A stretch of 17,927 nucleotides of DNA from a virus. Taxonomy: Duplodnaviria > Heunggongvirae > Uroviricota > Caudoviricetes. The notes beneath the pieces are model-generated. The model did not search any database, had not been told where the DNA came from, and saw only the letters and a list, made by a program, of their open reading frames with translations. The stretch is from IMG/VR virus record IMGVR_UViG_2585427748_000008, positions 1-17,927 of that record; one strand, written 5' to 3'. The translations under genes and the position numbers were made by a program. Of the stretch, positions 1-17,927 are shown one piece after another; the stretch's first letter is position 1; the number at the start of each line of letters is the position of its first letter.

Positions 1-266
1 CGCATATTATCGGCATCGATAAAGCAGCGGGTGCCTTCATCTGCAAGATCTTTAGAATAACGGGTAAAGTCATCGATGCTGGCAGTGGAAAGCGCACCAC
101 GGAAACGGAAGCGATTTAAATTAAATTTTTCCAGATCATGAATGCGGAAATTCTCAGGCAATGCCACAGCATCGGCACCAATCTTACTGATAATTTCATT
201 AACACCCTGAGCAGAAATAAGGGCATGGATTTGATTAATTGCGGTTGCGTCTAAGTTCTGAGACAT
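1..266 (-). CDS. Prophage early-left protein, 5' part only (gene runs off the window start); possibly DUF2303/YfdQ-like
   Basis: ATG at 266-264 (minus) preceded by GAGGA 7 nt upstream; open frame to position 1 giving [26 protein letters not shown]...; not in the ORF track because it has no stop in the window. Family assignment is from memory only. Confidence 0.6.
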
Positions 267-331
267 AATAAGTCCTCACTATATTAAGATATTCAGTGAT
301 GAGATAAATAATCAGTTAATTAAGAACGATA

Positions 332-694
332 TTAATGACCTGCTGCGCGGAGTTTTCCGTCAGGTTCACCGGCAAGAGTCAGTAATTGTCCCTGGTCTTC
401 CTGCAGAATAGTCAGGCGACCACCTCGATTGACATACATCGGCGTTTCGGTGGTGTCTTCTTCGGAGATTTTCCCGCGGTTAGTCGGGCGAACATATGAG
501 AGTTTGTGTTTGATTTTCACACGGTTCTCATCAAACGGTTCGATGTCCAGATTGACCGAGACTTTACCTTTGTTTTTCGTGTTCATCACACCGGAAGCGA
601 CTTCACTGAGAACTGCGCCGAGTTTGGTTTCAAATACGCCGCCGTCCAGTTCTACGATAAATACCTGCACATCAGTACTGCGTACGCTAGCCAT
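332..694 (-). CDS. Hypothetical prophage early protein, 120 aa
   Basis: Internal ATG (MASVRSTDVQVFIVELDGG...) of the 332..925 minus ORF, preceded by GAGGAG 9 nt upstream; the 77-codon upstream extension translates the GC-rich structured region and looks non-protein-like. Confidence 0.6.
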   Translation of the reverse strand: MASVRSTDVQVFIVELDGGVFETKLGAVLSEVASGVMNTKNKGKVSVNLDIEPFDENRVKIKHKLSYVRPTNRGKISEEDTTETPMYVNRGGRLTILQEDQGQLLTLAGEPDGKLRAAGH

Positions 695-830
695 TTTGCT
701 GCTCCTCATCATACCGACCCTGCAAGGTCGGTTGGTTTCTCCACAAAACAGAGAAGAACACCTGCGGTGACAGCCGCCCGGATGGATTGGGTTATGAGCC
801 CGTCGTCCGGTGATGCTCTTCTCTGTTTTG

Positions 831-877
831 TAAAAAGAGCGGTACCAGCCGGAAGCAAGGGTACAAACTGGTACCGC
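831..877 (-). terminator. Terminator-like hairpin in the early-left leader (10-bp stem GCGGTACCAG/CTGGTACCGC, 19-nt loop) followed on the minus strand by TCTTTTTA
   Basis: Perfect inverted repeat 839-848 / 868-877; the minus-strand 3' flank is T-rich and resembles a boxA-like CGCTCTTTTTACAA. Confidence 0.35.
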
Positions 878-1350
878 CAAAGCAGTGGCTGTTGTGGTGG
901 GGTTGTCACTCAGGCGTATGGTCAACCTGACAATCCGGTGTCCTCAACGGGGAAAGAGTACCCCCGCCATACTTACCGCCGCGCCATTTCGCGGATTACC
1001 ACAACGCTGAGAGCACTTAGCCAGTTACGGCACCACACTTTGTCGCGGTTCCATAAATGCCCTCATCGTTGCACCCTGGTCTCTTCCCAGGCGTCAAACC
1101 GGATCGCCACGCTGGTTAGGCGTCTTATCAGCATCATCATTGACTTGCACATTCCGGCTACCTGGTTTGTTTGCCCGAGCAAGGAGTGGATTGTCCCCTT
1201 TAACGTCACCAGACCGCTAACGACGCATGTGCCATACGCCGTGTTACAACCAAATTTTGTTAGTACCTTGTTTGTATGTCTGGAAAGAAAGATAAAATGA
1301 AGTTGCGCATTATGCAAGTGTTTTTATTGCGAGATATGCAATTTGGTGGG

Positions 1351-1376
1351 TAATGAAAAGCCACCTTCTGGTGGCT
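1351..1376 (-). terminator. Putative intrinsic terminator downstream of the cI-like gene
   Basis: 7-bp stem AGCCACC/GGTGGCT (1359-1376) with 4-nt loop; on the minus strand it is followed by TTTTCATTA; lies 21 nt after the cI stop. Confidence 0.45.
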
Positions 1377-1396
1377 AATTGATGTTGAGGTAGGGG

Positions 1397-2089
1397 TTAA
1401 TTGTGTCGCTTAAGGGTTTGTGACTGACTGATTAAGACCTTTCCAAAGACCATAAACCGATGTTCGTTTTCGCTGGTAATTCCCCATTCGCGGTAAATCT
1501 GATTATCAGAAATTACCAGCAGTTTATCAGGTATCATTTGCAGTCGTTTGACGTAAATTTTATCATCAAAACCAAATACATATATACCATCTCCATCAAA
1601 CTGATTGATACTGATATCAACGAAGATGAGATCTCCTGGCTCAATGGTTGGACACATACTGTCCCCACGAACGTTGATAACTTTAATGTGATTGGCTGGC
1701 CGTCCGCCAAACATCGATACAGCATTATCAGTTCTGTATTCAATGGCATGAATCACATCAATGACATCACCGCCCTGGATAAGGCCATTTCCCGCACTGG
1801 CACTGACATCCAGCATTTCAATACGGAATACATCCTTCACCTGCGCAACATCCTCACCAATACTGTTTTTACATACAGTATTACTTTTGACGTCTGAGGT
1901 AAAGAGATCAGCGATATCAACACCTAAGCTCCTGGCAATATTACTCAGGGCTTGTTCAGTGAATTGTTTCTGCTTACCTGTTTCCAGGCGTGAGATATTC
2001 GCCGCATCCACTCCTATTGCTTCAGCGAGATCGGCGATTTTCATGTTCTTCGCCTGGCGAAGTTGTCTGACTCGGTTTCCTATGTTCAT
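1397..2089 (-). CDS. cI: cI-like prophage repressor (N-terminal HTH, C-terminal S24 LexA-type autopeptidase domain)
   Basis: 230-aa ORF; N-terminal HTH-like segment (RQLRQAKNMKIADLAEAIGVDAANISRLETG); Ala-Gly site in SASAGNG; GDSM serine motif and downstream KR (YVKRL) consistent with S24 Ser/Lys dyad; divergent from the Cro-like gene across an operator-rich spacer. Confidence 0.9.
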   Translation of the reverse strand: MNIGNRVRQLRQAKNMKIADLAEAIGVDAANISRLETGKQKQFTEQALSNIARSLGVDIADLFTSDVKSNTVCKNSIGEDVAQVKDVFRIEMLDVSASAGNGLIQGGDVIDVIHAIEYRTDNAVSMFGGRPANHIKVINVRGDSMCPTIEPGDLIFVDISINQFDGDGIYVFGFDDKIYVKRLQMIPDKLLVISDNQIYREWGITSENEHRFMVFGKVLISQSQTLKRHN

Positions 2090-2186
2090 GCGTTTATTAC
2101 ATTTCTTTATTGCGCGTTAAGCAAATCAACTTGCGCAAAATATTTGCGTGAAATAATATGCTCATCACGCAATATGTGGAGGTTAT
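2090..2186. promoter_or_regulatory. Immunity-region operator/promoter spacer (OR-like; divergent pRM/pR expected)
   Basis: 97-bp AT-rich spacer between divergent cI and cro starts, with several TTGCG-type half-sites: ATTGCGcgttaaGCAAAT (2109-2126), palindrome TTGCGCAA (2131-2138), TTGCGTG (2144-2150) opposite CACGCAA (2166-2172). A similar ATTGC-N7-GCAAT palindrome lies left of cI at 1326-1342. Confidence 0.5.
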
Positions 2187-2447
2187 ATGCAATCACCATT
2201 ACGGAATGTGCGTAAGGCGCACGGATTTACTTTGCAGCATGTTGCTGCGGGCGTTCAGGTCAATCCAGCGACGCTGAGTCGTATTGAAAGACTGGAACAA
2301 ATTCCATCTATCGATCTTGCAGAACGTCTGGCCAATTTTTTTAAGGGTGAAATCAGCGAAATGCAGATTCTTTATCCGGCACGTTTTCAATCTAGCCAAA
2401 ACCAGAATGGGTTTAAACCACAGGAACAGGAGGTAAGCCGTGGGTAA
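2187..2447 (+). CDS. cro: Cro-like HTH regulator (Cro/YdaS-type)
   Basis: 86-aa ORF starting 5 nt after GGAGG; HTH-like segment GFTLQHVAAGVQVNPATLSRIE; position directly opposite cI. Confidence 0.75.
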   Translation: MQSPLRNVRKAHGFTLQHVAAGVQVNPATLSRIERLEQIPSIDLAERLANFFKGEISEMQILYPARFQSSQNQNGFKPQEQEVSRG

Positions 2448-2997
2448 TCATCACTGGAAAGTGGAAAAACAGCCTGAGTGGTACGTGAAAGCTGTCAGAA
2501 AAACTATCGCGGCGTTGCCGGGGGGTTACGCTGAAGCTGCTGAGTGGCTGGATGTAACAGAGAACGCATTATTCAACCGCCTTCGTGCAGATGGCGATCA
2601 GATTTTCCCGCTGGGATGGGCAATGGTTTTACAGCGTGCGGCTGGCACTCACTACATTGCGGATGCTGTCGCACAGTCTGCTGGTGGGGTGTTCGTATCG
2701 CTTCCTGAAATTGAGGCAGTAGAGAACGCCGATATAAACCAGCGCCTGCTGGAAGTCATTGAACAGATCGGCAGTTATTCCAGACAGATTCGTTCAGCAA
2801 TCGAAGACGGTGTAGTGGAACCGCATGAGAAGACAGCAATTAACGACGAACTGTATCTTTCAATTTCGAAGCTCCAGGAGCATGCAGCACTGGTCTACAA
2901 AATCTTCTGCGCTCCAGAAAAGAGTAACGCCCGCGAGTGTGCAGCTCCGGGCGTCGTGGCGTCGATTGCTTCTGGTTGTGGAGAAACTAACGCATGA
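2440..2997 (+). CDS. CII-like / YdaT-family early regulatory protein
   Basis: GTG start preceded by AGGAGG; 185-aa ORF overlapping the cro stop by 8 nt; sits at the cII position; family call from memory. Confidence 0.6.
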   Translation: MGNHHWKVEKQPEWYVKAVRKTIAALPGGYAEAAEWLDVTENALFNRLRADGDQIFPLGWAMVLQRAAGTHYIADAVAQSAGGVFVSLPEIEAVENADINQRLLEVIEQIGSYSRQIRSAIEDGVVEPHEKTAINDELYLSISKLQEHAALVYKIFCAPEKSNARECAAPGVVASIASGCGETNA

Positions 2998-4139
2998 ATA
3001 GTTTAACGGCAAATAACCGTTTGTCGCAACAGCTGGTGGTCAGCGTCGCTGAACACCTGTTGTTACGGCATGAATGCAGATTACCAAATCACCTGGCTGT
3101 AAGTAACCACAGAGAACTTTACCTGACTGTGGGGGGCGAGTTGTGCAGGAACTTAACCGCTGGTTTCGTGACGGAAGAGGGCTTTATGTCCATGTTATTC
3201 GTTGGGAGCCAGAAACACAGCGCGTTATCTATCTTCGCAAAGACTACCCGCATGAGTGCTTTAGTCCTTTGTGGAAATTCAGGCGTGATTTTGTTGAGTG
3301 TGAAGGACCACCAGCATATTGATTCTGCAATTCCGGGACGTTACACTGTTCAGGCACCTTATAAAGCGGGTGCCGGGATTGGCGTCCTGAAATTCGCACA
3401 TGCGCATAACCGCGCTTCAGCGGTTTTTTTGCGCACGTTTCCTCACATCCAAATTATGGTGGGGCGTGCAGGGGCATCGAAAGATGCGCCGGGGTCATGT
3501 GCGACCGGTTACGCCAACCCTGTACGTCTCACCACCTCTGTGATTGGCGTCCCATGTGGTGAGTTTTCAAAATTCGCACATGAGGATGTCACTATGGCAA
3601 CCACCCCTACCCAAACTCACCCTAAAATTGATGTTATCCATGGGAAGGCTGTTACCTCTTCTTTGGCCGTTGCCGAATATTTCTGCAAGCAGCACAAAAA
3701 CGTTATTCAAAAAATCCAGACGCTTGAGTGCTCTGTTGAATTCACTGAGCTGAATTTTCAGCCCAGTGATTACACCGATTGCACAGGCCGCAAACTCCCT
3801 TGTTACCAAATCACCCGCGACGGTTTTGCGTTTCTTGCCATGGGCTTCACGGGGAAACGTGCTGCCCGGTTCAAAGAGGCATACATCAATGCCTTTAACC
3901 AGATGGAGAAACAGCTTTCAAATCCCTCTGTACTGAGCGACGTTGCACATAACGCCAGCGTTCTCTATTCCTACATTTCATCAATTCATCAGGTCTGGCT
4001 GCAGCAGCTTTATCCCATGTTGGCAAAAGCCGAATCCCCGCTGGCTGTAAGTCTGTATGACCGCATCAACGACGCGGCGCTACTGGCCAGTCTCATAAAT
4101 TTGTCGCTGAACCCTTCAGAGGTAAGGGGGCGCAAATGA
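2994..4139 (+). CDS. Rha-family phage regulatory protein; Rha domain in the C-terminal ~182 aa, with a likely independent start at 3594
   Basis: Frame is open for 381 codons from an ATG overlapping the upstream stop (ATGA). Residues from 3594 (MATTPTQTHPKIDVIHGKAVTSSLAVAEYFCKQHKNVIQKI...) look like a Rha N-terminus and have GAGGA 7 nt upstream. Coding status of 2994-3593 is uncertain (see findings). Confidence 0.6.
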   Translation: MNSLTANNRLSQQLVVSVAEHLLLRHECRLPNHLAVSNHRELYLTVGGELCRNLTAGFVTEEGFMSMLFVGSQKHSALSIFAKTTRMSALVLCGNSGVILLSVKDHQHIDSAIPGRYTVQAPYKAGAGIGVLKFAHAHNRASAVFLRTFPHIQIMVGRAGASKDAPGSCATGYANPVRLTTSVIGVPCGEFSKFAHEDVTMATTPTQTHPKIDVIHGKAVTSSLAVAEYFCKQHKNVIQKIQTLECSVEFTELNFQPSDYTDCTGRKLPCYQITRDGFAFLAMGFTGKRAARFKEAYINAFNQMEKQLSNPSVLSDVAHNASVLYSYISSIHQVWLQQLYPMLAKAESPLAVSLYDRINDAALLASLINLSLNPSEVRGRK

Positions 4140-4360
4140 TCCGGAATATTTTCAAACGGTTTACCAATCATACTTTCCGTTGTCCTCGTCCGGGTCAGTG
4201 GTACACCACGCCTGCAGGGCATGTTCTACGTGTTAGCCTGGTTGACCGTGAATGTCAGAAGGTGATTTGTGAACCGCTGGGCCGTAATTACCGCATCAGT
4301 ATGCCGCTTATAGCCTTTTGCTCCGGAAAAAACATGAAGCATCTCGGAGGTGCAGCATGA
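4136..4360 (+). CDS. Small hypothetical protein (74 aa, Cys-containing), translationally coupled
   Basis: ATG overlaps the Rha stop (ATGA) and its own stop overlaps the next ATG (ATGA at 4357-4360); no recognisable family. Confidence 0.4.
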   Translation: MIRNIFKRFTNHTFRCPRPGQWYTTPAGHVLRVSLVDRECQKVICEPLGRNYRISMPLIAFCSGKNMKHLGGAA

Positions 4361-5175
4361 GTATGGAGCTGATGGTTAAAGCGATGAAAATTCGAGTGGG
4401 TAATCCATTGCGAAAACTGGTTCTGATCAAGCTGGCTGATAATGCCAGCGATCAGGGTGAGTGCTGGCCCAGCTACCAGCATATTGCTGACCAGTGCGAG
4501 ATTAGCAAACGTTCTGTGATGAATCATATTGCGGCCCTTTGTGAGTCCGGGCTGGTAAAAAAAGTCACCCGGAAAGGTGAAAAAGGTAACTCAAGTAATA
4601 TCTATCTCCTTCATCTTGATGGTGCAGGAGATTCACTAGGGGGTAGTGCAAATAATTCACTATCTGGTGCAGCAAATTCACCAGGTAGTGCAGGAGTTGC
4701 ACCAGGGGGTGGTGCAGGAGATTCACCCAGAACCAGTCACTCTTTTGAACCAGTCAAAGAACCAGTCAATGAACCAATAGCTGTTGGTGCATCTGCTGAT
4801 GAGTCTGTGCGAGTTCGTTCAAACCGACCGGAATACTCTCCGGAGTTTGAGCAGGCATGGCTGGCATACCCCAAACGTGCTGGTGGCAATTCAAAATCTG
4901 CAGCCTTCAAAGCCTGGAAAGCCCGTTTGAATGAGGGGGTAAAACCCGAAACCATGCTGGAAGGTGTGAAACGCTACGCGGGCTGGGTATCTGCGATGGG
5001 TAACAGCGGCACACAATTTGTGAAACAGGCTGTCACGTTCTTTGGTCCGGATCGTCATTTCGAAGAATCCTGGGAAGTTCCTGCGGTATCTGCAGCCAGA
5101 CGCGAGGACCCGTACTTCAAAGCCAGTTACGACAACGTGGACTACAGCCAGATCCCGGCAGGATTCAGGGGGTGA
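4357..5175 (+). CDS. Replication initiator, lambda O-like (N-terminal HTH, replisome-organiser-type C-terminus)
   Basis: ATG 6 nt after GGAGG; N-terminal HTH-like segment (LIKLADNASDQGECWPSYQHIADQCEISKRSVMNHIAALCESGLV); the gene contains an in-frame iteron array as in the lambda O gene. Confidence 0.7.
   Translation: MSMELMVKAMKIRVGNPLRKLVLIKLADNASDQGECWPSYQHIADQCEISKRSVMNHIAALCESGLVKKVTRKGEKGNSSNIYLLHLDGAGDSLGGSANNSLSGAANSPGSAGVAPGGGAGDSPRTSHSFEPVKEPVNEPIAVGASADESVRVRSNRPEYSPEFEQAWLAYPKRAGGNSKSAAFKAWKARLNEGVKPETMLEGVKRYAGWVSAMGNSGTQFVKQAVTFFGPDRHFEESWEVPAVSAARREDPYFKASYDNVDYSQIPAGFRG
4621..4778. repeat. Iteron array (putative phage replication origin) inside the O-like gene
   Basis: About five ~22-bp units built on GGTGCAGGAGATTCAC (exact copies at 4621-4636 and 4711-4726, variants between), followed by three GAACCAGTCA repeats at 4730-4770. 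Confidence 0.55.
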
Positions 5176-5177
5176 TC

Positions 5178-5666
5178 ATGAGTCTTTTGAATGAAGTTCA
5201 GAAATTCATTGAAGCCCATCCGGGGTGTACTTCCGGAGACATTGCGGATGCTTTTGCAGGTTACTCACGGCAGCGCGTTCTGCAGTCAGCAAGCAAGTTA
5301 CGTCAGAGTGGGCGTGTGGCTCACCGTTGTGAAGGAGATACACGCAGACATTTCCCGCGCCTGACTGAGAGAGCACAGGAGCCGGAACCACAACCAGTTC
5401 GTGAAACCAGACCTGTGCGCAATTTCTGTGTCGGCACTAACGACCCGCAGGTGATTTTGTGCCTGACTCGCCAGGCGGAAGAACTGGAGTCCAGGGGCTT
5501 ATTCCGTCGAGCTGCAACGGTGTGGATGGAGGCATTCCGTGAAAGCCACTCCCAGCCAGAACGAAACAATTTTCTGGCGCATCGTGAGCGGTGCTTACGG
5601 AAAAGCAGCAAGCGCGCTGCATCGGGTGAAGAGTGGTATCTGTCAGGGAATTACGTGGGGGCTTAA
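5178..5666 (+). CDS. PerC-family (Pch-like) transcriptional regulator with N-terminal extension
   Basis: ATG 3 nt after the O-like stop with G-rich RBS; C-terminal segment RGLFRRAATVWMEAFRE resembles the GLWRRAA..W motif I associate with PerC/Pch regulators (from memory). Confidence 0.5.
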   Translation: MSLLNEVQKFIEAHPGCTSGDIADAFAGYSRQRVLQSASKLRQSGRVAHRCEGDTRRHFPRLTERAQEPEPQPVRETRPVRNFCVGTNDPQVILCLTRQAEELESRGLFRRAATVWMEAFRESHSQPERNNFLAHRERCLRKSSKRAASGEEWYLSGNYVGA

Positions 5667-6319
5667 TGAGTAATAAATATTGCCAGGCGCTGGTGGAGCT
5701 GCGGAACAAACCAGCCCATGAACTGAAGGAAGTGGGCGATCAGTGGCGCACGCCGGACAACATTTTCTGGGGAATTAACACCCTGTTTGGCCCGTTTGTT
5801 CTGGATCTGTTCACTGATGGTGATAACGCCAAATGTGCCGCTTATTACACTGCGGAAGACAACGCGCTGGCGCATGACTGGTCTGAACGTCTTGCGGAGC
5901 TTAAAGGTGCTGCCTTTGGTAATCCCCCGTACAGCCGCGCCAGTCAGCATGAGGGGCAATACATCACCGGCATGCGTTACATCATGAAACATGCCAGTGC
6001 CATGCGTGATAAAGGCGGGCGCTATGTTTTCCTGATCAAAGCTGCCACCAGCGAAGTGTGGTGGCCGGAAGATGCAGATCATATTGCTTTTATTCGCGGG
6101 CGTATTGGTTTTGAACTGCCTGCCTGGTTTATCCCGAAAGACGAAAAGCAGGTGCCAACAGGTGCTTTCTTCGCTGGTGCTATTGCTGTTTTCGACAAGA
6201 CCTGGAAGGGACCGGCAATCAGCTACATAGGGCGCGATGAACTTGAGGCATGTGGTGAGGCGTTTCTGGCGCAGGTTCGCCAGCAGGCGGAAAAACTGGT
6301 CAGGGAGATGGCGGCATGA
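5666..6319 (+). CDS. Phage DNA N6-adenine methyltransferase (Dam-type)
   Basis: ATG overlaps the upstream stop (TAATG); contains the FGNPPY motif typical of N6-adenine methyltransferases; 217 aa. Confidence 0.85.
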   Translation: MSNKYCQALVELRNKPAHELKEVGDQWRTPDNIFWGINTLFGPFVLDLFTDGDNAKCAAYYTAEDNALAHDWSERLAELKGAAFGNPPYSRASQHEGQYITGMRYIMKHASAMRDKGGRYVFLIKAATSEVWWPEDADHIAFIRGRIGFELPAWFIPKDEKQVPTGAFFAGAIAVFDKTWKGPAISYIGRDELEACGEAFLAQVRQQAEKLVREMAA

Positions 6320-6642
6320 CGACGTTAACTCAATGCCAGCAGCAGGTGCTGGATATGCTGATTTCTTATCAGAAAGAACGTGGCTTCCCGCCAACCAATC
6401 AGGAGGTGGCAACCATGCTGGGATACCGTTCGGTGAATGCAGCGGTGGAGCATCTTCGCGCACTGGAGAAAAAAGGCGTCATCACGATAAAGCGTGGCGT
6501 GGCCCGGGGGATAACGCTTCATACTGCGATGAAGGACGACGACAGCGAGGCGGTCGGGATTATCCGCGCACTGCTTGCCGGTGAGGAAAACGCAAGGCTG
6601 CGTGCAACCCACTGGTTACATGAGAGGGGCCTGAAAGTATGA
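6316..6642 (+). CDS. LexA N-terminal-domain-like DNA-binding protein (no peptidase domain)
   Basis: ATGA-coupled start; 108-aa ORF with winged-helix-like QQVLDMLISYQKERGFPPTNQEVATMLGYRSVNAAVEHLRALEKKGVI. Confidence 0.6.
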   Translation: MTTLTQCQQQVLDMLISYQKERGFPPTNQEVATMLGYRSVNAAVEHLRALEKKGVITIKRGVARGITLHTAMKDDDSEAVGIIRALLAGEENARLRATHWLHERGLKV

Positions 6643-7034
6643 AGCTAATACTGCCTTTTCCGCCCAGCGTGAACACGTACTGGCGACACCCCAACAAAGG
6701 GGCGTTTGCTGGTAAGAGCCTGATAAGCGCGGCGGGGCGAAAATTCCAGAGCGCGGCGTGTGCAGCAATAGTTGAGCAGTTACGTCGTCTGCCGAAACCA
6801 ACGTCGGCACCTGCTTCAGTGGAGATCGTGTTGTTTCCTCCGGATAACCGGATCCGCGATCTGGACAACTATAACAAGGCGCTGTTTGACGCCCTGACCC
6901 ACGCGGGTGTGTGGGAAGACGACAGTCAGGTGAAAAGAATGCTGGTGGAGTGGGGACCGGTTATCCCGGAGGGGAAGGTCGAGATCACTATCAGTAAGTA
7001 CGAAAAAGCGAGTTGCAAATTAGCAACTCGGTAA
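6639..7034 (+). CDS. rusA: Holliday-junction resolvase RusA
   Basis: ATGA-coupled start; 131-aa sequence MKLILPFPPSVNTYWRH...DLDNYNKALFDALTHAGVWEDDSQV matches the RusA family pattern (from memory). Confidence 0.9.
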   Translation: MKLILPFPPSVNTYWRHPNKGAFAGKSLISAAGRKFQSAACAAIVEQLRRLPKPTSAPASVEIVLFPPDNRIRDLDNYNKALFDALTHAGVWEDDSQVKRMLVEWGPVIPEGKVEITISKYEKASCKLATR

Positions 7035-7196
7035 CGGAATTGAGCAACACCCTAAATTTGGGTATTACCTCGTTAAAGATACTGTATTTATGAACAGTGT
7101 ATCCTTGATAACTATTAAAAATCGCAGTAAGTTCATCCTGCATCAACGAAAAGGGAGTGCAGTCCCGCTCGTGGATAAAAATTTGTGGAGAAACCA

Positions 7197-8012
7197 ATGA
7201 ATCAGTTGCTTGTAATTGATGGCGTTTCTGTGCGCCAGTACTTCGAATCTAACTACTGTCTTAACGACCTTCAGAAAGCTGCTCTTCTTGCCGCTGGTGA
7301 GAATCGCTCCTCCCGTTCGCTGGAAGTTCACGAGTTTATGCGTCGTCCTGAAACGAAGGCTCTTGTGGAATTATTGGAAGAAGAAACTACGGGAGATTCC
7401 CGTAGTATTCCTGTCATCACCATTCAGGGGCGCAATGGTGGGACGTATGTCTGTAAAGAGCTGGTCTATGCATATGCAATGTGGATCAGCCCGGCATTCA
7501 GCTTAAAAGTGATACGTACTTTTGATGCGCTTCATAATTCATCACCAGAAGAAACCACATCCGACAAAATTAAATCCGGGGTCATTCTGCTTGAATCAGC
7601 AGCAAAGACTCTAAATCTGTCAAACTCCTCGAAACTTGGTGCATACCAGAAATTATCAAAGGTAGCTGGTCTTCCTGAACTTATGCCGATCTATGCCATT
7701 GATGCACCTGCTGATGCGCCAGATGGTTCAAGCCGCCCTACGCTGTCGCTGAGTGCACTGCTGAAGCAGTATGGTATCCGCCTGACGGCTAATCAGGCAT
7801 ATCACCAGATGGCGAAGCTGGGGATCGTTGAACAACGCGAACGATACAGCCGTACCGCGATTAACAACATCAAAAAATTCTGGTCGCTGACCGCGAAAGG
7901 CTGCATGTTCGGCAAGAACATCACCAGTCCTGCAAATCCGCGCGAGACGCAGCCGCATTTCTTCGAATCCCGATTTCCTGAGCTGTTAAAGCTGCTCGAT
8001 ACCGTTCATTGA
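7197..8012 (+). CDS. KilA-N domain protein (antirepressor-like)
   Basis: ATG with GGAG 6 nt upstream (track start 7185 is an upstream GTG); N-terminal KilA-N-like region (TYVCKELVYAYAMWISPAFSLKVIRTFD). Confidence 0.8.
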   Translation: MNQLLVIDGVSVRQYFESNYCLNDLQKAALLAAGENRSSRSLEVHEFMRRPETKALVELLEEETTGDSRSIPVITIQGRNGGTYVCKELVYAYAMWISPAFSLKVIRTFDALHNSSPEETTSDKIKSGVILLESAAKTLNLSNSSKLGAYQKLSKVAGLPELMPIYAIDAPADAPDGSSRPTLSLSALLKQYGIRLTANQAYHQMAKLGIVEQRERYSRTAINNIKKFWSLTAKGCMFGKNITSPANPRETQPHFFESRFPELLKLLDTVH

Positions 8013-8013
8013 G

Positions 8014-9009
8014 GTGACTGTGAGAGCACTACTGACCCCTGAAATTGCCCCGCGTATGGGGATCGTATTGTTCAGGCCAGGTTCAGAGCTGATGCCCCTG
8101 TTTATGCAGGGGCGTGTCCTGCTGGAGCCTGAGCCGGAGCGTTATTCATCTTTCGCCAGTGGTGCCGTTCCGGCGGCATCACAACCGCTGGCGGATGATC
8201 CTGCCGTTCGGGCCGTGTTCCGCCATGAGGCAGTGATCCGTCGTGCTGGTGGCGTGGAATGTCTTGAAAGCTGGTTACTTCGTGAAAAAGGCTGCCAGTG
8301 GCCTCATTCCGGATGGCACAGCGAGAACATGACCACAATGCGACACGCTCCGGGTGCAATCCGTCTGTGCTGGCACTGCGATAACCAGCTGCGCGATCAG
8401 TTCACGGAACGGCTGGAATCAATGGCAACGGATAACTGTGCCCGCTGGGTGTTGTCTGTTGTGCGTCGGGATCTCGGTTTTGATGACAGTCACGTTGTGA
8501 CAATGCCGGAACTGTGCTGGTGGCTGATTCGTAATGACCTGGCGGATGCCTTACCGGAAAGTGCAGCCCGTAAGGCACTGAGATTACCGAAGCCTGTTGT
8601 GCCGTCTGTCACCCGGGAAAGTGACCTTGTGCCTTCGGTTCCTGCCACCAGCATCATCCAGGATAAAGCGAAAAAGGTGCTGGCGCTGAAAGTGGATCCG
8701 GAGTCGCCGGAGTCTTTTATGTTACGCCCCAAACGTCGCCGCTGGGTTAATGAAAAGTACACGCGCTGGGTTAAGACGCAGCCGTGTGCATGTTGTGGAA
8801 AGCCTGCTGATGATCCCCACCATCTGATAGGCCACGGTCAGGGGGGAATGGGTACAAAAGCGCATGATCTCTTTGTGTTGCCTTTGTGCAGAAAGCATCA
8901 CGACGAGCTGCATGCGGATACCGTGGCATTTGAAGAGAAGTATGGCTCCCAGCTGGAGTTGATATTTCGTTTTATCGATCGTGCGCTGGCAATTGGTGTG
9001 CTGGCCTGA
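8014..9009 (+). CDS. DUF968-like prophage protein (Cys/His-rich HNH-like C-terminus)
   Basis: 331-aa ORF; C-terminal CACCGKPADDPHHLIGHGQGGMGTKAHDLFVLPLCRKHHDELH; start codon uncertain (GTG 8014, GTG 8020 or ATG 8056). Confidence 0.7.
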   Translation: MTVRALLTPEIAPRMGIVLFRPGSELMPLFMQGRVLLEPEPERYSSFASGAVPAASQPLADDPAVRAVFRHEAVIRRAGGVECLESWLLREKGCQWPHSGWHSENMTTMRHAPGAIRLCWHCDNQLRDQFTERLESMATDNCARWVLSVVRRDLGFDDSHVVTMPELCWWLIRNDLADALPESAARKALRLPKPVVPSVTRESDLVPSVPATSIIQDKAKKVLALKVDPESPESFMLRPKRRRWVNEKYTRWVKTQPCACCGKPADDPHHLIGHGQGGMGTKAHDLFVLPLCRKHHDELHADTVAFEEKYGSQLELIFRFIDRALAIGVLA

Positions 9010-9026
9010 TTTTGTGGAGAAAGTTG

Positions 9027-9383
9027 ATGCGTGATATGTATGAAGTAATGGATCGTTGGGGAGCTTGGGCTGCTTCAGACAATAGCGGAGTGGACTGGCA
9101 GCCGATAGCGGCTGGTTTCAAGGGACTTTTACCTCATGGCAAAAAGTCACGGATTCAGTGTGATGATGACGAAGGCATCATGATAGACAGTTGTGTGGCT
9201 CGGTTGAGAAGGTATAAACCAGAGGAATATGAGCTCATCATCGCCCACTTTGTTATCGGTATCTCATTACGTACTATTGCGAAGAAGAGAAAATGCTCTG
9301 ATGGCACAATTAGGAAGGAACTGCAAACTGCAATGGGGTTTGTTGACGGCTGTTTAGCAATGTTAGCTTATAGTATGGCATAA
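9027..9383 (+). CDS. Q: Late-gene antiterminator Q (phage 82/21-type family)
   Basis: ATG with GGAGA 6 nt upstream (track start 9012 is an upstream TTG); MRDMYEVMDRWGAWAA...WQPIAAGFKGLLP...CSDG pattern typical of this Q family (from memory); last gene of the nin-like region. Confidence 0.75.
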   Translation: MRDMYEVMDRWGAWAASDNSGVDWQPIAAGFKGLLPHGKKSRIQCDDDEGIMIDSCVARLRRYKPEEYELIIAHFVIGISLRTIAKKRKCSDGTIRKELQTAMGFVDGCLAMLAYSMA

Positions 9384-10577
9384 AAAATAAAATAGATTTA
9401 CTGCCGATTTTTCAAAAAAGACTGGGAACTGTTTATATCCAACGTAAATAAGGCCTCCATAAAACATGGCTGATGCGAGATATTTAACAGTTCTCATCCT
9501 TTTTTTAGCTTTATCAATCAAACCTGTAATGCTACTCTTAATACTATCTGCATTATCTTTGATTTCTTTATTTTCTTCAAACTTTAAATACTTATCGAAA
9601 GCGGACTCCACTCGAGAACGTAAGTTGTCGAATGTTTCATTGAATATCTCAATAGAAATGTAATTGACTTTTTTTATCATCCAAAGTCCTGCGATAATCA
9701 ATATTGCTTCGGTTGTTTCATTAGCCTTCACTAAGCCACCAGCAGCTATTAATGCACCGGGAATAGTCAATGCTTTTGTCTGATTAGATGATATGAATTC
9801 GTTAATTTTACTCGTGAACTCAAGATTTTTCTCATCGAGTTCGTTAAGAATTTTATTTACAGAAAACCTCTTTGTGTAAATCTCATATAGTTCATCATAT
9901 TTTTTCCTGACGAGTTCAGTAGAGTTAAGCAAGTCAAAGAAATTGAACGTACCATTTGCTTTAAATACTTCGTTTATGGCTGAGCGTATAACGAGCTTGC
10001 GCTCGCTTTTGTGTAAATCATTGATTTTTATTGTGTCGAGAAGCTCCTTTATAATTTCATATTTAAGAGACGAGTTCGATAAGCGATTAATCTCGCTATA
10101 TTGTAAAAAATGCGTGAGTTCGACTGTATAACTTTTGTCTTCATTGGTGAAAAATAAGACAGAGCAGTCACTGTTATGATGATCAGCAATTAATGAAAGG
10201 ATATCTTTCCACATAAAGAAAATATGGATTTTTTCGATGCTTTCATTCTTAGAAGTAGGGAGTATTAACGGCGTTCCGATGATATAATTTTTCGGAAGAG
10301 CGTTTTGGGTGTTTACTCTAGACCAAAAAGACTCAACATTCTCATAAATTATAGCGTCATCCCAAGATGAAGCTTGGCGATCTAGCCAAATTTCATTATT
10401 TTCGATGCAGGTTGTTGCCTTTTTATAACCTATAGATTGTAACAGTCTAATTATTTCAGAACTATTTACAATAACAATGCTTTCTTCAAGACTTATGACA
10501 GTGTAGTAGCCCTCAACTCTGCTTGAGGCTCCGTTAATAATCTGCGCTAATCTTGATAAGTCATCAGCAATTGTCAT
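9363..10577 (-). CDS. Hypothetical protein with hydrophobic C-terminal segments (predicted membrane protein); second gene of an AT-rich cassette
   Basis: 404-aa ORF; start 2 nt after the stop of the upstream cassette gene; hydrophobic stretches ALTIPGALIAAGGLV...AILIIAGLWMI and YLASAMFYGGLIYVGY; sampled GC ~28-42% versus ~58% in flanks; 3' end overlaps the Q 3' end by 21 nt. Confidence 0.7.
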   Translation of the reverse strand: MTIADDLSRLAQIINGASSRVEGYYTVISLEESIVIVNSSEIIRLLQSIGYKKATTCIENNEIWLDRQASSWDDAIIYENVESFWSRVNTQNALPKNYIIGTPLILPTSKNESIEKIHIFFMWKDILSLIADHHNSDCSVLFFTNEDKSYTVELTHFLQYSEINRLSNSSLKYEIIKELLDTIKINDLHKSERKLVIRSAINEVFKANGTFNFFDLLNSTELVRKKYDELYEIYTKRFSVNKILNELDEKNLEFTSKINEFISSNQTKALTIPGALIAAGGLVKANETTEAILIIAGLWMIKKVNYISIEIFNETFDNLRSRVESAFDKYLKFEENKEIKDNADSIKSSITGLIDKAKKRMRTVKYLASAMFYGGLIYVGYKQFPVFFEKSAVNLFYFLCHTIS

Positions 10578-10579
10578 TA

Positions 10580-11755
10580 TTAGCTGTCTCTATATCTTTT
10601 GAGTTCATCATAATTTGCCTGACTCAATTTTATCACAATTTCGCATTTGTTGTCAGTGAGAATTACAGGCTTATTTGACTTTTCGTCTCCAATAGCTCCA
10701 CGCATTATTTTCAACTTAAAATTATTGTCGTTATCTGCCACTTCAATTGTAAGCGCGCTTTCAGCTGCTTTAGGAGTTGGTTCAAATTGAGGGTCAATCT
10801 GGAAACCATTAAGATTAACAAAATCGACAAACGTTCCCTTACATTTGTGTGAATCAGTCAGGCATGAGTCAATTATTTTTGAAATATCCTCTATCTTAAC
10901 GGACTTATTTCCGTGTTTATCTTTTGATTTTTTTTCCAGTAAGGATTTAACTTCATTGTCAATAGTATCACGCAGTACACGACCGAGTGAGTTTTTACTA
11001 GCAAAAATATCTATAGCACTGAATAATTGCTGAATGCTTCTTTTATTGTCCGAATCATGTCGGCAACCTAATGAGTCTTTGAAAAAATCGCTTTTAGATT
11101 TACCTTGCAAGAAATGTACATATGAGTCACCCTTGTTTTCTGGATAACTGGCTTCGAATAAAGTTAAATCGAACATCGCAGCCTGCCGTAAGGCATCGGT
11201 ATTAATTGGATTTAATCTTGTTGGGGTCAACTTATCCGAATCAAAGTCATAGGCGCTTTGTTTATCAACCATTACGATTAGAAGTTTCCCCAAATCCTCT
11301 GGTTCGGTAGACTTATAGTGGATGAAAACAACGCTCCCCCCCTGAAGTTGGGCAACTCTCGATTCGTTATTAGCATTATGTTTAAGCTTCTCTATTATAG
11401 CTCTAGATAAATCAATGAATTCATTATTTTTATTAATGTATTTTTTTAGGATCGTAGGAATGGATGAAGGGTTGTGATCTGAGTCTAGGAAGTTATGAAA
11501 TTTGTTTTTTCGGCTAAATTTTTTCTCAATTCTGGTTATGAATTCAGATGTGACTTCATTTTTTAGATCCCAAACTTCACCTAATCGATAATCAAATGCT
11601 CTTGAATCATTTTTTTCAAGATTTGCTGTTACAGCACCAATAGGAAAGTACGATTGTTTGCCCAGCACTACAACATGAGGCGTGGCACCGCATTTATCGC
11701 AAGCTACAGTTGGGTCGTCAAGAACATTGCCACATTCTAAACAAGTTATATCCAT
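10580..11755 (-). CDS. Hypothetical protein with N-terminal CxxC-X10-CxxC zinc ribbon and NdpA/YejK-like (NA37) region; first gene of the cassette
   Basis: 391-aa ORF; Cys at residues 5, 8, 19 and 22 (CLECGNVLDDPTVACDKCG); GGSVVFIHYKS and YVHFLQGKSKSDFFKDSLG resemble motifs I recall from nucleoid-associated protein NdpA (unverified); a TATAAT hexamer lies about 12 nt upstream of the ATG on the minus strand. Confidence 0.7.
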   Translation of the reverse strand: MDITCLECGNVLDDPTVACDKCGATPHVVVLGKQSYFPIGAVTANLEKNDSRAFDYRLGEVWDLKNEVTSEFITRIEKKFSRKNKFHNFLDSDHNPSSIPTILKKYINKNNEFIDLSRAIIEKLKHNANNESRVAQLQGGSVVFIHYKSTEPEDLGKLLIVMVDKQSAYDFDSDKLTPTRLNPINTDALRQAAMFDLTLFEASYPENKGDSYVHFLQGKSKSDFFKDSLGCRHDSDNKRSIQQLFSAIDIFASKNSLGRVLRDTIDNEVKSLLEKKSKDKHGNKSVKIEDISKIIDSCLTDSHKCKGTFVDFVNLNGFQIDPQFEPTPKAAESALTIEVADNDNNFKLKIMRGAIGDEKSNKPVILTDNKCEIVIKLSQANYDELKRYRDS

Positions 11756-11875
11756 TATATATCCCGAATTATAAGAATGAATTTTTATGTGGCTGAAAAT
11801 TCTATCAAAACACTAACGCGTACGCAAAAAGTATTGTATTGTGTTAAGAGTGGTTACTTCGCCACACAACTTAAC

Positions 11876-11897
11876 CCCGCCACTGAGCGGGTTTTTT
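11876..11897 (+). terminator. Intrinsic terminator-like hairpin (CCCGC-CACTGA-GCGGG followed by TTTTTT); candidate tR'-type site
   Basis: 5-bp GC stem 11876-11880 / 11887-11891 followed by a 6-T run; lies in the non-coding stretch between the cassette promoter side and the FaeA-like gene. Confidence 0.4.
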
Positions 11898-12021
11898 GTA
11901 CCTGTAAACTTGGTGCAGTACAGTAAACACGCTGGTGGTCGTGAATACTGGCTTTTTATCTTGCTGGCTTTTTAGACAAGAGTTATTGGTATGTCACGTT
12001 AACCGGAAAGGGTAAAAAGAC

Positions 12022-12219
12022 ATGCTGAAACAGCAGGATATGACAGAAACCGCCAGAGTTGTGTTTGATGAATTAAGCGTTACCGAACCGGCGACAGTCG
12101 GGGAGATTGCGCAGAATACTTACCTTTCACGCGAACGCTGCCAGTTAATACTGACCCAGCTTGTTATGGCGGGTCTGGCAGACTATCAGTGCGGTTGTTA
12201 CAGACGCCTTCAGTCCTGA
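12022..12219 (+). CDS. Small winged-helix regulator, FaeA/PapI-like
   Basis: 65-aa ORF; TVGEIAQNTYLSRERCQLILTQLVMAGLADYQ resembles PapI/FaeA-type wH proteins (from memory); its stop is embedded in a strong terminator hairpin. Confidence 0.5.
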   Translation: MLKQQDMTETARVVFDELSVTEPATVGEIAQNTYLSRERCQLILTQLVMAGLADYQCGCYRRLQS

Positions 12220-12232
12220 AGGCTTTTTATTT
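12206..12232 (+). terminator. Rho-independent terminator after the FaeA-like gene
   Basis: 7-bp stem GCCTTCA/TGAAGGC with loop GTCC (12206-12223) followed by TTTTTATTT. Confidence 0.55.
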
Positions 12233-12353
12233 GTGGTGAATGGGCGGCTGGTGGGGGGGCGACACCTGTCAGTCCTTTGCTTATGTGTTGATGATAATTT
12301 ACCTTTTGGGGCTATAATTGAGCTAACCAATTGCTAATGAAAGTAAAATTATA

Positions 12354-13067
12354 ATGGCTGTTGTCTGTTCAGTTATCATGGTTTGCTCCCCAATTAATAT
12401 TTTTCTTGAAAAGGATACGTTGTCACTTAAGCCAGGCTCAGTTGTTCTGGCCACCAAATGCATCAGGGAGCTTTTCCTTATGCATTATGGCAAAGTTAAA
12501 ATTGTCGATATAAGCGAATCCGTCGTAAGTCAATATCTGGAAAGTCAGCATAAGCTGACGAGGACTCGTCTGACTGACATTCCGCTTTACCTGTTGCTGG
12601 AACCCAACAATCCTGCGTTGGCTGCGGCTTTAATTACCAGCCAGGGATTTTCCGGAGAGGCCACGGATATGTTTCTTATGATGGCCTGCCTGTCTCTGTT
12701 TGAAACAGATGAACGGATGTCATTGTTTTTAAGTGGATGTTTATCCAGCATAAGTGCCAAAGTCAGGGCGATAATTCAGACAGATATATCAGCAAGCTGG
12801 ACGCTTGGTGCGATTGCTCTACAGTTGCATATGAGTGAGAGTTTGTTAAAGACAAAACTGAAAAATGAAGGGGGCATGTTCAGTCGCTTGTTGCTGGAAG
12901 AGCGGATGCGTGTTGCTGTAAATATGTTATGTTCCCGGCATGGATATGGACAGGCTATAGCAGAAAAATGCGGTTATTCAAGCAGGTCCTACTTTATTTC
13001 TGTATTTCACCGCTATTATGGCTTCCCGCCAGACAGATATGTATCCAGGCAAGGGCTTGATTATTGA
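12354..13067 (+). CDS. AraC-family transcriptional regulator (AppY/GadX-like prophage regulator)
   Basis: 237-aa ORF with C-terminal AraC-type HTH (WTLGAIALQLHMSESLLKTKLK...AIAEKCGYSSRSYFISVFHRYYGFPP); a TATAAT hexamer sits at 12314-12319 upstream. Confidence 0.8.
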   Translation: MAVVCSVIMVCSPINIFLEKDTLSLKPGSVVLATKCIRELFLMHYGKVKIVDISESVVSQYLESQHKLTRTRLTDIPLYLLLEPNNPALAAALITSQGFSGEATDMFLMMACLSLFETDERMSLFLSGCLSSISAKVRAIIQTDISASWTLGAIALQLHMSESLLKTKLKNEGGMFSRLLLEERMRVAVNMLCSRHGYGQAIAEKCGYSSRSYFISVFHRYYGFPPDRYVSRQGLDY

Positions 13068-13095
13068 TTTTCATCTGATTATTATTTTTTGGCTC

Positions 13096-13171
13096 GGCCC
13101 TTTAGCTCAGTGGTGAGAGCGAGCGACTCATAATCGCCAGGTCGCTGGTTCAAATCCAGCAAGGGCCACCA
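13096..13171 (+). tRNA. ileZ: tRNA with CAT anticodon (Ile2-lysidine type or Met), 3' CCA encoded
   Basis: Manual fold: 7-bp acceptor GGCCCTT/AAGGGCC, D-arm TAGCTCAGTGGTGAGAGC, anticodon loop CTCATAA, T-arm CTGGTTCAAATCCAG, discriminator A then CCA. Symbol given by analogy to the ileZ-argN-argO cluster of Stx phages. Confidence 0.85.
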
Positions 13172-13178
13172 TCACATA

Positions 13179-13252
13179 CCGCCATTAGCTCATCAGGAAA
13201 GAGCGCCAGCCTTCGAAGCTGGTTGCGCGGAGTTCGGGTCCCCGAAGGCGGT
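13179..13252 (+). tRNA. argN: tRNA-Arg-like (anticodon TCG), aberrant: one acceptor-stem and one T-stem mismatch, no encoded CCA
   Basis: Manual fold: acceptor CCGCCAT/AAGGCGG (6 of 7 pairs), D-stem GCTC/GAGC, anticodon stem CCAGC/GCTGG with loop CTTCGAA, T-arm CGGAG-TTCGGGT-CCCCG (4 of 5 pairs). Confidence 0.6.
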
Positions 13253-13268
13253 TCATTATCTGTATCCT

Positions 13269-13345
13269 GCGTTGTTAGCTCAGCCGGACAGAGCAATTGC
13301 CTTCTAAGCAATCGGTCACTGGTTCGAATACAGTAGAACGCGCCA
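13269..13345 (+). tRNA. argO: tRNA-Arg (anticodon TCT), with one acceptor-stem and one T-stem mismatch; CCA encoded
   Basis: Manual fold: acceptor GCGTTGT/AGAACGC (6 of 7), D-arm TAGCTCAGCCGGACAGAGC, anticodon stem ATTGC/GCAAT with loop CTTCTAA, T-arm ACTGG-TTCGAAT-ACAGT (4 of 5), discriminator G then CCA. Confidence 0.75.
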
Positions 13346-13360
13346 CACTTATTTTCCCTG

Positions 13361-13384
13361 GCTCGCTTTTGCGGGCTTTTTTTT
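13361..13384 (+). terminator. Intrinsic terminator after the tRNA cluster
   Basis: GCTCGC-TTTT-GCGGGC hairpin (6 bp including one G-U) followed by an 8-T run. Confidence 0.6.
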
Positions 13385-13833
13385 AAATGTCTCACAATTC
13401 AGGCGGTTGACTGTTGTCTGGTTTGCGGGGAGTTTGTTAAAAGAAACTGGCATGGTGAATCCCCCTGTGCGGAGGGGCAATCAGCGAGTAGGTATATGGG
13501 ATAATCGCGGATTCAGGTGCTGGTACTGAATTCACCGGGAGGCACCCGGCACCATGCAATGGCACATAGTGCCACTCTCCAGCCCCTCTCCGGAGGGGCT
13601 TTCTTATGGACAAAAAAAGCCCGCGCAGGGAGACGCGGGCGGCAAGGAATAAACAACAAAACGTGAAGTAATATTTCAGCTGGCGAATAATATCCGACAG
13701 TAATCACTCTGCGCAATAGCGCGGCCTTTTTCGTATTGCGGGCTGTTGTCTATCTTCTGCCATTGTCCTGTAACTTCCGGACTTCAGCCCGCTCCTCATT
13801 TTACTCACAATATTATCCAGGCCGGGAGGATTC

Positions 13834-15795
13834 ATGGCATTTAAACACTATGACGTGGTCAGGGCGGCGTCGCCGTCAGACCTTGCGGAGCGACTGACAC
13901 AAAAACTGAAGGAGGGGTGGCAGCCATTTGGCAGTCCGGTGGCCATCACGCCTTATACCCTGATGCAGGCCATTGCGGCGGAAGGTGATGTCACCACACC
14001 TGTGGTGGTGAAGCCGTCGGATGGAGAAGGCGCAGTTATCAGCACCACCAGCAACCCGGAGTATTACTTTGTTGTTGCCCTGGCCGGGCAGTCAAACGGT
14101 ATGGCGTATGGTGAAGGGCTTCCGCTGCCGGAGACATATGACCGTCCGGACCCGCGTATTAAACAGCTGGCGCGTCGCAGCACTGTCACGCCGGGTGGTG
14201 CGTCCTGTAACTACAATGACATTATTCCTGCGGACCACTGCCTGCATGATGTTCAGGATTTGAGTAAGTTTTCACACCCGAAAGCTAGCGCAGCTCAGTA
14301 TGGATGCGTGGGGCAGGGATTACATATCGCGAAGAAATTGTTGCCGTTTATTCCGGCGAATGCCGGTATTCTTCTGGTTCCGTGCTGCCGTGGTGGTTCT
14401 GCATTTTTGGCGGGCGATGAAGGTACCTTCAGCGAATCCACCGGCGCAAGCGAGACCTCGGCACGCTGGGGTGTAGATAAGCCACTGTACAAGGACCTGC
14501 TTACCCGTACTCAGGCCGCACTGAAGGCTAACCCTAAAAATATTCTGCTTGCAGTGGTCTGGATGCAGGGCGAGTTTGATTTGAAACAGGGTGCATACGC
14601 CACTCAGCCGGGGCTGTTTGATTCCATGGTGGAAAAATATCGTTCTGACCTGTCGGAATTCGGAGGTCAGTGTCTCGGGGGCTCTCCGTCATCGGTTCCC
14701 TGGATTTGTGGCGACACGACCTACTACTGGAAGCAGACTTATTCTTCGCAATACGATGCGGTGTATGGTGCATACAAGACGAAATCCGCAAAAAAAATCT
14801 TCTTTGTGCCGTTTATGACGGATGAAAACGGGCGAAATGTGGGTACCAACGAGCCGTCAGAAGATCCGGATGTTGCGGATATTGGGTATTACGGAGCCGG
14901 TGGTCGAACGGACGCCAAAACCTGGACGACGGCCGACCGTAAAACGCATTTTGGATCATGGGCACGTCGTGGGATTATTTCCGACCGTCTGGCAACGGCG
15001 ATTCTTGTGCATGCCGGGAGAACCGCTGAATTCATTACCGGAAAACAGCCTGATACGGTGAAGCCCACCGGACCTTCCGGTGAAGGTACGGAGAGAGAGC
15101 CGGAAGCCCCGGTCAGTAACCGAACCCTGATGAGTCTGCTGGCGTCCGGCGAAGACCTGGCATCACAGGGCTGGCGCTATTATCACAAACCGGCGAGCGG
15201 AGACAATGTTAACAAAAACATTGCTGAAGCGGTGGTCAGTGATGCGGGGGCTACGGGAGGTAAGGCCCTGCAACTGAATAAACCGGAAAACCACATCTGG
15301 TTTCTGGAGCATGATGCAGCCGGACAGGGAGTGGAGTTACTGAAGAAGGGGGGACGTGTGAGCGTACGGTTTAAGTTGCCGGGTTCACTGGTGCCGAATC
15401 GGTTTGCCCTGGGCATTTACTGGCAGTTGTCGTCCCTGCCGGAGGGAGTGACGCTGGCAGAGGAAGGCAACGACATGCTGATGTCCTTCTTCCTGCAGAC
15501 GGATGCGACGAACCTGAACGCGATGTACCACAAGAAGCCGAATGCGAAGCTGGATACGTTCGGGGTCTTTGATAACGGATGGCACACACTGGCTTTTGAG
15601 TTTGCCGGAAACAACAGCATTCAGGTGACGCCGGTACTGGATGAGAAACGGGGGACGCCGTTCACACTGGTGAAATCTCCGGCATCAGGGGCGGCGGACA
15701 AACTGCAACTGACAGGCATATCAAAGGCGGCGACATATACGCTGCTGATTGACAGTGTGAAGGTGGAAGTGAACAACGCGGATGCCGCGGCATGA
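13834..15795 (+). CDS. nanS-p: Prophage sialate O-acetylesterase NanS-p (N-terminal DUF1737-like region, SASA/SGNH esterase core, C-terminal extension)
   Basis: 653-aa ORF with GGGAGGA RBS; the AGQSNG motif (FVVALAGQSNGMAYGEG) is typical of the sialate O-acetylesterase catalytic site; sits where nanS-p lies downstream of stx in Stx phages. Confidence 0.85.
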   Translation: MAFKHYDVVRAASPSDLAERLTQKLKEGWQPFGSPVAITPYTLMQAIAAEGDVTTPVVVKPSDGEGAVISTTSNPEYYFVVALAGQSNGMAYGEGLPLPETYDRPDPRIKQLARRSTVTPGGASCNYNDIIPADHCLHDVQDLSKFSHPKASAAQYGCVGQGLHIAKKLLPFIPANAGILLVPCCRGGSAFLAGDEGTFSESTGASETSARWGVDKPLYKDLLTRTQAALKANPKNILLAVVWMQGEFDLKQGAYATQPGLFDSMVEKYRSDLSEFGGQCLGGSPSSVPWICGDTTYYWKQTYSSQYDAVYGAYKTKSAKKIFFVPFMTDENGRNVGTNEPSEDPDVADIGYYGAGGRTDAKTWTTADRKTHFGSWARRGIISDRLATAILVHAGRTAEFITGKQPDTVKPTGPSGEGTEREPEAPVSNRTLMSLLASGEDLASQGWRYYHKPASGDNVNKNIAEAVVSDAGATGGKALQLNKPENHIWFLEHDAAGQGVELLKKGGRVSVRFKLPGSLVPNRFALGIYWQLSSLPEGVTLAEEGNDMLMSFFLQTDATNLNAMYHKKPNAKLDTFGVFDNGWHTLAFEFAGNNSIQVTPVLDEKRGTPFTLVKSPASGAADKLQLTGISKAATYTLLIDSVKVEVNNADAAA

Positions 15796-15930
15796 TAAAA
15801 AAAGCCGCCAGCGGCAGGAACGGAAGCTGGCGGAGGGAATCCCAATGGAGAATGTAAAGAAAAGATGCTTTCGTATATCGGTTTTTTAAATGAAAACAGT
15901 TCTCATTGTCAACCATAACGGTAAGAAACT

Positions 15931-16125
15931 ATGACATTTATTCATCAGGTGATGCTGTACTTCTGTACGGCGGTCTGTGTGCTGTATCTTCTTTCGGGTG
16001 GGTACAGGGCAGTGCGCGATTTCTGGCGCAGGCAGATTGATAAAAGGGCCGCAGAGAAAATCAGCGCCAGTCAGTCAGCCGGAGCAAAAACAGAAGCCCC
16101 ACTCATTCCGGAACAACCTTCTTAA
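15931..16125 (+). CDS. Small hypothetical protein with one hydrophobic segment (64 aa)
   Basis: ORF only; hydrophobic VMLYFCTAVCVLYLLSGGY; weak RBS; no family recognised. Confidence 0.3.
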   Translation: MTFIHQVMLYFCTAVCVLYLLSGGYRAVRDFWRRQIDKRAAEKISASQSAGAKTEAPLIPEQPS

Positions 16126-16285
16126 TAACCCATTTCAACGAGAAAATCCTATGTCAGAAATAAAATCGCTGGTCACTGCTGAGGCAGTGAAGGAAGTTCT
16201 GCGCTCTGAAGAAGTCCGGAGCGCACTGAAACGTAACCGGCTCATTTAAACCGTCTGGTCTGTTTCCTCCGGCTCTACAAAAATA

Positions 16286-16963
16286 ATGTCCATCATTTTT
16301 AATGGACACTATCGTATGAAACACCGGACCTGGATCACTGAAGCTTTACGTCTTCACTTTGAAGAACATTTACCCCGGGTTGTGGCCGGGCGTCGCCTGG
16401 GTGTACCAAAATCAACAGTTTGTAGTATGTTCGTGCGCTTTCGGAGAGCTGGCCTTTCGTGGCCTTTGCCCGCAGGCATGTCGGAGCAGGAACTTGATGC
16501 CTGCCTTTACGGACAATTTTCCACGGTACCAGTCGTACGTCCTGAAAGCACCGTTATATCCGAAGCCCCCGTGGTAAAAAAACGTCCCCGGCGGCCCAAC
16601 TTCCCTTATGAGTTTAAAATCGCCTTAGTGGAGCAGTCACTGCAGCCCGGAGCCTGTGTGGCGCAGATCGCCCGGGAAAACGGAATCAACGATAACCTGC
16701 TCTTCAACTGGCGCCATCAATACCGGAAAGGTGGCCTGCTGCCTTCCGGAAAAAATATGCCGGCACTGCTTCCCGTGACGTTAACGCCGGAGCCGGATAA
16801 TAAAATCCCGGCCCCCGCACAGGAACCAGAGCAGATAAATACACCGTCCGACAGTCTGTGTTGTGAGCTGGTTCTGCCGGCCGGAACTCTCAGGCTTAAA
16901 GGTAAACTGACGCCGGCGTTATTACAGACACTTATCCGCGAAATAAAAGGGAGCAGCCACTGA
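16286..16963 (+). CDS. tnpA: IS66-family accessory protein TnpA (orf1)
   Basis: 225-aa ORF (alternative ATG at 16316) with HTH-like segment (RRLGVPKSTVCSMFVRFRRAGL); immediately precedes and overlaps the tnpB start. Confidence 0.8.
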   Translation: MSIIFNGHYRMKHRTWITEALRLHFEEHLPRVVAGRRLGVPKSTVCSMFVRFRRAGLSWPLPAGMSEQELDACLYGQFSTVPVVRPESTVISEAPVVKKRPRRPNFPYEFKIALVEQSLQPGACVAQIARENGINDNLLFNWRHQYRKGGLLPSGKNMPALLPVTLTPEPDNKIPAPAQEPEQINTPSDSLCCELVLPAGTLRLKGKLTPALLQTLIREIKGSSH

Positions 16964-17310
16964 TGATATCTCTCCCTGCAGGTTCGCGTATCTGGCTGGT
17001 TGCAGGTATCACCGATATGCGAAATGGCTTTAACGGCCTGGCATCAAAAGTTCAGAACGTCCTGAAGGATGACCCGTTCTCCGGACACCTGTTCATCTTC
17101 CGCGGACGCCGGGGTGACCAGATAAAAGTGTTGTGGGCTGACAGTGACGGACTGTGCCTCTTCACCAAACGCCTGGAGCGGGGCCGCTTCGTCTGGCCAG
17201 TCACCCGTGACGGCAAGGTGCACCTTACTCCGGCTCAGTTATCCATGCTTCTTGAAGGTATCAACTGGAAGCACCCGAAACGAACGGAACGCGCTGGAAT
17301 CCGCATATAA
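16963..17310 (+). CDS. tnpB: IS66-family TnpB (orf2)
   Basis: 115-aa ORF MISLPAGSRIWLVAGITDMRNGFNGLA...; size and sequence pattern typical of IS66 Orf2 (from memory); start overlaps the tnpA stop. Confidence 0.9.
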   Translation: MISLPAGSRIWLVAGITDMRNGFNGLASKVQNVLKDDPFSGHLFIFRGRRGDQIKVLWADSDGLCLFTKRLERGRFVWPVTRDGKVHLTPAQLSMLLEGINWKHPKRTERAGIRI

Positions 17311-17329
17311 CCCGTTGTAAAGTGAGGAT

Positions 17330-17927
17330 ATGGACACCTCACTTGCTCATGAGAACGCCCGCCTGCGGGCACTGTTGCAGACGCAACAGGACACCATCCG
17401 CCAGATGGCTGAATACAACCGCCTGCTCTCACAGCGGGTGGCGGCTTATGCTTCCGAAATCAACCGGCTGAAGGCGCTGGTTGCGAAACTGCAACGTATG
17501 CAGTTCGGTAAAAGCTCAGAAAAACTTCGTGCAAAAACCGAACGGCAGATACAGGAAGCACAGGAGCGAATCAGCGCACTTCAGGAAGAAATGGCGGAAA
17601 CGCTGGGTGAGCAATATGACCCGGTACTGCCATCCGCCCTGCGCCAGTCTTCAGCCCGTAAACCGTTACCGGCCTCACTTCCCCGTGAAACCCGGGTTAT
17701 CCGGCCGGAAGAGGAATGCTGTCCTGCCTGTGGTGGTGAACTCAGTTCTCTGGGATGTGATGTGTCAGAGCAACTGGAGCTTATCAGCAGCGCCTTTAAG
17801 GTTATCGAAACACAACGTCCGAAACAGGCCTGTTGCCGGTGCGACCATATCGTGCAGGCACCAGTACCTTCAAAACCCATTGCACGCAGTTATGCCGGAG
17901 CGGGGCTTCTGGCCCATGTTGTCACCG
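17330..17927 (+). CDS. tnpC: IS66-family transposase TnpC, N-terminal part only (runs off the window end)
   Basis: ATG preceded by GAGGA; open frame to the window end (MDTSLAHENARLRALLQ...; coiled-coil-like N-terminus then CPACGGEL...CCRC zinc-finger-like motif); absent from the ORF track because no stop lies in the window. Confidence 0.85.
   Translation, partial: MDTSLAHENARLRALLQTQQDTIRQMAEYNRLLSQRVAAYASEINRLKALVAKLQRMQFGKSSEKLRAKTERQIQEAQERISALQEEMAETLGEQYDPVLPSALRQSSARKPLPASLPRETRVIRPEEECCPACGGELSSLGCDVSEQLELISSAFKVIETQRPKQACCRCDHIVQAPVPSKPIARSYAGAGLLAHVVT

Follow-up and report, generated by a model that had tools for sequence, protein, structure and literature searches.

A mosaic of conserved RNA modules, among them an undescribed pseudoknotted RNA, in the presumed early-left leader of an N-less phage

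The locus and its transcribed strand

The window, that is, the whole stretch of 17,927 nucleotides analysed here, carries a cI-like repressor gene and a yfdP-like gene on its minus strand, and the region considered lies between them. At its right-hand border the following features were found:

1397-2089, minus strand: cI-like gene (Pfam HTH and Peptidase_S24)
1359-1376, called on both strands: bidirectional terminator-like hairpin, just after the cI-like gene
1327-1341: operator-like repeat TTGCGAGATATGCAA, of the TTGCG-N5-GCAA type, read from sequence
1303-1317: operator-like repeat TTGCGCATTATGCAA, of the same type and likewise read from sequence
1303-1341, minus strand: presumed pL region, best promoter reading TTGCAT-17-TATCTT, with the start near 1280

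The operator-like motifs sit immediately left of the cI-like gene, and a matching motif is located at oR (2110-2124). pL was not called by a simple promoter scan. The placement of the motifs beside the cI-like gene fits a leftward pL, and with it the minus strand as the transcribed one. Homology with phages of other immunity types starts at 1261, which fits an immunity-specific promoter/operator block to the right of that position. Positions 695 to 1300 constitute the untranslated 5′ part of this repressor-controlled early-left (presumed pL) transcript, on the minus strand, and contain no credible ORF.

An earlier note on this DNA had described an ORF-poor, GC-rich and structured stretch, and the ORF list, the base composition and the folding energy confirm it. 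The GC content is 0.53-0.565 at 600-1200 versus 0.37-0.46 in the flanks, and the minus strand of 695-1300 folds with −236 kcal/mol, while dinucleotide shuffles give −201 ± 7.8 (z = −4.5). The single leader of about 600 nt envisaged in that note did not hold: the region is made up of four RNA modules, each mobile on its own, that are read on the minus strand from the predicted pL, and these conserved modules are found separately in other phages. Every helix named in the earlier note is conserved in homologues with compensatory changes, so that both its proposal of a structured RNA on the minus strand and the covariation check that it had suggested came out in its favour.

The complete list of minus-strand ORFs within 695-1396 comprises products of 84 (TTG start), 66, 34, 26, 24 and 21 aa, with zero matches in a Pfam search. 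In related phages the annotations of the homologous stretch are inconsistent in strand and position, or nothing is annotated. Among 22 close relatives the variable sites, on a basis of 23 sites, split 14/6/3 by codon phase, a pattern that matches no open frame. The absence of an N-like gene was thus borne out, with no conserved ORF and no Pfam match. The search of Rfam 15 over 600-1450, at the gathering score and at a permissive E ≤ 10, returned nothing beyond chance-level hits (E = 1.7-7), and ARAGORN found no tRNA- or tmRNA-like identity in modules B and C. Retron, bridge-RNA and omega-RNA readings were dropped because no RT, recombinase or TnpB gene is present nearby.

Module C, the promoter-proximal RNA

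Module C and its parts, in the order in which they would be transcribed, are:

999-1261, minus strand: module C, conserved pseudoknotted RNA of about 190-260 nt, with its core at 1075-1241
1241-1221, minus strand: P1
1214-1209/1165-1160, minus strand: P2, enclosing a variable arm with a CCUU loop
1144-1162, minus strand: invariant single-stranded 19-mer GGUAGCCGGAAUGUGCAAG
1123-1109, minus strand: P4, loop CUAACCA
1117-1114/1100-1097, minus strand: pseudoknot PK2
1091-1075, minus strand: P5, loop GGAAGAGA
1074-999, minus strand: 3′ extension hairpin, common to the phiV10 type

The module matches its nhmmer profile at 1042-1261 (E = 1.5e-55) and the CM R1, which covers the 5′ domain, at 1141-1243 (82.7 bits). 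In 99 distinct sequences, 97.3% of the cells of its 30 pairs are paired, versus 29-45% in slid controls, and 281 cells are changed on both sides versus 102 in shuffles. Compensatory change is seen in 12 pairs, and PK2 covaries cleanly (CG 74/AU 25). The AUGUGC of the 19-mer is complementary to an invariant GCACAU in the P1 loop (1232-1227), a pairing that possibly forms a pseudoknot, PK1; both of its strands being invariant, it offers no covariation to test. No consistent pairing across subfamilies was found for a closing helix joining the 5′ and 3′ flanks.

The 19-mer served as the search pattern in collecting module C sequences; when the search pattern excluded it, it was nearly invariant as well (15/17). 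Its invariance extends across Enterobacterales, which is what contact with a conserved host machine would lead one to expect. Module C has no match in Rfam 15 and is unannotated in RefSeq, and a literature search did not find a description of it. It is an undescribed, widespread RNA with strong covariation support.

Module B and the DicF-position hairpin

Downstream of module C on the transcribed strand lie:

891-1005, minus strand: module B, conserved structured element whose Qin counterpart is immediately upstream of DicF
1005-998/898-891, minus strand: closing helix of module B, GUUGUGGU/ACCACAAC
within module B, minus strand: inner hairpin UUGUCA..ACGCCUGAG..UGACAA
832-885, minus strand: DicF-position element, made of UUUGGCGG, next stem-loop 877-839 (CCUU in the loop) and last U-tract UCUUUUU at 838-832

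Module B was aligned with K-12-type Qin, PPompW, Evi and an Actinobacillus phage, and in 96 sequences its 39 pairs are 95% paired. True DicF follows most module B loci, as in L257, where module B occupies 2501-2607 and the Rfam DicF 2633-2684. Parts of the leader, mostly module B, are carried by 4,768 of 5,426 E. coli genomes.

The repeat search recovered the perfect 10-bp stem reported before (839-848/868-877, with 19 nt between the arms), followed on the minus strand by UCUUUUUA (838-831). The hairpin has an energy of −20.7 kcal/mol and the tail TCTTTTTA, with U5. In a synteny comparison of 815-1010 with Qin and PPompW, the stem-loop after the conserved upstream element begins UUUGGCGGUA and ends CCGCCCUUUUU. 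The hairpin with its U-run is homologous, by position, to the terminator stem-loop of DicF; 832-885 is a predicted intrinsic terminator and, possibly, a 3′-end-derived sRNA. The Rfam DicF model (RF00039) gave no match at E ≤ 10 in 600-1450 or in 815-905; in L257 and L255 the true DicF reaches 76.7 bits with it. Hairpins of the form UUGGCGGU-stem-CCUU-stem-ACCGCCCUUUUUACA, with covarying stems, are also found after module C in phiV10-, Klebsiella- and SPN1S-type loci.

The boxA-like CGCUCUUUUUACAA that had been pointed out on the minus strand does read at 841-828. It is not a boxA: it consists of the 3′ arm of the terminator and its U-tract, and homologues read CCGCCCUUUUUA. A lambda-type nut site is not found here, the boxA-like string being the terminator tail and no Arg-rich N ORF coming first.

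Module A and the start of yfdP

The leader ends with:

743-831, minus strand: module A, long irregular hairpin with a conserved apical junction, CGACGGGCUCAUAACCCAAUCCAUCCGG
732-713, minus strand: small hairpin with compensatory changes (AU46/GC26/CG11)
708-703, minus strand: Shine-Dalgarno sequence GAGGAG of the yfdP-like gene
332-694, minus strand: yfdP-like gene, ATG at 694-692

The arms of module A (743-767/807-831) are 25 nt long and 84% complementary, and the outer 15 bp (743-757/817-831) form the perfect inverted repeat that the earlier note had recorded. SfV, ST64B and Flotzy have the conserved module as well, and 97 distinct versions of it come from IMG/VR. The consensus as a whole, which runs from the DicF-position hairpin as far as the yfdP start, has 58 pairs, with 94% of cells paired and both sides changed in 218 cells; the numerous G-U pairs indicate that the minus strand is the RNA strand. 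Module A might serve as a second terminator, or else provide yfdP with a site for processing of the RNase III type or for control of its translation. The suggestion that the repeats are the ends of a miniature transposable element was rejected: all copies of 743-831 examined are placed between a terminator hairpin and the yfdP-like start, the arms covary, strand-specific G-U pairs included, and the flanks (CTCC/AAAA) show no target-site duplication.

Distribution and genomic context of module C

Module C is carried by more than 119 viral contigs, by P1, epsilon15-like and Stx2c/Stx2a phages and by about 1,000 E. coli genomes. Among 128 loci, 63 place it about 100-135 nt beyond a same-strand cI-like repressor gene, with a divergent cII-like gene present, and putL holds the same place in HK022 and HK639. 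Its contexts are otherwise unrelated: the P1 ban operon, a moron in the structural region of epsilon15-like phages, and the lambdoid pL. In every P1 and epsilon15-like copy it has the orientation of the operon and of the neighbouring tRNA genes, and a same-strand tRNA abuts it in 46/128 loci, either tRNA-Arg(UCU), starting at +164, or tRNA-Ile2(CAU), ending at −96. The genes downstream vary, with no co-occurring target or partner gene and no metabolic-gene association, and in none of the 128 loci is an N-like gene the first ORF after the module. A second copy downstream of pR was not found; the best other CM match (11 bits, E = 0.18) lies inside a coding region.

A terminator finder called terminators downstream of module C in the sense direction in 76/101 loci and in the antisense direction in 70/101, so the enrichment does not discriminate. 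In phiV10 two terminator-like hairpins are situated between module C/tRNA-Arg and the next ORF. The P1 copy (71010-71194, ban operon strand) occupies the unannotated spacer between trnI and ban, 2.3 kb downstream of the terminator-like hairpin with which the ban operon begins; the 700 nt that follow the module contain no predicted terminator.

Discussion

The put RNAs act in cis on RNAP, at the β′ zinc-binding domain, suppressing pausing and termination. By analogy, we tentatively propose that module C could act in cis as the HK022/HK639 put RNA does, leading to RNAP read-through of downstream terminators. In the model, transcription from pL would produce module C first, and its invariant single-stranded segments would bind the transcribing RNAP in cis, in the manner of the put RNA of HK022 and HK639. 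The RNAP thus modified would resist the DicF-type intrinsic terminator, the hairpin that follows and later terminators, and an N-less phage could then express its early-left operon of about 7 kb. Unmodified RNAP would stop at 832, releasing a leader RNA of about 450 nt that could be processed to a DicF-like small RNA, the CCUU loop of which could pair with Shine-Dalgarno regions. The covarying structure and invariant 19-mer of module C, its promoter-proximal place after cI, the lack of an N gene, the terminators ahead of the first gene and the motifs in common with put speak for this model. In the complete early region of mEp460 the only annotated antiterminator is Q-like, and phages with a yfbR-yfdQ-yfdP left operon have been described as lacking N and perhaps using a put-like RNA (PMC12315714). 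The put-like element proposed in the earlier note is defensible for the promoter-proximal 999-1261, and not for the inverted repeat or the 839-877 hairpin, to which that note had drawn attention. The candidate at 999-1261 is a part of the leader which that note did not describe.

Put and module C profiles that do not find each other, a weak pairwise alignment, the loss of features essential in HK022 put, a length three times that of put with additional pseudoknots, the placement in P1, the lack of a second copy past pR and a terminator count near that of the antisense direction speak against the antiterminator proposal, and the tRNA adjacency in 46/128 loci also fits a processed, stable trans-acting RNA. 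It is possible, if on the unlikely side, that module C is such a stable ncRNA. Enzymes of tRNA processing, or RNase E, would excise it from the early transcript, and it would act on a target of the host or the phage and not on the polymerase that produced it; it might, for instance, be a decoy that engages a conserved machine of the host. Where a same-strand tRNA abuts it, processing by RNase P/E would release the module; its elaborate fold with two possible pseudoknots and invariant loops, its presence in unrelated operons and its undetectable homology with put are likewise in line with a role in trans. Against such a role stand the strong preference of module C for the promoter-proximal position after cI, the variable downstream genes among which no target or partner co-occurs, and a core that has neither terminator nor promoter of its own next to it. 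Carried further, module C would be unrelated to put and represent a new class, a large doubly pseudoknotted phage RNA common to lambdoid, P1-like and epsilon15-like phages, released by tRNA-processing enzymes and with its own biochemical role, for instance as a decoy or effector directed at RNase P/E, the ribosome or a tRNA-targeting defence; we consider this unlikely.

Still less probable is a leader that serves mainly as an sRNA locus, its product a DicF-like 3′ stem-loop RNA, with modules C and B as folding or processing scaffolds setting the 5′ end and the stability, and with yfdP and later genes reached by leaky termination. The homology of module B and the hairpin with the ydfC-dicF region of Qin, the true DicF that follows most module B loci, and the company that the UUGGCGGU...CCUU...ACCGCCCUUUUUACA hairpin keeps with module C in several phage types would all suit it. 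However, the window copy lacks the DicF 5′ 19 nt and fails the Rfam DicF model, P1-type module C has no such hairpin, Qin has module B and DicF without module C, and a pseudoknot of 190 nt with an invariant core exceeds the apparent needs of a scaffold.

It seems improbable that module C works as a sensor, whether a riboswitch, a thermosensor or a leader that binds tRNA, and tunes transcription or translation of the early-left operon to a cellular signal. Its fold is complex and conserved, the core being invariant and the arms at the periphery variable; the P1 loop has two pairings open to it, the inner hairpin and PK1, which may be compatible or may compete; and one loop ends in ACCA beside UGGCG. 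These traits recall such elements, but no expression platform adjoins the core, the nearest terminator being 120-250 nt away with a tRNA or module B between, and metabolic-gene association and similarity to Rfam riboswitches are both absent. Finally, a decayed N or Nun gene, a hidden small protein gene or a miniature transposable element is scarcely credible: despite the minus-strand ORFs of 84 and 66 aa, the small ORFs called by some annotators and an antisense strand so poor in stops that a frame of 70 codons or more is open in 68% of cores versus 37% of shuffles, no frame is conserved and no Pfam match exists, the antisense open frame occurs in all three phases relative to the 19-mer (29/24/20), only 21/75 indels are multiples of three, substitutions track base pairing with strand-specific G-U pairs, and the inverted repeat, with its covarying arms, keeps its fixed place upstream of yfdP without target-site duplication.

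N-less lambdoid prophages are many, among them Stx2c and some Stx2a converting phages, cdtI, mEp460 and relatives of SfV and ST64B. For the passage of early terminators in such phages a 2025 survey offered only "put-like RNA" (PMC12315714). Module C is a concrete candidate of wide distribution; its structure can be tested, its 19-nt core is invariant, and it is not a simple put homologue. If it were an RNAP-binding antiterminator, RNA-only antitermination would extend from a few HK022-like phages to about 1,000 sequenced E. coli genomes, P1 and epsilon15-like phages, with a bearing on the induction of toxin-converting prophages. Most E. coli genomes hold some part of the leader, chiefly the unannotated element upstream of DicF, and DicF-type terminator hairpins with other seeds make up a larger family than the Rfam model covers.

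Comparison with known systems

Like the put RNAs, module C is promoter-proximal on the pL transcript of an N-less lambdoid phage, lies upstream of terminators and has no encoded protein partner. Short motifs are shared in the same 5′-to-3′ order: an ACGGCG/CGUCG helix with a G-U pair and then CAUG, an RGCGG...CGG(C)AAUG(C)UGC motif, and ACGAYUYACCA...ACGGURNRAC, the last also present in the HK639 putL-like antiterminator RNA (NC_016158, 34187-34312). In put, the base of stem I is the helix C10-G14/C30-G34 with G12-U32 and a bulged C26-G29 in which U28 is essential; residues 59-64 are the RNAP interface, with G45 and A64 essential; and the 5′ duplex A3-G7/C15-U19, the minor-groove triplex and the G35-A9 platform are all essential in HK022 (numbering of PMC9378689). 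The P1 of module C, CGGCG/CGUCG, has its G-U pair at the put position (GU 55/GC 39), and the invariant CAUG preceding the 3′ arm CGUCG corresponds to the C26-G29 bulge. The invariant AGCGG ... CCGGAAUG flanking P2 resembles the put stem II loop GGCGG/CGGCAAU with one-base differences and a different closing topology (PK1): the counterpart of the strand with which put closes stem II would here pair with the P1 loop.

The differences are substantial. The put RNAs are about 74 nt long (126 nt as annotated in HK639), versus 190-260 nt for module C, which has extra helices and pseudoknots. The 5′ duplex/triplex and G35 are missing: UAUGGCA stands in place of the distal stem I, U, C, A or UU/AU is found where put has G35, and P1 is preceded by a variable base. 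Each phage has one copy of module C, which in P1 and the epsilon15-like group is also found beside tRNA genes. A put profile built for nhmmer from 31 sequences recovers HK639 (2e-22), HK022 putL (6e-22) and putR (0.0035) and has zero matches among module C loci; searches in the other direction, with the module C profile and with a CM made from its 5′ domain, give no match to put RNAs at E ≤ 10; and pairwise alignment against shuffles is weak (p = 0.009-0.4). With shared motifs and mutually blind profiles, the analogy is one of position and motif: module C is put-like in position, not a member of the put family.

With the lambda pL-nutL-N leader the locus shares a long structured leader from pL to the first early-left genes and a large hairpin before the RBS of the first gene, which in lambda is an RNase III site; it differs in having no N gene and no conserved boxA (CGCUCUUA-like) or boxB. 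The P1 ban operon contains, on its own strand, both the module B inner hairpin (annotated 'dicF-like region', 68791-68892) and module C. Their order there is reversed, tRNA and tci genes separate them over 2.3 kb, and module C abuts tRNA-Ile2 and ban.

The DicF locus of Qin (RF00039), where DicF is made by processing and termination, has an upstream element about 90% identical to module B and a terminator stem-loop that aligns with 839-877 (UUUGGCGGUAxCAGUUU...CCGCyCUUUUUA), and both loci belong to early-left type operons ahead of kil/dicB-class genes. The window copy differs in lacking the DicF 5′ 19 nt (UUAUCAAUUUUCUGGUGACG), a 19-nt alignment gap at the place of the single-stranded 5′ seed UUUCUGGUGACG, and its hairpin has another stem, a CCUU loop and no match to the Rfam DicF model. 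The leader carries, in short, a diverged copy of the DicF small-RNA locus.

Setting of the leader

The window, an E. coli-type lambdoid prophage, carries the leader as part of the pL transcript, situated between pL and the first gene. Operator-like TTGCG-N5-GCAA motifs were read from the sequence at 1303-1317 and 1327-1341, with one more at oR (2110-2124), and therefore the early-left promoter fires leftward. Homology to phages of other immunity types ends at 1261 in sequence comparison, a boundary to be expected were 1262-1396 the immunity-specific promoter/operator block. The relevant features are:

1-267, minus: start portion of a yfdQ/DUF2303-like gene
332-694, minus: yfdP-like gene, 120 aa
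743-831, minus: module A, a long hairpin
832-885, minus: DicF-position hairpin and U-run
891-1005, minus: module B, closing helix GUUGUGGU (1005-998) / ACCACAAC (898-891)
999-1261, minus: module C, with P1, P2, P4, P5, PK2 (loop to downstream) and possible PK1
1397-2089, minus: cI-like repressor, HTH and Peptidase_S24 (Pfam)
2187-2447, plus: cro-like gene
2440-2997, plus: CII/CP76-like gene

All features that the earlier note had named between 700 and 1350 were found where it had placed them. Repeat searches returned the inverted repeat (arms 743-767/807-831, 25 nt, 84% complementary, outer 15 bp perfect) and the perfect 10-bp hairpin 839-848/868-877, directly followed on the minus strand by UCUUUUUA. 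The region is GC-rich as described (0.53-0.565 against 0.37-0.46 in the flanks), and the minus strand of 695-1300 folds at -236 kcal/mol, compared with -201 +/- 7.8 in shuffles (z = -4.5). The absence of a convincing ORF was borne out by the ORF listing, in which leader ORFs are short with weak starts; none of them matched Pfam. Compensatory changes across homologues were seen in modules A, B and C and in the DicF-position hairpin stem. The string CGCUCUUUUUACAA is present at 841-828 (minus strand), but its reading as a boxA-like motif does not hold, as it is the 3′ arm plus U-tract of the DicF-position terminator, where homologues have CCGCCC, not boxA. Annotators of related phages annotated the leader discordantly or left it blank. 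It is ordinary as a pL leader and unusual in content.

Blastn of 695-1265 against 50,697 phage records gave relatives that differ from part to part, so that the leader region is a mosaic:

695-880: SfV, SfII, SfIV, ST64B
883-1005: Rac/Qin-like phages and an Actinobacillus phage
999-1255: phiV10/epsilon15-like phages, P1/P7, SPN1S, Klebsiella phages

Some part of it is present in 4,768 of 5,426 complete E. coli genomes, and at least 80% of it in 1,030; RefSeq carries no annotation at the leader in those genomes.

Module C, a structured RNA of early leaders

Six distant copies of module C displayed an invariant core and compensatory changes before the wider collection was made. The invariant single-stranded 19-mer GGTAGCCGGAATGTGCAAG (1144-1162, minus) used as a search pattern retrieved at least 119 IMG/VR contigs, and the alignment comprised 99 distinct 226-nt versions with a median pairwise identity of about 62%. 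The structure, derived by hand and then tested on this alignment, is paired in 97.3% of cells (87.5% in shuffles), with 281 double-side changes (102 in shuffles) and compensatory change at 12 pairs; slid controls were 29-45% paired. The pseudoknot PK2 covaries without exception (CG 74 / AU 25). Both sides of PK1 (GCACAU with AUGUGC) are invariant, hence no covariation is measurable there, and they were still invariant in 15 of 17 copies retrieved by a pattern that excludes them. The frequent G-U pairs indicate that the RNA corresponds to the minus strand of the window. Module C is non-coding, given that the antisense stop-free frame is spread over three phases relative to the 19-mer (29/24/20) and that just 21 of 75 family indels are multiples of three. 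The plus strand 1037-1262, antisense to module C, is stop-poor, at least 70 codons being open in 68% of the family against 37% of shuffles; since the open frame has no conserved phase, this seems to reflect the composition of the RNA rather than a gene.

The family is restricted to Enterobacterales (Escherichia, Klebsiella, Citrobacter, Enterobacter, Kosakonia, Kluyvera, Phytobacter, Pseudocitrobacter and Erwinia), and its direction is always that of the operon. In 63 of 128 loci, among them the window, mEp460, mEp390, cdtI and Stx2c phages, a cI-like gene on the same strand ends about 100-135 nt upstream. About 29 loci are epsilon15-like, with tRNA-Arg(UCU) beginning exactly 164 nt past the 19-mer, and about 17 are P1-like, where trnI and ban flank module C within the ban operon, tRNA-Ile2 ending 96 nt ahead of the 19-mer. 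The first downstream ORF varies among the 128 loci and is N-like in none.

No family of Rfam 15 matches module C, and no annotation was found in the detailed P1 annotation or in RefSeq for more than 1,000 genomes, nor any description in the literature searched; the put literature names HK022-like and HK639-like elements and no others. We class module C with the RNA elements of phage early leaders, possibly as an RNA antiterminator; that it is something categorically different we consider unlikely.

A recurrent hairpin, CCACCGAGCCUGAUGUGGUGAAAAGACAGGCA, lies ahead of module C in some species (L261, L266, L271) and also in the SfV and Flotzy leaders, and appears to be a further mobile leader module.

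Module B and the DicF-position hairpin

Window 815-1010 aligns over its full length with the ydfC-dicF region of a K-12-type Qin prophage, in which module B (L257 2501-2607) is followed by Rfam DicF (2633-2684). Across 96 sequences, 95% pairing was found over the 39 predicted pairs of module B, and both its closing helix and its UUGUCA/UGACAA hairpin show compensatory changes. The annotated 'dicF-like region' of P1 is the counterpart of its inner hairpin. In Actinobacillus phage vB_Apl-pPE4, whose host is one of the Pasteurellaceae (L254:1501-1616), module B is 86% identical and lies upstream of a kil gene, an apparent cross-family conservation unusually high for non-coding DNA.

The hairpin 839-877 corresponds by position to the terminator stem-loop of DicF, UUUGGCGGUAcCAGUUU ... 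CCGCuCUUUUUA, and is its homologue. It differs from DicF in lacking the 19 nt that bear the 5′ seed and in not being matched by the Rfam DicF model; the DicF-related part of the leader joins a known locus as a new and diverged member. With a predicted energy of -20.7 kcal/mol and five U in its tail, the hairpin is credible as an intrinsic terminator and may also be the source of a 3′-end-derived sRNA. In phiV10-, Klebsiella- and SPN1S-type loci a hairpin of this type, made up of UUGGCGGU, a covarying stem with CCUU in its loop, and ACCGCCCUUUUUACA, lies 3′ of module C, past the tRNA.

The window also carries an STnc100 RNA at 13421-13611 (140 bits), 3′ of a tRNA trio. Elements at the module B position of ST64B and SfV have its ACCGGGAGGCACCCGGCACCA motif and score below the STnc100 gathering threshold; the closing helices are alike (GUUGUGGUG...CACCACAAC against GCAUGGUG...CACCAUGC).

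Module A and related leader elements

The module A hairpin occupies a fixed site, with the terminator on one side and the yfdP ribosome-binding site on the other, and was found in SfV, ST64B, Flotzy and 97 distinct IMG/VR versions. The consensus structure that takes in module A spans the DicF-position hairpin through to the yfdP start and has 58 pairs, with 94% of cells paired and both-side change in 218 cells. Compensatory pairs in module A include AU64/CG29, GC82/CG14, AU83/GC12 and AU55/GC31, its many G-U pairs would be mismatched if the other strand were the RNA, and the apical junction CGACGGGCUCAUNACCCAAUCCA is invariant. The suggestion that the inverted repeat marks a miniature transposable element can be set aside, as it has no MITE marks and is a conserved hairpin, fixed upstream of yfdP, with compensating arms. 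These properties are compatible with a second terminator, with control of yfdP translation or with an RNase III-type processing site like that of the lambda N leader.

The yfdP-operon phages without module C have another conserved element right after pL, AACAGGCAGGACGCCCACGAAGUAGCCGCCGGUGGCAUACGAAUGACCGGAUGAUUCG, on the minus strand (approximately ST64B L251:2110-2175, Flotzy L252:1940-2005, SfV L253:2420-2490). It contains a covarying hairpin (CCGGU/ACCGG against CCUGG/CCAGG), has GUAGCCG in common with module C, and may represent a third class of pL-proximal RNA.

Other features of the window

Rfam isrK (3354-3430) and C4 antisense RNA (3452-3539) both lie inside a 381-aa ORF (2994-4139). 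The DNA they occupy also falls under the Pfam 'Ash' match of this ORF (aa 117-211, about nt 3342-3626), with a Rha domain next; the explanation is either an over-called start of the ORF or an Ash family that in part models translated RNA genes. At 9363-11755 (minus) two genes convergent to the operon, inserted among rightward early/late genes, encode a 404-aa protein without Pfam match and a 391-aa member of the NA37 (nucleoid-associated protein) family, possibly forming a moron or a defence cassette. An AraC-family regulator (12354-13067) lies just upstream of a tRNA-Met(CAU)/Arg/Arg cluster and, past STnc100, 13834-15795 encodes a 653-aa NanS-p-like protein (DUF1737/SASA esterase/DUF6645). 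Such an arrangement is typical of Stx-type phages, although the window showed no stx genes.

Proposed mechanism and comparison with put

Ahead of the first gene, the pL transcript carries about 590 nt of structured RNA with at least one strong predicted terminator. Phages with this left operon have no N gene (PMC12315714), and none was found among the window ORFs, the first ORFs downstream in the 128 loci or the mEp460 early region. Without N and with a terminator before the first gene, either antitermination or leaky termination is required. We tentatively propose, at somewhat less than even confidence, that module C would act on the pL transcript in the manner of put, the antiterminator RNA of HK022 and HK639. 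Its main rival, a processed, stable trans-acting RNA, draws on the exact abutment of module C and tRNA genes and is rather improbable. A DicF-like sRNA factory, the modules serving as scaffolds, is decidedly doubtful, and a sensor RNA very unlikely. Readings of the region as a decayed N gene, as a small ORF or as a MITE are effectively excluded.

Profile comparisons of put with module C, and of the module C profile and covariance model with put, gave no mutual detection, and pairwise alignment is marginal at best. The essential 5′ duplex/triplex and G35 of put are missing from module C, no second copy was found at pR, and in P1 module C is not upstream of the first terminator-like hairpin of the ban operon. 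Because the shared place and motifs stand against these failed profile tests and missing put features, put-like action is only proposed and module C is not assigned to the put family.

Module C occupies the same place as putL in HK022 and HK639, and short motifs are common to both in the same order. One is an ACGGCG/CGUCG helix with a G-U pair at the same position, followed by CAUG, whose counterpart in put is a bulge from which U28 inserts into the β′ zinc-binding domain (put numbering, PMC9378689). A second stretch, RGCGG...CGG(C)AAUG(C)UGC, is similar to put but has one-base differences and closes with another topology (PK1); on the put side, the RNAP interface is centred on residues 59-64, and G45 and A64 are both essential (put numbering, PMC9378689). 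The HK639 putL-like RNA and module C both contain ACGAYUYACCA...ACGGURNRAC.

The 3′ half of the annotated HK639 putL-like RNA (CGAUUUACCAG plus hairpin) occurs in Enterobacter phages BHUENT6/ENT1, where the put stems are missing, and also lies 3′ of put in several IMG/VR contigs. Therefore, the HK639 element is itself modular.

Follow-up and report, generated by a model that had tools for sequence, protein, structure and literature searches.

Antisense-RNA immunity cassettes have been described in P1 and P7 (immI; C4), the satellite P4 (CI, with seqA and seqC) and Gifsy-1 (IsrK and STnc1160). The Rfam family RF01695 was founded on the C4 RNA of P1, and mature RNAs of the C4 type are excised from longer transcripts, which in P1 and P4 is done by RNase P. 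For P4, the logic of eta and kil has been described, eta has been reported to be translated, and the Rfam models C4 and isrK detect the relatives of CI and seqA (PMC10111431). In Gifsy-1, the processed species is approximately 80 nt long, and IsrK supplied in trans raises antirepressor translation by approximately 140-fold; Hfq binding and the trans-activation of a downstream antirepressor by IsrK are known only from this system (PMC4825925).

To compare a further locus with these systems, we analysed a 17,927-nucleotide stretch of a Caudoviricetes virus (IMG/VR record IMGVR_UViG_2585427748_000008), hereafter the window, in which a cassette at positions 3319–3593 can be assigned by its sequence to the same immunity type. 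All features described below lie on the plus strand. The context upstream is ymfL (2440–2997; RefSeq name 'protein YmfL'), which encodes a CII-like regulator (Pfam Phage_CP76, E 3e-15) and whose stop overlaps the ATG of a long frame at 2994 as ATGA (2994–2997). As a preliminary description of this DNA had noted, frame 0 is open from this coupled ATG through a Rha-domain gene, running 381 codons to the stop at 4139, and every other sequence feature listed there was also found at its position. Of the readings offered at that time, namely one long protein containing internal repeats, a gene subject to frameshifting or phase variation, or a small gene plus a regulatory or noncoding RNA region, the third proved correct: a DUF4222 gene with a coding signature is present, and two Rfam-recognized RNAs lie within 3354–3539. 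We consider it likely that 2994–3593 holds three superimposed things, which are the DUF4222 gene, an antisense-RNA control cassette, and a 381-codon overlay frame.

The RefSeq annotation instead presents the stretch as one 381-aa Rha protein, and the long ORF is annotated by PGAP and in several phage records. Under that annotation, 2994–3593 would form the N-terminal 200 residues of a single Rha-family protein and the DNA repeats would be internal protein repeats. The 381 open codons agree with such a protein, as do a match of Pfam Phage_ASH (PF10554) to residues 117–211 of the long frame (nt 3342–3626; 54.6 bits against a cut-off of 26) and the fact that the frame is kept open in 28–31 distinct relatives. 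Five lines of evidence given below stand against it, and we regard it as very improbable.

The first of these comes from the 59-codon ORF at 3143–3322, which is present in the −1 frame as the preliminary description had reported and is nested, with a GTG start, within the long frame. Its 59-aa product matches Pfam DUF4222 (PF13973; E 9e-14, 51.1 bits against a cut-off of 27) and PHROG 1343 (E 2e-36), and a homologue is annotated by PGAP in other E. coli genomes. Comparison of 22 loci revealed a third-position entropy of 1.07 in the DUF4222 frame, against 0.46 and 0.28, and 59% of the differing codons are synonymous in this frame versus 9% in frame 0. The coding signature over this interval therefore belongs to DUF4222 and not to a 381-aa protein, and the coding status of the small ORF is directly supported. 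GGAGG-type Shine-Dalgarno sequences precede the DUF4222 start codons in relatives, and the 17 relatives without the RNA cassette have an ordinary Shine-Dalgarno sequence and start codon. Judged by these features, 3143–3322 is a genuine, independently started gene. DUF4222 was also considered as a part of the RNA cassette and rejected in that role, since the RNAs are absent from 17 of 18 DUF4222 loci in other species and a related cassette (L015) has no DUF4222.

A G6 run (3131–3136) is located 6 nt before GTG 3143, within the frame-0 codons Val-Gly-Gly (GTG GGG GGC), and its position suggests that it probably serves as the Shine-Dalgarno sequence of DUF4222. The preliminary description had pointed to this run, in phase as G GGG GGC, as a slippery-type heptamer, and both the run and its phase were confirmed in the sequence. 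Were the run a site of programmed −1 frameshifting, or a tract subject to phase variation, the first 46 frame-0 codons would be joined to the DUF4222 frame in a protein of approximately 107 aa. The phase of the heptamer fits this idea, as does a −1 frame that is open from 3107 in the window. Comparison with relatives argues strongly against this. The run is fixed at G6 in 24/24 close relatives, so the length variation among close copies that marks a phase-variable tract, and that had been suggested as a check, was not found, nor does any relative carry a frameshift fusion. Nor do homologues conserve an in-phase slippery heptamer together with an open −1 frame, as a programmed site would have it: the heptamer occurs in phase in 0 of 20 other loci examined and elsewhere only in the near-identical relative L002. 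In two diverged relatives, ST64B and a Citrobacter prophage, the run reads GGGGGA within GGGGGATGA, which places a −1-frame stop at that spot, while an Stx1 phage has no G run and its DUF4222 begins at its own ATG. In all three of these elements, the −1 frame is shut by a stop immediately before the DUF4222 start codon, and the ordinary start signals of the 17 cassette-less relatives point the same way. Frameshifting or phase variation at the G6 run is thus extremely unlikely.

The putative promoter of the RNA cassette (3319–3347) consists of a −35 element TTGATT (3319–3324), a 17-nt spacer, and a −10 element TACACT (3342–3347). It matches the consensus at 8 of 12 positions, just below the scan threshold, and was therefore left uncalled by the promoter scan. 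When the pattern TTGNNN, a spacer of 17–18 nt and NANNNT was searched, the best promoter-like match was found at a fixed distance of 37 nt from target site a1 in 63 of 65 distinct cassettes. We infer that this candidate is active and equivalent to PisrK of Gifsy-1 and PLE of P4. The small RNA that follows (3354–3430) is IsrK/SeqA-like, with a score of 62.3 bits against the gathering score of 50 for Rfam isrK (RF01394). It contains three hairpins: hairpin 1, hairpin 2 with a1 (3379–3385) in its loop, and, after site b1 (3394–3402), an intrinsic terminator. The terminator scan placed the last hairpin at 3408–3425 and the T run at 3424–3430, in agreement with the hairpin and T-tract recorded earlier at 3408–3430. 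Hairpins 1 and 2 are 100% paired and show stem covariation. The Rfam c4-a1b1 model scored 21.6 bits here, under its threshold. Gathering-score matches to isrK and C4 adjoin in all 14 related phage loci, including Gifsy-1.

The second RNA (3452–3539) is C4/CI-like and matches the full-length Rfam C4 model (RF01695) with 75.1 bits against a gathering score of 45. It consists of a 17-bp basal stem, two hairpins, a loop b' (3495–3504), and a single-stranded segment a' (3511–3517). The basal stem is tRNA-like and is followed by CCACC, a feature that would suit excision of the mature RNA from its precursor. Across 22 diverse cassettes, each of the three stems is fully paired (100%) and shows compensatory changes, which directly supports the identity and structure of this RNA.

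Two repeated words, GATTGGCGTCC at 3377 and 3542 and AAATTCGCACATG at 3390 and 3570, had been noted previously as in-frame repeats. Their coordinates were confirmed, and each has two matches where 0.01 are expected, a number reached in 0/200 shuffles; what they encode, however, is not a protein repeat but RNA target sites. Either copy of each word can pair with the C4 loops, through complements of 7–10 nt at 3379–3385, 3394–3402, 3544–3550, and 3574–3583, and each of the two exposed segments, a' and b', matches one upstream and one downstream site. This complementarity identifies the repeats as targets of the C4 loops, namely a1/b1 for the upstream copies and a2/b2 for the downstream ones. Comparison of 119 related cassettes revealed 37 different b' loops and 16 different a' segments, forming 42 allele pairs in which loop and target change together; the median complement is 7–9 nt to a cassette's own targets versus 4–5 nt to the targets of other cassettes. 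In the 22-sequence alignment, a1:a' is 98.7% paired with both sides changed in 6 of 7 pairs, b1:b' is 97% paired (8 of 9 pairs compensatory), b2:b' is 80% paired (8 of 10), and a2:a' is approximately 83% paired with 5 compensatory pairs, while slid alignments are approximately 40% paired and the observed values were reached in 0/500 shuffles. Duplex energies between the loop segments and their targets were not clearly better than those of shuffled loops; GC-rich flanks dominate these energies, and the support for pairing was taken from co-variation instead. When Gifsy-1 is numbered from the Rfam isrK start, the orf45 AUGs lie at +107 and +119 and a' at +158–164, so that the published compensatory mutants G28A/C162U and G31A/C159U (PMC4825925) correspond exactly to a1:a' base pairs. 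Repeats that co-vary with the C4 loops as RNA pairs are also difficult to reconcile with the repeats of a single protein.

Downstream of the C4-like RNA, target a2 (3544–3550) is displayed by a stem-loop at 3529–3562, in which 3529–3535 pairs with 3556–3562 around a 20-nt loop. The preliminary description had seen a second terminator-like hairpin at this place (3528–3568). The stem is real, being 96% paired across relatives with 2 compensatory pairs, but the terminator role was rejected, as a2 is located in its loop and the alignment shows no conservation of the T-tract. The 5' arm of this stem-loop is the 3' arm of the C4 basal stem, indicating that the two structures are mutually exclusive. 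Target b2 (3574–3583) is a 10-nt complement to loop b' of its own locus and overlaps the first bases of the Rha Shine-Dalgarno sequence GAGG (3582–3585). In 30 of 33 alleles, the b2 duplex overlaps the Shine-Dalgarno sequence or directly adjoins it, and the downstream target thus covers the ribosome-binding site of the first regulated ORF, as in C4 systems. That ORF is the short nested form of the Rha-domain gene (3594–4139), which encodes 181 aa and matches Pfam Phage_pRha (E 1e-32) and anti-repressor PHROGs. The Shine-Dalgarno sequence and ATG occupy the same aligned position in all 14 related loci, whichever gene follows, which upholds the separate ribosome-binding site and Met previously proposed at 3594 and speaks against translation of Rha solely as the end of a 381-aa protein. 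From its family names and its position, the 181-aa Rha protein is a probable antirepressor under control of the cassette.

The long frame itself (2994–4139; ORF listing and translation) begins upstream of the putative internal promoter, crosses DUF4222 out of frame and then both RNA genes, and is in frame with the nested Rha gene. Its first 50 codons (2994–3142) are homologous to the N-terminus of e14 YmfM (MNSLTA.NRL...). In the alignment with 21 relatives, they differ in length by whole codons (48, 50, 56, and 60) and show a weak frame-0 coding signal (20% synonymous, versus 14% and 8% in the other frames). Over the cassette, neither codon periodicity nor a synonymous excess was found in frame 0. 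The preliminary description had held that a conserved 381-aa protein with synonymous-biased substitution would remove the frameshift and RNA readings; what relatives show is a frame conserved as open, with 9% synonymous changes over 3143–3322 and no such excess over the cassette. Moreover, the cassettes fall into two clear classes, one in which the frame stays open for 85 codons or more and one in which it closes no farther than 46 codons from the ATG; the latter holds 50 distinct cassettes, Gifsy-1 among them. A single long protein was rejected as the whole explanation on the strength of the codon-position analyses.

Several features show that the frame is kept open without amino-acid selection. 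The length from a1 to the ATG is 215, 218, 221, or 257 in 26 of 28 'open' cassettes, all equal modulo 3, and there are 0.04 stops per cassette in the long frame versus 1.6 and 4.0 in the other two. In DUF4222, Val and Leu codons at risk of creating a frame-0 stop end exclusively in T or C (72/72 cells), whereas G and A endings are used where no such stop can result. Under synonymous shuffling, the probability of no stop is 0.02–0.08 per locus, yet 22/22 loci are without one. The start of the frame always adjoins the stop of the upstream gene. Taken together, the long frame seems to be kept open only for being translated. Its openness could in part reflect the shared ancestry of related cassettes, and at the extreme the frame might be untranslated, being stop-free only since conservation of the RNAs and DUF4222 froze an ancestral sequence that by chance lacked stops. 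The lack of amino-acid selection and the relatedness of many 'open' cassettes would fit such a frozen frame, but the open class spans many loop/target alleles, different spacers, and different upstream and downstream genes, its indels come in multiples of three, and neither the avoidance of stops by DUF4222 codons nor the constant position of the frame start beside a stop would be expected; P4 eta has, in addition, been reported as translated. We therefore consider an untranslated frame unlikely. Phage_ASH was at first suspected to be a purely spurious protein family, a view that was softened, as the frame is probably translated like P4 eta although without amino-acid selection; the conservation of the Pfam Ash family appears to be owed to the underlying RNA genes.

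An antisense-RNA switch controlling Rha, overlaid by an eta-like frame, is in our judgement the best explanation of the locus and probably the right one. Transcription would start near 3354 from the internal promoter at 3319–3347, and most transcripts would end at the intrinsic terminator to give an IsrK/SeqA-like RNA of approximately 77 nt with sites a1 and b1. Transcripts that read through would be processed to the C4/CI-like RNA of approximately 88 nt, whose a' and b' segments may pair with mRNA sites a2 and b2. Given that b2 overlaps the Rha Shine-Dalgarno sequence, this pairing is expected to block Rha translation, and transcription into the replication genes behind Rha is probably blocked too. 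Free IsrK-like RNA carries the same a1/b1 sites and may thus compete for C4, turning Rha translation on. The long frame starts upstream of the internal promoter and should therefore be translatable only from early-promoter transcripts after induction. Ribosomes on this frame would then cross the terminator, the C4 structure, and the target sites, so that the RNA repressor would no longer affect expression of Rha and the genes behind it. In this scheme, the long frame is the presumptive counterpart of P4 eta, and the 181-aa Rha gene nested within it takes the place of kil.

Experiments on Gifsy-1 suggest a different logic (PMC4825925). In the model proposed there, the read-through mRNA would be inactive through cis pairing of a1/b1 with the C4 region, the C4-like RNA would not be a trans repressor, and IsrK in trans would remodel the fold to allow translation of an upstream ORF starting at the 5' edge of C4. 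An equivalent start, ATG 3456, is present here in frame with Rha. Constitutive expression of STnc1160, the C4-equivalent RNA, also makes the IsrK-mediated growth arrest more pronounced in Gifsy-1 (PMC4825925), a result that a simple scheme of repression by C4 and relief by IsrK does not predict. On the other hand, the ORF through C4 varies from 8 codons to full fusion and stops 24–114 nt before the ATG in several loci. Furthermore, a2 and b2 change together with the C4 loops and are placed at the Shine-Dalgarno sequence, which is the repressor logic of P1 and P4 and is unused by the Gifsy-1 model. Operation of the Gifsy-1 logic at this locus is thus possible but rather less than probable, and the two models are not mutually exclusive.

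If the switch operates as proposed, the cassette forms a second, RNA-based immunity layer that decides on the production of a putative prophage antirepressor. Such cassettes occur commonly in prophages of E. coli and Salmonella, Shiga-toxin prophages among them; their dozens of specificities probably govern cross-talk between co-resident prophages, and the 42 co-varying loop/target alleles constitute a ready natural collection of orthogonal RNA regulator pairs. What RefSeq and many phage records show is a single 'Rha family' or 'Ash family' protein, into which the small gene, the promoter, both regulatory RNAs, and their targets have been merged. The K-12 gene ymfM is a 112-aa ORF (L155, 1595–1933) and represents a cassette-less version of the frame-0 ORF; it is reportedly the division inhibitor that e14 expresses upon SOS induction. 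DUF4222 is the conserved protein encoded inside ymfM, so it may be this nested product, and not YmfM, that accounts for the published filamentation; the nesting leaves two candidates for the cause of the e14-dependent phenotype. A tentative extension, which we consider rather less likely than not, is that prophages of the e14/SfV/ST64B type maintain the frame from the ymfL stop to the replication genes purely to be translated, free of selection on the encoded amino acids, as a ribosome-driven device counteracting termination and polarity, with K-12 filamentation perhaps due to DUF4222. Early-promoter transcripts would in that case ignore the RNA repressor, on a frame that crosses DUF4222 out of frame and, where present, the two RNA genes.

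Among the known systems, P4 shares with this locus the overlap of an upstream stop with a start, a long ORF, an internal (here putative) constitutive promoter, a seqA-like RNA (isrK), CI (C4), an RNA target at a ribosome-binding site, and a nested in-frame gene. The same adjacent pair of isrK and C4 Rfam matches is found in P4, where ORF199 (eta) spans both in frame with kil. Phage_ASH matches P4 Eta/ORF199 at residues 22–146 (82.4 bits), the same part as in the long frame of the window, and the short gene starts with MATTPTQ here and MATTLTP in P4. The layout is thus of the eta/kil type, with an ORF coupled to the preceding gene, a putative promoter inside, and an in-frame short gene whose ribosome-binding site is targeted by RNA. 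Unlike P4, the host element here is a lambdoid prophage of the e14/SfV/ST64B type and not a satellite, the nested gene encodes a 181-aa Rha-domain protein in place of the 65-aa Kil, and the long ORF, whose N-terminus is YmfM-like, additionally runs across DUF4222 out of frame. Here, the IsrK-like RNA ends at an intrinsic terminator, whereas P4 immunity reportedly acts via Rho-dependent termination, as described by Forti et al. in 1999.

Compared with immI of P1 and P7, the RNA belongs to the same family, each of its two recognition segments has one target upstream and another downstream, the downstream targets are positioned at a ribosome-binding site, and the regulated product is of the antirepressor type; the specificity alleles co-vary as in the heteroimmunity of P1 and P7. 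The locus differs from P1 in lacking an icd-like leader ORF between C4 and Rha, as ATG 3594 directly follows b2 and the Rha gene itself is at the target, whereas translation of icd is needed for ant in P1. It also differs in its placement within the early right operon, where a CII-like gene and replication genes flank it, and in having a terminator that makes the a1/b1 part a separate small RNA. The isrK-orf45(STnc1160)-anrP region of Gifsy-1 resembles the locus in that its two Rfam RNAs adjoin and an antirepressor gene comes next. The Gifsy-1 cassette, however, is found in the late-regulatory region behind Q, and the frame reading through it is closed. C4 is overlapped there by a separate ORF of 45 codons that terminates at the start of anrP, and AnrP carries an ORF6N domain rather than the Rha domain encoded here.

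The window derives from an E. coli lambdoid prophage; over the 801 bases used as the query (2900-3700), E. coli FORC_069 matches it at 100% identity and phage Lys8385Vzw at 99%. The ORF listing confirmed that frame 0 is open from the ATG at 2994, which overlaps the ymfL stop codon as ATGA, to 4139, and RefSeq enters this stretch as a single 381-aa 'Rha family phage regulatory protein'. ATGA stop/start overlaps link successive genes of the early right operon, at 2994-2997 (ymfL/long ORF) and 4136-4139 (long ORF/74-aa ORF, 4136-4360), a chain consistent with translational coupling being obligatory throughout the operon. Farther downstream, three tRNA genes (13096-13342) and then the sRNA STnc100 (13421-13611, 140 bits) lie just upstream of a 653-codon ORF (13834-15795), a layout similar to the tRNA cluster in the late-regulatory region of Stx-type phages.

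Analysis of the long frame with Rfam revealed an isrK-like RNA at 3354-3430 (62.3 bits, curated threshold 50) and a C4 antisense RNA at 3452-3539 (75.1 bits, curated threshold 45), which together with a putative promoter and target sites form a cassette at 3319-3593, a region that the existing annotation conceals. The adjacent isrK and C4 pair was found in all 14 related phage loci fetched, including SfV, ST64B, cdtI, mEp460, several Stx phages, a Yersinia phage, a P2-like phage, and Gifsy-1, and likewise in satellite phage P4. A further Rfam model, RF03163 ('a1, b1 targets of C4'), coincides in part with isrK in Gifsy-1 and P4; in the window it gives a weak match at 3341-3393. The promoter-like hexamers TTGATT and TACACT, separated by 17 nt (3319-3347), stand at a fixed distance from the upstream target site a1 in 63 of 65 distinct cassettes, and the sequence between them is variable. 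The preliminary description had proposed two terminator-like hairpins; the first is present at 3408-3425, and the second is a real stem-loop (3529-3562, with the downstream site a2 in its loop), but its T-tract is not conserved among relatives. In Yersinia phage vB_YpM_44, the isrK/C4 cassette is preceded, at a distance of approximately 1 kb, by a ryfA RNA (Rfam, 134.6 bits; 149-447 of the fetched sequence). The window cassette lies in a lambdoid early operon, with the gene for a Rha-domain protein as the predicted regulated gene.

The two words described as each occurring twice are well beyond expectation (2 matches versus 0.01 expected, with 0 of 200 shuffles reaching 2). The C4 loop b' (3495-3504) complements TCGCACATG(A) at 3394-3402 (b1) and 3574-3583 (b2), while the single-stranded segment a' (3511-3517) complements TTGGCGT at 3379-3385 (a1) and 3544-3550 (a2). 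The repeated words are RNA target sites of the C4 segments, for which loop/target co-variation is the decisive evidence. The cassettes compared, 119 in all, came from phage records and from IMG/VR contigs; their b' loops fall into 37 variants and their a' segments into 16, combined in 42 allele pairs, a natural allele series beyond the routine in size; every allele has matching targets, with a median complement of 7-9 nt to its own targets versus 4-5 nt across loci. In a 22-sequence alignment, pairing reached 98.7% for a1:a' (both partners changed at 6 of 7 positions), 97% for b1:b' (8 of 9 compensatory), 80% for b2:b' (8 of 10 compensatory), approximately 83% for a2:a', and 100% for the C4 stems, compared with approximately 40% in slid controls; no shuffle reached the observed values. 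In 30 of 33 alleles, the b2 site runs into the Shine-Dalgarno sequence or lies directly next to it, and the Shine-Dalgarno sequence and ATG (3594 in the window) hold the same aligned position irrespective of the downstream gene, be it Rha, ORF6N, Bro-N, a Kil-like gene, or an epsilon-like derepressor. Across the IMG/VR (L034-L153) and related (L002-L016) loci, the cassette, in at least 42 specificity alleles, precedes unrelated genes encoding Rha, ORF6N (AnrP), Bro-N, Kil-like proteins (62-65-aa ORFs), and a 77-aa ORF, and in P2-like phages it stands in front of a P4 epsilon-like 'Derepression' protein.

Published Gifsy-1 experiments bear on the same pairing. Counting from the Rfam isrK start places the two orf45 AUGs at +107 and +119, a' at +158-164, and G28 and G31 in a1, and this count matches the numbering of Hershko-Shalev et al. 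(PMC4825925) at three points. Since the published positions coincide with a1 and a', their compensatory mutants G28A/C162U and G31A/C159U directly test a1:a' base pairs. The same study reported that IsrK in trans raises antirepressor translation approximately 140-fold, that a processed RNA of approximately 80 nt (STnc1160) derives from the C4 region, and that IsrK is considered a structural homologue of P4 SeqA (PMC4825925). Constitutive STnc1160 made the IsrK-mediated growth arrest more pronounced (PMC4825925), which is at odds with a simple repressor/decoy scheme; because of this misfit, the cis-remodelling model of that study remains a live rival for the mechanistic details.

The 59-codon ORF with a GTG start in the -1 frame (3143-3322) is present and encodes a DUF4222 protein (Pfam E 9e-14; PHROG 1343). 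Over 22 loci, third-position entropy in its frame is 1.07 versus 0.46 and 0.28 at the other positions, and 59% of differing codons are synonymous versus 9% in frame 0. As the RNA cassette is missing from 17 of the 18 DUF4222 loci taken from other species, and one related cassette lacks DUF4222, this ORF is a gene independent of the cassette. The G6 run at 3131-3136, also present, had been suggested as a site of frameshifting or phase variation. This proposal is unsupported: the tract is six Gs long in 24 of 24 close relatives and reads GGGGGA in two that are diverged, and only the window type has G GGG GGC in phase. In relatives, DUF4222 has a conventional Shine-Dalgarno sequence and its own start codon, which in three of them directly follows a stop. 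The G run is most likely the Shine-Dalgarno sequence for GTG 3143.

In 17 cassette-free relatives, the frame corresponding to frame 0 forms an ORF of 108-127 codons, ATGA-coupled to ymfL, with DUF4222 at -1 inside it, ending approximately 10 nt before the replication-gene ATG. Its E. coli K-12 counterpart is ymfM (112 aa), at whose position PGAP annotates DUF4222 instead. Homology to the N-terminus of YmfM covers the first 50 codons of the window frame, where the coding signal is only weak; the cassette and Rha gene seem to have entered the tail of a ymfM-like ORF by in-frame insertion. The e14 ymfM (112 aa) has been reported to cause SOS-inducible filamentation (10.1101/2020.11.19.390815). 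DUF4222 likewise lies at -1 inside e14 ymfM (e14 sequence 1595-1953; window 2994-3322), and the protein-coding substitution pattern is seen in the DUF4222 frame and is lacking in that of ymfM. Because that preprint cloned the entire ORF, nested gene included and never mentioned (10.1101/2020.11.19.390815), the phenotype assigned to ymfM could belong to DUF4222.

Comparison of cassettes by the upstream openness of the downstream gene's frame revealed two classes, open for at least 85 codons (31 distinct sequences) and closed within 46 codons (50 sequences), mostly within 17. In the open class, 26 of 28 sequences have an a1-to-ATG length of 215, 218, 221 or 257 nt, values that share one remainder modulo three, and stops per cassette number 0.04 in the downstream gene's frame versus 1.6 and 4.0 in the remaining frames; the closed-class lengths show all residues modulo three. 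Within DUF4222, frame 0 has zero stops in 22 of 22 loci versus approximately two per locus predicted by synonymous shuffling, and Val and Leu codons before A end only in T or C (72 of 72 cells), with G or A endings where harmless. An open frame running for 200 codons across sequence that does not encode protein is not due to chance. One long protein with repeats had been among the readings offered, but neither codon periodicity nor synonymous excess was found in frame 0 over the cassette, and the long frame is not selected as protein there. Its apparent translation-only character, passing over a real out-of-frame gene, is beyond the routine. Pfam Phage_ASH (PF10554) aligns exactly to translated isrK, C4 and target-site DNA (window 3342-3626; P4 1669-2268). 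As neither codon periodicity nor a synonymous excess is seen in this translation across 28 diverse sequences, the RNA genes underneath, and not a protein domain, appear to account for the conservation of Phage_ASH.

In P4, ORF199 (eta) begins at the stop of the preceding gene, spans the isrK-like and C4 matches, and contains kil in frame; Phage_ASH matches the RNA-overlying part of Eta and its counterpart in the window ORF. According to a published summary, Eta can be translated solely from an upstream late promoter, in coupling with the gene before it, and translating it averts termination (PMC10111431). Given the frame kept open, the lack of protein selection and the P4 match, homology and evolutionary signature tip the balance slightly toward 2994-4139 being an eta-like read-through frame with a nested 181-aa Rha gene. 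The immI operon of P1/P7 has the same loop/target arrangement, although its P1 icd gene is absent from the window cassette. On sequence-testable features, the cassette belongs with the C4/CI and IsrK/SeqA RNA families and has the P4 eta/kil layout.

Follow-up and report, generated by a model that had tools for sequence, protein, structure and literature searches.

YfdN, a two-domain PerC-family protein encoded in the early operon of a lambdoid prophage

A gene whose product carries a PerC-type motif lies among the early genes of a lambdoid prophage. The question it raises is whether this product acts as a prophage-borne regulator of chromosomal virulence loci, the role implied by a preliminary description of the locus, or serves the phage itself. 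The window, by which we mean the whole stretch of 17,927 nucleotides that was analyzed, is the early/nin/Q region of the prophage, and several Korean clinical isolates are 100% identical to it across 16.2 kb.

Gene identity and domain architecture

The open reading frame is almost certainly a genuine PerC-family yfdN gene that encodes a winged helix, a linker, and a PerC core (Table 1). Both the list of open reading frames and the sequence show it to be uninterrupted on the plus strand, with a TAA stop codon at 5664–5666. The NCBI annotation begins at a GTG codon that overlaps the upstream stop codon as GTGA. The downstream ATG, assumed in the preliminary description, appears to be the more plausible start, because an AGGGGG sequence (5167–5172) precedes it by 5 nt and the proteins of relatives likewise begin with M-S-L. 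Residue numbers are nevertheless given in the numbering of the 164-residue form.

At the DNA level, yfdN is 100% identical to the copy in O104:H4 and to copies in other strains, which are named "yfdN: PerC family transcriptional regulator" by NCBI. Of 5426 complete E. coli genomes, 2668 carry a copy with at least 90% identity. In K-12, the protein encoded by b2357 in the cryptic prophage CPS-53 is 95% identical; this entry is named "uncharacterized protein YfdN" and is flanked by yfdO, a fragment in the position of the replication gene, and by yfdM, a methyltransferase fragment. The gene is also found in phages mEp460, SfV (orf40), SfII, SfIV, ST64B (sb43), and Stx2c/Stx2a, and is conserved as an early gene among temperate phages of enterobacteria, both lambdoid and P22-like. 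A literature search found no functional study of YfdN, the gene appearing only in screens and gene lists, and the sole phenotype found was glycogen deficiency upon overexpression, recorded in a genome-wide screen. In one study, yfdN was described as "the K12 unique PerC homologue" and was deleted to obtain a clean background (Uhlich et al. 2018; PMC5931665).

Table 1. Coordinates of yfdN, its encoded domains, and the other genes discussed.
Feature	Position	Strand	Description
Replication-initiator gene	4357..5175	+	HTH_36 N-terminus, DnaD/primosomal-like C-terminus (Pfam, PHROG, annotation)
yfdN coding sequence	5178..5666	+	162 aa from ATG 5178; 164 aa from NCBI GTG 5172
N-terminal winged helix (predicted)	5184..5357	+	Residues 5–62; three helices and a beta-hairpin wing; pLDDT ~87–92
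Acidic, proline-rich linker (predicted disordered)	5358..5444	+	Residues 63–91; pLDDT <50 at 65–83
PerC core, basic three-helix domain (predicted)	5445..5609	+	Residues 92–146; includes GLFRRAATVW at 5496–5525
C-terminal tail, W-Y-L-S-G-N-Y-V-G	5610..5663	+	Subfamily-specific motif; low pLDDT
Dam-type N6-adenine methyltransferase	5666..6319	+	PF05869, 1.1e-45; TIGR01712, 1.7e-76
65-aa open reading frame	12022..12219		Weak generic winged-helix matches; best TrmB, E 0.003, below threshold
AraC-type gene	12354..13067		HTH_AraC, E 2.4e-13; 90% identical to Sakai Sp4 ECs_1087

In the AlphaFold2 model, which has a mean pLDDT of 80.5 and values above 87 for both domains, YfdN is predicted to consist of two folded modules with a floppy acidic linker between them. 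This two-domain plan is kept in an alignment of 31 relatives with as little as 23% identity, which were obtained by searching 1.84 billion representative proteins; a genome scan with a smaller alignment (A2) yielded 5 loci.

The N-terminal module shows the predicted secondary structure of a winged helix, with helices at residues 5–15, 21–27, and 33–46 and strands at 49–54 and 57–62. For this domain, Foldseek searches of the PDB returned winged helices of the ArsR/SmtB, MarR, BlaI/MecI, and DsrD types over 56–69 residues (rmsd 1.5–3 Å, probability 1.0, E ~1e-2). Although the N-terminal 60 residues superpose on MarR, ArsR/SmtB, and BlaI/MecI proteins within this range, YfdN is devoid of the dimerization and ligand-binding elements of these families. 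When the domain alone was compared with Pfam, no significant match was obtained, including to FaeA/PapI. Among relatives, weak matches to Penicillinase_R, PaaX, MarR_2, and FaeA were seen, the last in a single relative (E 0.008). The module is hence a winged helix at the level of the fold only, without membership in a sequence family, and as a separate domain it does not explain away the PerC match of the remainder of the protein. Basic residues recur in the recognition helix and wing of the 31 relatives (arginine in 13 and lysine in 3 at position 33, arginine in 15 at position 38, arginine or lysine in 24 at position 42, and arginine in 20 at position 51), and the residues exposed on the winged helix differ from one relative to another.

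The linker ranges from 5 to 29 residues in relatives and has a mostly negative net charge. The PerC core that follows is predicted to form three helices (residues 92–107, 111–124, and 128–145). Its net charge lies between 0 and +8 and is positive in 30 of the 31 relatives, and L105, R113, A114, and C141 are invariant in the alignment. Foldseek searches with the core alone gave only weak matches to TPR/MIT-like three-helix hairpins (E >0.5). These matches are best taken as a description of the predicted fold rather than as homology, and such a hairpin would suit a protein-interaction module. The tail carries the subfamily motif W-Y-L-[AS]-G-N-Y-x-G, in which at least 90% of relatives retain G159 and G163 and 74% retain L157.

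Relationship to PerC, Pch, and ANR proteins

The PerC-type motif on which the preliminary description relied, GLFRRAATVW, occupies residues 109–118, and the family assignment is borne out by profile searches. Residues 98–149 of YfdN match the Pfam PerC family (PF06069) with a score of 34.5 bits (E 2.4e-8), which exceeds the curated cut-off of 22.6, and a search with just the C-terminal 77 residues gave 36.6 bits. Each of the 31 aligned relatives, the most distant at 23% identity, matches the same Pfam family, and full-length YfdN matches PHROG 1324, "transcriptional activator," at 1.6e-77. The core residues LE-x2-G-x2-RRA-x3-W ... R ... C are shared with PerC and PchA/E. More fully, YfdN has in common with PerC and PchA/B/C a core of about 50 residues, A-x2-LE-x2-G-[LF]-[YFW]-RRAA-x2-W ... 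R-x6-R-x2-C, and L105, G109, R113, A114, R131, and C141 are invariant in an alignment of YfdN with PerC, PchA, PchD, and PchE.

For pairwise comparison, the sequences of EPEC PerC (89 aa), PchA (104 aa), PchD (89 aa), and PchE (90 aa) were taken from annotated E2348/69 and Sakai records. By BLASTP, YfdN is 37% identical to PerC over 46 residues (E 9e-7), 39% to PchA over 44 residues (E 5e-7), and 38% to PchE over 52 residues (E 2e-9), the best match among named homologues. The proposed alignment with Pch proteins thus holds for PchA and PchE; for PchD, the pairwise comparison gave no significant match. A profile search of a large database with the PerC-domain alignment retrieved mostly YfdN-type proteins and no named Pch. 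A blastn search of E. coli genomes with perC DNA found EPEC plasmids only. Comparison of YfdN with PDB sequences gave only chance-level matches (E 0.36 and above). PerC-like groups were reportedly defined by Porter et al. in 2005.

YfdN differs from the characterized family members in several respects. PerC and PchA/D/E are single-domain proteins of 89–104 residues, whereas YfdN has an additional N-terminal winged helix and linker. Its Pfam match extends only over profile positions 5–56 of 90. The C-terminal half of PerC/Pch proteins (...EIKQAV...MG...FR.Y; profile positions ~57–90), which goes with their size of ~90–104 residues, has no counterpart in YfdN. Conversely, the WYLSGNYVG tail is a feature of YfdN that PerC and PchA/D/E lack. 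YfdN belongs to a distinct two-domain phage subfamily of the PerC family. PerC/Pch and YfdN are alike in being encoded on mobile elements and in having a basic helical domain, but their genetic settings differ: PchA/B/C come from EHEC prophages, and in Sakai Sp4 pchA stands alone within the late region, on the opposite strand, while perC closes the perABC cluster of the EPEC plasmid pEAF, whereas yfdN is embedded in a phage early operon.

The only mechanistic data on the family concern Pch at the LEE1 promoter. Activation of LEE1 by Pch requires that silencing by H-NS, StpA, and Hha is present, and Pch lowers H-NS occupancy both in vivo and in vitro (PMC4764244). In the same study, H-NS was not co-precipitated with PchA, and no Pch–H-NS complex was detected. 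Other members behave differently. PchD and PchE, which do not belong to group 1, show minimal or no activation of ler (PMC5931665), and PchE represses curli and adhesion. EcCIMP1_025, a PerC-like protein of a PICI, represses LEE1 (PMC11773190). [quoted passage not shown] Like PerC, both PchE and the PICI PerC-like proteins are single-domain proteins, of about 90 residues, that have no winged helix and differ from YfdN in their C-terminal half.

A second relationship is suggested by ANR proteins such as Aar and Rnr (NCBIfam NF033650), a family of small anti-activators whose binding partners are AraC-family regulators and H-NS. The only informative NCBIfam match of YfdN is ANR_neg_reg, with 20.2–21.9 bits and E values of 1e-4 to 4e-4, below the cut-off of 32. 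PerC, PchA, PchD, and PchE likewise have ANR as their best or only informative NCBIfam match, over nearly the whole 54-position model, and the scores of all five proteins (13.6–21.9 bits) fall under this curated cut-off. Among 37 PerC-domain sequences, ANR was the best or only informative NCBIfam match in 27 (best E 2e-9). The ANR signature, A-x3-E-x7-A-x3-W-x2-A (PMC4983702), is in register with YfdN, such that A10, E14, A22, W26, and A29 correspond to A102, E106, A114, W118, and A121. Both the ANR proteins and the PerC core of YfdN are predicted to be three-helical; they differ by one residue in the spacing from arginine to cysteine in helix 3, and ANR proteins stand alone at about 60 residues, whereas the YfdN core is part of a two-domain protein. 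ANR matches were also noticed by the authors who described the PICI PerC-like protein (PMC11773190). Judged from these sequence comparisons, PerC and ANR likely form one superfamily, though this is not proven.

Operon context and the neighbors of yfdN

As stated in the preliminary description, yfdN is located in the replication/nin region. The initiator gene ends 2 nt before its ATG, its stop codon overlaps the start of the dam gene (TAATG), and further downstream lie the nin-type LexA-DBD and RusA genes. A scan of positions 4100–6700 detected no promoter-like sites and no terminator-like sites on the plus strand; three terminator-like sites were found, all on the minus strand. yfdN lies inside the early rightward operon. 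The gene order CI–Cro–CII–x–Rep–YfdN–(methyltransferase)–LexA_DBD–RusA is kept in Citrobacter, Kosakonia, and metagenomic phages, where identity falls to 27–47%.

Of 312 related loci, 311 have a replication-initiator-type gene as the left-hand neighbor of yfdN, and in equally many the initiator stop and yfdN start codons overlap or are at most 3 nt apart, despite the occurrence of at least four initiator types that swap within single YfdN clusters. This arrangement would fit a replication accessory factor, either as a partner of the initiator at or near the origin or as a bridge to the host primosome or helicase, and YfdN would then fill the slot that is taken by P in lambda or by a DnaC-like loader in other lambdoid modules. 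Consistent with such a function, the yfdN-bearing modules contain no helicase-loader gene, and iteron-like repeats (4622–4770) are situated ~400 bp upstream, within the initiator gene. PchE of Sakai Sp7 likewise adjoins mobile-element replication genes (primase and SSB), and the PICI EcCIMP1 carries a DNA primase together with its PerC-family gene (PMC11773190). However, Pfam, PHROGs, NCBIfam, PDB sequence, and Foldseek searches revealed no similarity to lambda P, DnaC, DnaT, or DnaD, and all functional data on the PerC family concern transcription. In addition, the pairing of one YfdN cluster with different initiator types argues against a specific protein–protein partnership. Overall, a role in replication appears unlikely.

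On the other side, the census (323 loci in 20 YfdN clusters at 70% identity, with neighbors picked by a longest-ORF rule) shows a methyltransferase gene directly downstream of yfdN in 272 loci (84%), and in 18 of the 20 clusters most loci have this arrangement. Three unrelated families are represented and swap within single YfdN clusters: Dam-type (PF05869; 161 loci), MT-A70 (PF05063; 91 loci), and D12 with or without a C5 domain (PF02086; 20 loci). In 34 loci (10.5%), the LexA-DBD gene follows directly without a methyltransferase, as in a Citrobacter locus (L006), and in 11 loci the methyltransferase is replaced by a conserved protein of 250 residues. The latter gave no Pfam match, PDB sequence match, or informative name; judged by eye, its ALDNGAFS stretch may recall a motif of the tRNA-guanine-transglycosylase/DpdA type. 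In some phages, the yfdN position is taken by single-domain PerC genes encoding 84–91 residues. At one such locus, a separate 76-aa open reading frame lies just upstream.

This census could point to YfdN working with, or controlling, the DNA-modification enzyme encoded next to it, either by setting the timing or level of methyltransferase expression, as C-proteins do in restriction-modification systems, or by preparing or targeting phage DNA for modification. The swapping of families behind one YfdN cluster and the overlapping stop and start codons (TAATG or ATGA) are in line with this, as are one open reading frame (L219) in which winged helix, PerC, and MT-A70 are naturally fused and singleton PerC–Dam fusions in E. 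coli. In addition, pchD lies beside the PAPS-reductase-like ibrA, with ybdM next to ibrA. On the other hand, YfdN is kept in the loci that have no methyltransferase, a single protein interface for three unrelated methyltransferase folds is improbable, and single-base errors at the overlapping codons could account for the rare fusions. The pattern may also reflect no more than a cargo slot that is conserved within a mosaic phage operon. We consider a dedicated function in modification to be as doubtful as one in replication.

Two further genes of the prophage had been proposed to encode regulators of the host type, which together with yfdN would have made three. This was partly borne out, in that the PerC-type and AraC-type assignments hold and the FaeA/PapI-like assignment of the 65-aa open reading frame does not, since that frame has no FaeA/PapI match. 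The AraC-type gene and its Sakai Sp4 counterpart, ECs_1087, occupy equivalent positions ahead of the ileZ-argN-argO tRNA genes, and the product of the former is of the type of the prophage Psr/PatE regulators (PMC10877973). The 65-aa product looks like a small winged helix. A FaeA/PapI identity was considered both for this product and for the N-terminus of YfdN and was rejected for want of a significant match. A PADLOC search with YfdN, the AraC gene, and the AT-rich two-gene island returned no match. Positions 9363–12000 of the prophage are AT-rich.

YfdN as a candidate early-phase modulator

YfdN is most likely a phage early-phase regulator and not a virulence regulator expressed in the lysogen, because its gene is internal to the early operon and has no promoter-like site close to it. 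From this position, it follows that yfdN should be expressed on prophage induction or phage infection and not in the quiescent lysogen. In the best-supported model, the protein made at that stage would be tethered to DNA and would modulate transcription that depends on nucleoid proteins. The predicted winged helix would supply the contact with DNA, and the PerC core would disturb silencing complexes of H-NS, StpA, and Hha, as was reported for Pch. Alternatively, the core might bind a regulator directly, in the manner of ANR proteins. In either case, phage DNA would remain accessible to transcription, both early and late, as well as to replication and modification.

The relief of H-NS/StpA/Hha silencing at LEE1 by Pch (PMC4764244) is the precedent for this model, and by analogy with it we hold counter-silencing by YfdN to be a tentative proposal, with clearly less than an even chance of being correct. 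Several observations speak against the model. H-NS could not be co-precipitated with PchA by the authors of that work, YfdN has none of the PerC/Pch C-terminal half that may be required for activity, the surface residues of its winged helix vary among relatives, and its ANR score is below the curated cut-off. The position beside replication genes and methyltransferases fits other roles equally well. Taking identity and mechanism together, the explanation as a whole stands at about even chances.

Expression in the lysogen as an activator of virulence or acid-resistance loci (ler/LEE1 or GAD promoters) in the manner of PchA/B/C would agree with the PerC-family membership of YfdN, with the activation of ler by PchA/B/C and PerC, and with the Psr/PatE-like AraC regulator in the same prophage, but this role, which the preliminary description implied, is very improbable given that yfdN has no promoter-like site of its own in the early operon while pchA is a separate reverse-strand gene, that about half of E. 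coli carry yfdN, including the LEE-negative K-12 and O104:H4, that YfdN is missing the C-terminal half of PerC/Pch, and that PchD and PchE barely activate ler and the PICI protein acts as a repressor of LEE1.

As a gene with a PerC-family label, yfdN was already known, and a named, annotated, and very common gene carries, as found, little weight. What the present analysis adds is the two-domain architecture, the resemblance between PerC and ANR, and the tight Rep–YfdN–methyltransferase arrangement. More speculatively, and with a probability that we place low, proteins of the YfdN type, acting together with the replication initiator and the adjacent modification enzyme, may represent the phage form from which the PerC/Pch/ANR superfamily arose, and the PerC/Pch virulence regulators would then be N-terminally truncated, domesticated derivatives. 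Such an ancestral protein might, for example, clear or exclude nucleoid proteins such as H-NS from newly replicated phage DNA for modification and transcription, or it might control the methyltransferase. The finding would matter if the mechanism of the PerC family became approachable through its phage form. YfdN is a widespread and genetically tractable form, present in phages that infect K-12 (mEp460, SfV), with a separable domain of the DNA-binding type. Together, the Rep–YfdN–methyltransferase arrangement and the PerC–ANR resemblance give concrete hypotheses that could tie the counter-silencing of virulence genes in EPEC and EHEC to an ordinary early function of phages.

The gene position downstream of yfdN

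The position directly 3′ of yfdN, the two-domain PerC-family gene, is occupied in the window (5666-6319) and its relatives by DNA methyltransferases from three unrelated families. In the census of 323 loci with yfdN relatives, the following gene encoded a Dam-type enzyme in 161, an MT-A70 enzyme in 91, and a D12 enzyme, with or without C5, in 20; the loci compared at this position include L008, L015, L017, L018, L020-L022, and L103-L336. The families interchange even inside a single YfdN cluster (70% identity), and the yfdN stop overlaps the start codon of the methyltransferase.

In 11 loci, the position is filled instead by a protein of 250 aa (MIHYHGGPITPDTCALKAWKGRHAFISFA...) that is highly conserved. 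Pfam and PDB sequence searches with this protein returned no match and its database names are uninformative; it is present in more than 6000 database clusters.

Regulator and enzyme are also found within one reading frame. The 367-aa ORF of locus L219 scores 27.4 bits for PerC and 84 bits for MT-A70 in Pfam, and PerC and Dam are likewise joined in two singletons from E. coli, the proteins P0020 and P0022. These three ORFs could be genuine fusions, or they could reflect single-base errors where the stop and start codons overlap.

The next gene in the window encodes a 108-aa protein made up solely of a LexA DNA-binding domain. The S24 self-cleavage domain is missing, and the protein may be a non-cleavable LexA mimic. 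The gene is kept two genes 3′ of yfdN, even in relatives at 27% identity.

Features of the window and of compared loci
Feature	Location	Strand	Details
Early-operon protein, 381 aa	window 2994-4139		Ash (PF10554) and Rha (PF09669) domains
Iteron-like direct repeats	window 4622-4770		inside replication-initiator gene
GTGCAGGAGATTCAC-type repeat units	window 4622-4726		3 copies
GAACCAGTCA repeat units	window 4730-4770		3 copies
LexA DNA-binding domain-only protein, 108 aa	window 6316-6642		PF01726, 2.9e-19
AT-rich island, two reverse-strand genes	window 9363-11755	-	between Q and tRNA region
65-aa ORF	window 12022-12219		PHROG 331, unknown function
AraC-type regulator	window 12354-13067		Psr/PatE type
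tRNA-Ile, tRNA-Arg, tRNA-Arg	window about 13096-13345		after AraC-type gene
250-aa protein gene	L168:3444-4196		also L277, L284, L286, L302, L305, L307, L308, L312, L316, L319
Winged helix, PerC core and MT-A70 in one 367-aa ORF	L219:3001-4104		Pfam

Other features of the window

The iteron-like repeats within the replication-initiator gene probably constitute the phage origin; the protein region encoded across them is a low-complexity Gly/Ser/Ala linker of the initiator.

The AT-rich island has a GC content of 33-38%, compared to about 50-55% in its flanks, and encodes a 403-aa protein, for which a Pfam search gave no match, and a nucleoid-associated protein of 390 aa that is NA37/NdpA-like. 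In recent NCBI annotations, the two products are named "anti-phage protein" and "nucleoid-associated anti-phage protein"; a PADLOC search of both genes returned no match. The 65-aa ORF had been proposed in the preliminary description to be a FaeA/PapI-like gene, a proposal that is not borne out: its winged-helix matches are all weak, the top one being TrmB (E 0.003). The neighboring AraC-type regulator shares 90% identity with ECs_1087 of Sakai Sp4, and O157 prophages carry the same succession of AraC-type regulator and three tRNA genes. The 100% alignment of the best-matching genomes stops at 16232, or 91% of the window, and the remaining 1.7 kb (16233-17927), which lies within the lysis region, forms a mosaic junction.

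PerC-family genes in other settings

Transcription-regulator genes adjoin PerC-family genes on E. coli plasmids (L003:2186-3225 and L004:2189-3321) and in perABC of pMAR2 (L010:17176-18756). In the first two, the divergent neighbor encodes a helix-turn-helix protein of roughly 245 aa; in pMAR2, the transcriptional regulator gene perA belongs to the same cluster as the PerC-family gene. This arrangement recalls the pairing of ANR anti-activators with AraC-family regulators. In Sakai, pchD lies directly 3′ of ibrA (PAPS-reductase-like) and ybdM in SpLE1 (L013:5943-8146), and pchE directly 3′ of primase and SSB genes in Sp7 (L014:1-2044). The surroundings of pchD and pchE thus show that DNA-modification or replication neighbors recur for PerC-family genes outside the yfdN context.

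Follow-up and report, generated by a model that had tools for sequence, protein, structure and literature searches.

The AT-rich two-gene cassette on the minus strand of this lambdoid prophage is, as judged from its sequence, DS-1, an anti-phage system that has already been proven experimentally. Because both of its proteins are identical to those of DS-1, the suggestion made in a preliminary description of the window (the whole 17,927-nt stretch of viral DNA analyzed here), that the cassette is a defence module, is correct yet not new. We consider the cassette to be prophage cargo (a "moron") that most likely works as the Type II PANGU systems do, a reading that is built on analogy and to which we assign a probability of roughly 0.6.

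Identity with DS-1 and its published phenotype

The first gene, DS-1A, occupies positions 10580..11755 on the minus strand and encodes 391 amino acids; the second, DS-1B, lies at 9363..10577 on the same strand and encodes 404. Both come from the ORF list. In RefSeq, DNA that is 100% identical bears the proteins WP_000355468.1 (DS-1A) and WP_000150292.1 (DS-1B), and newer RefSeq annotation calls both genes "anti-phage protein." The tight linkage of two minus-strand genes described earlier is borne out by the ORF list and by the junction, which reads ...AGC TAA TA ATG... and leaves a gap of 2 nt. At the base composition of the cassette a stop is expected at 7.5% of codons, and the chance of 391 codons without one is about 5e-14.

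Each protein is recognized by a curated NCBIfam model of its own. DS-1A scores 451.4 bits against NF053868 (DS1_1_antiphage; cut-off 330), with 3-369 of the 369 model positions aligned, and DS-1B scores 375.2 bits against NF053869 (DS1_2_antiphage; cut-off 315), covering positions 1-337 of 337. Compared with the published sequences (PMC13092281, Table S8), DS-1A is identical at 391 of 391 residues, and all 399 residues printed for DS-1B match. The gene order and the 2-nt spacing are also the same as in the published system, and the proteins do not differ. The copy that was validated comes from another E. coli strain (NZ_RRVY01000002.1), and the prophage around it may differ. The preliminary description was therefore mistaken on one point: it did not regard the pairing as a named system, and these two NCBIfam equivalogs carry the name DS-1.

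DS-1 stands for DefensePredictor-discovered system 1, with the working identifier D390 (DeWeirdt, Mahoney & Laub, Science 2026; PMC13092281). Expressed from its native promoter on a low-copy plasmid, it protects E. coli MG1655 against T1-like, T5-like and T7-like phages in replicated assays (PMC13092281; phage families from PMC8594841). The reductions in plating, as -log EOP, are 7.6 for Bas1, 2.7 for Bas26, 1.7 for both Bas3 and T3, 1.0 for T5 and 0.9 for T7 (PMC13092281, Tables S6-S8). Plaques of Bas1 are completely lost, many of the other effects consist of smaller plaques with a moderate drop in EOP, and T4 is absent from the recorded effects (PMC13092281). These data are published ones for identical proteins; the copy in the window is known here from its sequence.

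PADLOC-DB v2.0.0 (2023), with 5027 models, returned no family at E <=1 for either protein. Because this database predates the description of DS-1, the miss is no evidence against a defence function. As DS-1 is already known, with a publication and curated models, and is present in 106 of 5426 complete E. coli genomes, the locus adds little biologically. Nevertheless, a reader of the raw sequence had correctly picked out a real defence system from its composition, position and domain logic.

A YejK-like protein and a putative membrane effector

DS-1A combines two domains. The N-terminal zinc ribbon (11690..11743, minus strand) was identified by direct reading, and its cysteines C5, C8, C19 and C22 form the CxxC-x10-CxxC motif that had been noticed earlier. 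Pfam zinc-ribbon models all remained below threshold on DS-1A (E 0.07-0.28); HHpred on residues 3-26 gave NinF/Zn_Beta_Ribbon at 86% (PMC13092281). The motif occurs in 48 of 88 homologues with an uncut N-terminus, and no full-length homologue of 42% identity or more has lost any of the four cysteines. It is missing from the Pseudomonas clade.

The remainder of the protein is largely a complete NA37 (YejK/NdpA-like) domain (residues 64-376; 10628..11566, minus strand), which matches Pfam PF04245 with an E value of 1.2e-23 and 84.5 bits, against a gathering cut-off of 24.6. E. coli YejK (PDB 9be2) is the only significant PDB match, both by sequence (phmmer, E 1.2e-9) and by comparison of the AF2 model (pLDDT 85.0) with Foldseek (E 6.3e-14, probability 1.00), and the resemblance to NdpA/YejK suggested from sequence alone thus holds up. 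PHROG 3767, in the category "DNA, RNA and nucleotide metabolism," also matches DS-1A. YejK (NdpA) is a housekeeping nucleoid-associated protein with which DS-1A shares fold and family at about 18% identity; unlike YejK, DS-1A has the extra zinc ribbon and is encoded in a prophage operon together with a putative membrane protein. It scores 81.4 bits against the YejK equivalog NF001557, short of the cut-off of 341, and we therefore regard it as a divergent NA37 member rather than a YejK orthologue.

DS-1B begins with an alpha/beta domain (residues 1-218; 9924..10577, minus strand), defined from AF2 secondary structure (model pLDDT 84.8), whose sequence is variable and net acidic. Its net charge is -8, and residues 1-265 have a pI of 5.2; the composition, 13% D+E, is moderately acidic, and each of the 34 homologues that were examined likewise has a negative net charge here. 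By analogy with the PANGU systems discussed below, residues 1-218 are a candidate DS-1A-binding domain. Next to it lies the most conserved block of the family (residues 225-285; 9723..9905, minus strand), KKYDELYEIYTKRFSVNKILNELDEK..FTSKINE.ISS.QTKALTIPGALIAAGGLVK; alignment A1 has 20 invariant columns, and 14 of them are here.

The hydrophobic part of DS-1B overlaps the end of this block. A predicted helical hairpin (residues 269-304; 9666..9773, minus strand) consists of two hydrophobic segments separated by the polar loop KANETTE, with hydropathy peaks at residues 269-283 and 290-305 and AF2 helices at 271-282 and 288-331. A third hydrophobic segment (residues 364-383; 9429..9488, minus strand), found by hydropathy, forms the end of an AF2 helix spanning 337-383. 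The first segment starts at residue 269, in keeping with the N-terminal region of about 270 amino acids, followed by hydrophobic segments, that had been described. E. coli DS-1B itself gives a marginal transmembrane signal, its highest 19-residue Kyte-Doolittle window being 1.56. The signal is clearer in homologues, 30 of 34 of which exceed 1.6 on this scale, and the hydrophobicity of the three segments is conserved across the family. PHROG 5023 matches DS-1B (E 2e-158). A Pfam search gave no match, comparison of its sequence with the PDB gave none at E <=10, and a structural-neighbour search gave none that was significant and hence no pointer to pore-forming or other activity.

The pairing of the two genes is strictly conserved. 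A search for homologous loci, built on alignment A1, found a DS-1A homologue immediately upstream of a DS-1B homologue, on the same strand, at 15 of 15 loci from Enterobacterales, Pseudomonas and marine gammaproteobacteria, including two incomplete ones, of which one is ended by a contig edge and the other is apparently degraded. Three of three distant family members have the same A-then-B order. Homologous pairs adjoin BstA and Abi_2 genes and occur within further prophages; the pair is carried by filamentous prophages, by Mu-like ones and by a non-phage island as well.

Variable cargo downstream of Q

In blastn comparisons with related prophages whose cargo is different or absent, homology to the window ends at or before position 9346 and restarts at 11807 or 11825. 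The variable segment that contains DS-1 (9347..11806, no strand) is therefore bounded by conserved prophage flanks, and the limits of 9363-11830 given in the preliminary description come close to these breakpoints. Located between Q and the late region, it measures 2.46 kb and has 35% GC (0.349), whereas the flanks have about 0.50-0.52. The AT-richness that had drawn attention to it is evident: GC is 34.9% in the cassette against 50.0% in the left and 51.6% in the right flank, 400-nt windows range from 33 to 39% within it and reach at most 58.5% in the DUF968 gene, and GC3 is 0.31 and 0.33 in the two cassette genes and 0.44-0.60 in their neighbours.

Surveyed in otherwise near-identical prophages, the cassette is variably present, and other defence-type cargo takes its place. 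This variable presence supports the earlier view that the cassette was acquired separately. The survey further shows defence cargo being exchanged at this position, directly after Q, among lambdoid prophages of this group, which makes the slot a useful one in which to seek further systems. The cassette had been placed between Q and the tRNA/late region, in a slot likened to that of stx. Its position just downstream of Q stands: Q is on one side and the probable late promoter/terminator region on the other, and the tRNAs follow downstream. Because stx occupies a slot beyond the tRNAs, the DS-1 slot is a neighbouring and different one. A megablast-level search of a phage-isolate collection left the cassette unmatched; it is known from prophages and not from sequenced virions.

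A candidate sigma-70 promoter for the operon (11781..11808, minus strand), with the hexamers TTGATA and AAAAAT 16 nt apart, came from a consensus scan (9 of 12 matches) and spans the right-hand homology breakpoint. Because promoter-like sites are not above the level of shuffled sequence (13 observed in the region, against a mean of 10.6 in the same scan), we treat this site as a candidate only. At the other end of the cassette, ORF coordinates and the RefSeq annotation of identical DNA place the 3' end of DS-1B (minus strand) in a convergent 21-nt overlap (9363..9383) with that of the Q antiterminator gene (plus strand, 9012/9027..9383). An overlap with Q is likewise present in a Klebsiella copy, and in an O103:H2 prophage the same Q allele adjoins DS-1.

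Proposed mechanism and its alternatives

The closest parallel that we find for DS-1 is the Type II PANGU system, which consists of a YejK-like protein, Pag2A, and a partner, Pag2B, whose acidic N-terminal domain, termed DMK and described as a "DNA-mimic," is followed by a transmembrane domain at the C-terminus (bioRxiv 10.64898/2026.04.06.716658). Defence needs both genes and resembles abortive infection; the DMK domain and Pag2A bind each other with a KD of 19 nM, Pag2A-GFP departs from the nucleoid upon T4 infection, and escape mutants map to denA, the gene for a host-DNA nuclease (bioRxiv 10.64898/2026.04.06.716658). The model drawn from these experiments is that degradation of host DNA by the phage takes the YejK-like protein off the nucleoid, whereupon the membrane partner becomes active and infection is aborted (bioRxiv 10.64898/2026.04.06.716658). 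DS-1 is likened to this system by architecture, not by sequence: both are two-gene operons with the YejK-like gene first, and in each the second protein starts with a net-acidic domain and has, towards the C-terminus, segments that are transmembrane in Pag2B and hydrophobic, putatively membrane-spanning, in DS-1B. Both are also found in E. coli, on mobile elements or near defence genes, and belong to large families. Type I PANGU (Pag1A with the toxSAS/GRel toxin Pag1B) similarly has a YejK-like sensor gene upstream of an effector gene, but its effector is a soluble pppGpp synthetase, a domain of which DS-1B, to judge from the Pfam and structural searches, has no trace.

We take DS-1 to be transcribed from a promoter of its own, counter to the phage genes, and hence to be expressed in the lysogen. 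By the analogy with Type II PANGU, DS-1A, as a YejK-like protein with an extra zinc ribbon, would reside on chromosomal DNA in the uninfected cell. A lytic phage that degrades or dismantles the host nucleoid would free it to bind DS-1B at the acidic N-terminal domain, whereupon the hydrophobic helices in the C-terminal part of DS-1B would be activated and damage the inner membrane, leaving a cell that cannot support phage growth, an outcome equivalent to abortive infection. These four steps are carried over from the experiments of the preprint on another pair of a nucleoid-associated protein (NAP) and a membrane protein. The logic of a sensor coupled to a membrane effector in abortive infection, which the preliminary description had proposed, gains support in the same way, as it has been demonstrated for the architecturally matching Type II PANGU.

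The range of DS-1, namely T1-, T5- and T7-like phages, speaks for such a mechanism: T1 and T5 are cited as host-DNA-degrading phages (bioRxiv 10.64898/2026.04.06.716658). T7 degrades host DNA through gp3 and gp6. The domain architecture, the conserved pairing and the defence context of the slot and of homologous pairs also count in favour. Several observations argue against a PANGU-type mechanism. The transmembrane signal of E. coli DS-1B is marginal, the acidity of its N-terminal domain is moderate, its model has no significant structural neighbour that would point to a membrane activity such as pore formation, and the PANGU model assigns nothing to the zinc ribbon. The two phage ranges also differ, as PANGU-Ecu, the characterized Type II system, blocks T4 and not T1 or T5 (bioRxiv 10.64898/2026.04.06.716658). 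The same preprint mentions neither a zinc ribbon nor DS-1.

The difference in range might instead mean that DS-1A directly senses a phage component, rather than the loss of host DNA, and then activates DS-1B. Either the zinc ribbon or the NA37 domain could recognize the cue, which might be a phage protein or phage DNA as it enters or replicates. We regard such direct sensing as unlikely, even though PANGU-Ecu, a sensor of genome degradation, acts on T4, outside the recorded range of DS-1. The gain of a conserved zinc ribbon by the enterobacterial clade, and not by that of Pseudomonas, suggests an added recognition function, and the protection against Bas1 by 7.6 logs, compared with 1.7 for its relative Bas3, looks like recognition of a specific determinant. 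Such a sensor, however, lacks a known candidate ligand. Moreover, NA37 proteins bind DNA without sequence specificity where this has been studied, by ChIP-seq of Pag1A (bioRxiv 10.64898/2026.04.06.716658), and the pairing and architecture of DS-1 match those of systems proven to use relocalization.

Considerably less probable is a form of superinfection exclusion, in which DS-1B would block DNA entry or another early membrane step without killing the cell, with DS-1A as its regulator or chaperone. Classic exclusion proteins of the Sie and Imm type are prophage-encoded, expressed in the lysogen and membrane-associated, a description that would fit DS-1B. The complete loss of Bas1 plaques points the same way, as does the fact that the restricted phages are siphoviruses and podoviruses, whose DNA entry depends on inner-membrane steps. 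But an injection blocker would not be expected to have a 391-amino-acid nucleoid-associated partner at every locus, the receptors and entry routes of the restricted phages differ, the frequent small plaques and moderate drops in EOP are typical of abortive or partial systems, and the analogous Type II PANGU acts by abortive infection. We give very little credence to the idea that the pair serves the prophage itself, as a nucleoid protein that silences or organizes DNA together with a lysis-related membrane protein, and acts against phages only as a by-product of cloning. The pair does adjoin Q and lysis genes in several prophages, and the PHROG category of DS-1A would suit such a role; yet near-identical prophages can lack the pair or have defence-type cargo in its stead, its base composition is foreign and its orientation opposite, it recurs on other kinds of prophage, filamentous and Mu-like, as well as in a non-phage island, and the replicated defence assays used a low-copy plasmid with the native promoter.

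Relocalization of DS-1A, as in Type II PANGU, is therefore the reading that we prefer. One variant, which we offer tentatively and think rather doubtful, is that the DS-1 clade forms a distinct branch of NAP-based defence that responds to a cue other than denA-dependent degradation, because it has a conserved zinc ribbon and its range is T1-, T5- and T7-like rather than T4. Under this variant, the invariant 60-residue block RFSVNK...TSKINE...QTKALTIPGALIA of DS-1B, together with the hairpin, might represent an undescribed kind of membrane-damaging effector.

Two other candidates were rejected. Against a toxin-antitoxin pair stand the lack of resemblance of both proteins to known toxins and antitoxins in the profile searches and the finding that in the analogous PANGU pairs either gene expressed alone is non-toxic (bioRxiv 10.64898/2026.04.06.716658). 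Against DS-1B as a holin or other lysis protein stand its opposite orientation in lambdoid prophages, its variable presence and its constant NA37 partner gene.

Identity of the cassette and its activity against phages

The two-gene cassette beside Q is DS-1, an anti-phage system that is already known, named and validated by experiment on identical proteins. DS-1A (10580..11755, minus strand; 391 aa) scores 451 bits against the NCBIfam equivalog NF053868 (DS1_1_antiphage; cut-off 330), and DS-1B (9363..10577, minus strand; 404 aa) scores 375 bits against NF053869 (DS1_2_antiphage; cut-off 315). The published DS-1 of DeWeirdt, Mahoney and Laub (Science 2026; PMC13092281), with the working identifier D390, is made up of WP_000355468.1 and WP_000150292.1, as encoded in NZ_RRVY01000002.1. 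The DS-1A encoded in the window is identical to the published sequence over 391/391 residues and DS-1B over all 399 residues printed; in RefSeq, DNA that is 100% identical carries the same two accessions, and recent annotation names the products 'nucleoid-associated anti-phage protein' and 'anti-phage protein'. The preliminary description had guessed that this was a defence module, and rightly so, as identical proteins defend by experiment (PMC13092281). It did not recognise the pairing as a named system, but the pair already bears the name DS-1 and passes the NCBIfam models. PADLOC-DB v2 (2023) holds no model for DS-1.

Protection was measured in MG1655 against 24 phages, the transcription unit having been cloned on a low-copy plasmid together with its native promoter (PMC13092281). 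For D390, -log EOP was 7.6 for Bas1, 2.7 for Bas26, 1.7 for both Bas3 and T3, 1.0 for T5 and 0.9 for T7; SECphi27 showed no drop, only smaller plaques, and no effect is recorded for T4 (Table S7, PMC13092281). Bas01-13 are T1-like Drexlerviridae, and Bas26 belongs to the T5-like Markadamsvirinae (PMC8594841). The authors of DS-1 flagged its YejK domain as new to defence (PMC13092281).

A foreign cassette in a variable slot

The two open reading frames are separated by 2 nt (...AGC TAA TA ATG...). Given the base composition here, 7.5% of codons should be stops, and the probability of 391 open codons arising by chance is about 5e-14. The cassette has a GC content of 34.9%, against 50.0% and 51.6% in its flanks, and GC3 is 0.31 and 0.33 in its genes, against 0.44-0.60 in genes nearby. 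In related prophages that lack the cassette, homology to the window ends at or before 9346 and returns at 11807 or 11825, implying a foreign segment of about 9347-11806. These results bear out the closely spaced minus-strand pair and the AT-rich composition originally reported, and the interval first proposed, 9363-11830, lies very near the foreign segment. The 3' ends of DS-1B and Q overlap convergently by 21 nt, and the final codons of Q fall within cassette-specific sequence.

All cassette copies inspected adjoin Q, and the right flank varies. In some cassette-bearing prophages a holin gene follows directly; in the window the cassette is followed by a probable late promoter/terminator region, then by an AraC-type gene, three tRNAs and finally a nanS-p-like esterase gene. 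The preliminary description had suggested surveying related prophages for variable presence, and the cassette is indeed variable: where prophages share the DUF968 and Q flanks, the slot can hold different cargo, or none. The alternatives include a WYL-domain gene in strain S88 (L003, 1761-2378), a C5-methyltransferase accompanied by a HEPN nuclease and a DUF262 protein (L004, 2947-5808), and two small minus-strand genes encoding 140 aa and 289 aa (L005, 2903-3325 and 3588-4457). The DUF262 protein matches PADLOC NsnA and PD-T4-2_A. The 289-aa protein matches the PADLOC candidate PDC-S42, but also the NCBIfam 'LAPAL motif putative phage structural protein'; the 140-aa gene gave no family match. 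Because part of this alternative cargo matches defence models, we conclude that the slot beside Q is an exchange site for defence cargo; it has the look of a defence hotspot that would repay mining.

Of 5426 complete E. coli genomes, 106 carry the cassette with at least 99% identity. It is also present in two plasmid-like E. coli records, and a Klebsiella plasmid has a copy of 85% identity within a prophage region; it is absent from sequenced phage isolates. The DS-1B family profile recovered 775 representatives at E <=1e-3, one per 50%-identity cluster, from 1.84 billion proteins. A DS-1A homologue lies directly 5' of the DS-1B homologue in all 15 loci examined, two of them incomplete (L014 runs off the end of its contig, and L023 has a degraded appearance), and the same order holds in 3/3 distant family members. 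One pair was found in a Mu-like prophage directly before the holin gene, another in a Serratia marcescens island with serine recombinases, adjoining a BstA (BstA_C) gene, and a third beside an Abi_2 gene on a metagenomic contig. An NA37 plus DS-1B-like pair also occupies the end of a Pf-like filamentous prophage of P. aeruginosa (L008/L009, 7001-9422); the other three pairs lie in L027 (2988-5161), L007 (7001-9376) and L024 (2938-5251). In the Photorhabdus viridis locus (L023, 2651-3948) the A protein aligns over no more than 125 residues, and the alignment of the B protein is split between two frames. A 2.6-kb contig labelled 'MAG: Lactobacillales bacterium' (L013) carries a DS-1 pair with 48% and 38% identity to its E. 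coli counterparts; since all other close relatives are Gammaproteobacteria, this label is probably a binning error rather than a cross-phylum occurrence.

Protein architecture and likely mode of action

The zinc ribbon and the NdpA/YejK resemblance ascribed to the first protein both held up. DS-1A begins with C5-x2-C8-x10-C19-x2-C22, for which Pfam zinc-ribbon models score under threshold, and the four cysteines are retained in all full-length homologues of at least 42% identity; a Pseudomonas clade lacks them and has an acidic extension in their place. Residues 64-376 match Pfam NA37 (E 1.2e-23). Nothing in the PDB matches significantly except E. coli YejK, 9be2, both by sequence (phmmer, E 1.2e-9) and with the DS-1A model (pLDDT 85; Foldseek, E 6.3e-14). 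Judged by its sequence, DS-1A is not a YejK orthologue, since it scores 81 bits against an equivalog cut-off of 341.

The sequence of DS-1B matched neither a Pfam family nor a PDB entry. In its AF2 model, which is confident (pLDDT 84.8), residues 1-218 form an alpha/beta domain, and the rest of the chain is laid out as long helices (220-269, 271-282, 288-331, 337-383 and 385-403). The N-terminal domain is net negative in 34/34 homologues (-8 in the E. coli protein). DS-1B may be a membrane protein, as the preliminary description predicted: three hydrophobic stretches (269-283, 290-305 and 364-383) are conserved in position, and 30 of 34 homologues exceed a Kyte-Doolittle value of 1.6, but the E. 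coli protein, at 1.56, falls slightly short of the usual transmembrane threshold. Family conservation is strongest at residues 225-285, reaching into the first hydrophobic segment.

A mechanistic framework for this class of system has already been published. PANGU systems encode a YejK-like nucleoid-associated protein (PagA) together with an effector (PagB); in Type II these are Pag2A and Pag2B, and Pag2B joins an acidic 'DNA-mimic' domain at its N terminus to a transmembrane domain at its C terminus (bioRxiv 10.64898/2026.04.06.716658, April 2026). In the E. coli Type II system, PANGU-Ecu, both genes are required and there is no toxicity from either by itself, infection leads to abortive-infection-like behaviour of the culture, the Pag2B N-terminal domain in isolation binds Pag2A (KD 19 nM), Pag2A-GFP departs from the nucleoid upon T4 infection, and T4 escapes through mutations in denA, the nuclease that initiates host-DNA breakdown; in Type I, the pair becomes toxic even in uninfected cells when PagA is deficient in DNA binding (bioRxiv 10.64898/2026.04.06.716658). 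Compared by description, DS-1 resembles Type II PANGU in its architecture, in the order of its genes, in the size of its family and in its mobile context, and these likenesses suggest that it most likely works in the same manner. A genome-integrity cue is plausible for DS-1, because every phage that it restricts falls in a host-DNA-degrading group. T7 degrades host DNA via gp3 and gp6. T1 and T5 are cited as host-DNA degraders in the PANGU study (bioRxiv 10.64898/2026.04.06.716658).

The two systems also differ. PANGU-Ecu blocks T4 but neither T1 nor T5, whereas the phages restricted by DS-1 are T1-, T5- and T7-like; PANGU-Ecu was induced with IPTG, whereas DS-1 was expressed from its native promoter on a low-copy plasmid; and the zinc ribbon of DS-1A falls outside the PANGU framework. 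The unlike phage range, the large gap in protection between Bas1 and Bas3 and the clade-specific zinc ribbon would fit a DS-1A that senses some phage component directly, a reading that we nevertheless consider unlikely. Non-lethal exclusion at the membrane is a still less probable account, given that a nucleoid-protein partner is obligatory and that the phages affected are of unrelated kinds. It is very improbable that the cassette serves the prophage's own biology: it is variably present and foreign in base composition, the pair is found on unrelated elements, and defence has been measured.

Neighbouring features in the window

Three terminator-like hairpins with T-runs, in the phage sense (plus strand; 11876-11891, 11931-11952 and 12206-12223), are probably part of the late promoter / tR' region, which would mean that DS-1 has been inserted between Q and the site where Q acts. 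They lie directly to the right of the cassette, within sequence common to related prophages.

Elsewhere, on the plus strand, Rfam matches above the gathering score identify the Hfq-binding sRNA isrK (3354-3430; 62 bits) and C4 antisense RNA (3452-3539; 75 bits). The region looks like a P1-type c4/antirepressor immunity module. Both matches fall within ORF 2994..4139, annotated as a Rha/Ash-family regulatory protein, the 5' part of which may be over-called.

Three plus-strand tRNA genes at 13096-13345 have the anticodons CAT, Arg-TCG and Arg-TCT, the usual set directly 5' of stx in Stx-converting phages. The CAT tRNA is assigned to Met by ARAGORN and to Ile or Met by RefSeq, depending on the genome. 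A full-length STnc100 sRNA match (13421-13611, plus strand; Rfam, 140 bits) sits between this cluster and the nanS-p-like esterase gene, the position at which Stx phages hold stx; the window has no stx there, only an annotated gene remnant on the opposite strand.

The AraC-family gene (12354-13067, plus strand; 237 aa, 44% GC) is probably additional prophage cargo. It is preceded by a near-consensus promoter on the same strand (12291-12318; ATGATA, 16 nt, TATAAT), and its product resembles prophage-encoded AraC-like regulators of pathogenic E. coli.

Follow-up and report, generated by a model that had tools for sequence, protein, structure and literature searches.

PsrA and PsrB, prophage-borne regulators of E. 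coli O157, repress LEE type III secretion by raising GadE and YhiF; PsrB, for its part, raises acid survival and binds the promoters of hdeA (between -132 and -45) and of gadE (reviewed in PMC10877973). The PsrB of OI-57 is also covered in a further review (PMC8565820), and AppY and PatE are assigned the same kind of role as the Psr proteins (PMC10057817). psrA is reported to be active in O157:H7 (PMC10877973, PMC13502914). The psr loci are reportedly associated with loci for type III secretion effectors and with Pch regulators on the same prophage. What is said below about the function of PsrB is taken from the reviews and from PMC10057817, and refers to near-identical proteins.

The locus considered here lies in a stretch of viral DNA of 17,927 nt (the window, in what follows) that represents the early-right and late-left portions of a lambdoid prophage; positions 1-16232 are 99.97% identical to E. 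coli FORC_069. A sequence-only reading had singled out a 65-amino-acid (aa) ORF with its own terminator, a promoter-like TATAAT and an AraC-family ORF, all between the late-leader terminator and the tRNAs, and had taken the two genes to be a FaeA/PapI-like plus AraC-family regulator pair, present as lysogenic-conversion cargo. These elements are all there (at the positions listed below) and they do lie downstream of Q, but the pair dissolves on closer comparison. The explanation that very probably holds is that a psrB moron sits beside an independent gene of the phage backbone, the 65-aa ORF, at the start of a lambdoid late operon.

Layout of the locus

The features to which the argument refers are these:

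9012-9383: antiterminator Q (Pfam Phage_antitermQ, E=3.2e-47)
9363-11755, - strand: low-GC gene pair (the DS-1 defence pair)
11876-11901, + strand: late-leader (tR'-type) intrinsic terminator, with the stem CCCGC-CACTGA-GCGGG at 11876-11891 followed by the T-run TTTTTTGT
11931-11962, + strand: another terminator-like hairpin, 3' of the leader terminator and 5' of the small ORF, with 7 pairs and a loop of 8 (hairpin at 11931-11952) followed by TTTTTATCTT
12022-12219, + strand: small ORF, 65 aa, ATG start (ORF call)
12206-12233, + strand: intrinsic terminator of the small ORF, with the 7-pair stem GCCTTCA-GTCC-TGAAGGC at 12206-12223 followed by TTTTTATTTG
12256-13080, + strand: psrB cassette (moron) of ~825 bp, comprising promoter region and AraC gene (from homology breakpoints)
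12291-12318, + strand: σ70 promoter-like site, ATGATA-16-TATAAT, the likely psrB promoter (from a consensus scan)
12354-13067, + strand: AraC-family ORF, 237 aa (ORF call and Pfam)
13096-13345, + strand: tRNA cluster of the ileZ-argN-argO type, directly 3' of the cassette
13096-13171: tRNA with CAT anticodon, Ile according to RefSeq
13178-13254: tRNA Arg (TCG)
13269-13345: tRNA Arg (TCT)
13834-15795: DUF1737-SASA esterase gene (Pfam)

Q, the defence pair, psrB, the tRNAs, the esterase and lysis genes are the neighbors in this locus. The region is richer in terminator-like sites than shuffled sequences are (11 versus 2.3 ± 1.5). Alignments to SfV, FT130, UTI89 and the Stx2k phage each start at 11874-11876, that is, at the leader terminator; for the phages with other Q types (SfV and FT130) it is with this hairpin that DNA homology to the window begins. 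A scan of 11756-11875 for a late promoter yielded no convincing match on the + strand. No terminator belonging to the psrB cassette precedes the tRNAs. A PerC-family gene (yfdN-like) is located at about 5172-5666, and there is no type III secretion effector gene within the 17.9 kb of the window.

The AraC-family gene and its cassette

The family label that the sequence-only reading attached to the 237-aa protein is borne out by Pfam: over residues 155-230 it matches HTH_AraC (50.3 bits, E=2.4e-13; cut-off 26.6) and HTH_18 (39.8 bits, E=5.8e-10; cut-off 33.6), and it has the C-terminal AraC/XylS DNA-binding domain of ~100 aa with two helix-turn-helix motifs. The best match in the PDB is the DNA-binding domain of GadX (3mkl, E=7e-19), and the top NCBIfam models are those for YdeO and GadX, both scored far below their equivalog cut-offs. 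(A technical note: YdeO itself was considered as the identity of the protein and set aside, its model NF007407 scoring 108.5 bits against a cut-off of 348; at 31% identity, K-12 YdeO is a paralogue.) In the Rns/ToxT-like subgroup of the family, this domain is accompanied by an N-terminal β-sandwich, which in some members has a pocket for a fatty acid. The AF2 model of the protein, with N-terminal strands followed by helices, is poor (pLDDT 62.8, shallow alignment). Foldseek aligns this low-confidence model over its full length to Rns, CsvR and ToxT with E ~5e-9, but with a TM score of just 0.28, and the modelled resemblance to Rns and ToxT is not to be trusted in its details.

Comparison with known prophage AraC-like regulators leads to a more specific identification. 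The protein is identical at 234 of 237 positions (98.7%) to the one encoded at 1,906,697-1,907,410 in ATCC 43894 (EDL933). These coordinates fall inside OI-57 (1849324-1929825), which carries psrB, z2104 (PMC8565820); it is this position, together with the identity, rather than a locus tag, on which the assignment as PsrB is based. The three substitutions that separate the window protein from EDL933 PsrB are A103V, H196Y and I202V, two of them in the DNA-binding half. Identity to ECs_1087 of Sakai, which is psrA according to the Tree laboratory (2026; PMC13502914), is 90.7% (22 substitutions). Between the two O157 variants identity is 91%, matching the published 90% relation of PsrA to PsrB, and the window, EDL933 and Sakai proteins share a single 90% cluster of 2285 members. 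With at least ~90% identity to z2104 or ECs1087, and with its gene lying in a lambdoid late region between Q and ileZ-argN-argO tRNAs, the protein agrees with the Psr regulators in sequence and in the place of its gene. On the combined strength of sequence and position, the window gene is identified as an allele of psrB. RefSeq names its product merely a "helix-turn-helix domain-containing protein".

(A note on the location of psrA: the reviews used here (PMC10877973, PMC8565820) put psrA, z1789, in OI-50. There is no AraC homologue in the OI-50 region of ATCC 43894; psrA is located instead as ECs_1087 in Sakai Sp4, which is at odds with that placement.)

Of 5426 complete E. coli genomes, 830 carry the AraC gene, with identity of at least 99% in 595 records, and its dN/dS of 0.2-0.4 (0.21-0.43 in pairwise comparison of four alleles) is the signature of purifying selection. 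An allele identical to that of the window occurs in O104:H4 strains.

The boundaries of the cassette emerge from comparison with eight related loci, four of them of the methylase type (Stx2a_1447, UTI89, SfV and FT130). Homology to the latter extends from about 11876 to 12255 (up to 12285) and restarts at 13081-13092, placing the cassette boundaries at 12255/12256 and 13080/13081; GC content is 37.5-48.5% within, versus 49-55% in the flanks. In the majority of related phages this slot is filled by a gene for an N6_N4 DNA methyltransferase of ~350 aa, in the window it holds psrB, and in PhiR5_1 it is empty. Discrete replacement and deviating base composition are marks of a moron, and the segment 12256-13080 displays both; for a further mark, a promoter of its own that works in the lysogen, the promoter-like site is the candidate. 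The sole deposited phage genome with the whole arrangement is that of phiSTEC1575-Stx2k, with stx2k immediately downstream. The promoter-like site matches the consensus at 10 of 12 positions, but the scan that found it returned 5 sites versus 3.6 expected, which is not significant. The site is conserved in the psrA, psrB and Stx2k-phage alleles, among which the upstream 100 bp, TATAAT included, are almost invariant; in a homologue of 59% identity the aligned hexamer is TATACT.

The proposal that the locus is lysogenic-conversion cargo is half right. It stands for the AraC gene, PsrB in a replaceable cassette; it falls for the 65-aa gene, a piece of conserved backbone that usually has a methylase as its next neighbor. 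The kind of circuit to which the genes were referred divides in the same way: acid resistance and virulence agree, for the AraC gene, with what the reviews say of PsrB, while the fimbrial association fails, there being no fimbrial operon nearby.

The small gene 5' of the cassette

Is the 65-aa ORF a gene at all? It is very short, it reaches no curated family (in Pfam or NCBIfam) and it has terminators on both sides, so one might think of it as a non-coding spacer between two terminators that insulates the late operon. That is barely credible. An AAGGG Shine-Dalgarno-like motif can be read in the sequence ~10 nt 5' of the ORF; dN/dS is 0.02-0.3 (0.02-0.33 in most pairs) with dS up to 0.8; 27 columns are invariant among 21 proteins from six genera (Escherichia, Shigella, Salmonella, Klebsiella, Citrobacter and Buttiauxella); the structure model consistently gives a winged helix; and residues 1-64 match the profile of phrog_331 strongly (E=6e-37). 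The ORF is, on this evidence, a real gene under purifying selection. Its terminator overlaps the stop codon, and the stem of that terminator is kept in 8 homologous loci, the loop and the bases of the stop codon being free to vary.

The AF2 model (pLDDT 71) consists of three helices (residues 4-18, 26-33 and 37-49) followed by two strands (53-56 and 59-62), which is the succession of three helices and β-hairpin wing that defines a winged helix-turn-helix. Foldseek relates the model (TM 0.7-0.79, E ~5e-3) to generic winged-helix domains: the N-domains of O-methyltransferases, IclR, MarR, SelB and Z-alpha. The winged-helix N-domains of SAM-dependent methyltransferases are among the nearest fold matches by PDB profile as well as by Foldseek. 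What can be supported from the model is limited to a generic winged-helix fold. The more particular label FaeA/PapI finds nothing to attach to: neither the window protein (E<=0.1) nor any of the 21 family members (E<=10) matches PF04703, and PapI is absent from the PDB profile matches and from the best 50 Foldseek matches. (Another technical note: PGAP labels some phrog_331 copies "TrmB family". That label was tried for the window protein and rejected, since the score of 17.8 bits (E=0.003) for PF01978 is below the gathering cut-off of 25.6; all 21 family members have merely weak matches to TrmB and DprA_WH in Pfam. A literature search by the locus tags of relatives, such as ECs1203, Z1460 and Z2103, turned up nothing useful.)

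The small ORF is present in 2398 of 5426 complete E. coli genomes (44%), in up to 7 copies each. An N6_N4 DNA methyltransferase gene follows it in 1912 E. coli genomes, an AraC (psr) gene in 725. It sits behind Q genes of at least three Pfam families (Phage_antitermQ, Phage_antiter_Q and DUF1133), and occupies this position in SfV (as orf47), phiP27, Stx2 phages and prophages of Salmonella and Klebsiella. The order in the Salmonella and Klebsiella prophages is Q, small ORF, methylase and then lysis genes; one Klebsiella locus (L020) lacks the methylase, its order being otherwise Q, small ORF, lysis genes. At the loci without a methylase (the window, PhiR5_1 and Klebsiella L020) the small ORF remains intact, with purifying selection acting on it. 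Beside psrA, in Sakai Sp4 and in Rafaela_II, it has suffered a 1-nt deletion after codon 49 that shifts its frame. As judged from these comparisons, the 65-aa gene is conserved phage backbone, the first gene of the lambdoid late operon, rather than cargo. In Stx phages it heads the transcript on which the Shiga toxin genes are also carried; being widespread, it merits functional study, if in a modest way.

Proposed mechanism and known relatives

The arrangement is pictured as two units. The first, consisting of the leader terminator and the 65-aa gene with its own terminator, is conserved backbone. A late promoter is placed near 11807-11845 solely from the start of homology to phages with the same type of Q. 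The HnrS sRNA (PMC13502914) is a conceivable identity for the late leader. In the lysogen, the late transcript should stop at 11897, with back-up termination at ~11960 and 12233. Because the 65-aa gene lies behind the leader terminator, its expression is expected to depend on Q: it would be transcribed mainly during lytic growth, when Q-modified RNA polymerase passes both terminators. The second unit is the ~825-bp moron, with its promoter-like site and psrB, in place of the methyltransferase. Two or three terminators shield the cassette from the late promoter, so that the lysogen most likely transcribes psrB from the cassette's own promoter near 12291-12318. By analogy with the near-identical EDL933 protein, PsrB would then bind the gadE and hdeA promoters and turn on glutamate-dependent acid resistance. 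In hosts that have LEE, the additional GadE would go on to repress type III secretion; in a host without LEE, if such is the host, the acid-resistance arm alone would apply. The O104:H4 serotype is not known to carry LEE, and acid resistance is on that account the likely selected function of the identical allele in these strains, rather than control of type III secretion.

Could the two genes nonetheless work together, a PapI/FaeA-like co-regulator and an AraC protein acting on fimbrial or virulence promoters? They are adjacent and on the same strand, the 65-aa protein and PapI are both winged helices, and ~91% of the genomes with the AraC gene (725 of 797) have the small ORF directly 5' of it. 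Such co-occurrence is explained by a cassette entering a fixed slot 3' of a backbone gene, and the remaining evidence makes a functional pair very improbable: 1) The FaeA signal in Pfam is found in 0 of 21 members, and PapI is missing from the structural matches, as noted above. 2) The small ORF is mostly found without the AraC gene. 3) It has its own terminator. 4) It is frameshifted beside Sakai psrA, a regulator reported to be active; this last is the strongest evidence that PsrA and PsrB are independent of the small protein. From the separate distribution of the two genes and from the frameshift, they are best described as neighbors and not as a regulatory pair. Placement in the late operon, directly 5' of the tRNAs and with no intervening terminator, might also suggest that the AraC protein regulates functions of the phage itself (late genes, tRNAs, lysis or superinfection immunity) and not host genes. 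That is very unlikely in turn: the cassette is replaceable, most related phages, inducible ones included, do without the AraC gene, the targets reported for near-identical proteins are host promoters (gadE and hdeA), and control of the acid fitness island is common to the nearest relatives on the chromosome (YdeO, GadX and AppY).

A different partner for the small protein is suggested by its usual neighbor. It may be a controller or cofactor of the N6_N4 methyltransferase that was orphaned when psrB replaced the methylase; the order small ORF-methylase is dominant (the 1912 E. coli genomes just mentioned, and SfV, UTI89, Salmonella and Klebsiella besides), and methyltransferase N-domains figure among the nearest folds. 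We regard this as unlikely, although not to be dismissed lightly: the small ORF is retained at the methylase-less loci of the window, PhiR5_1 and Klebsiella L020, a terminator stands between it and the methylase, and the fold matches are generic, the matched enzymes being O-methyltransferases and not DNA methyltransferases. A broader speculation, on similarly uncertain ground, is that the phrog_331 protein is a regulator located where the late operon of lambdoid phages of Enterobacteriaceae begins, acting either on the adjacent methylase gene or on read-through of the paired terminators, which would shield toxin and lysis genes in lysogens; in psr-type prophages it would be retained for the latter role. 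As a separate matter, the PsrB allele may regulate more than gadE and hdeA in lineages without LEE, O104:H4 among them.

The psrB moron beside an independent backbone gene thus remains the preferred explanation. Its significance beyond correct annotation is small: the AraC gene is already characterized as PsrB, and the product of the small gene is likewise already known, as phrog_331. The annotation of psrB in the window predicts, by analogy, prophage-driven control of glutamate-dependent acid resistance, and what is worth correcting is the description of the small gene as a PapI-like partner, which it is not.

How does the locus compare with the systems that it resembles? PapI and FaeA have in common with the 65-aa protein small size and the winged-helix fold class; sequence and profile similarity are lacking, and the 65-aa gene differs from theirs in lacking a fimbrial operon and a divergent papB-like gene around it and in belonging to a phage late operon. 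Its true kin are the members of phrog_331, a phage family listed as of unknown function, from which it shows no difference. The K-12 safA-ydeO operon likewise places an AraC gene 3' of a 65-aa gene; SafA was considered as a relative of the small ORF and discarded, the two failing to align, so that the shared layout is a coincidence. For the AraC protein, on the other hand, YdeO (31% identical) and AppY (29%) are relatives of the same architecture that align from end to end, and YdeO, AppY and GadX act on the same class of target (gadE) as PsrB.

Among prophage-borne regulators, PatE (z0321, of OI-8/CP-933H) is a full-length homologue of the window protein (37% identity, E=5e-54), with which it shares the N-terminal motif M-x-x-x-CSV; like PsrB it is carried by a prophage and reported to activate gadE and hdeA. 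Unlike the window psrB, it is a distant paralogue encoded near tail-fibre and invertase genes, outside the Q-tRNA slot. PsrA (ECs1087 of Sakai Sp4; z1789 in the reviews) occupies that same slot, behind a near-identical promoter region; its locus differs from the window in the frameshift of the 65-aa ORF and in a CAAX-protease gene between Q and the leader. Closest of all is PsrB of EDL933 (z2104, OI-57/CP-933O), equal in length to the window protein. The prophage around it has a Q of the DUF1133 type, whereas the window has one of the Phage_antitermQ type together with the inserted DS-1 defence pair; from there on the layout is the same, running from the small ORF through the promoter region and the AraC gene to the ileZ/arg tRNAs and the SASA esterase.

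Probable cargo and RNA genes around the psrB region

The island between the antiterminator gene Q and the terminator region of the late leader has a GC content of 30-38% and carries a pair of minus-strand genes with matches to anti-phage families:

9363-11755, minus strand: two-gene anti-phage system (NCBIfam DS1_1 and DS1_2 matches)
10580-11755, minus strand: 391-aa gene; matches Pfam NA37 and, at E=2e-135, NCBIfam DS1_1 ("nucleoid-associated anti-phage protein")
9363-10577, minus strand: 404-aa gene; NCBIfam DS1_2 (E=3e-112)

Because the related methylase-type phage Stx2a_1447 has another, different minus-strand gene pair at the equivalent position, this location looks like a hot spot for cargo. 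The NA37 gene, which is an intact open reading frame in the window, is annotated as two coding sequences in the RefSeq record of E. coli FORC_069, whose sequence is 99.97% identical to the window over 1-16232.

Other features lie to either side:

3354-3430, plus strand: isrK Hfq-binding RNA (Rfam)
3452-3539, plus strand: C4 antisense RNA (Rfam)
5172-5666, plus strand: PerC-family (yfdN-like) regulator gene
13421-13611, plus strand: STnc100 small RNA (Rfam, 140 bits; gathering score 47)
16286-16963: open reading frame with a transposase helix-turn-helix (HTH_Tnp_1, E=9e-15)

The isrK and C4 RNAs both fall inside the span of an open reading frame with Ash and Rha domains (2994-4139), an immunity module of the P1/P7 antirepressor type. 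The PerC-family gene belongs to the early part of the prophage that also bears psrB; psr genes are reported to co-occur with Pch/PerC regulators (PMC10877973). STnc100 follows the tRNA genes and precedes the one for the SASA esterase, with several terminator-like hairpins on its flanks. At the right end, the match to FORC_069 stops at 16232, within that strain's DUF826-family gene. The rest of the window (16233-17927) contains the open reading frame with the transposase helix-turn-helix, which probably marks an IS element inserted ahead of the holin gene.

psrA and its neighbor in O157:H7

Reviews assign psrA (z1789) to OI-50, while a 2026 paper (PMC13502914) lists it as ecs1087 in Sp4. The OI-50 prophage of ATCC 43894 (L005, 1,625,000-1,672,000) carries nleL and espN and has neither an AraC homologue nor a small open reading frame after Q. 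The conflict is a discrepancy in the literature, of locus naming or of assembly. The 65-aa gene adjoining O157:H7 psrA has suffered a 1-nt deletion after codon 49 (L015 18344-18583, which is Sakai Sp4 ECs_1086; L006 11667-11863), and the Rafaela_II annotation marks it as frameshifted; its counterpart beside psrB in EDL933 is intact.

Related arrangements in other E. coli

A Psr-like AraC gene, 59% identical, is found in E. coli 2014C-4135 (L012 4776-5726), preceded by what is left of the 3' end of a DNA methyltransferase gene. Farther upstream of the AraC gene come a small open reading frame, a methylase and tRNAs, forming a complete set, along with a tolA-like gene. The arrangement suggests that the slot has been duplicated, and its layout hints at the route by which AraC cassettes entered beside the methylase. 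Similarity between SafA of K-12 and the phage 65-aa protein is not detectable; the gene order itself recurs on the chromosome, where the paralogue ydeO likewise has a 65-aa gene, safA, before it (L013 3927-4960).

Follow-up and report, generated by a model that had tools for sequence, protein, structure and literature searches.

In our reading, the DNA between the tRNA genes and nanS-p lies in the 'moron' zone of the late operon of a lambdoid prophage that carries no Shiga toxin genes and resides in E. coli of the O104:H4 lineage. The zone is composed of interchangeable modules, and its stx slot is unoccupied; we put the probability of this reading at roughly 0.87. Judged by sequence, the window (the whole stretch of 17,927 nucleotides analysed) is a lambdoid prophage of that lineage. 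Positions 1–16232 match a prophage of E. coli NCCP 13905 over 16.2 kb with 99.975% identity, and the gene order there is lambdoid, running from repressor to Q to terminase. An IS66-family insertion at 16233 splits the late region of the window prophage, which may for that reason be defective in its source strain. The toxin-free arrangement itself is already known and very common in E. coli, toxin-free lambdoid prophages with a tRNA cluster and nanS-p having been on record since the EDL933 and Sakai genomes. Only the RNA variant at the AsxR position is mildly new.

Modules of the late region

The modules follow one another in the order Q, an inverted defence-type island, pR′/tR′, a small TrmB-like ORF and an AraC-family gene, and then the ileZ–argN–argO cluster with its terminator, a small-RNA module, the nanS-p esterase gene and the lysis genes (Table 1). 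As in a lambdoid late region, Q, pR′/tR′, ileZ–argN–argO, nanS-p and the lysis genes are all present in a single orientation. The original prediction, of a late locus of the Stx-phage type with Q, three tRNAs and nanS-p around an empty toxin slot, is borne out in its layout: the three tRNAs occupy 13096–13345, nanS-p begins at 13834, the 488 bp between them (13346–13833) hold no stx, and a PF06530 antiterminator gene does lie upstream.

Table 1. Features of the late region, in window coordinates
Feature	Position	Strand	Basis
Q late antiterminator gene, 118 aa	9027–9383	+	Pfam PF06530 Phage_antitermQ, E = 2.7e-47
Putative late transcript start, homologue of 933W pR′-proximal region (qut/tR′)	11842–11902	+	79% identity to 933W locus 1194–1254
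AraC-family regulator gene (cargo), directly upstream of tRNAs	12354–13067	+	Pfam HTH_AraC/HTH_18
Promoter-like site TTGATT-17-TATTAT, 11 nt 5′ of first tRNA	13057–13085	+	Consensus scan
tRNA, CAU anticodon, ileZ-type, putative tRNA-Ile2	13096–13171	+	ARAGORN; Rfam tRNA 72.5 bits, E = 1.8e-14
tRNA-Arg (UCG), argN-type	13178–13254	+	ARAGORN; Rfam 43.4 bits, E = 1.8e-6; 933W annotation
tRNA-Arg (UCU), argO-type	13269–13345	+	ARAGORN; Rfam 53.4 bits, E = 3.2e-9; 933W annotation
Intrinsic terminator of tRNA cluster, 7-bp stem, T8	13360–13385	+	Terminator scan
Unoccupied cargo slot, tRNA module abutting sRNA/nanS-p module	13380–13388		Flank comparison with Stx2 and tRNA-less phages
STnc100-family small RNA, full-length	13421–13611	+	Rfam RF02076
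Candidate small RNA at AsxR position, 5′ end ~13663 or ~13681	13612–13681	−	Terminator scan
Terminator-like hairpin, then conserved nanS-p leader (to 13833)	13709–13731	+	Terminator scan
nanS-p, prophage sialate O-acetylesterase, 653 aa	13834–15795	+	Pfam DUF1737 + SASA + DUF6645

PGAP labels the Q gene 'antiterminator Q family protein', and the PF06530 family to which it belongs is other than that of Q933. The distance from Q to the tRNAs is 3.7 kb, in which an inverted two-gene island, the small ORF and the AraC-family gene intervene; the island, of 2.4 kb, sits between Q and pR′. The 933W locus homologous to the putative late start bears the annotated qut and first terminator. In the window the terminator scan finds a tR′-like stem at 11876–11891 followed by a T-run, and homology to 933W suggests the position of pR′, at which Q is assumed to act. 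In phage PhiR5_1 the DNA homologous to 11842–11902 comes directly after Q. The AraC-family gene, which occurs also in the non-Stx prophage of EDL933, may be a PatE/Psr-type regulator. A PADLOC (2023) search of the two minus-strand genes, the AraC-family gene and the small ORF gave no meaningful match, and the source names of the AraC-family and island proteins are generic labels only.

Across the whole window ARAGORN predicts three tRNA genes and no more, and the Rfam tRNA model recovers all three, so that the predicted tRNAs hold under formal scans. The anticodons CAU, UCG and UCU come in the order of the ileZ–argN–argO cluster and are followed by an intrinsic terminator, as in the 933W record, where the ileZ homologue precedes argN and argO. 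The label of the CAU tRNA differs between sources (Met from ARAGORN, tRNA-Ile from PGAP for an identical sequence, ileZ in the 933W record); its acceptor stem pairs G1–C72, G2–C71, C3–G70, C4–G69 and C5–G68 agree with what we take to be the TilS determinants. The 933W homologue of the cluster terminator is the one recorded as 'terminator upstream of the stx genes', and the 3′ half of argO with this terminator is 96.8% identical to the DNA of Stx2c phages. The promoter-like site ahead of the first tRNA may serve as the promoter of the cluster; a putative tRNA promoter, pT, is annotated in 933W at an equivalent distance from the tRNAs there.

Downstream, NanS-p has an N-terminal DUF1737 domain, a SASA catalytic domain and a C-terminal lectin-like DUF6645 domain, an architecture characteristic of these late-region prophage esterases, and is 60% identical to the 933W esterase over its full length. 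The source names include SASA family carbohydrate esterase and 9-O-acetyl-N-acetylneuraminic acid deacetylase. Esterase activity on Neu5,9Ac2 has been shown for the EDL933 and O104:H4 NanS-p alleles (PMC8065619), by analogy with which the window protein is a putative Neu5,9Ac2 esterase; nanS-p alleles in non-Stx prophages of both strains are documented (PMC8065619, PMC10462455). The nanS-p leader region is well conserved (93.5% identity between window 13709–13893 and 933W), and the element downstream of the gene gives only a weak Esr41-like match.

An unoccupied slot between two modules

Similarity of the flanks to Stx-phage loci, the lack of which would have counted against the original prediction, is found on both sides of the slot. 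Window 13092–13383, comprising the tRNA cluster and its terminator, is 92% identical to 933W 1617–1909, and the alignment ends at 13383 in all the Stx2 phages among the matches listed. The right flank of 933W resumes at window 13388, with DNA that begins 42 nt past the stxB2 stop codon, and the match to tRNA-less phages such as PhiR5_1 begins at 13380. The 933W DNA between the two flanks amounts to 1,335 bp and holds stxAB. When this cassette was compared with the window by blastn (word size 7, E ≤ 10), and StxA2 and StxB2 with the whole window by tblastn, only chance matches (E ≥ 0.4) were obtained, none of them in 13346–13833; the window thus lacks the stxA and stxB genes whose carriage defines a Stx-converting phage. 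Because the 933W flanks meet at 13383/13388, the 1.3-kb cassette is cleanly absent, and neither the residual stx flanks nor the deletion scars proposed as something to look for are present. In Stx phages the stxAB cassette separates the tRNA terminator from the small-RNA module; in the window the tRNA and small-RNA modules are fused inside a T-run common to both, and therefore the slot is simply unoccupied. Deletion between direct repeats was considered and rejected: by eye, each end of the 933W cassette has an ATCTG nearby, a 5-mer that is too short to be informative, and the window junction lies in the T-run of both modules.

The seamless junction is present, contiguous, in 1,077 of 5,426 complete E. 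coli genomes (∼20%), and also in 10 phage records, including the non-Stx phage Nil3 (98–99%). A 2-kb block running from AraC through the tRNAs and sRNA to nanS-p occurs in 624 genomes, among them in the non-Stx prophage of EDL933. Across 121 IMG/VR occurrences of the sRNA core, the tRNA module abuts it in 36, stx adjoins it in six and other cargo in 41; this other cargo includes TerB + DUF3927, a 118-aa ORF, a lipoprotein and an IS, with IraM in other prophages.

Such a distribution bears on whether the prophage descends from a Stx-converting phage that lost stxAB, either by deletion or by recombination of the flanks with a co-resident empty-slot prophage. Repeated stx loss has been raised as a possibility (bioRxiv 10.64898/2026.05.13.724894). 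Both flanks are homologous to Stx-phage flanks, the AraC–tRNA module being 92.5% identical to that of the Stx2k phage phiSTEC1575, and the modules are present in a median of two and up to 16 places per O104:H4-lineage/EHEC genome, so that substrate for exchange is available; exchange with an empty-slot prophage would moreover leave the same scarless sequence. Nevertheless, we regard descent by toxin loss as improbable. There is no stx remnant or irregular junction, the window's right-flank allele is never beside stx in the samples, and the closest flank from a stx-bearing phage is only 84.7% identical. In IMG/VR, alleles identical to that of the window adjoin empty slots or other cargo, whereas stx2 loci reach 79% over part of the sequence only, and the window's junction is fixed in about a fifth of complete genomes. 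Finally, the right boundary of the cassette varies, lying at 13388 for stx2a, ∼13450 for stx1 and 13506 for stx2k, a pattern better explained by several independent insertions or replacements than by a single ancestral occupied state. The description of the locus as a toxin-less relative therefore stands, but a recent loss of toxin by this phage is unsupported, since neither a scar nor a stx flank is present and this same seamless junction is a widespread allele; an ancient loss, or replacement by recombination, may have occurred.

With the slot read as unoccupied, the junction at 13380–13388 marks the exact exchange point of stx cassettes and of other cargo (TerB/DUF3927, IraM and others), which makes it useful for prophage typing and for judging the acquisition of stx by recombination.

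The small-RNA module between the tRNAs and nanS-p

The interval was rightly described at the outset as ∼490 bp of hairpin-rich non-coding DNA; it is, however, a conserved small-RNA module and not a mere spacer. The terminator scan finds six terminator-like sites in 12900–13950, compared with 1.1 ± 1.1 in shuffles, and four such hairpins lie inside the 488 bp. The contents, in order, are the tRNA terminator, an STnc100-family sRNA, a convergent minus-strand terminator and the nanS-p leader. No credible ORF was found in 13346–13833. Minus-strand ORFs of 34–67 codons do exist there, and some records annotate them, PGAP as a pseudogene and PHANOTATE in phi296, but that they encode small proteins is very improbable, and we rejected it. 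They start with TTG or GTG and overlap structured RNA, their length and frame are not conserved among the window, 933W, phi296 and PhiR5_1, and PGAP itself marks its call as an incomplete pseudogene. The sole ORF kept, 13704–13808, differs from its 933W counterpart by substitutions that are almost all amino-acid-changing. Annotation of the interval should thus read STnc100 plus an element at the AsxR position, not pseudogenes.

The STnc100 match covers model positions 1–206 of 206 with a score of 140.1 bits against a gathering score of 47 (E = 2.2e-31). An MFE fold was computed for the element, whose layout is a core multi-helix domain (∼13451–13559), a variable tail and a terminator hairpin (13581–13600). 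Across 26 distinct cores, 98.2% of the cells of the core structure are paired, compared with 35–45% when the structure is slid, and double-sided changes number 25 cells against 8.1 ± 2.4 in shuffles. Compensatory changes affect five of the six pairs of one helix, where covariation is concentrated, and the other helices are invariant, although the search pattern fixed the 3′ strand, so that this invariance is partly due to the pattern and the 5′ part alone is informative. By eye, a candidate promoter-like sequence TTGTCT-18-TGtTAAAAG can be placed at 13415–13444; the promoter scan called no promoter for STnc100.

This RNA and EcOnc27/sRNA103, which follows stx2B, are one and the same element; STnc100/EcOnc27 has been reported at that downstream site as an Hfq-bound sRNA (PMC12711010, PMC12370729), and the family is related to PasD, which is located upstream of an esterase gene (bioRxiv 10.64898/2026.05.13.724894). 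Since the sRNA is already an Rfam family and already reported downstream of stx2, the discovery value is small. The module lies downstream of stx in 372 phage records, and all Stx phages have it after stxB. The presence of an STnc100-family RNA does not mark a phage as Stx-converting, a point of relevance to studies relating EcOnc27/STnc100 variants to disease severity.

The interval might instead act in cis, as a leader whose stack of terminators silences nanS-p and the lysis genes until Q acts, the STnc100 match then reflecting a structured leader. The presence of four terminator-like hairpins within 488 bp would suit such a role, as would the position of the STnc100 element, always within the late operon and upstream of nanS-p or lysis genes; in addition, divergent phages hardly differ in either strand of the closing helix or in two hairpins, an uncommon degree of conservation for an sRNA that acts by base pairing. 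We consider a leader unlikely, because a discrete Hfq-bound EcOnc27/sRNA103 is reported at the corresponding position for the Sakai and EDL933 alleles (PMC12711010) and the related PasD of EPEC is Hfq-associated with many RIL-seq partners (bioRxiv 10.64898/2026.05.13.724894). The part that varies, furthermore, is the single-stranded tail between core and terminator, as expected of a seed. The two roles are compatible with each other. As an sRNA gene, the window allele is probably Hfq-dependent, by analogy with these relatives.

On the minus strand, a terminator (stem 13640–13619 followed by T7) stands back-to-back with that of STnc100 upstream of nanS-p, the AsxR-type arrangement. In 933W the AsxR model matches the minus strand directly after STnc100 with 88 bits. 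Here AsxR (RF02703) gave no match at E ≤ 1 in 13000–16400 or at E ≤ 10 in 13590–13740, and on the outcome of these two relaxed Rfam searches AsxR identity was rejected. The 5′ region is unlike that of AsxR, and the body of the candidate RNA contains a different, G/U-rich single-stranded sequence, CGUUUUGUUGUUUAUUCCUUGCC, so its targets would differ from those of AsxR. A −35-like TTGCGC (13717–13712) is conserved in a four-way alignment. Of 51 variants, 32 retain the back-to-back pair of terminators, whose hairpins come in at least 15 different sequences. We tentatively propose, at somewhat less than even odds, that ∼13612–13681 is an uncharacterised small RNA gene at the AsxR position that has kept the promoter box and terminator of the AsxR type. 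In toxin-free prophages this seems to be the common variant. If the proposal is correct, the STnc100/AsxR pair would be a regulatory cassette of lambdoid late regions in general, with alleles that are swapped, and would not be a feature tied to stx.

How the modules might work together can be sketched from these assignments; the promoters in the sketch come from consensus matches or from inspection by eye. Transcription of the tRNAs and small RNAs in the lysogen would start at promoters of their own. The cluster tRNAs are expected to decode AUA, AGA/AGG and CGA/CGG, codons frequent in the adjoining cargo genes. In the AraC-family and defence genes, AUA makes up 21–37 of every 1000 codons, and in some of these genes AGA (NA37) or AGG (AraC) reaches ∼20 per 1000. 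After induction, Q-modified RNA polymerase from pR′ would read through the terminators and so express nanS-p together with the lysis genes. As the slot holds no stx, no toxin would be released on induction.

Comparison with known systems

The closest known systems include non-Stx lambdoid prophages of EHEC/EAEC, such as that of E. coli O157:H7 EDL933 (NZ_CP008957.1; 1,265,954–1,267,625, 95.8% identical to the window over 1.67 kb), and phage Nil3 (AM051322), which have the same gene order as the window. In the window and these non-Stx prophages alike, Q (PF06530) is followed by the TrmB-like ORF, AraC, tRNA-Ile/Arg/Arg, ∼490 bp of non-coding DNA and the SASA esterase gene. For Nil3, identity to the window is 97.7% over the stretch that runs from the tRNAs to where its record stops (window 13787), and 99.3% within the interval. 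A CPBP protease gene stands in the EDL933 prophage in place of the window's inverted NA37 two-gene island, the nanS-p alleles of the two diverge past the N-terminal region, and the IS66-family insertion is the window's own.

In 933W (NC_000924) the order is Q – pR′ – ileZ–argN–argO – stxA2B2 – STnc100/EcOnc27 – AsxR – nanS-p (L0105) – S R Rz. The tRNA cluster with its terminator, STnc100, the back-to-back terminators, the leader and nanS-p are common to both, in order and orientation. The window differs in having no stxAB (1,335 bp) and in the family of its Q; moreover, the STnc100 allele of the window is only 71% identical, and its minus-strand element is unrecognisable as AsxR. The Stx2k phage phiSTEC1575 (OQ243220) resembles the window in the pR′-proximal region, the small ORF, AraC and the three tRNAs, a likeness of 92.5% identity ending at 13383; it differs in that stx2k fills the slot, STnc100 is reduced to its 3′ half, and iraM, encoded on the opposite strand, stands in place of nanS-p. 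In EPEC E2348/69 the order PasD2 – sialate esterase – PasA likewise places a structured, Hfq-associated sRNA related to STnc100 directly upstream of a prophage esterase gene, and another sRNA follows that gene (bioRxiv 10.64898/2026.05.13.724894). PasD is likened to the window RNA by description; unlike PasD2, the upstream RNA of the window scores as STnc100 proper.

The junction between the tRNA cluster and nanS-p

The original prediction, made from the sequence alone, was of a late locus of the Stx-phage type with an empty toxin slot, and its coordinates and description of the tRNAs, the interval that follows them (13346-13833, 488 bp) and nanS-p were correct. Its tRNA calls were upheld by formal scans: across the 17.9 kb of the window ARAGORN found three tRNA genes and no others, and the Rfam tRNA model confirmed each of them. 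The CAT tRNA is labelled Met by ARAGORN and tRNA-Ile by PGAP (identical gene), and the homologues of the three are named ileZ, argN and argO in the record of the Stx2 reference phage 933W. The window NanS-p is 60% identical over its full length to the 933W esterase.

Similarity to Stx-phage loci is present on both sides of the slot. Window 13092-13383 is 92% identical to ileZ-argN-argO and the annotated 'terminator upstream of the stx genes' of 933W, and similarity restarts at 13388, with DNA starting 42 nt past the stxB2 stop codon. The absence of the intervening 1,335-bp segment of 933W (stx promoter region, stxA2, stxB2 and ∼40 nt), together with the lack of any stx remnant in the whole window by sensitive DNA and protein searches, bears out the empty slot. 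Thus, the proposed check for residual stx flanks or scars returned Stx-phage flanks, but no stx remnant or deletion scar. As the Stx2 phages among the matches listed all cease matching at 13383, while the match to tRNA-less phages such as PhiR5_1 begins at 13380, the modules meet in a shared T-run without a scar.

Features of the window
Feature	Position	Strand	Description
Q	9027-9383		PF06530 family
Two-gene island	9363-11755	-	404-aa protein without Pfam match; 391-aa NA37/YejK-like nucleoid-associated protein
Homologue of 933W pR'-qut-tR' transcribed region	11842-11902
AraC-family regulator gene	12354-13067		directly upstream of tRNA cluster
tRNA, anticodon CAT	13096-13171		ARAGORN, Rfam
tRNA, anticodon TCG	13178-13254		ARAGORN, Rfam
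tRNA, anticodon TCT	13269-13345		ARAGORN, Rfam
tRNA-cluster terminator	13360-13385		first element of interval
STnc100 small RNA	13421-13611		full length; Rfam, 140.1 bits (gathering score 47)
Candidate small RNA at AsxR position	13612-13681	-	terminator and TTGCGC box
nanS-p, 653 aa	13834-15795		DUF1737 + SASA + DUF6645 architecture
IS66-family element	16233-17927		ORFs 16286-16963 and 16963-17310, the second matching TnpB_IS66

Predicted small RNAs of the interval

Six terminator-like hairpins lie in 12900-13950, compared with 1.1 ± 1.1 in shuffles. The STnc100 structure is well kept: across 26 distinct cores from diverse prophages 98.2% of cells are paired, as against 35–45% when the pairing is slid by 1–3 columns. 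Compensatory changes affect five of the six pairs of one helix, the remaining helices being invariant, partly because the search pattern fixed their 3' strand; the variable part is the stretch from the core to the terminator hairpin (13581-13600). The module lies 3' of stxB in 372 phage records, in one of which it is annotated as STnc100. In published work it corresponds to the Hfq-bound EcOnc27/sRNA103 adjoining stx2a (PMC12711010), RNA of the family is reported from STEC vesicles (PMC12370729), and it has been related to PasD, upstream of the prophage esterase gene in EPEC (bioRxiv 10.64898/2026.05.13.724894). Pieces of it also occur with no tRNA or nanS-p context, namely 62-nt matches (∼82% identity) to the 5' start region on E. 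coli plasmids of 130–175 kb (database matches H129-H134) and matches inside the core in Klebsiella phages (H238-H239, H246). The small ORFs of the interval were rejected as genes, being unconserved; the single kept ORF differs almost only by amino-acid-changing substitutions.

Directly 3' of the STnc100 terminator, an A-run and the GC hairpin behind it form a strong minus-strand intrinsic terminator (13640-13619 plus T7). In 933W, Rfam places AsxR (3485-3537, minus strand) at exactly the equivalent place, abutting STnc100 at 3278-3483. The AsxR model gave no match at the window element even at E ≤ 10, and the body of the candidate is G/U-rich, unlike AsxR, although the terminator and the conserved −35-like box (TTGCGC, 13717-13712) are retained and plausible −10 elements are present (partly by eye). 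Back-to-back plus- and minus-strand terminators, 14–21 nt apart, were seen in 32 of 51 distinct variants, with at least 15 different hairpin sequences. The C/A-rich plus-strand complement of the candidate is AAUAAACAACAAAAC, which we take to be reminiscent of GcvB target sites. Identity to 933W is 93.5% for the plus-strand hairpin (13709-13724) together with the nanS-p leader. Only this AsxR-position variant, unrecognised by existing models, is mildly new.

A minus-strand terminator can also be read right behind the nanS-p stop codon (A-run and hairpin, 15817-15805). The region 15797-15871 (minus strand) gives a weak Esr41-like Rfam match (26 bits, gathering score 102), perhaps marking a convergent small RNA of the kind described 3' of the esterase gene (PasA/PasC/Esr41).

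The promoter-like sites and terminators of the three tRNAs and of both small RNAs would allow expression in the lysogen and, by homology, these RNAs are probably made there from their own putative promoters. The tRNAs would decode AUA, AGA/AGG and CGA/CGG. The neighbouring island and AraC-family genes contain 21–37 AUA per 1000 codons, and in some of them AGA or AGG rises to ∼20 per 1000. Once the prophage is induced, polymerase modified by Q would be expected, as in Stx phages, to run from pR' past the terminator stack into nanS-p and the lysis genes, with no coupled toxin because the slot is empty.

Flanking genes and source prophage

Q in the window differs in family from 933W Q. In PhiR5_1 the DNA corresponding to the pR'-qut-tR' homologue directly follows Q, whereas in the window a 2.4-kb inverted gene pair separates the two. 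The proteins of this island are named anti-phage in the newest PGAP annotation, and its genes had no PADLOC 2023 match. In other strains this position is taken by a WYL-domain gene (cM8a) or by a CPBP protease (EDL933), so that the Q–pR' junction appears to be another hotspot for cargo. The AraC-family gene is common to the Stx2k phage phiSTEC1575 and an EDL933 non-Stx prophage, and 2,285 members make up its 90% cluster; the gene could be one of the PatE/Psr prophage regulators (acid resistance, type III secretion).

A prophage in E. coli NCCP 13905 matches window 1-16232 at 99.975% identity. For window 9000-16232, several Korean isolates reach 100% identity and O104:H4 strains 99.8%. The RefSeq gene order is lambdoid (XRE repressor, cro-like HTH, Rha, replication and nin-type genes, RusA, DUF968, Q), with holin, lysozyme, terminase and portal 3' of the studied region. 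Divergence from 16233 onward is due to the IS66-family element, which splits a DUF826 gene between nanS-p and holin and is missing from 15 otherwise near-identical genomes. At 3354-3539 Rfam places isrK (62 bits) and a C4 antisense RNA (75 bits), within a 381-aa ORF (2994-4139) annotated by PGAP as a Rha family regulator; since phage phi296 has both upstream of a shorter ant gene, the long CDS may be over-extended.

Slot contents and origin of the empty slot

Of 5,426 complete E. coli genomes, 1,077, among them many O157:H7, match a 191-bp junction-spanning probe without interruption, as do 10 phage records, including the non-Stx phage Nil3 (98.4%); the 2-kb AraC-tRNAs-interval-nanS-p block was contiguous in 624 genomes. 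Among 121 listed IMG/VR occurrences of the small-RNA core, the tRNA module abuts in 36, stx is present in 6 and other cargo of several kinds in 41, while 31 show no tRNA module within the available sequence and 7 are too short to classify. Empty is the commonest slot state among the occurrences listed. The cargo types between tRNA module and STnc100 (IMG/VR loci L009, L023, L045, L053, L055, L061 and L107) comprise a 118-aa ORF (∼655 bp), a TerB-like 167-aa gene with a 54-aa DUF3927 membrane peptide (∼700–780 bp), the same pair preceded by two small ORFs (∼1,370 bp, near stx cassette size) and a 142-aa lipoprotein; an IS also occurs, and RefSeq names add IraM. These many states indicate that the slot is a general cargo site.

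The original prediction left open a toxin-less relative or a phage that had lost the toxin. The sequence holds no sign of a deletion, and its junction allele is widespread. No sample examined had stx next to the right-flank allele of the window, and the most similar flank linked to stx had 84.7% identity. The right-hand boundary of the stx cassette varies with toxin type, lying at 13388 for stx2a/c/d, ∼13450 for stx1 (VT1-Sakai, BP-4795) and 13506 for stx2k. Together these features favour a toxin-less relative, apparently built from shared modules. An origin from an ancestor with stx, through recombinational replacement, would be silent in the sequence but is improbable.

Window 11876-13383 (tR'-like terminator, small ORF, AraC-family gene and tRNAs) is 92.5% identical to phiSTEC1575, in which stx2k occupies the slot. 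The EDL933 non-Stx prophage has the contiguous AraC-tRNAs-interval-nanS-p block at 95.8% identity, and nanS-p alleles of the EDL933 and O104:H4 non-Stx prophages have been published (PMC8065619, PMC10462455). The empty-slot arrangement, although correctly read, is already known, as is STnc100 downstream of stx2 from published work; non-Stx prophages of many strains, EDL933 among them, share the arrangement of the window.
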